A DNA stretch of 64,000 nt from Folioceros fuciformis. Taxonomy: Eukaryota. Below the pieces are notes generated by a model that was not told where the DNA came from, ran no database searches, and saw nothing but the letters and a program-made list of their open reading frames with translations. The stretch is taken from assembly GCA_049999805.1 (NCBI GenBank), contig JBNGIO010006337.1, positions 117,457 through 181,456 of the forward strand. Reading direction: 5' to 3'. Both the position numbers and the translations under genes were made by a program. Positions 1-64,000 of the stretch are shown piece by piece (position 1 is the stretch's first letter; the number at the start of each line of letters is the position of its first letter).

Positions 1-858
1 GTTTAAGAATATCCTTGGTATCGTATAGAAGTGTGTGTGCGCCAAAAAGATCTTTCATGTGGTTTCAACCTCATAAATTATAAGATAACTATGCATACTT
101 TACAAACTAAAAAGGCAATAATCATTTAAGTTTTTAGAAAAGGATGAAAATAGATTTTGATTGAGATTAAATTGTGGTATTATAATATTAATAACTATTA
201 TTTATATAACTTATTTAAAAGAGAGAGATCCATCTACCTCAAACAAAAACAAGAAAGGAAGAGACAAGGAAAGGATAGAAAGCCAACAGGCCCATGAATA
301 AGTATTATAATAAAAATATATCAATACTTGAGAAAATATTTTAATGGTATTATAATACAAACTCCAGATACGTATGTAGCAGATGCTGAGGGTGACGACA
401 AGAGTTAATATTTTAGTATTTCATGGACTACATCCGCACGGTATGATGATGCTTGGAGGCAGTGACTGGTTCACGCTGGCTCCCTCAACGTGGTGTGCGT
501 ACCCACAGGATGGAGGCACATCCAAAACGATTTCCCGAAGTAGCTGGACCAAAGAGCTCCGTGAAGGAAGCTTATCCAGAAGCAGTAGCGTAGCGACGCG
601 CATGTCCAAGTTGCCGGCGTCTTTTCATTTTTTTTCTCCTTTCCCGCACGAGATCCTGTTGCAGCGTCTGCGCACAGAACAAGCCAGCGTAGAATAAGCA
701 AGTTGCAGTGTACTCTGACCCCTGTTGTCCCTGTGCCCGCCGCGTCTCTTAGCTTCCCGCTGCTTCCAACCTCTCCTTCCCCGAGTTCTCTCGGCTTCGC
801 TTCTCTTCCATTCTCTACCCTTCCTTCCGTCCTTCCTCTGGCGGTCGGAGCCGGCGCC

Positions 859-894
859 GGCCCCGGCCCCGGCCCCGGCCCCGTCCCCGTCCCC
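859..894. repeat. (GGCCCC)4(GTCCCC)2 hexanucleotide tandem repeat
   Basis: Read directly; the minus strand has six G4 runs. Confidence 0.9.
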
Positions 895-3513
895 AAAATA
901 GCGCCCTGTCATCGCCACAAGTGGCGCGGGATCCCTGTCGGGAACCAACCACCACTGCATGCGATTCTCGTCACTCAACCAGCCCACGCCAGCCCAGTCC
1001 ACACATGCGGACAACATACATTGCCGGACAGGGGAGAGGCAGCGATCGATCAAAGCCCACCAGCCCAGGCACACGTGTTTGCCGTCCCGTCGGTGCTGGG
1101 TGCTGATCTAGTAAAGTAGAAAGAGCGTCGCCTCGCCACTTTGTGCAGTCGTCTCGCCACAAAACCTGAGCCACCCGCGGTTAGCTTCCTCCGGGCCCGG
1201 CCCCCGGGGTTGGATTTTACCTGACCCCGGTCACAGCCGCGGATCGGCCTTTATTGAGGGGCCATCACCCGTCTCTCTCCCCCCACCCTGCCCCATGTAA
1301 CGGTCCTGTGTCTGGTGTCAGGCTCCTGCGCTGCGCTGGCCGTGGAGGGGAGCGGGGCTGCGGGACTGCAGTGAAATCAGGACAGAATTCAACCCAGTGC
1401 CAGCAATCCGGGTGCCTGCCTCTCTGCCAAATATCTCCCTCGCCTCTGTCTTGAAGGAATTGTTTTTTCTGCTTTTCATCAGAATGTTGGTTGTGTTAAA
1501 GACGAGCACAGGCTGCAGCAAGGGAGCAGGCAGCGGAGCGTGGTTGGGTGGGAGAATTCCAAGCGCTGGGCATTTGGCATTCAATGCATCCCTGCCCACA
1601 TAACATCCAATTTTGTGCGCTTGCAGTGGAAGTGTGCGGGGCAGGTGAGGAGCCGACTCAGTCGCACATGGGGAGCCCGGAGGCCGGTACCCGGTACCGC
1701 GAACTCGGTCGGCCGGCCAGGACGCGGTCCACCTACTTTCTTGACTGCGGGTCCGCGACCGCCGACGATACGCCACTGGGAATACACTTTCACGTATGTA
1801 TGTATGTATGTAGGCCCGCACTTATCTGCGGAGCTTCGCATACGGTAGTTTAACGCGGACGGAGAAAGGGTCGAAGAGATCCGAGGATTTCCCACAGGCG
1901 GGCCCACGTCCAGACAATAGAAGAAAGACAAACGGGAAGTGGGCAGCGCGCCGGGGGCAAGAGAAACACGTTTCGCCGGTTTCGCCGTGACAGGGCTATA
2001 CGCGGGTCGCTCCCCCGGGGCTTGGTGCTGGGAGTTGTGGGAAAGGCTCTGCCCGGGGAGCTTGCCGCCCTCGGGCAAAGGGACGGCTCGTGTCCGGAGC
2101 TCCGGCTATGGTGGTGGCCGCGGCCCGCGCCCCTCTGCCGGTCCCTCTCGGCCTCACGCGCGTTGCAGCCTTGCAGGCAGCAGCTGCAGCTGCAGCAGGC
2201 GATCCGGGCCCCGCAGCGCACGACTCATGAGCCGGCCGCGTCACACTGATTGAGAGATGTGGCTGCCTCCGAGGACGGGAAGGGAGGGAATCAATTCTGC
2301 TGCCCGTGCCTCGCTGCCGCGTGCTGGCCGGGACTGGACTACACTGCTCTGGAGTTCATGAGTGCGGCGGCCTGGCCATCATCCTGATACTTGCCTGACG
2401 GCCCTGGATCGTGATAGTGTGGGTTACTAGAGTAAGTGGAGTGTTGTGTAGCATTGTTTGCTGTCCCGCCGGCTGTTGCTGCTGCTCCTGCTGCTTGTCA
2501 CGAGCGGGAAGGGGACGGGACAGCAGGGAAGGCGGGAGAGAGGGAGACGGGTAGACAGCGGGAGGTGGGTTGAAGATATAATACCTGAGTGCGGGTGCGG
2601 ATGTGGATGCGGACCCAGTTGCAAGGGGGAAGAGGGGGAGAGGAGGAGGATGATGAGTGCCGCTGCCCTTGCTAGTGCCACAGACTCTGCCTTGCACCTT
2701 CTCCACTCGGAGAAAAGCACGGCTTCTGGGGTAGTGCGGCCGAGGTAGGGCCCCCAGGGTGCGCCTTTCTGGGAAGGCTAGCCAGCAGGCTGGTGGCAGG
2801 TTGTGCTGGAGCAGGCGCGGAGGTCTCTCTTTTCCCTGCCTCCTCCAGGCTGCGTCTGCCGGCAGCATCGCACTCGCTTGGGGATTCTCGATCGAGGACG
2901 TTGCTGAAACAGGTCGCTGCTGCTCCTCTGCTGTGCACATGCTCCGGGGCTGACACCGGGACCGAACTGCCACGCAGTGTTGCATGCTGTTGCTGTGTGC
3001 TGCAGCATAGCATCGCCTTTACCACGCCCGGACTCCGGGCCACGGCACTGTGGTGCGCGTGCCTGACTACCAATCCCCGCAAGTACCGCCCACGCTCCCG
3101 TAGCTATCAGCTTCCACTTCGCCTGCTTGCTTCTGTCCTGCCTGACTTGGACTGAAGGGAAGGAAGGCGAGGCAAGCACAAGGTGTCCACCAGGCGGGGA
3201 GCTTTTGGGATTCCTTATTCGCTTCCCGGAGAGTGACTCGGTCCTAGAATTCTGGGTGGAAAACAGTCTTGCAGGTGAGCAGTCTCCGTGGGCACAACTC
3301 GCCCGTCCCATGTGGTGAATGTGAGCGTGGGAGATGGGACATGTCCGCGTGCGCCCGGGGAACGATGAGCCAAACTCTCCTTGCTTTGCTGGCCGTGGCT
3401 TCGTCTGATGGTCTCTGGAGTGGACTAGCTGAGTGCGGGAGATGAGGATGTGGAGGAGTCATGCATCTTCTGTCGATTTGTAGAAGCGACAAGGCTCTTC
3501 TGAGGTTAGCCGC

Positions 3514-3540
3514 CTAGCCTAGCCTAGCCTAGCCTAGCCT
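3514..3540. repeat. (CCTAG)n microsatellite at the start of a probable 5'-UTR intron (GAG|GTTAGC near 3506 to TTGCAG 3742) of the ARM gene
   Basis: About five CCTAG units read directly; splice sites inferred from consensus. Confidence 0.7.
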
Positions 3541-3774
3541 CACCTCGCCTCGCCCCGCCCCGTTTGCCTGCTGCTTTGTCTTTCTTTGTTGCATGCCAGT
3601 ATTGTGGCCGCACTTCCCTCCCTCTCCCGCTGTCGCCGCTTGGACGTCCTCGCTTCCCTTCTTCCTAGCCAGCGAGCTTGCTATGTTCGAAACGAAGTGT
3701 AGGAAGCGTAGGAGAGTTATGAGTTGGTTGCCTGTCTTGCAGGAATTGGTTGCCGTGCTTGAAATCGGTAAACT

Positions 3775-5502
3775 ATGGGGGTGTTCGGAGCTAAAGGCGG
3801 GGATGTCCAGCACAGATTTGAAAACAGACCGGAAGGTGGTAGCGCGGATTTGAGCGCGAATAATCTGCTTCACCGGGCTCAGCAGCTTGCTCCGCTCGTC
3901 GACGCCGAATCCCTCAAAGTTAAGGCGTTTTTGGGCCGGTGGAAGATCATCAGGAACAGGCTGCAGCAGCTTCCTGCCCACCTCACTGAGCTAGCTGAGT
4001 CCCCTTGCTTTCTGTACAATCCCTTGTGTTGTGAGCTCCTTCAAAGCATTGTGGGTAGTTTAGAACAGGCCAAAGTTCTAGCCAAAAGCTGTACGGACCT
4101 CAAGTATGGAGGCAAGCTACAGATGCAGAGCGACTTGGACTCGCTGGCTACAAAGCTTGACTTGCACATTCACGACTGCGAGCTTGTTATCAAGAGTGGT
4201 GTGCTCGGAGAAGCACCCCTGGCCGTATGCCGTACAACCCCAGGGACTAGCAGGGAGGCAGTGAGGTGGAACATTATCGATCTCATTGCGCGCCTGCAGA
4301 TTGGGAACACCGACTCCAAGCAGAAAGCTCTTAACAGCCTAGTGGAGCTTATGGAGGAAGATGATAAGAACGTCTTGGTGGTTGCAGGTCAAGGTGGCAT
4401 CCCTGCTCTGGTGCACTTGCTGGACTCCAGCTTGCCTGCCATCCGAGAGAAAGCTGCTGCGGCCATTTGCAGCCTTGCTCTCGCTGATAGCTGTGAGCAT
4501 CTGATCGTCTCCGAGGGGGCAATTGCTCCCCTGGTAAGGCTCCTGGAGTCTGGCAGTTCTCTTGCTAAAGAGAAGGCTGCTGCTGCTCTGCAAGGCCTGG
4601 CATTTAGTGCTGAGAACGCCCGAGCAGTGGCTGCCCACGGTGGTGCGCCAGCTCTGATAGAGATTTGCAGGAGTGGTACTCCAGGAGCCCAGGCGGCTGC
4701 GGCTGGTTCTTTGAGAAATCTTGCAGGGATTGCGGAGATCCGCAGTAGCATAGCGGAAGAAGGTGCTATTCCCATTCTTATCAACTTGGTGGAGTCTGGC
4801 ACTCCACTCGCGCAGGAACATGCTGCGGCCGCCCTGCAAAATATTGCCCTCAACGATGACCAGATGAGGCAAGCCATTGCTGCAGAAGGGGGCATTCAGC
4901 CCTTGTTGAGATACTTGGATGGAGCCACATCTCCCAAGGCGCAGGAGATAGCTATGGGTGCTTTGAGAAACATCGCAGCATCTCCTTCCAATATGGAGTA
5001 CTTGCTCACTGCTGGGTTTCTGCCCCGGCTGGTGTCGGTTTTGCGACACGGAGGATTGACTGCTCAACAAACCGCTGCAGCAGCAGTATGCCACCTTGCG
5101 TTTTCGCTGGAAAGCAGGAGAGCTCTGGGTGAAGCTGGTGTCATCCCAGCACTGGTGAAGATGCTGGACGCCAAGACCAGTACTGCTCAGGAGTGTGCAG
5201 CACAGGCATTGGCGAGTCTTCTGCTTGTGGACAGTAATCGGAAGGAATTTCTGCAGGAGGAGAAGGGGATATCAGGTCTCGTGGCTCTGCTGGATTCGCG
5301 TAACATGAGCATTTCAAAACAGCACCCCATCTCCGCTCTCTCTACTCTGGTACAAAACAGCCGATGCAGGAAGCAAATGGTGTCAGCAGGGGCTTGCTAC
5401 CATCTGGGAATGCTTGCTCAGAGAGACATAGCCGGAGCTAAGCGATTGCTCGAGCGCCTGGAGCGTGGCAAGCTGCGCAGCATCTTCAGCAGAACTTCGT
5501 GA
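3775..5502 (+). CDS. Armadillo (ARM) repeat protein, intronless CDS, 575 aa
   Basis: Long ORF with repeated ~41-aa ARM units (GGIPALVHLL, GAIAPLVRLLESGS..AKEKAAAAL, GAIPILINLVESGT), preceded by the plant-type N-terminal helical region (GKLQMQSDLDSL) and ending LLERLERGKLRSIF. Confidence 0.93.
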   Translation: MGVFGAKGGDVQHRFENRPEGGSADLSANNLLHRAQQLAPLVDAESLKVKAFLGRWKIIRNRLQQLPAHLTELAESPCFLYNPLCCELLQSIVGSLEQAKVLAKSCTDLKYGGKLQMQSDLDSLATKLDLHIHDCELVIKSGVLGEAPLAVCRTTPGTSREAVRWNIIDLIARLQIGNTDSKQKALNSLVELMEEDDKNVLVVAGQGGIPALVHLLDSSLPAIREKAAAAICSLALADSCEHLIVSEGAIAPLVRLLESGSSLAKEKAAAALQGLAFSAENARAVAAHGGAPALIEICRSGTPGAQAAAAGSLRNLAGIAEIRSSIAEEGAIPILINLVESGTPLAQEHAAAALQNIALNDDQMRQAIAAEGGIQPLLRYLDGATSPKAQEIAMGALRNIAASPSNMEYLLTAGFLPRLVSVLRHGGLTAQQTAAAAVCHLAFSLESRRALGEAGVIPALVKMLDAKTSTAQECAAQALASLLLVDSNRKEFLQEEKGISGLVALLDSRNMSISKQHPISALSTLVQNSRCRKQMVSAGACYHLGMLAQRDIAGAKRLLERLERGKLRSIFSRTS

Positions 5503-6066
5503 TCTCTCCTCTATCAGTGATCTGCTGGTGATGTCTGCGGGATGTAAAAACCTCTTCATGTCAAAACCTGATTCCAGGCCTTCGGATGCTACCCATAACA
5601 GTCACAGATCCTGCCTCTATCCTGGTTGGGCGTCAAGTGGTATCTTCTATTTTTAAGGTTCTCAACCCCATACCTACAGTGCTTCCTGGCATCGGATTTT
5701 GAGTCGTGAGCAGGCTCTGTTAACTGTTACGACCACGGAATCGGCGGGACTTCCCTTGCACAGTAGGCAACTTGTCAATTCTTCACGCCAAACGTTGGGA
5801 TATGGGATTGGGGCAGAGCGTGTATATGAACGAAGCTATTAGGTGTGACTTGCAAGTGACTGCTAGAATAGCTACTCCTCACTTGGCTTCCTTCTTGCAG
5901 TAGAATGTAGTTGCTTGTAGCGTAGACTGTACTGATCCTCCTGCGATGATGCTGGCACATCTCGGCACTTTTCGTTAAAAAGGTTGCGTGACCTGCACTC
6001 GCATACGTAAGGGCATCTGGAAGCCTTGTCGTCTGAAATAATTACTGTACAATGTGTTTGGAACGA

Positions 6067-8868
6067 CTACGATCTGGAAAGCGATCCAACCCGATTTTGT
6101 ACCTCCAAAATCTGCGAGACGACCCATTCGTGCTGATCGGAATGTCTGACTGACTTCGTGCTGAGCCACATGGGCAGCGTTTTTTCCAGTAATTTTGTTC
6201 CTTCTTGCAGCATGACAAGCGCTTTCGATATCTCAGAAGAAAAGTGGCTGTTCTTGTCGGTTTTCGACCCATCCTGCTGAATCTGCATTCCTACTGTATC
6301 ACTGTGATCCAATTCGCAAGTCCTCCCCATGTATGCATACGTTCTAGTACTACAAGACGTTCTCAGCCTCTTACATTCCAGCCTCAGGGTGTCCCTGGCC
6401 TCAGAATCTGCATCCAAGTAGGGTCGTCCGAGCTGCTTCTCTAAGAAAGTCTGCACATCTTTCATGAAAATATCCTCAACATCAGGCTGAGATGCATCTG
6501 GTGGAACAAAGCGCCATAACTCTGGCATGGGCGTGTTTGCTGCGAATGTTGAAAATGAAGCAAGTCCCGAGTGAAGTACAGCCCAATGTTGCTCCTTCAG
6601 CACAAAATGATAAAGCTTCAACAATGCCTGCGTAGCGGGATCCTCGGTATCGTCTGGGAACGCAACGTCCCAGAGACTGGATAAAAACTCAGCAACAGAT
6701 AACATCAGATGCAGCTTGGTTCCCACATCCTGATTAACAACACAGCCGATGCTCTGGTGAGCTGACTTGAGCAGATCCGTTATCTTACCCAAACTCAGTT
6801 CTTGCTGCACGTACTGGAATATTTTGAGGATCTGGCTTAAAAGAGCAATACTTTCCGTCCTATATCCATTCCCTCCTTGTGCCCAGCTCGTCTTGACGAC
6901 ATTCAGACATACTTCCGCAATTTCTTTCTTTTTGGCATCTACTTGCTCCCCAATCTCTGTGCTGCTCGTCAAGCCAGATGAACAGACATTTCAGCAAAAG
7001 GTGTCAGGTATGACCAAAAGGGCAGAAAAAAGAAAAAAAAAAAAAGGACACGTGGATGGCTCTCTGGAAAGTTTGTGCAGATCAGCTTACCATAGACGCA
7101 AAACATCAAACAAGCTGGCAGCAGCTTTAATTTGTAGCATAATTCGTGTATAATCTCCTTCGTCTCCTACATCCCAAGCAGGCTCTCGCAAGGTGCTTAA
7201 GCAAGTCTCGATCAGTTGAACCACAGCACCTGTCCTCCGACTATCTGGCAGAAGACCAAACGACCATCCTTCTTGCAACAGAACGTGGGCCAAAGTTGCA
7301 GAGGAAAGTGTTTTGAAGGCATTCTTGGCACAAGCTAGTGAGAAAATCCTTTCTGCCTCTGATGAAGATGCCATTGCCAAAAGTGAACAGATCAACCTTG
7401 CCATCCTTTGCACCGGTATTTCAGAGTCTCTGCCAGCTTCGGAACCACACATAGCCTGCAGAATGCTAAACAAGGCCGAGACATGCTCAGATACTAATGC
7501 TTTGTCCCCATTTCGCACAACAAAACACCAGAGGTTTTTTATGAGCTCAAAACAGAGTGCACTTGGATGTATGGCATTCCGGAACAAGAACTGCTCAACA
7601 GCAACCATTGCTCCAGATGATGCAGCCACTGTTATGAATGTCTCAAGTGCTTGCAGTGCCCACACAAACGTCAGCTGTAAACTCGAAGCATACGTGGTTT
7701 CCTTCACATGCTTTGGAAAAGTCTGACGCTGAAGCATATATCCATAAACTCCCTCTTCTGACAAAGTATCCAAAAGCCAGTCAAGGTGCCTGCACACTTC
7801 AAGCAGCACCTCTGTTTTGTACCCATATGATACGGACAGCAGATTAAGAAAAAGACCGGTGCATCCAACCTTTCCATGGACTCCGGACATTCTGTTGTCA
7901 TCGTCAGAAAACAACTGATCAAGAACAGTGACTGCTTTCTCAGAGTTACACTCTGCCCCCGTTCGTGAATATCCATCCACGATGCACTGCAGAAATTGGC
8001 ACTTCTGATCAAGATCTACATCTTCTGTATTGAGCAGAAATTGCAGAAGCGCACAGGTTGCAGGCCACACAGTTTCGCATAGTGTCTGTTTGAGTTTCGT
8101 ATTATTATTGAGATACTCATCTGGCACAGATAGAACGGAGAAGAGCTTTGTAGCAAAGCGAGCAATAGTATGATGTGCCTTCCCAGATTCCTTTGGATAC
8201 CATCTGGCAATCCGCACGGCGTGGGTGATAAAAAACCGTATGAGACGAGCTTCCTTGTTGTCTGCATCAGGTATATTAAGAGGCTTGGAAATATGTACCA
8301 GGCTTGATTTTACTGCTGCCTTCAGCTTCTGCAATCCTTGAAGAACAAGCTGCATGACTATGACACTGACGTCCAAGACCTCCCCAAAGGCTTCAATCCC
8401 TTCCTGCGGCTGAACTAAAAGCATCACGGATTTCCATAGGGCATTCAAAATCTGAGGAGTCCCACTTTCAGCACAGGCATTGGCAGTCAGTACCATACTG
8501 TCCAATGCCACCCTCAGGACGCTCAACCTTGTCACCCTCGTTGTATTGGCATGTCCACCGCTTGCAGATAAGGCAGCGCCTGACGGTGATAGACTTAGCT
8601 TGATACTCGACAGCCAAGACTGTGCACTATCAATCAAGTCACTGGCAAGTGGACGCAGGTCCTCCTCAACATGGTTCATCTTGACATAATTCTGTGCAGA
8701 GAAACGAGGACAGTCGAACTCACTTACCCTACAATATTTAGGAACAATGGAACCTTCATGATAGCGCAGGGAAACTGGGGTTCCATTTCATGATACCTTT
8801 CTCGTGCTCATGATTTCTATGTAGCTGAAAGATGTCTTGATAAAGGCCTCAACCGAACTGGCAGCCAT
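6067..8868 (-). CDS. FLIP: FIDGETIN-LIKE-1-interacting protein (FLIP / C1orf112-FIRRM family), multi-exon; 5' exon boundaries approximate
   Basis: Two large exons (~7090-8690 and 6067-~6963) joined by a GT-AG intron. The C-terminal motif LKEQHWAVLHSGLASFSTFAANTPMPELWRFVPPDA resembles the conserved plant FLIP segment (ERHWALIH..L.AF.YF.ART....LWRF.P.DA). Candidate ATG at 8868 (MAASSVEAFIK). Confidence 0.72.
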
Positions 8869-9612
8869 GTCGTCTGTCCAGTTTATTTTAAGAGGTGATG
8901 AGGTAAATACGGTAGTAGCCAAAGAAGCAACGCTCTTTAATGCCTGCAGAACGTGATTGCAGAAGGTCAACCCTCAAAGAGCAAGACTAACTGATCTTTT
9001 ACCAGATAACTGGCCAACCAAGAGTAGGTGAGCTATGCATACATCACAGGCAGCATCAAACTTTTGATCCGGGAGAACTCCCTCTCGATCCCATATTTGC
9101 ACAGTTTTTCCTCCCCATTCACAAGCCTGCAAGACACGGGAATACATGAACGGGGGCAATGCTGTATTCCGTAAGCCGAGCAGCGAACAAAGCTAGCCAG
9201 AAAATCGCCATTCTTCCTAGGTATAAAGACGAATGAGCACCTGAGTGGCAAGATCCAGAAATTGAACCGGAATGCCGTCGCCTCCAGAAACATGGGATAT
9301 CTGACAGCGTGCAGCTTGAATGAGGCTGTTCCGCCACTGAAGAGTGCTGATGTTGGAGCTGAAGCTCTCTTCCCACAGGCCCCATGACGCAGTCAAGGAG
9401 AGAAGCCAACAGGAAACAGAGAGAGAGAGAGTGACTCGATATCCGAAGACAGTTGACAGCCAACCAGGCAGAGAATCGGCGATCGCAGAGTTCCCAAAAA
9501 TAAGGATACTGCCAAGCTCTTAGCGATTTCAATCCTTCCAACTGCACTCGCAAATGAAAGGTGCTGCAGTAAACGCACGCGGTGGATGCGCTGATCAAAA
9601 TCCTGGCGAACA

Positions 9613-9756
9613 CAGACACAGGTGTTAATACATGGAGCTCCCCAAGCCAGTGACAAGTTGTTGGAGAGAGGAAGATCGGTCCTGTTGGCTGATCTTCCTC
9701 TCTCCAACAGCTTCGCTTCTCTTCTCTTCAGACTGCTAGCGCCTGGCCTGTCTGTT
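9613..9756 (+). ncRNA. Candidate MIR precursor hairpin (core stem 9655-9713)
   Basis: 9655-9681 pairs with 9687-9713 over 27 bp with only three G:U pairs on the + strand and a 5-nt loop. There is an imperfect basal stem and a downstream donor AAG|GTAAGG at ~9816. Confidence 0.5.
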
Positions 9757-10482
9757 ACATTTGAGCTGTCTCAATTTTGCTACTTCAACATCAAAAAGCA
9801 CACCAAGCGGATAAGGTAAGGAGATTCGGCTTTGCCTGAAGAGACCTGAGTTCGTCGAGAAGGAGCTTGCATTTGTCGTCGTCAGTCTCCATCTTGTCAC
9901 CTCCTTCCTTCCGTCCCTACCTGCTCGAACGCCTTACAGACTGCCGCTTCGCCGGGCATTCAGGCCAACATGGCTCAAGCATAAAAATTGACCAACGGCC
10001 GAAACATCATTCAAGTCGCGGTTGGCGGGAAGTTTCGAAGAACCCTTAATCTTGTTGGAAAGTGGGAGCTGATTGTCTCGAAGACCAAATATTTTCGAAG
10101 ACCACTGCTGGGCTAAAGCGTTTTGAGTACAGCCATCGACACGTATCCACAAGATCTTTTCGTATTGAAGTTGGAAAGTGAAGTGTTTATATATCAACAT
10201 ACAGTGATTAACAAATTAATGAATTCCACTTGGAATCAGCGTATTACAGTTTGCACGAGTTTGGGGAAGGCGGTGAACCCTGTGACATCGTTGCAACATG
10301 GTAAGCGGAGCCGCCCAGTCCGCGACATGAAAGTAGAAAGTAAATGCAAAATGAAGTGGACTTTACCTGGTGTTCTACCATACATCCGCTCCTGTGTGGG
10401 TGGTGTTCGACAAGAGAAAAGCTTTGGTAAGTTCACTAACGTCTAACATTAGAGTTCCAGCCAAGGCGCCCGAACCATCGGA

Positions 10483-12916
10483 TCATCCTGAAGCAAACCT
10501 CCCGTCAAAATAGCTGGGGCACAGAAAAAAAAGGTCAGCACCCGTTTGAGCAACGAGAACGAGGGAACAAGCCAGTACAGTGATACCTTACCGTTCACTC
10601 AGTAGCTCCATTGCATCTGAGGCTAAGAGAAGTGTGTCCCCAGTTTTCTCAAGGGCGGTGTAGAGTTCATGACCATTTCTGGTCCTGGCCACTACCCAAG
10701 CATTGTTTTTGGTCCTCATCGATATCTCAAACTCAAGCTCGCAGTGTGGATTCCTTCTTGCCAATCTTGCTTTCTCAGCATCAACTTCTGCTCGAATGCG
10801 ACTGAGTGCAGTTAAAGTGTCCTAGAGCATCACAATGGACCCCGGGGATTAGCCAAAGTCCATGAGTCCAAGGGACCTCTACTTCATAGCAAGTAGCAAG
10901 CCAGTGCTGCGAATCCCTCGAAATGGACAAACTACCTTTGCCAGAGTCGTAACCTTGCCGGCAGGCGAAGACTGCGCCATTTTAAGATTCGAATTGAAAT
11001 ACAGATACCGGTAACTGGGAATATGAGAAGCATTGGGACCACCCCATTCCTTTGCCAGCCTATCTTCCAATCCTCGAACCTTTTGGGACGCCTACACAAA
11101 CACATTGCCAGCCACTGTTTAACAAACGCTCAGGTAAAAGCGCAGAGCCTGACACATCTTCCATGGCAACTGGTATCCATGTCGCTTACCTGCTCAAGAA
11201 ACTGTTTCTTCATGTGATTGACGCCATCGTGGGAGGAGTCAGCTGGTATCAGCAATAAAAAAGTGAGTGACTTGTACTGATACGCAAATAGGCGCATCCT
11301 ATCTCCAGATTCTTTTAGCCAAATGATGGGAAGACTTTGCTCTCCATCGGAATCTGTTCCCCATACACTCGTACACAGAAATTCTCCAGAACCTCTCCAC
11401 CATGCATCACGCTGAAGTGGTTTCGGAATGCTACTTTGGTCCGAAACAGAGGATGCATTCCGGGACACATCATTTCTGCCGTCTGACTTGCGAGCCCCAG
11501 AGGCGTCACTTTGGGCCTTGCTCTTCATTTGGGTGACGCTAGCTGATCTGTACAAAGAGGGAAGAGTGTTGTTTTTGATGTTGCTGGTGGCACGGTAAAC
11601 TGCTGATGGTCTCATTCGAAGGCTAGCATATGCGAAAACTGCTGAAGTGTCGCCCTGGATTGCCAACAGATACGAGCTTCACTTAAGCCTTTAGAATATG
11701 CACACCTGGATTGACAAAATGATTGGGCAGCTCCTTCGAGTGTCGTCTACAGTGAATACAAAACATGTACAGATAGAAAACCTTACAGGGGAGAGAGTGC
11801 TTGCTACCAGTTGATCGTGAGACACAATTAAGGCGTGCAAAATAGAGTCACCTTGACCCCAGGATTGCATCATACCCACAAGGGCCTGCAGCCAGCGCAA
11901 AAAGGAAAAGAAAAGGAGACAGTGAAACATCTAGCAAAGCTAGCCACACAAAGCCTGTAAAACGTGAGAGCAAGCATGAGAATGCCACCTGTGACTCCAA
12001 CAAGGCGTCTGGGAGCAATGGAAATCTGTCAACCATGCCTCTCTCTGTTAAGCAGTCAGCACTCGATGGAAGACGGAGTTTTTTTCCGAGCTGAAAATCT
12101 GAACACATGTCAGCCATGGTCATTACTCTACATCACCTACCCAATGCCTGAATAAGTTGATGCATGAAGGGATCTGTAACAAATCGCAAGGACTGAACTT
12201 GACTGGAGCGGGAATACCTGAGAAATAGTCCGGCAGCAAAGAGTGTAAACAGCAGCGAGCGACATCCCCAGCCGGATGTTTGTCCAGCAACTCTCTGAGA
12301 GGACCGAAAAACAATTGGAAAAGATGGTGCGCTTCTTCCAACACCGCTTTCAACGCAACATATCTGGTGGGTTCGTGCGTGCCCCTTCCCTTCTCTATCA
12401 CCTGTAGGTTCACAGGTCCGTGCGCTATGAGCACCGAGGTCGCTAGAAATAGTCCTGCAGTTCGGAAAGCTAGATGGATAGCATAATTTCCAAACAGCAC
12501 TCACAACGGCAGCAGCATGAGAGCGGTCACAGCTGGAAACGGGTGGCAGACACGAACCATGACCATCCAGATATGAGGCTCGCATTGAAAGAAGACATGG
12601 ACATGCCTCTCCGCGTCCATGACCTCGCAAGGGGCGTCGGGAGAGAAAATCCTGCGCGAGGCACGGCGAGGCGAAGCCGTCACGACCGGCAAGCTACAGT
12701 AGCAGAGCAAGATTCCACCCAGGAGAGGCAGCGAGGCGCTACTGCTTACCTGGTGAAGGTGATGAGGCCCTCACTGAGACCGACCACGGAAAGCTGTGAG
12801 GGAAGTGGCCAGTCGGCGGGGGAGAAGAAGAGAATCTTGTCCAGTTCGTGACCCTCCTGCTGGCCTCGACGCATATCGAAGACGCAGACCTGGAAAGCGT
12901 CCGCCCAGGCCCCCAT
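10483..12916 (-). CDS. CCZ1: Vacuolar fusion protein CCZ1 homolog (MON1-CCZ1 Rab7 GEF subunit), multi-exon
   Basis: N-terminus VCVFDMRRGQQEGHELDKILFF..SQLSVVGLSEGLITFTR, then IFSPDAPCEVMDAERHVHVFFQCEPHIWMVM and GGPNASHIPSYRYL. Last exon splices SDAMELLSER|YFDGRFASG* with TGA at 10483-10485. Confidence 0.92.
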
Positions 12917-13501
12917 CGCGGCGGATCTCAGTACCTCTCGGCACACGCTGCTGCGCCGCAGGCAACAAATCCGGCTACAATCACATTGCTGGCGCTCGGC
13001 TGCAAGCCTGGCGATCAAAGCACAAGCGCTGCCTGTGATCGCACATCTGAGGCACCACCACTCGATCTGCTCGCCAATTGGCACCCATGCTTCAGCTTCG
13101 CCGTTAGCTCCGCACCTTCTTTAGGTGCACTCGCCTGGGGGGGCCTTCACTCCTCACTCTCCACACAGGTCTGGTTCACAGCCAGGCTCAAACAGGTTGT
13201 TGTTGTAGGTAATATGTGTGTACAGTACATACATATGGCTTCCGTGTTTGAACCCCGGCGTAGTAAGCCGGCGAGAGAGACAAAGAATCAAATTTTATTT
13301 AGGCATAATTTAGCCGAACGCGCCGAAGAGAGAGCGGCAAATCTTACTTCTTTCTTTATCTACGGTAGGTATAAATCAGCTAGCAGGAAGCCAAAATGTA
13401 AGTCATACATACTTGCACGTGCCACACTTGCGTCTCCTTGTGAATCGTTCCCGATGACGTAGATGGCATGTTCCCAACAACAGTGACTGACGGGGCTTGT
13501 G

Positions 13502-14884
13502 TTAAGCTGTGGGAGAACCGTCGTTTGCAAGCAGCTGGGAAATCCACGTTTCTACCATTTGTTGTGAAGCGAGCCCTTGGTCCGCAGGCACTTGATGCCC
13601 TGCTCCCAAAACGACCACGTGGGTGAGAGTTGCGAAGCTCCGCCAATAGCCAGCTAAAGCTCCCTTCACCCGCCACAACTTTCTTTCAGATGAGAAGAAA
13701 CTGTTCAAACCAGCCCAGGTGATAGTTTTCATCCACTCTTCAGAACATGCAACGCCATCCTTTGCGTCGTATTGGCCCTGGTAAAGCAGTATCGGATACT
13801 TATGCAAGAGAGCTTCCACCTGCCACTTGACGCTCTTCATAACGTCAGGAAGTAGGATCTGGCGAACCCTGGGGCTACACGAAACCCACTGAGCAGATTC
13901 TTCACCCCTCAGTGCTGCCTTCACGGCCGGGAGGTTGAGGAAAGGAGCAAGGAAATCTTTACCGTCGGGCCCGCTGTGGTAAGGTACAGACCTCCTGATA
14001 TCTAACACCGTGGCAATTCCGCTTTCCTCCTGTATGTAGTCCATCAAAGCTGAGCGTGATGAAGAAGCGGCGGCCCAGTCCTCCCGCTCGATTAGCTCCA
14101 CGACTTGTGAGGCCAGCCTCTCCACACGAGCTTTCTGGATGTGATCTAAAAGACCGAAGTTGAAAGCTGTGTCGGCATGTGTCTGCACTTGGACAATGGG
14201 ATCCGTAAGACCATTTCCTATCAATAAGCCATCAAGTCGGAGGGGGTAAGACCCTTCCTGCTGCCGGTTCTCATTAGCCTTCATGATGTAGTATCCCAGG
14301 GCAGGGACGTACTTCCCTGCATAGCTCTCACCAGCAACGAAGAAGGGGCGAGAGCGGAAAGAGGGCAGCGAGTCGAAAAACAATTGCAAGGCAGTGTACA
14401 AGTGCGTTGCCACTTGCTCCTGATCAGTAGGAATGTCTTCATCCTTCTCCGCAATACTGAACCCTGACCCCACCGGATTGTCAATAAACAGGACACCAAA
14501 GCGAGAATTCCAAGGAGCTTCATTCTTGTAGAGCACGAGATCTTGGGACAGCTTCCAAGGGCCAAACTCATAAAAATTCCCTGTCATACTGGAGCAACCC
14601 GGGCCCCCTTGCAGCCAGAGGATAAGAGGCGTGTCAGAAACTGCTTGCTCGGGCGATATGGCCTCATAGAATGCATAAAACATTCTGGCTCGGGAGTGTT
14701 GGTCCACAACCAGGTAACCAGAGTTGGTTGGCAGTGCATGATGTGGAAACACAGAGGCATCTGGAGGGTCGGATGGTCCCCGGTCACTGAGAAAGAAGGT
14801 AGAGTACAGCCCATCTGCAGCAAACAAGAAAGGCACAATCGCCACTAAAGCAACGAAAGCGGAGAATCGCTTCGATAATGCCAT
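13502..14884 (-). CDS. Serine carboxypeptidase-like protein (S10 family, SCPL50-like), intronless
   Basis: Signal-peptide-like MALSKRFSAFVALVAIVPFLFA; motifs WLQGGPGCSS, FIDNPVGSGFS, GESYAGKY, GQYD and GAGHQVPADQ give the Ser-Asp-His triad. Confidence 0.93.
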   Translation of the reverse strand: MALSKRFSAFVALVAIVPFLFAADGLYSTFFLSDRGPSDPPDASVFPHHALPTNSGYLVVDQHSRARMFYAFYEAISPEQAVSDTPLILWLQGGPGCSSMTGNFYEFGPWKLSQDLVLYKNEAPWNSRFGVLFIDNPVGSGFSIAEKDEDIPTDQEQVATHLYTALQLFFDSLPSFRSRPFFVAGESYAGKYVPALGYYIMKANENRQQEGSYPLRLDGLLIGNGLTDPIVQVQTHADTAFNFGLLDHIQKARVERLASQVVELIEREDWAAASSSRSALMDYIQEESGIATVLDIRRSVPYHSGPDGKDFLAPFLNLPAVKAALRGEESAQWVSCSPRVRQILLPDVMKSVKWQVEALLHKYPILLYQGQYDAKDGVACSEEWMKTITWAGLNSFFSSERKLWRVKGALAGYWRSFATLTHVVVLGAGHQVPADQGLASQQMVETWISQLLANDGSPTA

Positions 14885-16393
14885 GGTAGGCAGCTTATTC
14901 GGGTCTGAACCTGAATTGTCCAGCTTTAATGAGTTGTACTCCACTAATTCAGTCTTCAGACAGTGAGCGCGAGGGTCTTGGACTACGTACTGTAGGAGAT
15001 CTATCCTCCAAATCAAGTGCAATAAACCGCGGCAACTGCGGAAGCACAAATGTGTAGCTAAAATGTGAGCAAGGAATCGCTTGCTCTGAAGCTCTGCAAA
15101 GGTACCGTCTTCTCGGTCAGGGCAGGGGTTAGGGTTGCAGTAGCGGAATCGACAGTCGAGGCACAAGTCTCGTCCCAAGTAACCATCCGATTCACGGACC
15201 TGAACAATCACCTGAATCGCTCCTCCTCTCACACACTCGTTTCCAGACGAGCATCCCCTCCACTGACGCCTCACCGTCACACTCCCGCTGCTATTTCACC
15301 AGCAAACACGACGTACGGACGGACAGAGGAGAGCGAGATACCGTGACCTGCCAGCGGATCGCTAAGGACGAGAGCTTGGTCTTGGCATCCTCCGTCACTC
15401 CACGCCGCCGTAAACCAAATCCAGAGTTCCGCAGCAACGCGACCAGCTCTCGCGACCTCTCCACGTTCACGCAGGACGTCCCACAACACTCCAGCAAACA
15501 AGAGGCCGTGCACGACAAGCTCCGCAATCTGCGTCCGAGGCCAGAGCATGTGACCGGAGACCAGCAGCAGATCGGAAGCGTTCCAGCGAACCCCTCAGCC
15601 GGAACAGCGCGCCAGCGGAGCGGAGCGGAGCAGAGCAGAGCAAAGCGCAGCAGCAATCACGGCAGCACCAGTGGGATTGAATGAAGGCAGCAGGACCGCG
15701 TAGGTGGGGGCTGGTGACAGGCGTACGAGATTCAAAAATGCCAAAACAGGGGCAGTAATGCATTCGCAGACGAAAGAAAGAAAGAACGAAAGAACGAAAG
15801 AAAGCGTCCTATTGTACAACAACTGCTAGTGTTAGTGCGCGGCAGAGGACTGTCACAGTCGTCACGCGTGCTGGTGCGGAGTGTAGTCGATAATCGGCTT
15901 GGCGACTTGGAGACGACCTGCAACACTGACACAAGGCACCCTTCACAAATTTAATACTCACATAAACGCGGACACGATCCCATCGTGTGAAGTCACCCTC
16001 GGAGGGCAGTGGCCTGGCCCGGCCTGGCCTGGCCTGGCCTTACTCAACCAACCACATCCAAACAGCAAACCCAATCCATGAGCTCGGATACCTCTTTCCG
16101 TGTGTGGAACCAGTCCAAACACTTGTGTGCATCAAATTGGATACCACGACACCGCCCGCTCTTCTCTTTTTATTCCCGTTGCTTGCAAACTTCACCACCG
16201 CGCGCTCTTCAATATGTTTATTTTATTCTTCACTCCCTAATCTAATCTGTCCATACCAAAATGTTAAGTTAGAAAAAGAAAGCAAGATTGGATTACATTG
16301 CTTTGCCTTGGATTGGATGATGCATAACAACCTGGAGGTTGCACGGCTTCCCATGACTCCTATGCTCTCCGTCCCAAGAGATTGAATTCCATA

Positions 16394-16665
16394 GAAGACC
16401 CTAGTTGACAAAAACTGAATATGGAAGACCCTAGTTGACAAAAACTGGAAGTGTGCAACCTCACACAAGCACTTCTTGCATAACATAAGACAACATACTA
16501 CACTAGCTTGCATCTGATGAGATGATCTCCAATTCAAAGCATTGCGTGGGAGAAGGAAAGAGCCCTAGCAACGAACATACTATGCTAGCTTGCATCTGCT
16601 CAGATATCTCCAATTCAAAGCATAGCGTGGAACATGTTTTGGAGAAGCAAAAGAGCCCTAGCAAC
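16394..16665. repeat. Short local duplications (GAAGACCCTAGTTGACAAAAACTG x2; ~80-bp CTAGCTTGCATCTG..ATCTCCAATTCAAAGCAT..AAGAGCCCTAGCAAC x2)
   Basis: Direct repeats read in the sequence. Confidence 0.7.
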
Positions 16666-17269
16666 CAAATGCGGGAGAAAGCAGATGCAGATGCAATTGT
16701 GAAGTTAGTCTTGCTAGTTTACCTTACTGCTTCACTCCAGAACACAATTATGGAACACAATTATGGAGCGAGAATGGTATGTTGCTCGGAAACACCGTAG
16801 AAGGTTGATCTTATCAATGCCGGTTAGAGTACGTAACACGGAAGACAGTGGGTAGGGTGGGGGAACAGGCCCCCTGGTACGTAAGCGCGGGCGGCGAGGC
16901 GAGAAGGAAGATTGAGAAAGAGGCGGGATGAGCCCGAGGCGTCGGCATATGCCAATCCAAAGCGAAATATCTCGTCATCCTGGAGGTGGAGCTGAAGAGG
17001 ATGCCTTCCGGGCTTGCCCTCGCCTCGCTTCTCCTGTAGTCCTTTGGGAGAAATGCATCGGGTAGAGTGTTTACGGGGAGCGGAGCTGACCGGAGGTTAA
17101 CTTGACTGGACCACGGGTTGAACGGGCCAGCGTGCAGGGACCACGAGGCTTTCCACGCAGCAGCACGCGGGGTGCGAGCAGCAGGACTAGCCGGGCGCCT
17201 GGTGCACGGCGCCAGACGCTCGTGCGGGGGGCGTGTGTAGCCCTGTCGCCACAGCGGAGGCAGGCCCGG

Positions 17270-17400
17270 GACGGGGAGAGAGGGGAGGAGACCAGCTCAG
17301 AGGAGAGGAGGGGAGGGGAGAGGAGTGGAGTGGAGTGGAGAGGAGAGGAGGGGACACGGGAGCTGCTGTGGAGCGGAGAGGTGAGGTGAGGTGGAGAGGA
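17270..17400 (+). repeat. Purine-rich GGAGA/GGAGT low-complexity tract upstream of the Tubby gene
   Basis: Read directly; probably promoter or 5'-UTR simple sequence. Confidence 0.6.
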
Positions 17401-17980
17401 CGTCGACGGCGACGACGGCAGCGCAGGAAAGGCCAGCAGTGTCCCGAACCCCGAACGAGCCCAGTCCAGGGAGCCCACGAGCGTAGGGACGAGACTGCGC
17501 CGGGAGCAGAGCACGAGCACGAGCACCAGCTGCTACTGCAGCCGTGAGGAGAGGAGAGGGAAGTGGAGGAGCCGCCGAATGCGCGTCCCTCCTCGTCTTG
17601 CGGGGGAAGCTGCGCGGAAGGTGCGGGAGAGCTGGGGCCGGCTGGCCTAGCTTAGGGCTTGCAATTGCGCGGAGAGCTCGGTGCTGCGGCGAGAGCATTG
17701 CCGGAGGTGAGGTGAGGGGTGCCGCTACCCCCCGTGCGGCGGTCGTGCTTGCGTTGTGAGGCTTTAGTTTTTGATGCGTCCCAGCTCCGGGCTTGGGAGA
17801 GTAGGATAGGGTGCGGGAGGGAGGCTAGATCTGGTGCGGTTTGGGAGTGGAGGGGAGAGCGAGGAGGGGGTAGGAAGCTAGGGTGCTTGTTCTTGCTCAA
17901 AGCTCTCGGATGTTTGGTTTTGTGTTGTTGCTTGGTGCAGTGGAGCATGGCCTAGGAGGTGCCGGGGACGCGGGTCAAGC

Positions 17981-18080
17981 NNNNNNNNNNNNNNNNNNNN
18001 NNNNNNNNNNNNNNNNNNNNNNNNNNNNNNNNNNNNNNNNNNNNNNNNNNNNNNNNNNNNNNNNNNNNNNNNNNNNNNNN
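17981..18080. other. Assembly gap (100 N) flanked by a ~177-bp near-identical duplication
   Basis: 17804-17980 is repeated at 18081-18257 with about two substitutions. Confidence 0.95.
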
Positions 18081-18442
18081 GGATAGGGTGCGGGAGGGAG
18101 GCTAGATCTGGTGCGGTTTGGGAGTGGGGGGGAGAGGGAGGAGGGGGTAGGAAGCTAGGGTGCTTGTTCTTGCTCAAAGCTCTCGGATGTTTGGTTTTGT
18201 GTTGTTGCTTGGTGCAGTGGAGCATGGCCTAGGAGGTGCCGGGGACGCGGGTCAAGCGGGGTTCACCGGGGCCGGGGATGGAGCCGGGGCGGGAGGGAGC
18301 CGGGGTGGCAGCTCGGTGAGTGGGTAGAGACCCTGCTCTGTGCCGCCTCGCGGGTAACGGGAACCGGCGAGGGAGAGAGGGAGAAGGAGAGGGAGAGGGA
18401 GGATGGCTCGCGTGTAGCGCCGGTCGCCTGGAATTTTAAATA

Positions 18443-20314
18443 ATGTCGAACCAGAAGGGGACGATGACTCCGCTCAAGAGCCTTATCCGGGAGTTTCAGG
18501 AGATTAAGGGGGGGATAGGGAGCATGTCGAGGCGGAGCTTCGACGTGAAAGCGCTTTCGGGCCACAGCAGGGCTCGCTCGTGTAGCGTGGTGTTGGACGA
18601 TAGCAGTCCGGTGAAGTATGACATCAAGCCGCCCCAACAGAGTTGCTGGGCGAACATGCCGCCGGAGCTGCTTAGGGATGTCATTCAGCGGGTGGAGTCG
18701 AGCGAGGGCACGTGGCCCTGTAGGAAGCACGTTGTGGCATGCGCAGCCGTCTGCAGCAGCTGGCGGGAGATCACTAAGGAGCTTGTCAAGACTCCGGAGC
18801 AGTCTGGGAAATTGACCTTCCCCATATCTCTGAAGCAAGTGAGTCGGGATGTTGTCTCTGTGCCGCCCCTTTTGCCTCGCTTGCAGTGGAAGGGGGTTAC
18901 TCTCGTGGGCTGTTTTTTTTTGTTTTTTGGGTACTCGTGAAAACTGGTTTCGGGTGTGAGAGTGGAGAGCAGGGTCGAGATATTTGTATGTGCTTAAGGA
19001 TGTCCCTCCTGTGTTTGTCTAATGCCGTTTTGGGATGGTTTTCCGCAGCCTGGACCTCGGAAAGGTTCTGTGGAGTGCTTCATACGACGGGATAGGACCA
19101 CATCAACCTATCATCTGTATTTGGGCTTGCCTCCCAGTGAGTTATCTGTTACTGCTGGTCTTGTTCGAGTCCTTCTTTTGTCCAGTCATGCCTAGGTACT
19201 CCTGAAACTCGTCAGGTTGTTTCGTCTCTCGAGGACGTCCTTTATCTTATTTCCGATCTGTTGTGCAAAAAATACCTTGGAAGCCTTTTTGACTGGTGAA
19301 ACCTCCGGACAGCGCAGCAGTTTGTTCCTCACTTTTTGTTACCTTGTCATGACCACGCCACTCACTGTGCATGTGCTTTTCGTCAACCAGCTCCGCTGGA
19401 TTCTGGGAAGTTTCTCTTGGCGGCACGCAAGGTGAGGAGGGCTACCAGTACTGACTACATAATCTCACTCGATGCGGACGACATGTCACGAGGAAGTAAT
19501 ACTTACGTTGGTAAACTGAGGTGAGGCTCCCTCATGTGTTCCCTGCCAAGTCTTTTACTTTTTCTTTTTTTGAGCCACCTTGAGCTAGTTGATGTGGTGC
19601 GGTGAATGCTTGGAAGACTAGAGATGATGACAGTAGTGTCATGGCAGGTCAAACTTCCTAGGCACCAAATTTACGATTTATGATAGCCAGCCTCCTCATA
19701 GTGGAGCTATTGCCTCAGCAAGTCGTGGAGTTCGACGCATTGGGTCTAAGAGGGTTGCTCCTCGAGTTCCGGCTGGAAGTTACAACGTGGCTCATATTTC
19801 ATACGAGTTGAATGTTCTCGGGACTCGTGGGCCCAGGCGTATGCAATGTACCCTGCATACTATACCATGTTCGGCTATGGAATCAGGAGGAAGTGCACCC
19901 ACTCCTACGGAATTTACTCCTGCTGTGGATGAGCCTCTACCTACATTGTCGTCTCCGAAGAATAAGTCAGCTGTGGCTGATTGCAGTGTTGTTGACGAGT
20001 GTATGCCTGCAGGTCCCAGCAAGGATGGACCTCTCGTGTTGAAAAACAAGGCTCCGAGGTGGCATGAACAGCTCCAGTGCTGGTGTTTAAATTTCCGTGG
20101 ACGAGTTACAGTCGCTTCTGTGAAGAACTTTCAGCTGGTGGCAGCCACGGAGCCTGCGCAAGCTGCCTCCCAAAGCGACCATGACAAGGTGTTGCTACAG
20201 TTTGGCAAAACCGGGAAAGATATGTTTACCATGGATTATCGCTACCCACTTTCAGCATTTCAAGCGTTTGCCATATGTTTGAGTAGCTTCGACACAAAGC
20301 TAGCCTGTGAATAA
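18443..20314 (+). CDS. Tubby-like F-box protein (TLP); exons 18443-18838, 19049-19136, 19391-19520, 19648-20314
   Basis: F-box [82 protein letters not shown]; ends [16 protein letters not shown]. All junctions are GT-AG and in phase. Confidence 0.96.
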
Positions 20315-23300
20315 GGGCCTCCAATCAGCTTGGTCCGTTTCTGAGCCGGGGTTATCGAGTGGTGTAGTTGTAGTTGGGGATGTGCGGATGTCAGTATAGG
20401 GAGGCATTTCAGTGCTGGGTGTGGGAGCACTCTCGGCATTGTCTGTGCAGTTCCACCGCTTGCGTGGCATGTTTCCCGGAGCTCATCGCCATCTTGCTTT
20501 CTTGCTGTTGTCCGACGAGTGTGACATAGAGGATGAGACTAGGCTAATGAGACTTGCAATTCAAAATTGCTAGGCGGATTGCAGGTGGTTGTCCAGGCAA
20601 CTGTGGAAGGACTTTGTCACTGATTTGCTACTAGCTAGGGTCTATGATCTACTGCAGTGGATGTATATAAAAAAATTCTTGCATTGGATATGTCCTTGTA
20701 TTTCCCGTCGTATATTCGTGCAGGGGTGGTTAATGTATGTTTTCTGAACTGTTACTGGAATTCTGTACTTAGCAAGAGATTGAACTCGTAGGTACGTAGG
20801 TGGGAAGGTGTGTATCTGCCACGTGTCTCCTGTTTTATTTTTAGTAGCGCAGCCTCCGGGTGACAGGTGGGTGTACACGTTCTGTTTGTAATTTAGCTGT
20901 CATTTGGGTCGCTCTTATTGCATTTTTGTTCCACACGACGACGGATATATACGACACCACTGGGATGCTCTCGTGGATGGTTCTATAGATGACGCGAAAC
21001 CTGTGGGTGTCTGGAACACACTGGGTCTAACCGGACCCTTCCCTTCTCTTTTTCCGGCGGCCCTTCCTTTCTTTTTTACGAGGGCTTCTCCTTATGTCTG
21101 GTACTGCACATACGCTTCGCCTTGTCCTTATAGAGTACATGGTTGGTCTCCTCGTGGATACAACAGCGGCCTCTTTCCTTGTGCTTGTATGTGGGGTCCT
21201 CCATACAGACCTTCTCTTTTATTGTTGTTACTGCAACATTTTGTGCATTTCTCTTAGTACACGTCTCGTTTCCATGGCCCTATGGGCCCTAATAGGGGGA
21301 GAGACGGCTTGTCCTTGTAGCATAGAAGCCTTGTTCTTGTAGCATAAAAGGGTGTTAGAAAGCTTGTTCTTGTAGCATGGAAGGGTATTTGTAAGCCTGC
21401 TGCCATAGCGCACTTGCAGCATGGGACGGTATTTGTGAGCCTTCCGTCTCGACGCATTCCTCCACTGCCTAGTTTGAAGAGTTGAGAGAATCACATGCTC
21501 ACTATTGGTATGGTATGTAGGGTGAATTACAACCACGCATGTAACTAAAACCTTGTCTTCCTTTGTCAAAAATAGTTTGGCCTATAAAGAAATTCATTTG
21601 GGTACGGTACAAGGGCACTCCTTGTAACAAAAGAAGTCATTCTCCTTAGCTAAGGAGAACATGAAGGCATGCACAACATCATGTGCTACCCACTAGCATG
21701 AGAAGGAGTATGGTTGGTTCTTCAGTTGCGGATGGAGGCTCCACAATTGCAAGCCTTGAAAAAGTAGTCTAGGTGTTGAACTATGCCAAATGGAACTTCA
21801 TCGCACTAGAAAAAGAGGCTAGTGTGATTCAAAAAGTGGGGATGCAAGGCCTAGTCACTATACTAGCATGTAGCTCTAGTATGGATGAATCTTAAAGAAG
21901 AGGCAACTATGTCCATTGATATTACTTCTCTAAGAGGGATGCTTGAAGGCACAAACCCCAACCTCAAGGAGCAATGCCAACTCTAGCCAAACACAGGATA
22001 CCTATGATGGATAAGCACTCTCCTTGATTGTTGCGACCAATTTCATAATGTCCATATCTCATGACATAAAAACTAGGCTTCCTTAGGTAAGTTGCTTAAT
22101 GAAAAACGAATGACACGGTAGTAATGCACTCTTGCACCTACTTTGTCAAGTCCTCATGTATGATCAAAAGAGTTTGTACATGGTTTTATTTTTGGATTAG
22201 TTGAGCTAACAATAGATAACTCAACATGACATACATGTTATTATCCCCTTGCAATCTATAGTCAAGTGAATATGTGCAAAGGTTTTCCTTCATTGTATAA
22301 AGACTTATCATAGTTATGGGATAAGGTCATTATCAATGTCTCTCTTTCCTTAATAGTGGCCTTCTTTCGATAATGAGTTTTCATTGCCCTATAGAGGGTG
22401 CCATCCATTACAATTTACATGACAACGAGGCTTTGCCATGACAAACATGGGACATCCAATCCCCAAAAATTAAATATTATGCAAACTCATCCGAATACTG
22501 ATCTAGACACCACAAGGTATTGAACTTTGAAGTTTCAATGCAAAAGTGAACATAAATAACTACTATACAGTCCTGTTCATTATTATTTTTGTATAAAATA
22601 ATATATTTAATGACTTTAATATTTAGAATTATCCTGCAAATATCTCTGAATGGCTTTGTGTCTTGATGATGTGTTTTATGTGCATCTCCTTGATAACTTG
22701 ATAAATGCACACTGTTTGCACCAATAGATGCGGAGGTTGATGCGTACTAGGTTTTAAAAAGAGGCTCATCGGATTTGAAGAGTGACTTGAGAAGTAGAGA
22801 AGTGATGATTGAGGTAATAGCCACTTGTAGTAATAATGTGTATGTGCTAGAATAATAGTTGGCTAAAGCTTATGATTATGAGTTACTAGTTTTTTTGGAT
22901 AGGTGAATGGGTCTATGATAGTGCTTGAATGGGTCTATGATCATTCTACCATTGAATAATCCATGAGTAATCAAATGTTTACTTTCTCTTGTACATAGAT
23001 GAGGATGAATTGCTAGTTTTTAGCAAGCTAGATATGCACATAATGGTTTCTAGTGAGATAAAAATAGGCTTGCAAGATGCACATGAACCTTATTTTGGTC
23101 AAATTTTGAGAATACATGTTGTCAGCAAATTTAGAGATTCCTGAATCTTTAGAAGTGTTGTTATTTGAAACGAGGTGTGGAGGTGCTTTCTACCTCATCC
23201 ACAAAGTTGTGCAATTGTAGTAGATCAATTGCAGTTGTTAAGGTGTCTTCAATTAGGCCAAGGTGTGAAGATGCCTTCCCTTCGTCCACAAAGTTGTGAG

Positions 23301-24047
23301 GGTGCCAATGATTAAAATGACGTGTGGAAGTACTACAACTTTGAACACCTCCCCTCATCACACAAGTTGTTTAATGGTCTTAAGAGATGTGGTACTTCAA
23401 CACATTCAGACACCTCTTATCATCACATAAGATGTTTGATGGTGTTAGGAGATGTGGTACCTCCACACATTTAGACATTTGACATTTGCCATGATCATCA
23501 CATAGGATATTTAATGGTATCCAAAGGTATGAGATCTCTCCACACCTACATCTTGTGGAAGTACTCTTCCCTTTAAAGAATTGATTTTTTTTTTGGAGCA
23601 GCACATCTAAAACGTATTGATCCGCACTTACGGTGCATTTATGGAGTTCTTACAAGCTTAACAATATGAACCACATCTACCAATAGACCTAATTGATGTT
23701 GTGTAAAAAAATAATATTAATCCTAATTCCAATAAGTTTACTAGATATAATATTTTAAGCTCATAATGTAATATTTCCATGATATGCTAATAAAGACCTC
23801 GTTTCCGGTAATCTTCTCTTCCTTATGAGTATGTAAAGTATCACTATCCACATTTTTATCGTAGTTTTTCGTGTGTTGTAAGTCCTTGTGATCATGAAGA
23901 AGGCTAGATATTAAGTTGATAAGAAGCAGCAGCCTTAGATCTCGTCCATTCATTCCACAACACTCACTTGCATTGCACTCATCTCTCACTGACGTCTAAG
24001 GTAGGATCTCTCTATGACATCTAGGTCTCAACTCATGACACCCATTG

Positions 24048-24283
24048 ACTACACTCAACTCTCTCTCTCTCTAACAACTTAGCACTAGTTATCCAACTAC
24101 TCATTGACAAGTAGCTCTCAACTTGTAACGCCCACTAACTGCACTCAACTCTCTCTCTCTCTAACAACTTGGCACTAGTTATCCAACTACTCACTGACAA
24201 GTAGCTCTCAACTTGTGACGCCCACTAACTGCACTCAACTCTCTCTCTTACAACTTAGCACTAGTTATCTAACTACTCATTGA
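24048..24283. repeat. 90-bp tandem repeat, ~2.6 copies
   Basis: CACTCAACTCTCTCTC..ACAACTTAGCACTAGTTATCCAACTACTCA recurs at 24052, 24142 and 24232. Confidence 0.9.
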
Positions 24284-24479
24284 CGATGCTCTTTATTTAA
24301 CAATACTTAACAACAATGAGTCTCTCAACTCTCTGCTAAGGACTCGCCACTAGTCCACTAACATGCTCTTTACAACAACACTAGTTCATTTATGATGCTG
24401 TTTACAACATTTAACAACAACAAGTCTCTCCTACCTCTCCTAGCCAAATTCAAGTCTTTCCAGTCTCATTCCTAGGTTT

Positions 24480-24910
24480 CCAACAAAGTGTCTCTCTCTT
24501 CTAAGGTGAAGATTCTTTCCAACAAAGAGTCTCTCTCTTCTAAGGTGAAGATTCTTAGCATGCTTGTATATAAAGAGTCTCTCTCTTCTACAATAAAGAT
24601 TCTTAGCTTGTATAAAGAGTTAGGGTACTAGTGAAGATTATGCCTATACAAAGAGAAAAGCTAACAAAGACATAGTCTCTCTTTCCTAGTGTGAAGATTC
24701 TTAGCTTATATAAAGAGTCTCTCTCTTCTAGAATGAAGATTCTTAGCCTATATATAAAGAGTTAGGGTGAAGATTCTACTAACCTCTATTAGTGTGAAGA
24801 TTCTGCCTGTACAAACGATACAAATACTTACAGCAATATTATGGTGAAGATTCTTAGTCTACACAAATGTTTACAACAACGAGTCTTGCCTACCTTCTAA
24901 GGTGAAGTGT
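24480..24910. repeat. Degenerate tandem array built on AAAGAGTCTCTCTCTTCTA..GTGAAGATTCTTAGC
   Basis: GAAGATTCT core recurs many times with variable spacing. Confidence 0.8.
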
Positions 24911-25639
24911 AAGTACTGATCCAACGGATCGACCATGAAATAGAGGAGGAGAGTAGAGACAAGTTAGGGATGGAACCTGAACAACAGACTGAGGTCTAGG
25001 TCGATTTAGACAGGACACAAGTGACGAGCGAGAGTGAGAACAAAGTGGGGGAGAGGCATCGACAAGAAGGGAACGGGTCCGTTCACCCGGGCCATGGCCG
25101 ACGGGGTCGCATGCCGGGGAGGCAATATCCACAATACTTCAGAGTAGGAAGGATAGGGTCGAGGTGATGAAGTGCAAAGCAAGGAGGTAGGGTGCGAAGC
25201 GGTTGATGGTGGGATCGATCCGCTCCTTATTGTGTGTGGTCCCGCGGCAAGGTGATCGTTGTGGTAGAGGTCGAACGGGTTGGCCAAGTGCGCTCCCCAA
25301 GCATTGCGTATCTTAGATGCTTCTATAGGAAGATAGTCAGGTGCGTCGGCAAGTCATCGTGAAGGGCAGAGGTTCTTTGGTGAGCCAACAGGAAGGAGAG
25401 GAGGCGAGAGTTTGAGCGCAAAGGAGGTCAAGAGACTGCATGCGTTGGGAAAGAGATAGACAAGCATACTCTGGGTGGAAAGCAGGGTTCGAGGCACCTC
25501 TCAATTATCACAGGAGGGGTTTTATACGAAAGCCAAACCTAATGTTCAAATAATCGACATTAATGAAAAAAGACCTACAATCTACACCAAGGCCATGGCA
25601 ATCCGATGTTGTCAGGTGCCAGCTACCAACCGACGCCTT

Positions 25640-26373
25640 ATCTTAATGAGAAGGTGACAGGGTAGGAGAAGTGGGGATAGAGGAGGCCGTTGGTGGAGCG
25701 GGATCCACGGGCGAGGAGGGTCTAGGAGGTGATTTTGCTCTGCTTATCGGAGTGGGGAGCGTAGCAGAGCTGGCCTTGGGTGAGCGGACCAGAAGCTGAG
25801 TATCAAATTCTGGAGAGGGAGGGCCTCGGGTCGGAGCCTCCGAACTGCTAGGTGCGGTCCATATGTTCGAGGGAAGCGCTGGAGAAAGTTGCACCCACCA
25901 CGGTCTTCGCCGTCTCGCTTAGAACTCGAAGGACTTTGCTATGGAAGGAGACGTAGCTGTTGTTGAGTTGTTGGATGGCATCAACCACCATCCGATGGAG
26001 TGTCTGGTACTCTGTTTGGCCATTTGGCTTCAAGTAAGTTGATGTGCTGCGCTACTGCCAACGCGATGTACCTCTAAAGTTCTTTTAAAGCCACCGAGGT
26101 GACCGTAGTCAATTCCCGTAGCCGTAGGTTGATAACGGCCTTGGCTTGTGCCATGAGGAGGGCAACCTCCATGTGGGCGTCTTGCGATTAGTAGTCCGCT
26201 AGTTGAGCCTGCAATTCTTTCGTCTCAGCCTGCAGACTATTGGCACGTCCCACTAGTACCTTGCATTCTTCTTTCCACAACTGTTCGTGGCTCTGCATAT
26301 CTTCACATAGGCGTGCGAGTTCTGCCTTCAGGGCCGAAACCTCCTATTGGGCCTCCAATTTGCCCGCCATCCA
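25640..26373 (-). pseudogene. Decayed coiled-coil ORF, probably transposon-derived
   Basis: Reads MAGKLEAQ*EVSALKAELARLCEDMQSHEQLWKEECKVLVGRANSLQAETKELQAQLADY*, followed by a Pro/Ser-rich tail; several in-frame stops. Confidence 0.45.
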
Positions 26374-27343
26374 TTAACAACTTGTAGACCACCTCCTGGA
26401 GATGCTACTCTTTATTCAACAACACTTACAACAAGAGTTTGGCAATCTGCACCCAATTGGCTACTATCCTTAACCTTGTCTGACAAACTTGCTTAAGCCC
26501 CCAAGCGCCAACTATTTCTCCATATTGGGCCCACAACTAAGCTCCTTCTCAAGCATTGAGACAGTCACTCTTTAGTATATGTCCTCAAAGCTTTTGCCCT
26601 AGAATTTTAGACTCCGCAATTAAGCCATTTCTAAAGCTCGGAATCATGCATACCACTTATCTTCAAATATTAGTGGTTGTTACAACTCCATCCTCTTTGA
26701 ACATCGTCTGAAATATATCAACTTCCTCCTGCAAGCCGCCTTTCGTCTTTTCCACCAGCCAAAGGTTATCTATTTTTAACCCAAAAACGTGCCATATCGC
26801 ACATATGGTGTTAGTGATGGTTGATCGCCCGCCTTCTGCGTATTTGAAACGAACTATTGTCAGAGGGGTCTCATCATGACAACCACATGATGTCCATTAG
26901 GGTTTTACAAAATACACACTTATGGATGAGCAGAGCGATTTGCTGGTGCGCTCAAGTGTGCGCCTCCATTGCTTACAAGTTTGCCTCCTATCTATCGATG
27001 ATTCCTAACCTTGAAACTACGAAGATTCTATCTGTTTCGTCATGGAGACAATAATTTCATTCGCTCTCTCCTCATTCTCCGCGCCCATGTATGTACTTAA
27101 GTCCAATCACTTTTAATTTAGTGTGAAGAATTACTTATTGTCTATATAATTTTTTCTCGAAAGCATGAAGAAATATGTATAACTTGGTTTAGTGTCATGA
27201 AGGTGACCGCCGATTAGGTAAGAAACCCTCATCCAATGTTATTTAGAATAGAATAGCAAATATATCTCTTAAGTAAACCAATGCTAGGATAAATGAACCT
27301 AGCTTAGCTAGATATTTTGCAAACTAGCTTAGAAATAGCTAGA

Positions 27344-27953
27344 TGTTTCTAGGCAAGTTGAGTCGGAACACATGTTGGGTATTTCCCAACTTGTTGTTGG
27401 TGTAACCCTGCTGCCCAACGTGGGAAAATAGCAGAACTTGGGTACAATAGCAAGGCATTATGGAAAGGAGTTGCGCTGATGCAAGAGCGTGAAGCCAACT
27501 TAGCTGGACGCTGTATCGGAAGATGGCTGGTGCTAGGCAAAAGGGGCAGCCAAGGCAGAAGTCGGTAGTTGTTGAAGTTGCACCGCGCAGTACTGTAACT
27601 TGGGGAAGGCAGCTCAAACCCTGTTTTTGTGTTCTTTGGAATTGGGAGCTAGGATGAAGAACGTTTTCAGCGCATTTGGTTCCAGTGTTGCAGTTCATGG
27701 CGTAACTTACTGACTCACTTTCTGGATATGGATTGCCCTCACTTGCAAGCAGATTGTGCTGCAATCTGTGACATGCAGAGTAGTGGAAAACACTTGCAGC
27801 AGATTGTGCTGCAATCTGTGACATGCAGAGTAGTGGAAAACAACATTAGGATACAGGTACAAATGTTGAATGTGCAAGCCGGAACCCCAAGCTTCAAGTG
27901 GGTGCTGGCCAAGCTCAGGACTCAACTCATCCCAACATTGCCCTAGCACGACA
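27344..27953. mobile_element. Possible solo LTR or MITE-like insertion (~610 bp) with an internal ~50-bp tandem duplication (27740-27842)
   Basis: TG...CA ends with imperfect inverted termini (TGTTTCTAGGCAAGTTG vs reverse complement TGTCGTGCTAGGGCAATGTTG); GC-richer than flanks. Putative TSD matches only 3/5 (CTAGA/TTAGG). Confidence 0.4.
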
Positions 27954-29061
27954 TTAGGTCTTTACAAGATCACCTTTTAATTCTAATTCGTAAGGTTGTT
28001 GGAATTAGAGTCTTTATTATGAAAAAAAGTTAAGAAAACTCATTAACCACAGGACTTGAGGGAACAACAATGAAGACAAAACAAGCGTTGGGCATTAACC
28101 CTTGAAGATTGTTTAAAGCCTCAAGGCCTCCTTTGGTCTACTAAATTATCAAGGAATATGGAATGAGTTGTGTAATTGGATGTGTAATGCGTTTTTAATC
28201 AGTCTAACTAGTTAAAACTACCAGCAACTAAAAAGATGGAGACCATGAGCCCTAATTCAGCAAGTCTAGAAAAATCCCTAATTAATATTTTCAGAAAGTC
28301 TCACTTTAAGGAACATAATTAATTCAATAGCAATATTTTAATATAACTAATAGTATACTAGTATAATATAAGTTAATATAATTTAGTATAATTAAAATAT
28401 ATCATATTTATGGTCACACCACTTAAATGCTTACTATATCAGCCCATAGTACCTAACTTCTGCAAACTAACTTCAGCTAGTATTAGAGTAAACTAAGATG
28501 ACAATTGCTTCCATTTCATATCAATATTTGATTACCAACTTGTACCATTTGCAAGTTAGGATGAAAACATTGGAGATCTAATAGCCCTTGAAGAGCACAT
28601 GGATGATATGACATTGAATACAAGGATGGCTATCCCAAGGACAATTATGCAGCTTTCTTCATGCTACTAAATGTTATATGGCATACATAGAAAAATGGAT
28701 GTTATTGTAGCCTTACATCCTCCAATAGCGTAAGAAACTCCCTTGGAGAGTAGGTCAAATATAGCTTAGACTGCACAAGCTGAAGGTATCATATATGGTG
28801 AGAAAGAAAGGAAAGAAGATAATAGGGAAACCAAAACTTCAGGAAAGAAGGGAATACAAAAGGCTTGATCCCTCCTTGCCATTCTGCTCACTTTTACGAC
28901 TTTGCCGAACGTGTTCATTGTATGCTTGTTGCTGTGACTTTGGAGTGAACATTCTAAGAAGGATCGATGTTTTTAGAAGTGTGGTACGTTTATCCATAAA
29001 ATTAGCTCTATGAAAGGTTGGATGCTCTGAAGATCAGTAGCAAAAAGCAAAAATCCCCAAA

Positions 29062-31515
29062 ATGTCAGTGATTCTGTCACGTTTCTTCAAGAAGAACTCA
29101 AAGTTGGGTGAAGGAATTGATGGAGACGAACTTGGAAAGGTGTTCTTCTATTATGCTTCTATTAGAATAAAGACTTTAGTTCAAGGACAGACACCCAAAT
29201 TGATTCAACTATTACAACCTTGTACTAAATGAGTTCGTTCTTTAATGTGCATAATAACCAAGGCTCGACTGTCTTACTCAACTATAGATTTAGGAGACTA
29301 GGTCATGATACATCTACAATAAGGATCCATAAAACCTTGTAGCTTTGTTCTTCTCCTAGATGTGAATCCTATTTTTTGAATTGGGTCATTGAATTTGACA
29401 TAGGCTTGTGATGTGACAGCCATGGTTTGAGGGGTGTAAAATCCAAGACTTCAAACTTGGTAAAATTTTGGGAACAGGTAGTTTTGGTAGAGTCTCATAT
29501 GCTCACCACATTGCGACGAATCAAGTGTGTGCAGTAAAGTCCTTATCCAAATCACAAATCGTTAAGACAAAACAGGTACATACAAAACGTTGATGACATT
29601 GTTTGTTGAGATGAAACCCTAAACAAAAATATGTTTGGTGTATGTGGGTATGTTTTAATACGTACCTTAAACACTTTTAGGTTTCTCACGTGAAGCAAGA
29701 AAAAGGCATTCTTCATAGACTTGATTTTCCATTCATTGTAAACCTCCTCGGTTATTGCCAAGATGAGAAAAATGTGCATCTTGTTCTAGAATATGTTTGT
29801 GGGTGAGTGACTGTGATTTGATTCATACATTTGTTTTTTGTTGAACATTCTATACTGTACCTATTCCCAATGAGTGAACTCAGTTCTTTGCATTCTAAAA
29901 GCAACATAGCCAATTAAAAAGTGAACTAGTGATTTGTATTGTTAGACTATTGAACAGAGCTGCATGTGGTTCAGCGGAGAATTTTTCACATATCTTCGCA
30001 CGACTGGACGATTCGATGAAAACACTACGGTAAGTATGACATTCTTAGAAATAGTTACATGTCTTTGTCTTCTTTGTTTCACAATCAAGGAACACTATCG
30101 TACCTCATTACAAAAAGGACAAAGTACTTCTTAAATTCAGCAAAAAAATCTTTAATTTGATAAAATTTCACAAAAAAAAAATGATGAATCCAATCAATTT
30201 GTTGGATATTGAAGAATGACGAGCCACATTGTTGTCCAGAGATTTTATGCATCCCAAGTTCTCCTTGCTTTTGAACATATTCACAACATGGATATCATAT
30301 ACAGAGATCTTAAGGTGAATTGCAATGAATGTGATCAAGAATGCATATGAAATAAACTAGAAACTAATTGTTTTACTATTTCAGCCTGAAAATCTTTTAT
30401 TGGATGAGATTGGGAACATTAAAATTACAGACTTTGGATTTGCCAAGCAAATTGATCATAGAACATACACACTTTGTGGTATTATTTCTCTCTGAAAATT
30501 TAGTTTTTTAGATAATATTTAAAGAAGTATAATAATTCATGCTACAATATTTGTCAAAACTTTCTAGGTACACCTGACTACCTTGCACCTGAGATCATTT
30601 TGAACAAAGGTCATGGGAAACCAGTTGATTGGTGAGATGTAGTGTCCAACACAAATATTCATAATGATATTTTAAGTAAATTATATATTAATATTGATTA
30701 AGTAGTTCTATGAATGCAGGTGGGCATTTGGTGTCTTAATCTATGAAATGTTAGCTGGATACCCCCCTTTCTATGATGAAGGCATATGACTTAAGCCCTT
30801 CCTTAACATCACGAAGTTACTTTGAAAGTTGGGCTGATGAATGAACTCATATGAACAATGTTTTGCAGATCCCATGGGAACTTATCAAAAGATTTTAAGT
30901 GGGAAGTTACAATTTCCAGGGCACTTCTCTAGGAAGTAGGTTTACAAAAAAAAAAACCCATAATTTAAATTACTTAACTAAAGTCATCAGACATGCATGT
31001 GATGGTGGTTATCTTAATTCTATGTAGTGCTAAGGATTTGGTGAGAAGGCTGTTGCAAGCGGATTTGACAAAAAGGTACTTGTCATGACTAGGAATAGTT
31101 GGGTGACACACATTCTTTTGGGAAACCTTACTCTTTCAAACATATGTTTGAACCCACAATGAATTATATGAATGTGTAGGATTGGTTGTCTTAAAGGTGG
31201 TATAAAAGACATTAAGACACATGCTTGGTTTGGAAACTTGGATTGGGATAATGTGTTAAGAAAACGAGATATGGCTCCTATTAGGCCTAAAGTCTCGGTA
31301 TAAACCCTAAATCCTGTTTCTTCTTGTCTTACAATGCTCATTTCAGTCTGAATTTGTTGACATGTGGATAGATGAAAGAGTATCTAACATTAGAGTAATA
31401 CATCACACAGGGTCCTGAAGATGCAAGCAACTTTGATGATTATTCAAAACTTGAGGCTCCTAGAGATGACTTTGCCTTAAGTTCAGAAGAACAAGACTTA
31501 TTCAAGGATTTGTGA
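29062..31515 (+). CDS. cAMP-dependent protein kinase catalytic subunit (PKA-C-like AGC kinase), 12 exons, 347 aa: 29062-29139, 29420-29575, 29681-29802, 29975-30029, 30240-30314, 30385-30478, 30568-30631, 30720-30781, 30869-30935, 31028-31075, 31180-31297, 31411-31515
   Basis: Manual splicing gives a stop-free 1044-nt CDS with [124 protein letters not shown] and DASNFDDY. Ten GT-AG introns and one GC-AG; exon 1 is the least certain. Confidence 0.93.
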
Positions 31516-31588
31516 TGGATCTCTTCCTAAGGTAAACAATCAGTGTAAGATCAACTTATAGTTATCTATTCCTGTCATAAGAAGAACG

Positions 31589-31666
31589 CTGGTGCTTATG
31601 AGGAGCAATGTCATCTGGTGCTTATGAGGAGCAATGTCATCTAGTGCTTATGAGGAGCAATGTCAT
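31589..31666. repeat. 26-bp tandem repeat x3 (CTGGTGCTTATGAGGAGCAATGTCAT) just 3' of the kinase stop
   Basis: Read directly; one substitution in the third copy. Confidence 0.92.
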
Positions 31667-32195
31667 TAGAAGTGCGAGTAATTTTGAAGGGAGAAAAAAG
31701 AAAGCTTGATTCAAGTTTCATGAGAAGGTGGGCTATAAGGTTGCCTTTTGTATGGATTGTGCATGGGAATGAACCATAGCAAGAGAACATGTGTTTCATG
31801 TATGAGGTATAAGAGATCTTGAAAGATCCTTTAGTTACCTCCAAAAAAAAAAAAAAAAAATTCTAGAAAATCTCTCTACAGTGTTAGATTAAGACATCTC
31901 CACACATTAAGAGATTGATCTAGATAAGGCCTGAAGAGTGTTAAATCAATATCTCAATAATATTTCAATAAGAAACATCATAGCTCTTCAGACTTTCAAA
32001 ATATATATTTTTGGTGAAATATATAATTTACCTAAATATATGATAATATTTTATAATATTCCTCAAAATTAAAATAAATTCATAAAAAACAGTAAATAGG
32101 GTGGGAGCCACTAATTTCAATAAGAATTAGGTTATATATATATATATATATCCATATTTTAAAACATATAATGAATATTACTATTTTAAACTTGT

Positions 32196-32295
32196 NNNNN
32201 NNNNNNNNNNNNNNNNNNNNNNNNNNNNNNNNNNNNNNNNNNNNNNNNNNNNNNNNNNNNNNNNNNNNNNNNNNNNNNNNNNNNNNNNNNNNNNN
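32196..32295. other. Assembly gap (100 N)
   Basis: N run. Confidence 0.98.
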
Positions 32296-33397
32296 ACCCT
32301 AGGTCTTAGGCCTGGTTATCCCTTCTCATCTATTTGATGTTGAAGTTTGGGTCCAAACAGGGATGAAAGTTTACGCAAGGTAGGGAATACCATGGTATCT
32401 ACAGATGAATTAGGAAGGGAGCCACGTTAACACATCCCACGCACAAACTTGGTGTTAGGGAGCAAGGAGCAAGGAGGAAGGAGGAAGGAGGAAGGAGGAA
32501 GGAATAAGGAAGAAGATGCATGCTGTGAGAAGCCAGCTAGCTAGCTCTGGCTTCCGAAACCTTGAACACTTCGCGAGGCACACCTGCTGAGAACTAAGAG
32601 CTGAGGAATGTGTAACGATTGCTACTGTTCCACGGAAACCATGTCAAGTGGTGGAAAGGAAACATGCTGTTGTCTGGGATGCGTACCGTCCGCATCGCCC
32701 CTCAGCTCAGCTGGCTGTTGCGGTTGTAAAGGTCGACCGGGAGAATCCATAAAAGTAGAGACATCTCTCGAGGCTGTCATGCAATTCCCACCAGCTTCCG
32801 ACTCTACTCATGCTGTTTAGAGGATCACCCACATTCTACTTTACCTCAGTGGACAGGATGCTGCGTAGATCGAGTTTAGAATGGTATCTTCGAGGTCATG
32901 TCAAACCCATGTAGTGATTCTGAGCTCCATAAAATTGTACAGTCGAGGTCATGTAAGTGAGTGACTAGCTTTGCTGTTTTTACCTCCAGCCATTTGGGAG
33001 TGGTGCTGTTGTAGAGGACATAGATTGCCTCTGCTTCTTGTGTCTGCTAACTTCGTTGGTCCTATGGCGTAGCGCAGCTCTGACACCCATGTGTATGAGT
33101 TCTAACAACATTACATCCATGGAGGTAAGAAGGCAAATCTTTACAGCAGGAAAACGGAGCATTATTGGCCTCCGTCGTCTCTCTCTCACCTCTCCAGGGC
33201 AGTTGCAGGCAAATGTCTGGTTGTATGTATGTACTACCCCGGCCGCTGAATTATTGAACGAAGCGTGCTCCGGGGAGTTGGTTTGATGCACGAGGCGGGG
33301 TTGGCAGTCTGCAGGGAGACTGATATGGGCAGGGCAGGATCCAGCTGACTCCTGATTTGGTATGCTGTGTTGTTGAAAGCTGAAGGGAGTGGGGGGA

Positions 33398-35692
<2,295 letters not shown>

Positions 35693-36801
35693 ACTGTGAT
35701 ACGCATTTGACTGCAGTCGTTGTCCACCATACAAAGCATCACTAGCATTGAACGTGGCAAATTGCCGCGGCCTCCATTTCTCTCCTCAATTCGTCCCCCA
35801 CGCCCCTTCGTTTTCTCACTGGAGGGATGGGGAGGGGACGGCAGCACACCGATCGGACTGCTTCCAGTGCAGTTGGGGCAGGAAGTTTGTCAACAACAGA
35901 GCGCTGAGCGTCGGTGGAAATAGGGAGCAGGTGGCGTGTCAGCCAATTTGCGTGTGGCTGAGGAAGAATGCACGACGAGTGAATGGTCACCTACTGCGCG
36001 GGCCGGCATCTCACGCGTGCTTGCAAATGGAATAAACACTTGCATGCACGCAGGTGGCTACGTGCCGGCCAGCCGGCCGCGCACATGCCATCTAGCGCAC
36101 TTGGCATCGACATCGCTTACTTATCGACATCGCTTACTTCTTGGTCAAAGTGACGACGAACTAGGGCTCAAGGGAGCTGTTCCCTCGTCTCAAATCCTTG
36201 ACTCGGAAGCTTCGCACTGTACATACGTGGTGCAGCCCAGGGTATCCGCGGGAGTTCACCGGAAAACCGGCGCTGGCCCGAGGCGATCGCTTCGTCTCCA
36301 GGCAACAGCTACAGTACTAACTTTCTCTAGGTGTTTCATGCCTCCACGCCACAACAAACGTCATTCTGTGTTCGTGCGTTTTTCTTGTTGGTCTTCCTTC
36401 AAGGTACGCCGAAACGGCAACAACGTTTTCTTGTAGTCTTGCATAGTTGGCCTATTATTTAGGCCTCTCCCGCCAGACCCATTTCGTCTCAAAGGAGCGA
36501 CAGGCTGGTACCCGTTGTCCGGTAGCGACCGGCCAGCTTCTGCTCGTGCTCGGTTCAACGAGAGTGCTTCATGGAAGCGCTCTGGTTGAGCTTCATCGGG
36601 GAGTGGCTCAGCCGCAGCTTTTGCCAGCACGCGGAGCGGGGGCCTCCAGGCTTGGCGGGCATGGGGAGGAGATGCGTGTGGGAAGACGTGCAGGGATTGG
36701 ATTAGTGGAGGAAGGGGGCCTGCAGGAAGCCCTAGAAAGAGGTGGCTAGGACGGGGTGAGGGATTCTGAGAGCCGGCTTCACGCCGTTTACGGTGGTTCT
36801 G

Positions 36802-38509
36802 ATGAGCGAGCGGGATGGTTCCCCAGCTGCCAACGCGGACTCTGCTTCGAATTCACCTGGTAAGAAGGGCAGGAGCAGGTGCTGTTTTCCCACGCGTGCC
36901 CTCAAGTTGAAGCCGGAGGGCAGTCAGGGCGGAGTGAAAAAGATTGAAGCAGAAGGAGCAGGAGCGATAGCAGAAGCTGAGACGAAGGCAGAATCTGAAG
37001 CTGAGGAAGAGTGCCGGAAGAAGCTGCGGGCATCAGGCACTGAAGAGGATCTGGACGCAGGCAACAGCACATTGTTGATGAAGAATCCGCAATTCAAGGT
37101 TTCGGCCGGACGGTTAGTGCCGGAGGATGGCCGGGCCAAGTCCGAGGCATGCACGGTGTTTCTGTGGGACCTCGATGAAACGCTTATCATTTTCAACTCC
37201 CTGAAGAAGGGAACGTATGGGAAGTTGTATGGTGAAGCCAAGGACCCGGAATTGGGAGCCTTGCTGGGGCGGTGCTGGGAGAAGCTTATATTTCGTGTCT
37301 GTGATTCCTATTTTTTTTTCGAGGAGGTAGTTTTACTTCACTCGGCACGTACAGTCGTGATGTTTCAGCTTGGGGTTCTGGTGTGGAAGTGAAAGTCTAG
37401 GTGGTCTGGTTTCCTCACTAGACAGGCTGTGGGGTGATCTGCAAGCAGGTTGAGGAATTTTGTGAACCGAATATCAGCTCGCTGATTGAATATGATGATG
37501 GGGCAGATTTGTCTGGCTATAACTTTGGCGCAGACGGGTTTAAGGTTCCGTCGGATGCTGTGAGTCTGAGGAAGTTTGCGTATCGCCATCGATGGGTCAG
37601 TCATTTGTACTCTCAGGTAATAGGGTGCCTCCTTGGGTTGGGTTTTAGTAACCTCGAGTGTTACACGGGTGATGAGGACTAACCGTTGTTTTGTCCACTT
37701 TCAGGGATTGGCAAGATTATTGGCGGAAGAAGAGCTAGCCGAATGGAACAGGCTGTACGAGGCAACCGACAAGTACACAGATGGGTGGCTCTCGGCAGGT
37801 ATTTGCTTCCTCGCCGCATCTCGTGGCCTGCCTCCCTGACATCTATGTTGTGAATTTCTCAGTCGAACATGGTTTGGTCCCTTCTGTCCTCACAGGAAGG
37901 GCACTCCTAGCCGACTGCCTGAAGGTACATGAAGGTAATCGTGATGGCCGGAACGACAAAGCAGTCGCAGTTGATCAAAATGGTTTACCCAGGACGGAAA
38001 AAACAAGGAGAAGTCGTAGCGTGAACGTATTGGTGACGTCAGGGGTTCTCATACCGAGTATTGTTAAGTGCCTACTCTTCAAGCTCGACCCATTCATAGA
38101 ATGTGACAAGAGTAAGCAGCTTCTTGTTTTTCAGTGCTACTGTCGTGTCGGACTTACGCCTGTTCGTGAAGGACCAGACTGATTGCGGCTTTTGTCTGCT
38201 CCCTGCCGCCCTGCAGTTTACAGCTCCCGTGTTGTTGACAAGTTAGCCTGCTTCCGAGGAATCAAAGAGCGATACTCCCATCCAGCAACCAGGTTTTGTG
38301 TGATTGGCGACGGCATGGAAGAATGCGAAGCAGCGGAGCGGCTAAGATGGCCGTTTTTACGAGTAGAAGCAGGGCCTGAGGGTGTAAATAGGTTACCAGC
38401 CCTCACGGTTGGGACGGTACAGTTGTACATGAGAGTGGTATATGACGAAGACGATCCGGATGATGAAGTGGGTATCGTCTGTGGCGAGGTTGACACCGGC
38501 TTCGTTTAA
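36802..38509 (+). CDS. EYA: Eyes-absent homolog (EYA, HAD-family phosphatase); exons 36802-37326, 37449-37616, 37705-37798, 37896-38111, 38217-38509
   Basis: HAD motif I VFLWDLDETLIIF, DDGADLSGYNF, TDKYTDGWLS, VNVLVTSG..IPSIVKCLLF, IYSS and FCVIGDGMEECEAA; in-phase GT-AG junctions. Confidence 0.94.
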
Positions 38510-38889
38510 CATGGGCATCCCTTCTGGACTCATTTCGTGCCGTACTATGCCATCGGTGGTTTCGCGATACTCATTAGCCTCCGAAGACCGAACAGACTCA
38601 ATCTCAGACATCATCGTGGGACCTTATTTTGCGTGCTTGATATTTTTCTTAGTCGGTTTTGCGAACCGCAAATCTCAGCAAGATATCCGTTGCCTGTACA
38701 TAATTGCAATCTTTGAGAGGTTAGAAGACCGGAAAGTGGCTCGGGCACATGTTGGTAAGTTTCTGTTAACTCCTATAACCTTTGCATTACGTTTAATTCA
38801 TCTTTGTCTTAATTCATCAAACATTTTGGCTTAAGTCATCGAGCCTCTTGGCTTAATTCATCCAACCTTTTGCTTCTGTTCCCTTCGAC

Positions 38890-39010
38890 ATCAAATTTAA
38901 ATCTTCTATTAAGTTCTATTCTCTTCCAATCAAATTTGAATCTTTTATTCCGTTTAACGCGGAATTTGAATCTTACTTTTTTTACGTTGAATTTGAATCT
39001 TACTTTTTCT
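38890..39010. repeat. Degenerate AATTTGAATCTT repeat, 4 copies
   Basis: Read directly. Confidence 0.7.
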
Positions 39011-39659
39011 GTCTTTAGTTTGTTTTGTACTTCTACTAGGATCCATTCCACACTCTTCTTTCGAGTGTGCTGGATTTTCTTTGAATTGTTTTACTACATT
39101 CAATACCATGACTCACTTCTCTATGTCTTTTCAAGCTTCTTGATTATGACAAGCTCCGTTATACTCTATAAGCTCCATGCTTTCTTCCTTCTACAACCTT
39201 GCCTTTAAAGCATCTCTCTAGCTCATATACATGTGTACGTATATAATATGATATACTTTCTTATATGTGATATATGTATGTGCATATATACGAGACAGAA
39301 TAGCTTGCAATTGCCTCTTTTGAGGACTCACAGCTCATTAGCTTTGGTTTATTTACGAGGTGAGTGGGAGACCTTTGATTACATAGAGTGTTGATGTGCG
39401 AATGGTGGACATAGTGCACTTACGAAGCTACAAGCATAGGCTTGGTGTGGCTGCAAGCACTCACCTAACATTAAAATTTCCAATCCAAAGATCTTGTAAG
39501 AGCCTTATCAATTTCCTAGTTCACCATTAAGTTATAACAACGCATGTATGGCATGAAATCAACATCATTACATTAAAAAAAATTATATGAGGGTTCTAAG
39601 CACACCAAGCAAGTGAACATCCTGGCTTGCTATACACATCCAGGGCCAACTACTAGTAG

Positions 39660-39759
39660 NNNNNNNNNNNNNNNNNNNNNNNNNNNNNNNNNNNNNNNNN
39701 NNNNNNNNNNNNNNNNNNNNNNNNNNNNNNNNNNNNNNNNNNNNNNNNNNNNNNNNNNN
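39660..39759. other. Assembly gap (100 N) with a ~40-bp duplicate on both sides
   Basis: CCTGGCTTGCTATACACATCCAGGGCCAACTACTAGTAG occurs before and after the gap. Confidence 0.95.
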
Positions 39760-41617
39760 GAAAACCCTGGCTTGCTATACACATCCAGGGCCAACTACTA
39801 GTAGAACATCATGTTGTCCCCCCCCCCCCTCATCCCCTTCAAAAGGGGAAATCATTAACATGGACTTTGTTCAGAATGGAAGATCCATGGAACTTAAGTT
39901 GTAGTGAAAACCAAAAAACCAAGTCCTAACGTGTTCATGGCTTTTGCAAACACATTTTCAATTAGATGAATCTCAATGGTCAGCAATCATCTAGTAAGAA
40001 AATCCAAGAAAAAAAAACTAAGATAAAAAAAAAAACTAAGATAAAAGCACATCGTTCAACCAGATTAGCTATAGAAAAGATTCCAAAGGAACATGTAGGC
40101 AAACTCACTTGCTAAGCCATGTAGCAGCAAGCTGTCTTCCCAAAAGAACCAAGGCAGCAAGGAGTCAACCAAGGAAAGGTCTGAGGGACCAACAAGAGGG
40201 GGAGGGGATGCAGGCTTAGAGTGCAGGACCACCAAGTTGTTCCCTATATAAGAAGTGAAAAAGTTAAGACAAGCTATTATGGAGGTGTAGATCCCAAAAA
40301 CTAGGTGTTGCACAAGAAATGCATCACAAGACAAACTCTCCTTGCTGGTTGTACCATGGCAACAAAGGAAGTCAGCATCCTCGTAACCTCTAACAAGTTG
40401 TCAATTTCATTATTGCATGGTATTAAATAATAGACAATTGAAGCCATGCCTTAGCCCGCTAATTGACAACCTAGTGTAAATGGTGCTTTATCACATACAT
40501 ACATACTCTGTGTGTATCTATGTATCCTTGAAATAATCGATACAAGGATGTGGAGCCCTTAGTAGGATGCATACCACAACACTAGGATGTTTTTGAGCAT
40601 TGGGAGAAACTTATTGTAAGGAGCTAGCATGGGTGGGAATACCACAATTTGGGCTTGGACGAGTGGAAGTCATTGGAGCATAAAGCATTACGACAATGTC
40701 TTCCTTGACCACTATATCTCTAGAGAAAGAGCTTCGTTCTAAAAATGGGATAATAATTTTCAACAACCTTGCTTCTTGGAAACCAATACCACAAAGGTAC
40801 GGACCAACAACAAAATCTCATGTTCAGCAGCCATACTTGTGGAACAAATATATGGTAGACGAAAAATTTGTAAAATAATAACCTTGTATACTTGGGAAAC
40901 AAATCTGTTGGACTCCAAGCAAATGAATAGTATTGAGCAAATTGGAAGAGAAGTGCCCTTCTTTTATCGTCCTTGGTATAAGAAAATAGTCCACACATAG
41001 GGCATGTGATGGAAAATTGAAAAGACAAGAAGTGAGTAGTATTTCCAATTTTGTTACCTTCCAAGTCCCCTCCAAACTTTTCAATCTTGGTTCAATAGCC
41101 ACTATGTCGAAAGGGCTAATGTAGAATGACAAATCTGCGATCCTTGGTGTAACCGGGTCCAAGAATTGATTGAGGATTCTTGTGTTAAATCAACATAAAT
41201 TGTCCATATATCTTTGGGCATGTTCAAAGAAGGCCATGAGATCAAATCTTCTAAGCCTAGCCAAGATATGAATGAATTGTGATTCATAGTGAAAAAAATA
41301 TAAATTACACCACAAGAGCGAGCATAAGAACCCCATCGAGATACCTAGTTGTTATAGTCATACACTATTACCGAATTGGACATCATTGTGCAGCATAAGC
41401 CAATAGTGGATAGCTTTCAAACAGTCTAGTGTAAAAGACCAGTACGTAGAGTTGGAGCTTCTTGAGGGCTTACTTGCCCAAGACACCTGTGTAAAAAGAA
41501 GAGATGTGATCAAAACAAACATGTAGAAGTAGCTTTGGTTGTGATATGCGCTCCTTATTCACTAAGTCTTGCTTAAAAGCTAACACTAGCCCAAAAAGTA
41601 GTTTTGAGTTCACCTTA

Positions 41618-41833
41618 TAGGGATTGCCTCATAGTAGCGTGTATTGTCCTTGCTAGTAGGGATTGCCTTATAGCAACGAATATTATCCTTGCTAGTAGGG
41701 ATTGCCTCATATGAGCATGTATTGTCCTTGCTAGTAGGGATTGCCTCATAGCAGTGTGTATTGTCCTTGCTAGTAGGGATTGCCTCATAGTAGCGTGTAT
41801 TGTCCTTGCTAGTAGGGATTGCCTCATAGTAGC
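41618..41833. repeat. 39-bp minisatellite, ~5.5 copies (TAGGGATTGCCTCATAGTAGCGTGTATTGTCCTTGCTAG), followed by a ~41-bp duplication (41835-41920)
   Basis: Units begin at 41618, 41657, 41696, 41735, 41774 and 41813. Confidence 0.93.
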
Positions 41834-43426
41834 AGTGTCAGTTTTTGCATGATCTATCCATTCAGTCCACAAATAGTGTCAGTTTTTGCATGATCTATCC
41901 ATTCAGTCCACAAATAGTGTCTGCATTTTTTAAGAATCTCAATGGCTGTCACAAAGGCAATACCTAGAGCAATTACTACGGGTTGTATTCTAGTAACATG
42001 GAGTGGGCTATGGTTTAGACCAATGATGGCATAGGTGTGTAGACAAGGATGTCGTAGGATATCCAATCACATAGTTAGAACATGTAAGGAGGAGAGATCT
42101 CTTGACAAGGCTATGACTTTATCTATGAGAGGTAGAATCTGTTTGCTATATATACAAATACATGCATTCATACTAGCATAGTCAAAAACATCAAAGCACG
42201 TGAAGACATCCTTGGGACAGCACAGAGTTTTAGAGATATTCTCCACATATTTCTAGCCAAACATACTTGGATTGAAATTTGTCAACACTTCTTCCTTATA
42301 ATTTTCCAAGATAGATGTGAAAAGATTATGGGGAGAGATCCATTCAAGGCCCTACTAGCATATAGAAGATGAACATAGCTAGGGATTGAGGTTTCCTTTT
42401 GGATTAACAAATTGCAGCGATCCTGTTCATTAATTTGCACATTGCAAATTAATGATACATCCTAAGAGTCTGTCTAGATCAACAAAGAACCAAAATGGAC
42501 ACCTAGCTACTGTATCATAAGCTACCACTAAGCATATAAGTCATGTCTTCCAAAAGCAAGATCATACCAAGACACAATCCTGTTGAAAAGACACAGTCTC
42601 TTGTCTAGTAGAACTAGAAGTGCCACCATAACCAATGGTCCCTCTAGAGGGAACAAAGCCAGTAGAGAAATGCTAGGGGAAGATGATGCAAAGGGTCCAA
42701 TGAGTTGGGGAGGCAGAATCCTTGGTGGTTTATAAGGGTGAAGAATCCTCTCCTACCACCACAATATTGTGTTAATTGCAACTTGGAACTTCCATGTCCA
42801 AGGGATACTACTTGCATTTGTTCCGCTTCTGTGGCATCCTTTGATCTATTAAAGCGAGATTTAGGGTGGATGCTTAGTGCGCGATCCTTTTGATTATTGG
42901 CTTCCATAAAAGCCACTTGTTTCAACAACTTCTCAATGTACAATGGCCCATCCATGTTGCCCATGTCGGCCAACAAGGATTGAGTTGTGTCTCTAGCAAG
43001 TTGCTTCCTAGTTGTAATAATCCATTCACGGATGAACATGAACGAGATTTGGGCTTTAATCCGTTCTCTATTGGCTTACAAGGAGAGGAAGACCACATAT
43101 GCACTCCATTGCATGGTAAGAGATGTCTCACATGGGAAGAAAATGGTAAGATGGTTAACCATAAACCAAATCATGTGGTGGAACCAAAAAATCCTAGGAT
43201 CACACTTCAAAGCATAAACTAGGACAGTTTTAGGAACAACTGCATTTATACAAATGCAATTTGCAAATGGTTGGTTTCAATTCCACATAGTGTGTCCATG
43301 AGTGCCTTTTCCTCTAAACTTGCCAATTTGCATCATGTCTTTGGATCTCACAACAATTGTTTGATTATATTTGTAGGGTATCTTAAACTGTGTGATAGGG
43401 GGCTTACAACTGCCACCTTGATGCTA

Positions 43427-43555
43427 TTGGCAAGTAGGATATTGCTGGAAAGTGCACATTCCACGCAAGCATTCACATCCTTGTCAGAAAGATTGGCAAG
43501 TAGGATGTTGCTAAAAAGTGCACATTCCATGCAAGTGTTCACATCCTTGTCAAAA
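43427..43555. repeat. ~66-bp tandem duplication (TTGGCAAGTAGGAT..AAAGTGCACATTCCA..TTCACATCCTTGTCA)
   Basis: Read directly. Confidence 0.85.
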
Positions 43556-44368
43556 CAATTGCAAAGTTTTTTTTTTCATGGAAGAAAATTCGAATTATAG
43601 AGGTTTGTGGCAAGAACAAACAAGGGGACAGAAATAGGTCGAGGATCTCAGAGACCGCTCTCCCTGGTGGCTCTCCCTATGCTACTCTAGTTAAGTAGAA
43701 GGTCCTTAGACTATATACTATTGGGAGAGCAAATGGTAACCCTTCCCTCATAGTAGTGAGCAAAAAGGTTTGGGAGCACCTACCCACTCTATGGGCACAA
43801 ATGGTTCCAAATCCCCTCTCTTACAAGATCAAGGAGGTGAACCTGTCGCCACTCTTTGCTCTTGAACTTATGTGTGTGGCCACTCTCACACCTTCAACCA
43901 CAATCAAAATATGTTCATAGATTCTCCACAACAAGGATTTAGCTGACAATGGCTCTTGAAGCAATTGCAAAGTTTGCATATTGATAAGAGCAAGAAAGCT
44001 TAAGTTTGAAGCCACTCACATTTTGTGATTCCATTTTGCAAGCTCACCTTCTAGTGGTGGAGCACTCACAAGAATGAGACTTTGTTGCTACAATGCAGCT
44101 TGGGAGGCCTTGGATGACTCCAAAAGAAGAACTCTATTAAAGTTCATTAAGAACGGATTTCCACATGGGATTTAATACTTAACAACTTATACTATAGTGA
44201 AACTAAGGCAAATCTTTTTCTTTCGGAACCCATTTAACTTTCAATCTAAGATGCTTAATTAGAAGGTTCTTACATATGTGTGTTCTAGATTATCAATCAA
44301 TAATTGTCCATCAATTATCTTTTGGTTTAGAAACATACTACGGGGTTTATGAGGCATAACTCCTCTCT

Positions 44369-45110
44369 GTGGTCAAAGCAATTTCATGCCTGCCCACCCT
44401 CTTTGCTTCCATCCCCAGGATTTCGTCAGTTACAATTTTCCTTGATAATCAAGCAGCTATCATGTCTTTAACGGACACTTCGGCTCACCCAGCCCAAGCC
44501 ATATCTCTCCAAGCTAGGACATCTCTCCACGCCTTCTTGGTAGCTCATCTGGAGGTTTTCCTTAATCTCCACTGGATTCTGGGCCATCATAATATAGTTG
44601 GTAATGAGCATGCAGATGTGACCGCCAAGGCTGCCACTCTTCTTCCCATTTCCAGCGAAGACCACATCCTATCTGTGTCCAGAGCTCGTCAGCAAATTTA
44701 TGCTGCAAGTCTACAGGAGTGGCGTTTACGGTGGGTTTCCTCAACTAAGGCTTCTGCGCTTAAGAGGGTGGTGCTTGGTGGCCCTTCAGCCTCGGTGCTA
44801 CAACGCCTTGGTCTCCATGACCGTATGCTCTCATCATTTCTCACCCAGCTTCGGACTGAGCATATGGCTATTGGGGCTTACTTTAGGAGATTCAACATTG
44901 TAGAGGATCCATTTTGTCGGAAATGCAGGTCTTCAGAAGAAACTGTCACCACATCCTTGGCTAGTGTATGGCCACTCGCGACACTTAGATCCAGATGTTT
45001 CAAGGCTTTTACTACGATATCCACAACTTCTTAGTGTTCCCAAACTAAGGGAAAACTTCTCTCTTACTTCAAGGCGATTGGTGATTACTTAACTCAGGCT
45101 TATTGATATA
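44369..45110 (+). mobile_element. 5'-truncated, degenerate non-LTR retrotransposon (LINE): RNase H domain plus C-terminal zinc knuckle
   Basis: VTIFLDNQAAI..LHWILGHHNIVGNEHADVTAKAA (RNase H), LTQLRTEH..IGAYFRRF and CRKC..EETV(T)HILG*C across a frameshift. Confidence 0.85.
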
Positions 45111-45189
45111 GCTATCTAGATTTGCTATTTTGTTTATTCTAATCCTCTTTCTTTTGCGCTTTCCCAAAGTGTCCATTCACTCATGTTTT

Positions 45190-45310
45190 TATTCACGTTC
45201 AGGCGTCATAATTCACATTCAGGTGTCATAATTCACATTCAGGTGTCATAGCAGTCATAATTTACATTCAGGTGTCATAGCAGTCATAATTCACATTCAG
45301 GCATCATAGA
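45190..45310. repeat. Tandem TCACATTCAGGTGTCATA(AT/GCA) repeat, ~5 copies, followed by (TAAA)n at ~45344
   Basis: Read directly. Confidence 0.85.
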
Positions 45311-45796
45311 CGTGATAGCCTCACGGCTGCATACCCCTAATGATAAATAAATAAATAAATATGTGTATTCCTTTTTTCCAGCTTTTATAAGAGGGGCCGA
45401 CCATTCTACCATGAAAGTGAGCAAAGTTTCGAACATCCCACAATGAAAGAGAGCAAAGGTTCGAACGTCCCACAATGAAAGAGAGCAACGGTACATCGGA
45501 GGATGACCAAGAGGCGACCCCATCGTCACCACCACTCACCATCCCTTCGTAAGTCAGGCAATTTTCTCTTTCATTATTAAGCCTCCAAAATAAATCGTCC
45601 ACATCGAAATGATCACATAGTTCGGTTTCCTCGCATATCCCTTTAATCACCGGTCCCACAGTTTCTGTCCTGGATCGCAATCCCAAAATGCTCTCTCCTA
45701 CTTCTTGAAGACATTGGTCAATCTCCTAGATCTCGATCCTACCGTTCGCTCTCCTGGCTATCGATCCCATTGTCCAGTCTCCTGGTTTTAGAATCT

Positions 45797-48700
45797 CTAC
45801 GCTGATCCTTCGCCTCCGCTCCCGTGAGGGTTATCACTCTCCGGCACAGCTTCCGCTTGTCCTGCGCTCTCTCCAGCTGCTTCAATCCTCACTGCTGCCT
45901 CGAACTTATCGATCGGATCCTGCTTCACTGGCGTTGGAACTTCAGACGAACCAACGCCAGGCTCCGCTCGCTCTCCATCCAGCTGAGTCGAGGAAATGAG
46001 CGCCGGAAGGGCACTTGGTGGCATGGGTGGGGGAACCCACCTTTTGCCTACTGGCCCTGTACCGTTGGTTCGGACTCCAACTTCCGTGATATGCTTCCCA
46101 CGCCCAGCAGAATCCTGTTCAGTTATGCTACCAGCTGTACCAGCTGGTCCAGCTGCCCACGACGAAGAAGGCCATTCAGCCGAAGGGTAGACGGATCCAG
46201 CGGCCCGCGAAGAGGAAGGCCATTCGACGGCATCAAGTCTCTCGCTAACCATAGCAGACTGCCCAGTCGAAAACGTGTCAGGTTCACGAGGTCTCAGGGC
46301 TGCTGATGCAGTTACTTCCCAAGGCTGCCAAAAGAAAGAGGGAAACGATCAGTAAAGAAAATGTAAACCGTGTCAGAACATGCCTAACAGGTGCAGCGAT
46401 TGAAATCACTAGAAACCAGTGAACGAGACCAGAGATCTCACAGGCGAAATTGCATATAAGCACGACCACTAATCAGGTGCCCATCCAGTCAACGGTTTTA
46501 TCTTTGTAAGGAGTGCACACAGTACAGACCTTCTGCCTGGGTTGCAACTTAGGGGATGATGGCTCTTGCATGGGATTGGGAGGTTTGTCATCAACAGCCT
46601 GCACTATATCCAATAATCTCAGCTGTTTGGCAGTGAGATGCAAACATACTAGAACTTGTAGCTGCACCTCAGCTGCAGCTCAAATTTCAGAAATCATACC
46701 CGTATATCAGGGAAGGGTTCACCTCGCTCCAGCTTTGCCACAACCTGGACTCAGATCACACAGAAAGGCGTTCTTACTACATGCTGCCTAACATGGTGGC
46801 CATTACTTACTCGGTTAACTTGGCTCTCTCATTCAGGTGATAAACACTAGACGAATAATACTACAAAAAGCAGGCTGGGTGCTAGGATATACTTCCAAGG
46901 ACAAAAGAAGCACCACTGCGCGGGAGCTTGTGAGGCTAGAGAGAAACCTAAATGGGCACGAAAATCTAAAGTGAAGTCTTACATATAAGAGGTGGCAGTC
47001 AAGCACAAACAGTAGCCCACGCTCACATCATTCAAAACACTTCAAAGGCAGCATGACTGGGACAAACCTCATCCATTCTTGAGGGGCCGTGCATCCCAGC
47101 GCCACGCAATAGGTTGGCTGCACAGGCAGACGCACAAAGAGTTGAAATAAGCTGTCCCAGCAGCTGTACCTCGCATGCATTGATCTCCGGTCAGAACATG
47201 AACCCAGTGAAAGACTCTTCACCCATTGAACCTGTCTGCACATGATGGCCAGATGAAGGCCTGTGTAGCTCTGTTGTAATGCCACCCTTGGCAGACTAAG
47301 CACATACAAACACACACACAAGTACACGAACAGCTTAGTATCGATAAACAGTGAATGAGATATGGGTGATGAATCGGTCATTCCACGATGGGCACCACAC
47401 CTTTACGATGGAATTCCTGGCTGCATATTGAGCTTCAAAGTTGGTTGCCGCAGCTGCGCATGAACAGACGTGAGCTACAAATGCCTCAGGCAACCATTTG
47501 AATGACAATCACAACCCAGTGAACCAACCTGGCCGAGCCGCCCAGTTGAAACTCTCGGAACCTCCGTTTACCCGATCTCTATGAAGGTCGCGGGAATCTG
47601 GCGAAACTTGTCGTGATGCCTCGATAGTTTGCATTGCCTCTTGCAACACAGTCAGGGTTGTCTTTAGGGTGGTTGTCCGAGCGTCCAGAGCATTAATAAA
47701 CTGATTCCGATGCTCCCGCTCTGAGGCATGCAGCAAAGGCATGGGCATTGCGAGGGTAAGTACCTAGTATCACTTGGAAGAGGCAACGATGGCTTAAAAG
47801 CAACAACCTTCAAGCCGGGAGCGAACAATCTCTTGTGTTGCTGCTGCCACCTCAGAGGCAGCCGCTGCCACAGCAGCAGCAGTTGCTGTCACCGCTGACA
47901 CATTTGCAGCATCATCTTCCTGGGCCGTTGCCTTTTCCTCCGGTGTTCCATCAAGTGCGACGCGTCGAACCCAGTTCTTGAACTTCGGAATCAGCCACCT
48001 CTGCGAACAATGACCGCACCATGAACAAAAACACAGACACCTTACAGTAAAACCACTCTAATGCTCAAACTCAGTAACCTGCAAAGAGCACCCGCGGAAG
48101 TTCATAAGCCTCTACCTTGACCAACACACCGGTGCCAGCACCAGCACAAGCAAGCACGCCAACCGCCAGAACCATTTGCGTCCATCTCGTCCGCTTCGGC
48201 ACTAACGCTAGCTGCTGCTGCTGAGTGGGGCGCGCTTGCGCTAAAGGTCCAGCTTGGGAAACAGGCGCAACCTGGTAACCAGGTGCAACTCCGGAGACAG
48301 CTGATTCTGCTCATACACGGCTGCCTAGCTCAGCCACCTTCTCACAGTCATCAAAGGTAGAGGTGAAAACCAAATTCGATTTTCTAAGTACCTCGAGCTG
48401 GAAGTGGGATGCCCGTGGTAGCTGACGGTGGATCCTTCAACACAAAGGAGAGCTGTCAGTGCGCCTACATTGCTTCTCGATCACGACATCGAAGTAAACA
48501 CTCCAAATTCACCCGGGACTTGCGTTGCGGGCACCGATCATCCTCTTCCTGTCAACAGGCAAGCTCATTCCATGATCAGACAAGGGTGTGCCGATTTACA
48601 CACCGGAACTCGCCTAAAGGCTTCATCAATCTCCTCCTTGGTGAGGCCCTTGCTCACTAAGAATTTGAGGCGATGCTGTACGCTGGAGCCCTTCACTTTC

Positions 48701-48867
48701 GGGTGCGAGAGAAAATTCACTGCGTTCTGGACGAAAGCCTCCCTCAGAGGCTGGGGCTGCTCTGGCGAGGGCCGCCAATTGTCATCCGGTGAAGGACTGG
48801 CTTGAGGCTCCAGTTCCACCGCCACTGGAGCGCCTACCGGCGGTGCAGCCACTTCCGCCGCAGCCAT
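45797..48867 (-). CDS. PEX14: Peroxisomal membrane docking protein PEX14, multi-exon
   Basis: PEX14 N-domain LREAFVQNAVNFLSHPKVKGSS..FLVSKGLTKEEIDEAFRRVP|DPP; TM segment WTQMVLAVGVLACAGAGTGVLVK|RWLIPKFKNWVRRV; DDKPPNP..PRQK|PWE; WVPPPMP. Some internal exons not fully resolved. Confidence 0.93.
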
Positions 48868-49212
48868 CGTTGATGCACCACTACAACGCTACCGAGTTTG
48901 CATGCTGGCGGTCTTTCACACTCCAGACCTCGACAGCGATCGACGTAAGCGGCGAGCATAACACATATAAACTGTGCATAGAAAGAAGCCATATTTGTTC
49001 GCTTGCCTACTCTGTTAATTTAATACAGCGGGATTGAACTCCACCGCATGTTTGTGAAAAATTGTAGGTGTTCCGTTGTTGGCAGTATTCCCAACATGAA
49101 AATCAAGAAAATAAAACGCAAGGAGATTTTCCACCGCCTCACTGCCCTCTCCAGATCTCACTTTTTGTCCCCCTAAGGAAACAAGGAACCTATGAAAGGA
49201 ATCCGATCCACA

Positions 49213-51098
49213 TCATACGGCTGGTAGGATGCCTTCGATCACACCCTTCCCGTCGTGAGCATCAAAGAAGAAAAAGTTTCTAAGAGGTTCTCCTTTACCC
49301 GACATAGCCCTCAAAATTTCCTGTTGAGGCAAAAGCACCAACGTTTGGCAAGTCCACACATCGCGTAACGCACCAAAAGAATTCCAGGGACGTACTGACC
49401 TGTCCTAAAATACCACCCAGGATGGCACAAACCGGGGGTAGCTCTCTGGTCCCTGCATTGAGTATTCTTCGCAGAAGAGCTTCAGGAACTAGGGACTCCG
49501 AAACTCCCTGCATCATAGTAGTGTGAACACACTTTTCAAGCTTTCTGAACGGCAAAACCTTGCTGACAGCTGTCAGAGTGCTGGTGGAACCTGCCAGAAG
49601 ACTTGCCTGGGCCTTGCACAGCATCTTGCTGAGAGTTTGTATGTCAGCAACTTCATTGTGGCTGGGTTCATTTGCCCTACCCTGCTCAAATTCTTCGATG
49701 ACTGAAGACAATCAAATAAGAAGCCAGTTGTAAGATTCGATGAGAATGAGTTATCGCAGTTCGCGGTGCATGATAGCAGCATGTAAAGTTGTAAAACACG
49801 AAGGTTGCACGTCTCAAACTCAGTTCGACGCATATCAGGAGTACCCCTCATGGCAAAGAACAGTTTGCTAGTTCGCTTCGGTAAGCTTTTCCATTGCACG
49901 CTCAAAGAGTCCTGTCCAAGCATTTAACCCTCAAATCAGTGATGCCACTCAGGAGGAATAATTAAGCAAAGCAACTGAAAAGGGAGAAGAAGCAGTAAAC
50001 CAAGAGGCTTGGAAACACGATCTCCGAAATAGCATCCACTGAATCGCCTTCCTTCTGCGTGATGACGGAGCAATCAGGCATGAACCAGGTGGAATGGAAG
50101 TGGAGCTAGAAGCAGCAAACGGGAAAAGTGGATGGGAAGCATGCACCCAGCACCTTAGGAACATATGAATGCCTAAGGAGATCTACGAAGATGGTTCCAC
50201 ATGAACCTCGACACTCAACCCAATAAAAAGCCACTTTATTTGGCCGCTGCCGGCATACAGAGTTGACGCGAATCTGCCACACACGTTACACATCAGGGGT
50301 TCAGAAACCCTGAAACAGACGGGGCACAAGAACAACAGCCAAGCTGAAAAGAAAAAGAGACTAAGCTAGCACCAAACCCTGAGATCCAGAGTCCCACGCC
50401 CAAGAACTACTGCATCGTAGCTATCCCAGAACTCATCAGGCTTCTCGGCAATGTCACCTGCATCCCTACTTGACATCATCATCGCTGGCATCGTTCCTTA
50501 GTTGACAGAAGAAGAATCTGTAACAACGTGGAAGGACAGCACTCACCTGTCACCACTGACACCTTCACCATGGGGTTGAAATCCTTCAAAGAATCGGCAC
50601 ATACGGCACCAATAGTCTGCCCAGAGCGCTCAAGCTCTTCCCACGGAATGAGGAAGTTGGACTGCGCCGCCGCCAGAGTGACTGGGGCTTCATCCAGCAA
50701 CGTCAAAGCCCCGACTCCTGCTAGCACAATGTTCTTGCACGTCTGCAGCATTTCGCAGCATCACCGAGCAATCCACACAACACCAAAAACGCACTAGAAG
50801 CAGAAGCCAACCAAAGCAATGCAACAATTGCCTCGTCGGACAACCGTGAAGTCGCAACAGCTACCAAGAAATCTCACCTCCGCAACAACCCCTGTAATTC
50901 CCACTGCCAGCACTCGAGCCTTGCCTAGCCTGCAGCATCGGAGCACAATTTAAAACCCGCCAACCATCCGCATCCCGGCTTGGCACGGCAATTCCCCTCA
51001 GACACGCACCGTCTCTGAGCATCAACTCCCCACACCCGAATTTGTCGATCGTACACTGCGGATTCCTGCTCTGTCAGGAGCTCGACGGTAGTGCCCAT
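49213..51098 (-). CDS. SAE1: SUMO-activating enzyme subunit 1 (SAE1/AOS1), multi-exon
   Basis: LTEQESAVYDRQIRVWGVDAQRR, CKNIVLAGVGALTLLD, DSLKDFNPMVKV, ELPPVCAILGGILGQ|EILRAMSGKGEPLRNFFFFDAHDGKG. Confidence 0.94.
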
Positions 51099-51354
51099 CT
51101 TCAAAACCCGCTCCCGCGGTCGGGAAGCCGTTCCCTTCGGTGGATCACTGGATTACACAGCGCTTGTAAAGTAGATACCTTTCGAACACACAACACGACC
51201 AATAATAAAACGACGACAATTCCTCAGGGCAGAAGAGGAATTCTATTTACTTGGCTGTGCGGACGTTTTACATAGGGTAGATGGTAGCCAGACCATACTT
51301 ATCACTAACTGGCTCTGCCCTACGCCGCTACGCGGTTTGGATGATCCCCGTCTG

Positions 51355-52152
51355 TCACATGTTGGCCTTGCGTCTACTCCAAAACGTCAGGATTTCACGA
51401 CCCATGCGATACTCAACGCTGAGGTGATTTTCCTCGCTGAACACTGGCCTGAACCCCAGAGGAAGCAGAACCTGCTCGTAGGCTTCCACGGACACCGCGA
51501 ACGGAGGGCCACCAGCGTACTTCGCTATAGGGTACATGAGAGTGACCAGGAGGCCGTCCGGCGCAAGCAGCTCAAAAAAAAAAAAAAAAAAAAAAAAAAA
51601 CTTCGAAGGCTCCATGGCACAGAAGAAGGTGTAGTCAAATATGAGATCAAAGGGAGCTGCGGGAGCATATGTGAAGAAGTCGTGCACAATAAACTCCGCA
51701 AACTCAGAGTTGTCGACACCGGCAGAAAGGGCTTTGGCAATGCCTACAGCCTTGTCTGAAATATCCAGGCCGACGACGTGCCTTGCCGGCCCGGCCAGGG
51801 CAATGACATCGTGCCCGGCTCCGCACCCGGGGACCAGGGCTCGGCCTTCCGGCAGCTTCCCGTCCCGCACCAGGCTTGCCAACACCGGAGTCACCTTTCC
51901 CAGATCCCACGGCACCACCTTCTCCTCCCACAGCTTATCCCACGCTTGCATAGGCTGTCCGTCCAGCATTGTTCGCACCCGTTCTACGAGCTTCTTGGTC
52001 TCTGACGGGCTCCTGCTGCTCCCACCGGCCGCAGTCGTCATCGTGTACGTCCATAGCTTGCTGCCGCCGGGAATCACCTTCCTCCGACCGAGCTGGCCAC
52101 CGGACAGCGTGCACGTCCGGAACGTCCTGCACAGGCAGGTGGCCTTCAGCAT
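51355..52152 (-). CDS. HOL: SAM-dependent thiol/halide methyltransferase (HOL family), intronless, with an anomalous internal T27 tract
   Basis: AWDKLWEEKVVPWDLG, GRALVPGCGAGHDV, VVGLDIS, FDLIFDYTFFCAMEP, LLAPDGLLVTLMYPI, GGPPFAVS. ATG at 52152 follows a telo-box-like AAACCCTAG; alternative ATG at ~52041. Confidence 0.9.
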   Translation of the reverse strand: MLKATCLCRTFRTCTLSGGQLGRRKVIPGGSKLWTYTMTTAAGGSSRSPSETKKLVERVRTMLDGQPMQAWDKLWEEKVVPWDLGKVTPVLASLVRDGKLPEGRALVPGCGAGHDVIALAGPARHVVGLDISDKAVGIAKALSAGVDNSEFAEFIVHDFFTYAPAAPFDLIFDYTFFCAMEPSKFFFFFFFFFELLAPDGLLVTLMYPIAKYAGGPPFAVSVEAYEQVLLPLGFRPVFSEENHLSVEYRMGREILTFWSRRKANM

Positions 52153-52830
52153 GGCTAGGGTTTGAATCAGGTGTGAGGTCCAGCTTGCGTCCAACGTTTC
52201 GAGCACGAATCGGGATAATTTTTGGTGGACCAGTTTCTGCGGGGGTGGGAGTAAAAGTTTGTTGAGGCGTTTCGATGAGTGGAGTTTAGAGGGGGATGTA
52301 GCAAAGCAGCGAAGGACGGAACCTTGAATGCGGTGTAGTGCGTACTGCATTCACAACGTTCTTGCTGTGGAGAATTCATCCCGACGAGGCAGGACTATTG
52401 CAGGGGAGTTGGTGGATGTGTCACATGTTCACTAAACAGCCTGGCTGACATCAAAGCGAGTGCGAACACGAAGCGAATGAGTCCCAATAGCAGCACGGCA
52501 AGCGCATTCAATGCAGTTGTTGCTTCCTTGAATCATCGTACGTACGTCCCGCCCCGGCGTCCAGTCTGGCCGCCTCTGATGCAGGCTGTAGCATTGAATG
52601 ATGCGGCCGGGAGTGGCTGATTCTTTCAGTTCGAGGCAGGTGCAACAAAAACAGTCTCAGGAGTCCGACTACCGCTACAGCTGTATGAGTGCAGGTCGTT
52701 GCAGAGAGCCATCTGCCTCTGCGATGCCGGAAACTTCTGGCACCCCGCTGGTGTTAGGATCCGCTCCGCATCACACTGCCGGCGTCTCGGTCTACTCCCG
52801 AGTGAAGAAGTTGCTGAGGTCGAGGAAGGA

Positions 52831-54122
<1,292 letters not shown>

Positions 54123-55258
54123 TTTATGTGACTCCAACATTGCCAATAGTTTGCCACCACCTGGTTTGCTTCTGGTAATACCAAAGCCATCAATTCACGA
54201 CTCTAGAGCACGGAGTCTTCTCGCGCGTTTGGTGTCCCTGCAGTTTATAGGTCCTTCCATGCAAAAAATGTTTCTTCGTCGGCCAGACAGACCTGCCGTG
54301 TATTCCACGCTTCCAAGAAAGATTCACAGTTTCTTCGTCGAGATCCACATTTTGTTAACCCCGTGCCCATTCAATCTGCCCATGGCCAGGTAAGAGTTGG
54401 AATTGCTTGGTGCAGATGGATGAAGCATACGCAAACAGTAACATTAGATGTTCGACCAAGTAGGTAGTCCAGCCTGCAGTGACTGGAGGAGGGCCGGCTA
54501 ACCTGTGCTTGGATATGGGTGATGGCCTCAGTGCAGATGTGGAGTGCACATGTACACCGGGCACCAACTGTCCGCCAATGTTCCTCTTGCTAGCTGCCTC
54601 TCAAAGGCCCGTGCATTTCCTGGTACCTTACCAAAACTCGTAGGATGTAGCGAGGTTAACACGGTGATATGACAGTCTCGTTTTCGTCCCTGCGGCATCA
54701 TTTGACAGTCTTGCCAGCCAGGTCCAACATCTGGCGTCTCCATGCCTCCTCGTGGGCAAATGTGGTTGCAGATGTAGGCAGGGTGGACAGCAGTAGAGAG
54801 GATTGCAAGGCTCAGGAGGTTAACGAATCGACTTTGCTCGAAAGCCCGGGTCAGTATCAAGATTAGGAGGAAAATGAAGATGAACATCGCTTCTCTAAAA
54901 CGATGAAAGAAAATGAGGGTTAAGCACGATTGCTACGATTCTGGAGACACCATGACACGTACTCGGACTCCGAGCGCGCGGCTTCATGATCTTGCGTCAT
55001 CTCTTGGGGCGCGTCATCATAGCCACGCAAGATCATGATGCAGACCATGGCACTCCATACAGGTTGTGCGCAGAACAAGTTGAACTGATTTTGATGATCA
55101 TGGTCACATACATCAGCTGGGAGCGTTCTTCTCACGAAACCTCCTGACTTCAAAACCACGATGGAGAGGAGTGTCCGGCTGATCATTTTGCGGCACCGGT
55201 GTTCATATCCTCATCTCAATGAGCTCTTTGTGGAGGGTCGGGCAAGAAAAATGTTAAA

Positions 55259-58009
55259 TCACTCATGGTAGTATTCATAAACTTTGAAGTCACTGTACAG
55301 CAACACTCCTCCTTCGGAATAGTGCAGAACGTAGTAACAATTATCACAGAAGAAGCACGGACTTGATGGCGCGCGCATATCCTCATAGGTGACTTTCTTG
55401 GCGCGATAGATGCTGCAGATAGAACACTTCCTGTACCTTAGCTTCGGTATAAATTTTAGGACTGGATACGACAAGGCGTTCTGCACGTCGTCTTGATGGA
55501 TTAACCGCAAATCTCGAAATATGACTGTGTGCTTGCAATCTCCCTGTGGAATCACAGTCAAGATGATACATACTTGCACCATGACAAGATGAGCATTGCT
55601 TTGGCTCTACACAGCGTGACACCAACTTTTCACTGGTCCAAGTAAGGAAGGAGGGGAGGAAACCAACCTGATGACAGAACAAATAAGGTGCTCCTATTCT
55701 GATTTTTAGGTCCAGGAAGACTGTCTCCGCCATCATTGCGGTGCTCAAGGTCGGAAGCTTGGGAAGGCGTCGTCGTCGACAGCGGACGGCAAATCCATGC
55801 TCATCGAAAGTCTTGTCAGGACGTCTCTTACATGGATTCGCAAGGGCTTCTTTTTGTCCGTCAATCCATCGTAGGTACGGCACACTGTAGTCAATGGCAT
55901 TGGGGTCGCGCATGTCATTGTAGAACACGTCCTGTTTGAAGAATGCTGTGAGACTGACCATCATGCAAGGAGATCGCTTCTAAGGTACAGCTAGTTTGCA
56001 GCAAACAGATTGACGTTACCTCAATGAGAAAATACCCAGAGGGCATGTACATCCCTGCCTTCTTTGCCACGTCGTTGGTTAGACAGTAGATCTTGTCGCG
56101 GAGTGCAGTGAGGGTTTGACTGCCAAGCACCAGAAATTCTTGAGTCTGCAAACAGTGGGTCACATAACCAAATGAGCACCAGCTCCGGGAAAGCCATGGC
56201 TGATGCCAAACACTTCACTGTTAAGAGGCAGGAGCAACCACTGCTGATTTTCATACTTTTATGTGCCGCTTCAACCCATGATAGATCTCCAGATGTAGGA
56301 CAACCTCTGATGGTCCAACTTGAAGAAACTGGTCCCAAGTATCCTCATTTTCCATCTGCACCACACAGAAAGACAAATGGTCAACGAGATTACATAATCA
56401 CAGTTACGCATGGGAAAATACCAAGCTTAGTACAGACGAATCGTAGTATCTGCATGTGTAGAGATGTTTAAAGTGAGTCACACTTGTTATAAATGCCAGC
56501 CAACCTGCAGAGAAGACGTAAAAAACCCCGTCAGAAGCTTAGTTGTAACATTCTCCCTGGAATCACGCTCATTCTTGACCCTGTCCAACCCACCACGCAT
56601 TTATTTATCAACAACAGTTAACTGGCCAGCACCTCACGACCGCGGATATCAAAACTTCAAATGCAGCTCAGCTTCTCAGGCTCAGCATGTGCAGCAGCCA
56701 CATCCTCGGAGCTGACATAACGTTGCAGAACTAGATTTGACAAGCCGAAGTACGCCTTACAGCAGCATATTCAGGCTGCAGCTGTCTCGGGCACTCTCCC
56801 TCTCCTGCTTCAGTCTTGCTAGTGCTTCTGTTCTCCTGTCATCACCATTCTGCCCATACACAGCAAATTCGGTCCAAAACATCAGGCAATCACCCGATCC
56901 AACCCAGCCATCTGATCCATCAATTTACGCATAGTTTAGTCATATAACTGTAGTTATGCTTCGGATAGATCTATCATAAGGTCTCCCACGTTTCTTGCCT
57001 CCTTGTTTTTCTTTCCTTTTCTGGCGTTCACTTTCACCTCCAGTTCCCTCACTTGAGCCAGCACCTCCGGTCCCTTCAACCTCTGGGACCATGGACGATG
57101 GTGGACCAGGAATATCAAGTCCTTCTGTAATGTACTCGCTCTTCCTAGGTCCTGTACCCGTACTTCCAACATCTGGACCAGCTTCAACAAAACTGTATCA
57201 ACAGCATTAGGACACAACGTGCACATCACGTCAAAAAGCATCACAAGACCATGGAGAGATGTTCTGTTAAACAACAGCATACGATCCCGCACAACAAGTA
57301 CCTCTGCGGTGCTTTTCCTTCCAGACTCTGATCAAACAATTCTGCATCTGCGTCGTCCAGCTGAGGAGACTCCACCAGAGCAACTCTCCCCTGCAGAGCT
57401 AATGAGATCGTTTGCAAGATATCTCGTGTCCACCCTACCAACAACTAACCTCCTCAAGATCACCGGATTTTAAAAGCCATCTTACCTCAAGTACCTCGGC
57501 AAGAGCCTTGTCAACCAATTCAGCATCAGTCACGATCTTAAGGTCGTCAACTCTGAGCATTAGAAACCATCTTTATCAAATGCTCCAATTCTGACAACCC
57601 AGAGCTTGATCACAAGGCGCTCATCATGCCAAAATACAGTACAAGCCACAACCCTATTCTACTTCATCAGAAAACAGGTGCGAGCAGACAAGTTTCTGTC
57701 CAAAGCAGTGAACCGGTACCTGGTATCGTCGTCAAGGATAGTTTGTGTCAAGCTATCATCTAACTCTGACTCCAACACCTGTACGTCCCAGATTTCAGTC
57801 ATTCTGGTGTTCCAGAACATGAAGACGGTGCGACAACCTTGTGAGCTCCTCACCGAAAGTAAAGTGATGCACGAGCGCTGAAAGTTTCGTACAGATATCA
57901 CCCCCGTTCCTAATGCCGGCATCAAGAGAGGCCCTCCCCGGGCACCGCATCCAGATTCAAACTCACCAACCGCACCATCTCTGTCCTCCAGAGGCGATGA
58001 CCCTACCAT
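55259..58009 (-). CDS. SRD2: snRNA-activating protein complex subunit (SNAP50/SNAPC3, SRD2-like), multi-exon; start approximate
   Basis: [84 protein letters not shown] zinc-finger region. Confidence 0.88.
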
Positions 58010-58639
58010 TTTGTCTTGCGGTCCGCCCTCCGAGTCCAACTGTCAAGCATATGCACACCTCATTCCGGAGCTCCCTGGTATCGGTTTGTTTGAATCGTTT
58101 AGCGGCGATTTAACTCTGGAAAGTCCATCCACTGAAGCAAAGGAACAGCTTTCACCACTGGTGGCTAAATTATATCTGTATCTTTCACGATCTCGTGGCT
58201 GTTGCTCGGTAATTGGAGCAACGACACGGGTCGTGTTTATATGCCATTTGAAGGAGACCTGAACTGGATGCAGCCAATTCATCCCTCCATGCTACAATCC
58301 CAACATTTTACAAGGATTTTTTTTCTGGTTTATCAAATTTGGATACAATTTTGTGGTGGAAGGTGTGTACAGGACACCGAAGAAAGCTGTCTTCCTTCTC
58401 ATGTTTAAGTTTGCATGCTATGTTTGTCTTATGTTAAAAGTCGCAAGTACATTCGCTCGCATAGATTCATTTGAGATGCAACTCATAGGGCTAACTATAC
58501 TTTATTGTAGGCCTTGCAGAGAAAATAAGGATTGTTTGCGAGACAAAGGGTGTTGGATTTCTTCTAATTTGTACAGAAATTTATGGTACATTGTCAACCT
58601 ATGAATTCATTGTCTTTATATGTTGGACAAGTTTCTCAG

Positions 58640-59125
58640 TTATAGAAGCAACACTAGGTTTGAAATGATTCATTGAGACTAACATAAGTTTCTAACATGA
58701 AAGTCATAAGGTATGAACTAGACTTGCATGAGAAACCTTAGTTACAAAAGCAATACTAGGTTTGAAATGATTCATGGAGATTGACCAAAGTTTCCAACAT
58801 GAATGTCATAAGGTATGAACTAGATTTGCATAAGAAGCCCTAGCTCATAGCCTCTAGCAAGCCTCTTAATCCATAGATTGTAAGTAGAGAAGAGTTGTTT
58901 GATGTCTTAATGTCAGCAATAAGAATATCTTATGAGCTTAGGAAGGAGTTTAGTAGGAACAGGCATGCATTTAGTTGACATAAGTCCGGTTTTGCAACAG
59001 CCTTGGTGACAATCCATGGTGCTCGACCTTGATGACAAGAACTTGGACAATCAATGGTGCTCAACCTTGATGACAAGATTTGGTGACAATCCATGGTGCT
59101 AGCCTAGGGCTTGATGACAAGAGCT
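58640..59125. repeat. ~100-bp duplication (58645-58845) and three ~35-40-bp GACAATCCATGGTGCTC..CTTGATGACAAGA units (59005-59125); probable TE remnant
   Basis: Direct repeats read in the sequence. Confidence 0.75.
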
Positions 59126-59664
59126 TGGATGGCCTCTTTGTTAATAAGTATGCTTGGCACATTCTTGGCTAGAGGAAGAGATGATCTTCCATTGTACTTT
59201 TTTAACGTTATAAGTGTACTTCAAAGCTTTGTTGGCTTGAGGTAGTATGGCATCTATTTGACTCCTATAAATCTCTATCAATGTCTTCTAACAAGGTAGG
59301 GTGATCCTATTAGTGAAGTTTGAATAAGTTTTTATTTGTACAGAATCGTGGACAAGGGTGCGGGTTGTTTAAGAGGTACGAACATGTGTTATGAGATTTG
59401 CCAATGTGCATACATTTCAATTAGACATACTGCAGGTTTCCAAACTCGAAGAACGTGAACGCCTTGGGTAGATGTGCGCCCCTGTCGCAGTTCGCGTCTG
59501 AAGTTGGAATTTGCTTTGGCTGGTCATGGTCCTCGACTGGAGACGAGCTGATTACCGAGGGCCTGCTTGACAAGTTGCTGCTGAGGTCTTACTGCCGGCA
59601 ATTGGAAACGCGAGATCAGCTTGAGTGGTCGCCAGAGCTTTGCCATCTCCGGTGACTCATCTCA

Positions 59665-60206
59665 ATGGGCCCGAGTGCAGAGGCCAGGTTTACTTGCCCC
59701 AGAGAGGTGAGGGAATCATGGCAGCAGGGGCGGCTCAAGCAGGCTGCTGAGGGCTTGGGAGTTCTGCTGCAGAGGGACCGCCCAATCTTTGCTTATTGAT
59801 GTGCTGAAAATATGTGGTGAAGAGAGACCTGGTTCTAGGTCGTGGTGATAGCATGGATGTGTGGGCCGTGGTCGTACGTAATCTCTGCACATGTTAACCA
59901 CGGGCAGGCTGAGACGGGCGTGGAACTGTTATCACCCGATGCGCAGGTCAAGTGTGAAGCGAGATGGGGATGTATTCGTGACAGCCCTGCAGGCTTGTGG
60001 AAGAGGAGCGGACTTGAAAACTGGGCAGCAGGACTATGCTGCCGTGTTGGCCAAGGAAGTTGGGCCGCAGCTGTTTGTTTGTGATTCCTTGTTGGACAGG
60101 AATGGAAGGTGTAACAGCTTGGATAAAGCTCCAAGAGTGTGGGATGGACATGGTCACAAGGCTGTGGCGAGGTGGAACACCTTGATAACGGGTTACTTTC
60201 AGCAGG
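59665..60206 (+). pseudogene. Frameshifted remnant of a PLS-class PPR gene overlapping the 5' end of the P-class PPR ORF
   Basis: Fragments in different frames: VRESWQQGRLKQAAEGL, LIDVLKICGEE(R)DLVLGR, WSYVISAHVNHGQAETGVEL, VFVTALQACG..DLKTGQQ, LFVCDSLLD..GRC.SLDKA.RVWD and VARWNTLITGYFQQG. Confidence 0.7.
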
Positions 60207-62368
60207 GTACCGCGTCCTTGCCACAGAGGCTCTCTGGTCGCAGAGTTTTGCACGGTGTCTTTTCTCTTGTCAGGGAGTTTGCGTCCCATGCAAGACGAGA
60301 AAGGAGGCGACTGCAATTCCAGAAGGGTTATAAGGCCGAGAGTCCACATTGTCTTGGTAATAAAACGAAGACGGTAGGTTTGGGGGCTGGGCAGGATCAC
60401 ATTGATCCGTCGAAGACCATTTCACCTTGGTCAGCTGATGTGAAAATTGAAACTCTTGTCCACATTGTGACTCGAGACAAAGACTGGGGGCCACTTACAG
60501 AACGATCACTGCAGCAGTTACATATGCGTCTTAAGCCTTATCATGTTCGCGAGGTAGTCAAACAGGTGGAAAGCTTAGATTTGGCTTGGAACTTTTTCAA
60601 GTGGGCTGGCGGTCAACCGGAGTATGAACATGACAGTTACACGAAGAATGCAATGGTGAAGAGACTTGGAGAAGCCTGTCGATTTGACGAGCTGATGGTT
60701 GTCTTGGAGACTGTTGAAGGAAAGTGCCAGGAGAAGGATGTGTTTGCCTTCACTACAGCGATGCAATGTCTTGGCAAAGCCAAGAAGCCTGACGCTGCCG
60801 TAGATCTTTTCAAGAGAATGAAACAGCTTGGCTGCCAGCCCGACGGTGTCACGTACAACTGTCTGATCGCCATACTGGTGAAGGGTGGGCGCATCATGGA
60901 TGCACACAGCTGTTATAAGGAGATGCTCACTTCAGGCTATCAGCCTGATGGATACACGTACAGCAGTCTCATCACAAGTTTTGGCAAGTTAGGACAGGTG
61001 GACGAGGCTGTTAAGCTCTTTAAAGAGATGAAGAACCAGGGAGTAGCTCCCAATGTAGTGACTTACTCGTCCATGATGAAAGCCCATTTTGTGGCATGTC
61101 AATACGAAGATGCTTTCAAAATGTTTGAGCTCATGAAGCAGGAGGGTCTTGTGCCGGACGTGGTGGTGTACAATACCCTCATCTCTGGCCTCAGCAAAGA
61201 TGGAAAAGTCGACAGTGCGCTGAAGCTATTTGAGGACATGATGAAGAGTAAGGCTGCGAACCCTGACAGTGCCACTTTCTGCTCGATACTGGATGGGCTT
61301 GCGAAGGTGGGCTACGTGGACGACGCGGTTCGAATATTCAAGGAAATGAAGATTCGACTTCTTCCAGACGTGAAATGCTACAATGCGGTAATGGACGGGC
61401 ACAGACGGACAGGAAGGGTGGAGGATGTCATGTTGTTGTACCGGGAAATGAGACAGGAGCAGGTGGTGGCTGACTTGATCACCTTCAACACTGTCATCGA
61501 CGCCCTGAGCAGGGCGGGCAAGGTGGACGAAGCGTACGTCATGTTCGAGCAGCTCCAACAGGAAGGTTTCACTCCCGACATATTCACATATTCGTCTCTC
61601 ATCGACGCTCTTGCAAAGGCCAGCAAAGTGAGTGAAGCCATGAGTTTTTTCCTCGTTATGAAAGGGAGGGGAGTGGAACCCACCGTGGCCTTGTACCAGG
61701 TGCTGATCGGAGCCCTAGCCAGGTCGGGCCAGGTTACAGAGGCAGTGAAGCTGGCAGACGAGGTGGTGGAAAAAGGATGGGTTTTGGGGGTCATCACTTT
61801 CAACATCTTGATCGACGTGCTGGGCAAGTCGGGGGAAACGGGCAAGGCCTACCATCTGTTCCTGGACATGAAACTGCTGGGCGCAGAGCCCGACGAGTTC
61901 ACTTACAGCAGCCTGCTCTCCTCCCTGTCCAAGGCCGGCAAAAGCGCCGAGGCGCGCAAGTTATTCGAAGAGGCCAAAGTGCGAGGGTTCGCAGACGCGG
62001 GGTTCCACATCCTCATGATTCAGGGCTTCTGTAAAGAGGAACGGTGGCAAGACGCGCTGCAGCTGTACCAGGAGCTGCGGGATTCAGGGTTCATCCCTAG
62101 CGCTTCCCTGTTCTGCGGCCTGTTGACGGGGCTGCAGGACGCCGGGAAGATGGGCGAGGTGACGAGCATGATAGAGGACATGCGGCGGTGCTTGGTGAGC
62201 CCCAACGACGCCTTCTGCAACGCATTTCTCGCGGGCCTGGTGCGGGCAGGGCATGTACAGGAGGCCAGGAAGGTGCTGCGAGATATGGAAGCCAGGGCCA
62301 TGGTTCCGGACAGAGGCATGATGGGAACCATGGGTTTGCTGTTGGACGGTGACGCACCTCGTGAGTAG
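59891..62368 (+). CDS. P-class pentatricopeptide repeat protein (roughly 16 tandem 35-aa repeats); true start uncertain
   Basis: AWNFFKWAGGQPEYEHDSYT lead-in, then repeats such as PDGVTYNCLIAILVKGG, PDGYTYSSLITSFGKLG, PNVVTYSSMM and PDVVVYNTLISGLSKDG; no E/DYW domain. Confidence 0.93.
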   Translation: MLTTGRLRRAWNCYHPMRRSSVKRDGDVFVTALQACGRGADLKTGQQDYAAVLAKEVGPQLFVCDSLLDRNGRCNSLDKAPRVWDGHGHKAVARWNTLITGYFQQGTASLPQRLSGRRVLHGVFSLVREFASHARRERRRLQFQKGYKAESPHCLGNKTKTVGLGAGQDHIDPSKTISPWSADVKIETLVHIVTRDKDWGPLTERSLQQLHMRLKPYHVREVVKQVESLDLAWNFFKWAGGQPEYEHDSYTKNAMVKRLGEACRFDELMVVLETVEGKCQEKDVFAFTTAMQCLGKAKKPDAAVDLFKRMKQLGCQPDGVTYNCLIAILVKGGRIMDAHSCYKEMLTSGYQPDGYTYSSLITSFGKLGQVDEAVKLFKEMKNQGVAPNVVTYSSMMKAHFVACQYEDAFKMFELMKQEGLVPDVVVYNTLISGLSKDGKVDSALKLFEDMMKSKAANPDSATFCSILDGLAKVGYVDDAVRIFKEMKIRLLPDVKCYNAVMDGHRRTGRVEDVMLLYREMRQEQVVADLITFNTVIDALSRAGKVDEAYVMFEQLQQEGFTPDIFTYSSLIDALAKASKVSEAMSFFLVMKGRGVEPTVALYQVLIGALARSGQVTEAVKLADEVVEKGWVLGVITFNILIDVLGKSGETGKAYHLFLDMKLLGAEPDEFTYSSLLSSLSKAGKSAEARKLFEEAKVRGFADAGFHILMIQGFCKEERWQDALQLYQELRDSGFIPSASLFCGLLTGLQDAGKMGEVTSMIEDMRRCLVSPNDAFCNAFLAGLVRAGHVQEARKVLRDMEARAMVPDRGMMGTMGLLLDGDAPRE

Positions 62369-63255
62369 CGTGCGGAGCAGACTGGGGACACGGGCCTCCG
62401 CTGATTCGATTCCCAGGCCCGCTGTCCACTGGCCGGGCCGGCCCTTGTCCGACGAGCCGCCCGGAAGCTTCGCGGTATTACTGGGTTGAGGAAATAGCGG
62501 GTGAAAGGCCGCCGGCGCCTTGGTCCCGTGATGGCACGAGCGAATTGCCGTGCTCCTTGTCATGCACGTGGTGGCATTGCGTGCGAAGCCCGGCGCTGCA
62601 TCGGATTTCCGTTGCCCGCTGCCAATGGCTGGCGGGGAATTGCCGCACATGGGCGGGCGATGGGTCTCAGGCCCAGGATGTGCCAAAGAGAGGTGGAGGA
62701 ATGCGCCAGTGCTGGGTTCCACGTGTAACAAGAGACGAGACCAATTTGGTAATGGTGAGTCAGGAAACGCGGCCATCCCTTGCTCCTTCCAAGCTCCCGT
62801 ACCTATCAGATATTGTTGGAGAGTGTGGGGGTCACACAGGCAGGGCAGGCCCCACACGCATTGCTTTTTGGTCTTTTGGGCTAGGATGTTCTCTGACGAT
62901 GAGAACAGGCGTTTTGGCTCCTGCGGAATAGAAATATTCATAAGCTAATGGACTAGGCGCTGCACACGAGAATGGCATGGACTTATCGCGACGAAGAGAT
63001 ACTCCCGCAAGGGCACGTCGTCTCTGAATTACATACCATGGGGACATATGGCAGCCATGAGAACGGGTACCACAACAAAGAATCAGGATTTTGTGTTGGA
63101 CTGCACATGCTAGGTCAGCTGCCAAAATTCAAGATTCCAAAGACTTCTCTAAGACAGAGATTTGACCAGGAATTCCGACCCACAACCGTACCTCCCATGG
63201 CAGGAAGGCGAGCTACAATGACGCGGCCGAAGTTCGGTTTCTCGACACGGGATTG

Positions 63256-64000
63256 TTAGTGAATTTGCAGTTGCTGTAGATGCTGGGAATTGGAGGACAA
63301 GGGATTGCTGGTGGCATCCGGGGTTTCATTCCCCACACCAGGATCGGTGCCGACGCGCAATGCACGAGCCGGGGTAGAAATTCCCTGCTCCTCGCGGGCG
63401 GGTCCGGGTGTCTGCTGCCGGGCAGGCAGGGAGGAAGGGGATGAGGATTCGCTGCGCCCCGGGGATGCGGTCCGTTGTTGAGGAGGTGAGAGAGGGCGCA
63501 TACGGGCTCCAGAATCGCTTGGACTGGAACCTCGCATGTCGATGTCATAGGGCGCCTTCCCACGTTGCCTGCAGTACACATCGCCAGGACTACAAACAGG
63601 TGAGTCAGTGTAGGCGTGGAGATGGCAAGCGCTGAGGAAGATAGACTGGGTGAAGCCTCACCTACCTCCCTTTTCGTTTCTCCAAAAAGCGAGCTAGTGA
63701 TTGCTTCCGAGCTTGTGGTAGTTCTGCTGAAGGAGGCACGCGTGAGGTGAGACCGGCGCTCAGGGTTTAGGCATAGTATTAGTCAATTAGGGGGGAGTTG
63801 AGGAGCTACCAGGAGTGAAAGGTCTGGCAGTGTGAGACATCCCTGAAGGAATTATCGGGGACGAGCTGAGCGCCGGGGCTGAGGAAGAGGAAGTCGCGAT
63901 AGTGAGGTTGGTGGGTACGGTCGGACTGGATGGGTTCGCTGGTGACATAGTGAACGTGCTCCCACTCGCAGCAAGCAGCATGATTGCACGCGCCTGCAAG
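63256..64000 (-). CDS. JAZ: JAZ (TIFY-family jasmonate repressor), 3' part; exons >64000-63810, 63726-63666, 63568-63256
   Basis: End of the ZIM domain (QARAIMLLAAS) at the window edge; spliced Jas motif AELPQARKQSLARFLEKRKGR|QRGKAPY with the intron at the conserved position. Confidence 0.92.

Follow-up and report, generated by a model that had tools for sequence, protein, structure and literature searches.

Judged from its sequence, an intact gene for an ortholog of the catalytic subunit (PKA-C) of cAMP-dependent protein kinase is present in the window, the stretch of 64,000 nucleotides from the hornwort Folioceros fuciformis that was analysed here, and it is accompanied by cognate regulatory subunit (PKA-R) genes in a genome that has flagellar machinery. 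The encoded 347-aa kinase is almost certainly a PKA-C ortholog, and its gene is very probably spliced and functional. The best explanation of these observations, and one that we consider likely, is that the protein would be the catalytic subunit of a cAMP-PKA module, held by PKA-R, freed by cAMP made by CAPE (a fused phosphodiesterase-cyclase) and acting in sperm.

Gene structure and related sequences

The gene model was rebuilt from the sequence and comprises 12 exons of 48-156 nt on the forward strand (Table 1), from an ATG at 29062 to a TGA ending at 31515, with a spliced length of 1044 nt that encodes 347 amino acids and a single terminal stop. It is far beyond chance expectation, and none of the ORFs of at least 120 aa in the window's ORF list overlaps it. 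A sequence-only reading of this DNA had described twelve short exons of just this size range, outside the ORF track, that splice in phase into a 347-aa kinase with PKA hallmark motifs (GTGSFG, activation loop, FDDY); the rebuilt model confirms this, and every named motif is present, with GTGSFG at residues 44-49, a 12-residue motif at 75-86, a 15-residue motif at 188-202 and FDDY at 321-324. Ten of the 11 introns are GT-AG, and intron 8 alone is GC-AG. This GC donor is required, because read-through from exon 8 meets a stop two codons later. The exons and open frame of the earlier intact-gene model thus stand, but the GC donor had been overlooked.

Table 1. Exons of the Folioceros fuciformis PKA-C gene and its single non-canonical intron (positions in the window; mammalian residue labels in parentheses)
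Feature	Position	Strand	Residues and features
Exon 1	29062..29139	+	aa 1-26; ATG; basic amphipathic N-terminal tip, no Gly2; net charge +4, hydrophobic moment 0.67
Exon 2	29420..29575	+	aa 27-78; Gly-rich loop, beta3 Lys66 (K72)
Exon 3	29681..29802	+	aa 79-118; His81/Glu85 (H87/E91), hinge
Exon 4	29975..30029	+	aa 119-137; Glu121 (E127), Arg127 (R133); length and phase equal in L044, L045, L047
Exon 5	30240..30314	+	aa 138-162; YRDLK catalytic loop
Exon 6	30385..30478	+	aa 163-193; Glu164 (E170), DFG, activation-loop Thr191 (T197)
Exon 7	30568..30631	+	aa 194-214; P+1 loop, APE, Lys207/Lys211 (K213/K217)
Exon 8	30720..30781	+	aa 215-235; Glu224 (E230), YPPF
Intron 8	30782..30868	+	non-canonical GC-AG, AAG|GCATAT
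Exon 9	30869..30935	+	aa 236-257; Tyr241 (Y247)
Exon 10	31028..31075	+	aa 258-273
Exon 11	31180..31297	+	aa 274-313; Arg274 (R280), start of AGC C-tail
Exon 12	31411..31515	+	aa 314-347, TGA; NFDDY, conserved Ser337 (candidate turn motif), terminal LFKDL

Related sequences support the model independently. When exon 2 was used as the sole query, two proteins were recovered among six candidates, the best of which, P0001, is also 347 aa long and aligns with the hornwort protein ungapped, with 319 of 347 residues identical. Exons 4, 7, 8, 9 and 10 are fully identical between the two, as are the residues flanking the intron 8 junction; exon 1 is identical at 23 of 26 positions, including the first 18 amino acids, and the linker beyond these varies. 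The P0001 contig, at 2253 nt, is shorter than the 2454-nt genomic span; most likely, therefore, it derives from a related plant and is a transcript that has been spliced.

When metagenome contigs were scanned with a degenerate pattern, five genomic PKA-C copies were detected (L043-L047), three of which are near a Sphagnum protein (e.g. L045, 209/218). Exons that match those of the window in length and phase, with AG and GT or GC flanks, include exons 4-12 in L044 and L045 and exons 5-12 in L043; the same holds for exons 4-10 in L047 and 8-9 in L046, and the remaining window-type exons were not found within the fetched stretches. The search pattern demanded G-G-Y after exon 8, that is, either an intron or a glycine codon there, and the position of intron 8 is consequently not independent evidence; the other intron positions are. 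The intron 8 donor is GT in all five copies, at the window's position, and only the Folioceros fuciformis copy has GC.

This GC donor invites the reading that the window holds a recently damaged or mis-assembled allele, in which the GC either breaks splicing or is an assembly error, so that the protein would be truncated. GC-AG introns form a small but ordinary class, which counts against such damage; this donor fits their customary consensus weakly, which counts in its favour. The uniform GT of the metagenome orthologs and the AT-rich, CpG-poor and repeat-rich surroundings also favour damage. Against it, the 12 exons are free of stops and frameshifts, the catalytic residues are intact, and both sides of the intron 8 junction are identical to P0001; searches of the organism's own genome found no second copy of the gene, which makes it single-copy within their reach. 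A damaged allele is accordingly regarded as very improbable, and an intact, spliced gene is preferred.

Several repeats adjoin the gene. A dispersed repeat at 27791-27953, some 1.1 kb upstream of the start codon, occurs on many other contigs with 86-99% identity and is overlapped by a 50-nt tandem pair (27740-27842), and a 26-nt unit is present three times at 31589-31666, directly after the stop codon, in what is likely the 3' UTR. Elsewhere in the window, a methyltransferase-like ORF (51355-52350, minus strand) is broken in frame by a low-complexity poly-Phe run, possibly an assembly artefact.

Assignment to the PKA catalytic subunits

With P0001 as the query, the leading PDB match was mammalian PKA-C (391 bits, E 3.6e-116), followed by the type-1 PKA chain 1fot (328 bits) and PKG1 (293 bits). 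Pfam assigned only kinase-domain families to P0001, with no CNB or other domain, in agreement with the earlier description of a kinase without extra domains. Relatives were taken as the best 120 of the 2537 proteins with E<=1e-100 among 8000 scored. In these 120, mosses, liverworts, ferns, lycophytes, Mesostigma, Cryptomeria and Chlorokybus supply the top named relatives, of which Selaginella has the highest identity. Ceratopteris contributes four PKA-C paralogs, and no angiosperm is named, many of the entries being nameless. The exact hornwort protein did not appear among the proteins listed here or in the exon 2 search, which does not bear on its annotation in the assembly. The Selaginella cluster contains XP_024539653.1, and the Marchantia cluster contains Mp3g14790 (MpPKAC), whose sequence is that of MpC in Fig. 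S10 of PMC11032487.

An AGC-kinase phylogeny, which the sequence-only reading had proposed as a check, was inferred with IQ-TREE from 55 rows: 48 of 125 PKA-like proteins (named or top-ranking), the hornwort protein and six kinases from its own genome, with PDK1 and PRKX outside the sample. The hornwort protein falls in a land-plant PKA clade of 18 rows that also includes MpPKAC (support 100/98). Within it, the hornwort protein pairs with P0001 (100/99), and the sister group of this pair is the mosses plus liverworts (98/94). The hornwort protein is 76% identical to Selaginella PKA-C, 71% identical to MpPKAC and 49-55% identical to animal and fungal PKA, compared with 36-41% for the six further kinases from its own genome.

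It could be argued that the protein is instead another AGC kinase, such as a PKG-like kinase, S6K, PDK1 or an AGCVIII kinase. The PKA group as a whole is weakly separated from the genome's PKG-like row (88/47), and an AU test did not reject a forced grouping with that kinase (p=0.122); the place of the PKG-like row is unsure because of its very long branch (3.5). Against this, a forced grouping with S6K, AGCVIII, PHOT and NEO was rejected (AU p=0.0018), the PDB ranking is led by PKA-C, no CNB or other domain is present, and identity is 38% to both the PKG-like kinase and S6K and 36% to AGCVIII. Any such assignment is hardly credible. For the individual candidates, membership of S6K or AGCVIII was rejected by the AU result together with 36-38% identity, and the lack of a CNB domain fused to the kinase and the 38% identity to the PKG-like kinase speak against PKG.

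Assignment to PKA-C also agrees with the individual residues. An ungapped PDB alignment (offset +6) was used to compare 70 hand-picked positions, for which we assume the customary mammalian PKA residue labels (e.g. K72, T197). Sixty of the 70 are identical in the hornwort protein, among them the glycine loop, the catalytic loop and DFG, with G50/52/55, K72, H87, E91, E127, D166, K168, E170, N171, D184, T197, E230, Y247, F327 and Y330, and both the activation-loop T197 and the pocket formed by H87/R165/K189/T195 are intact. The ten differences are M120L, R134T, W196Y, E203D, F239Y, D241E, I244M and, at residues 331-333, the change of the acidic EEE to SKL, most of which are common to other plant orthologs; W196Y maps to the R-binding surface. 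Of the acidic residues that bind basic substrates, E127, E170 and E230 are identical, and E203 is Asp in all seven plant and algal orthologs compared. The AGC C-tail keeps NFDDY and ends in FKDL, not FxxF. The hornwort protein and the seven plant and algal orthologs all have a Ser or Thr 11 residues from the C-terminus, two columns off S338.

Comparison with known catalytic subunits gives a consistent picture. MpPKAC of Marchantia polymorpha (Mp3g14790, P0124) is an ortholog in the same clade, with 232 of 294 core residues identical, and shares E203D, W196Y, the SKLE tail and the presence of two R genes per genome. It differs in its longer N-terminal linker (384 aa in total, versus 347 aa) and in having Ala at T183, which the hornwort protein keeps; the comparison with MpPKAC is at the protein level only, the GC donor of intron 8 being a feature of the hornwort gene. 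The Selaginella moellendorffii protein XP_024539653.1 (P0121; lycophyte) has 241 of 294 core residues identical, a similar N-terminal ARIF/SRFF motif and the same FKDL end, but carries tandem copies of the N-terminal motif. In residues 1-45 of this RefSeq model, AR[IV]FT[KR]K occurs twice in tandem, perhaps through the merging of two alternative first exons. Mammalian C-alpha (PDB 2gnj, 1atp) aligns ungapped over aa 35-328 of P0001. Unlike mammalian C-alpha, the hornwort subunit has no Gly2 and carries W196Y, E203D, F239Y and the EEE to SKL change, and the plant R partners are without RIIa docking.

Partner genes and genomic setting

Two PKA-R genes were detected in the same genome, on contigs C1057 and C6235, with inhibitor sites (RRRGVSAE, RRTGVSAE) and two phosphate-binding cassettes each. 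The C6235 exons have PKA-R as their best PDB match, the C1057 exon matches a fern PKA-R, and one PKA-R exon is 73% identical to KP509_01G015100, which is fern CrR1 of Table S2 in PMC11032487. According to the same table, Anthoceros agrestis also has two PKA-R genes. PDE-I exons were found on contigs C949 and C5978, and contigs C2810 and C581 carry class III cyclase exons. The cyclase exon on C2810 terminates in RELTEK, an ending also implied by the reverse primers for MpCAPE (Table S3, PMC11032487). The sequence-only reading had pointed to PKA-R and CAPE as the partners to look for. The first search was positive, in that each R gene combines an inhibitor site with a pair of cAMP-binding domains; the second was positive in part, with CAPE-like cyclase and PDE exons present but lying on four separate contigs, and a fused PDE-cyclase gene was not seen in this fragmented assembly.

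The last cyclase exon exists in two near-identical copies (L030 on C2810, L042 on C581), of which the C581 copy, with a stop and a frame change, is probably a damaged duplicate, an allele or an assembly error. Dynein heavy chains are encoded on six contigs of the genome, and one dynein heavy chain gene shares its scaffold with the PKA-C gene, about 98 kb before the window (G000:C6337:19348-19680). A PKG-like gene on C6119 (L029, about 3050-8200, minus strand) encodes an AGC kinase with RTYSMCGTPDYMAPE that is preceded by several CNB domains; in the accessible text of PMC11032487, one Marchantia gene (Mp1g01440) is listed as 'cGMP-dependent protein kinase like'.

The genome also encodes a neochrome, in an uninterrupted frame of at least 1260 aa (L032, 1-3783, plus strand) with GAF, PHY, two PAS/LOV and kinase domains, and a phototropin in a similarly uninterrupted frame (L033, 1283-4891, minus strand). 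According to PMC4525182, neochromes are confined, as far as is known, to zygnematalean algae, ferns and hornworts. The earlier suggestion of a hornwort- or lycophyte-type plant is consequently upheld for a hornwort, by the neochrome and the tree position, but not for a lycophyte, for which the high identity to Selaginella had spoken.

Within the window, one ungapped stretch (18081-32195) holds both the PKA-C gene and a Tubby-domain gene, and ARM/DUF7032, EPSPS and peroxidase genes are found elsewhere. This setting bears on the possibility that the gene is a contaminant, or was acquired horizontally from a fungus, animal or protist. Its composition might suggest as much, with GC of 0.35 and GC3 of 0.34 against a GC3 of 0.43-0.67 in the neighbouring ORFs, but the moss-like PKA-C orthologs are also AT-rich (GC 0.38). 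Moreover, the protein nests among land-plant orthologs at the position expected of a hornwort, intron positions are common with the moss-like genes, and linkage to the Tubby-domain gene is ungapped, with the other three genes in the same window. A foreign origin is vanishingly unlikely, and the non-plant contaminant that the sequence-only reading had named as a possible refutation is contradicted by phylogeny, shared introns and linkage alike; the gene is native to a plant with flagellated sperm.

Low GC (0.32-0.37) and a scarcity of CAG/CTG characterise most of the cAMP-module genes (the window gene, L025, L026, L027, L029, L030 and L042), the exception being the second PKA-R gene (L028) at 0.49. 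The S6K, SnRK1, Tubby and EPSPS genes have GC of 0.48-0.55. The AT-richness of the cAMP-module genes, which the moss-like orthologs share, might be a trace left by transposon-like methylation of male-germline genes.

Function, anchoring and significance

A working scheme for the module can be assembled from PKA biochemistry and Marchantia genetics. The kinase would be phosphorylated at Thr191 and kept inactive by the pseudosubstrate site (RRRGV or RRTGV) of one of the two R subunits, which would fill its cleft. CAPE would both make and remove cAMP, and cAMP bound to the two CNB domains of R would free the kinase to phosphorylate basic R-R-x-S/T sites. In maturing and swimming sperm, its most likely targets would be proteins of the flagellum or proteins that regulate dynein. 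According to PMC11032487, loss of CAPE or double knockout of the R genes in Marchantia impairs sperm motility and leaves sperm morphology normal, and MpCAPE and both MpPKAR genes show antheridium-biased expression, with the R genes peaking in antheridia. By analogy, the main role of the hornwort kinase is probably in sperm motility.

It is also conceivable that a functional PKA-C does its main work elsewhere, or not only in sperm, for instance in spores, the sporophyte or other male-gametophyte processes. PKA-C orthologs occur in algae and in Cryptomeria, a conifer without motile sperm, and the gene is therefore not confined to sperm-bearing plants; since Cryptomeria also retains CAPE (PMC8115329) and PKA-R (Table S2, PMC11032487), sperm specificity is not absolute. 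The four Ceratopteris paralogs, and the strong difference in GC between the two hornwort R genes (0.36 vs 0.49), which could reflect different expression domains, point in the same direction, and the expression data and knockouts in the accessible text of PMC11032487 cover CAPE and the R subunits, not MpPKAC. Against a principal role outside sperm are the antheridium bias of MpCAPE and MpPKAR, the motility phenotype of mutants with normal sperm morphology and, among the best 120 of the 2537 relatives, many of them nameless, the absence of any angiosperm name. On balance such a role is rather unlikely, and a main function in sperm is preferred.

The traits of metazoan-type PKA that relate to anchoring, Gly2 on C and RIIa docking on R, are absent from the hornwort C subunit and from the plant R proteins P0130 and P0131, respectively. 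None of 20 streptophyte PKA-C sequences has Gly2, the site of myristoylation, and no RIIa docking domain (PF02197) was found in P0130 or P0131, with mite and fungal controls positive; MpR1 and MpR2 are gapped at this region in Fig. S9 of PMC11032487. A PF02197 profile search of the hornwort's own genome returned no match anywhere, controls included, and so carries no weight either way. As the plant R subunits are without a dimerisation/docking domain, one R and one C probably pair as a heterodimer (R:C) in the holoenzyme. Plasmodium PKA, from an unrelated lineage outside the 55-row tree, would be a precedent, in that its R subunit is described as having no such domain and its holoenzyme is thought to be a heterodimer (PMC5746546).

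The N-terminal tip may be relevant here. The motif [RK][LIVF]F occurs within the first 12 residues of 13 of the 20 streptophyte sequences, compared with four among 96 further PKA-like hits. For the N-terminal hydrophobic moment, the medians of these two sets are 0.51 and 0.32; the motif was defined post hoc, the sequences are related, and several of the misses resemble truncated models. Tentatively, streptophyte PKA may thus be anchored differently from animal PKA, through a docking-less R, an unmyristoylated C and the basic amphipathic tip encoded by exon 1 as a tether, an idea that we think possible but would not bet on. If true, the tip would tether an R:C heterodimer at the flagellar membrane or axoneme beside CAPE, and would provide AKAP-free cAMP compartments in plant sperm. 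The words dimerization, docking and myristoyl never occur in the main text of PMC11032487.

The hornwort gene is real, but would be expected by specialists, as orthologs are already published or annotated. The novelty implied by the sequence-only reading is accordingly not borne out: MpPKAC and the Anthoceros PKA-R1/R2 genes are published (PMC11032487), and Selaginella PKA-C is named 'cAMP-dependent protein kinase catalytic subunit beta' in RefSeq. In the literature searched, which most subscription journals lay outside, neither a paper on the hornwort PKA-C itself nor an activity assay of any plant PKA-C was found, and PMC13190419, in its accessible text, merely cites MpPKAR.

The practical value of the gene lies in a clean, full-length model with which a land-plant kinase could be tested as a cAMP-released PKA, and in a GC-AG intron of the type that gene finders can miss. 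For the biology of the family, the hornwort catalytic subunit joins a cAMP-PKA module that has been shown genetically in a liverwort. With orthologs in each of the three bryophyte lineages, in lycophytes, in ferns and in a conifer, and with intron positions common to the hornwort gene and the moss-like copies, the module therefore dates to at least the land-plant ancestor.
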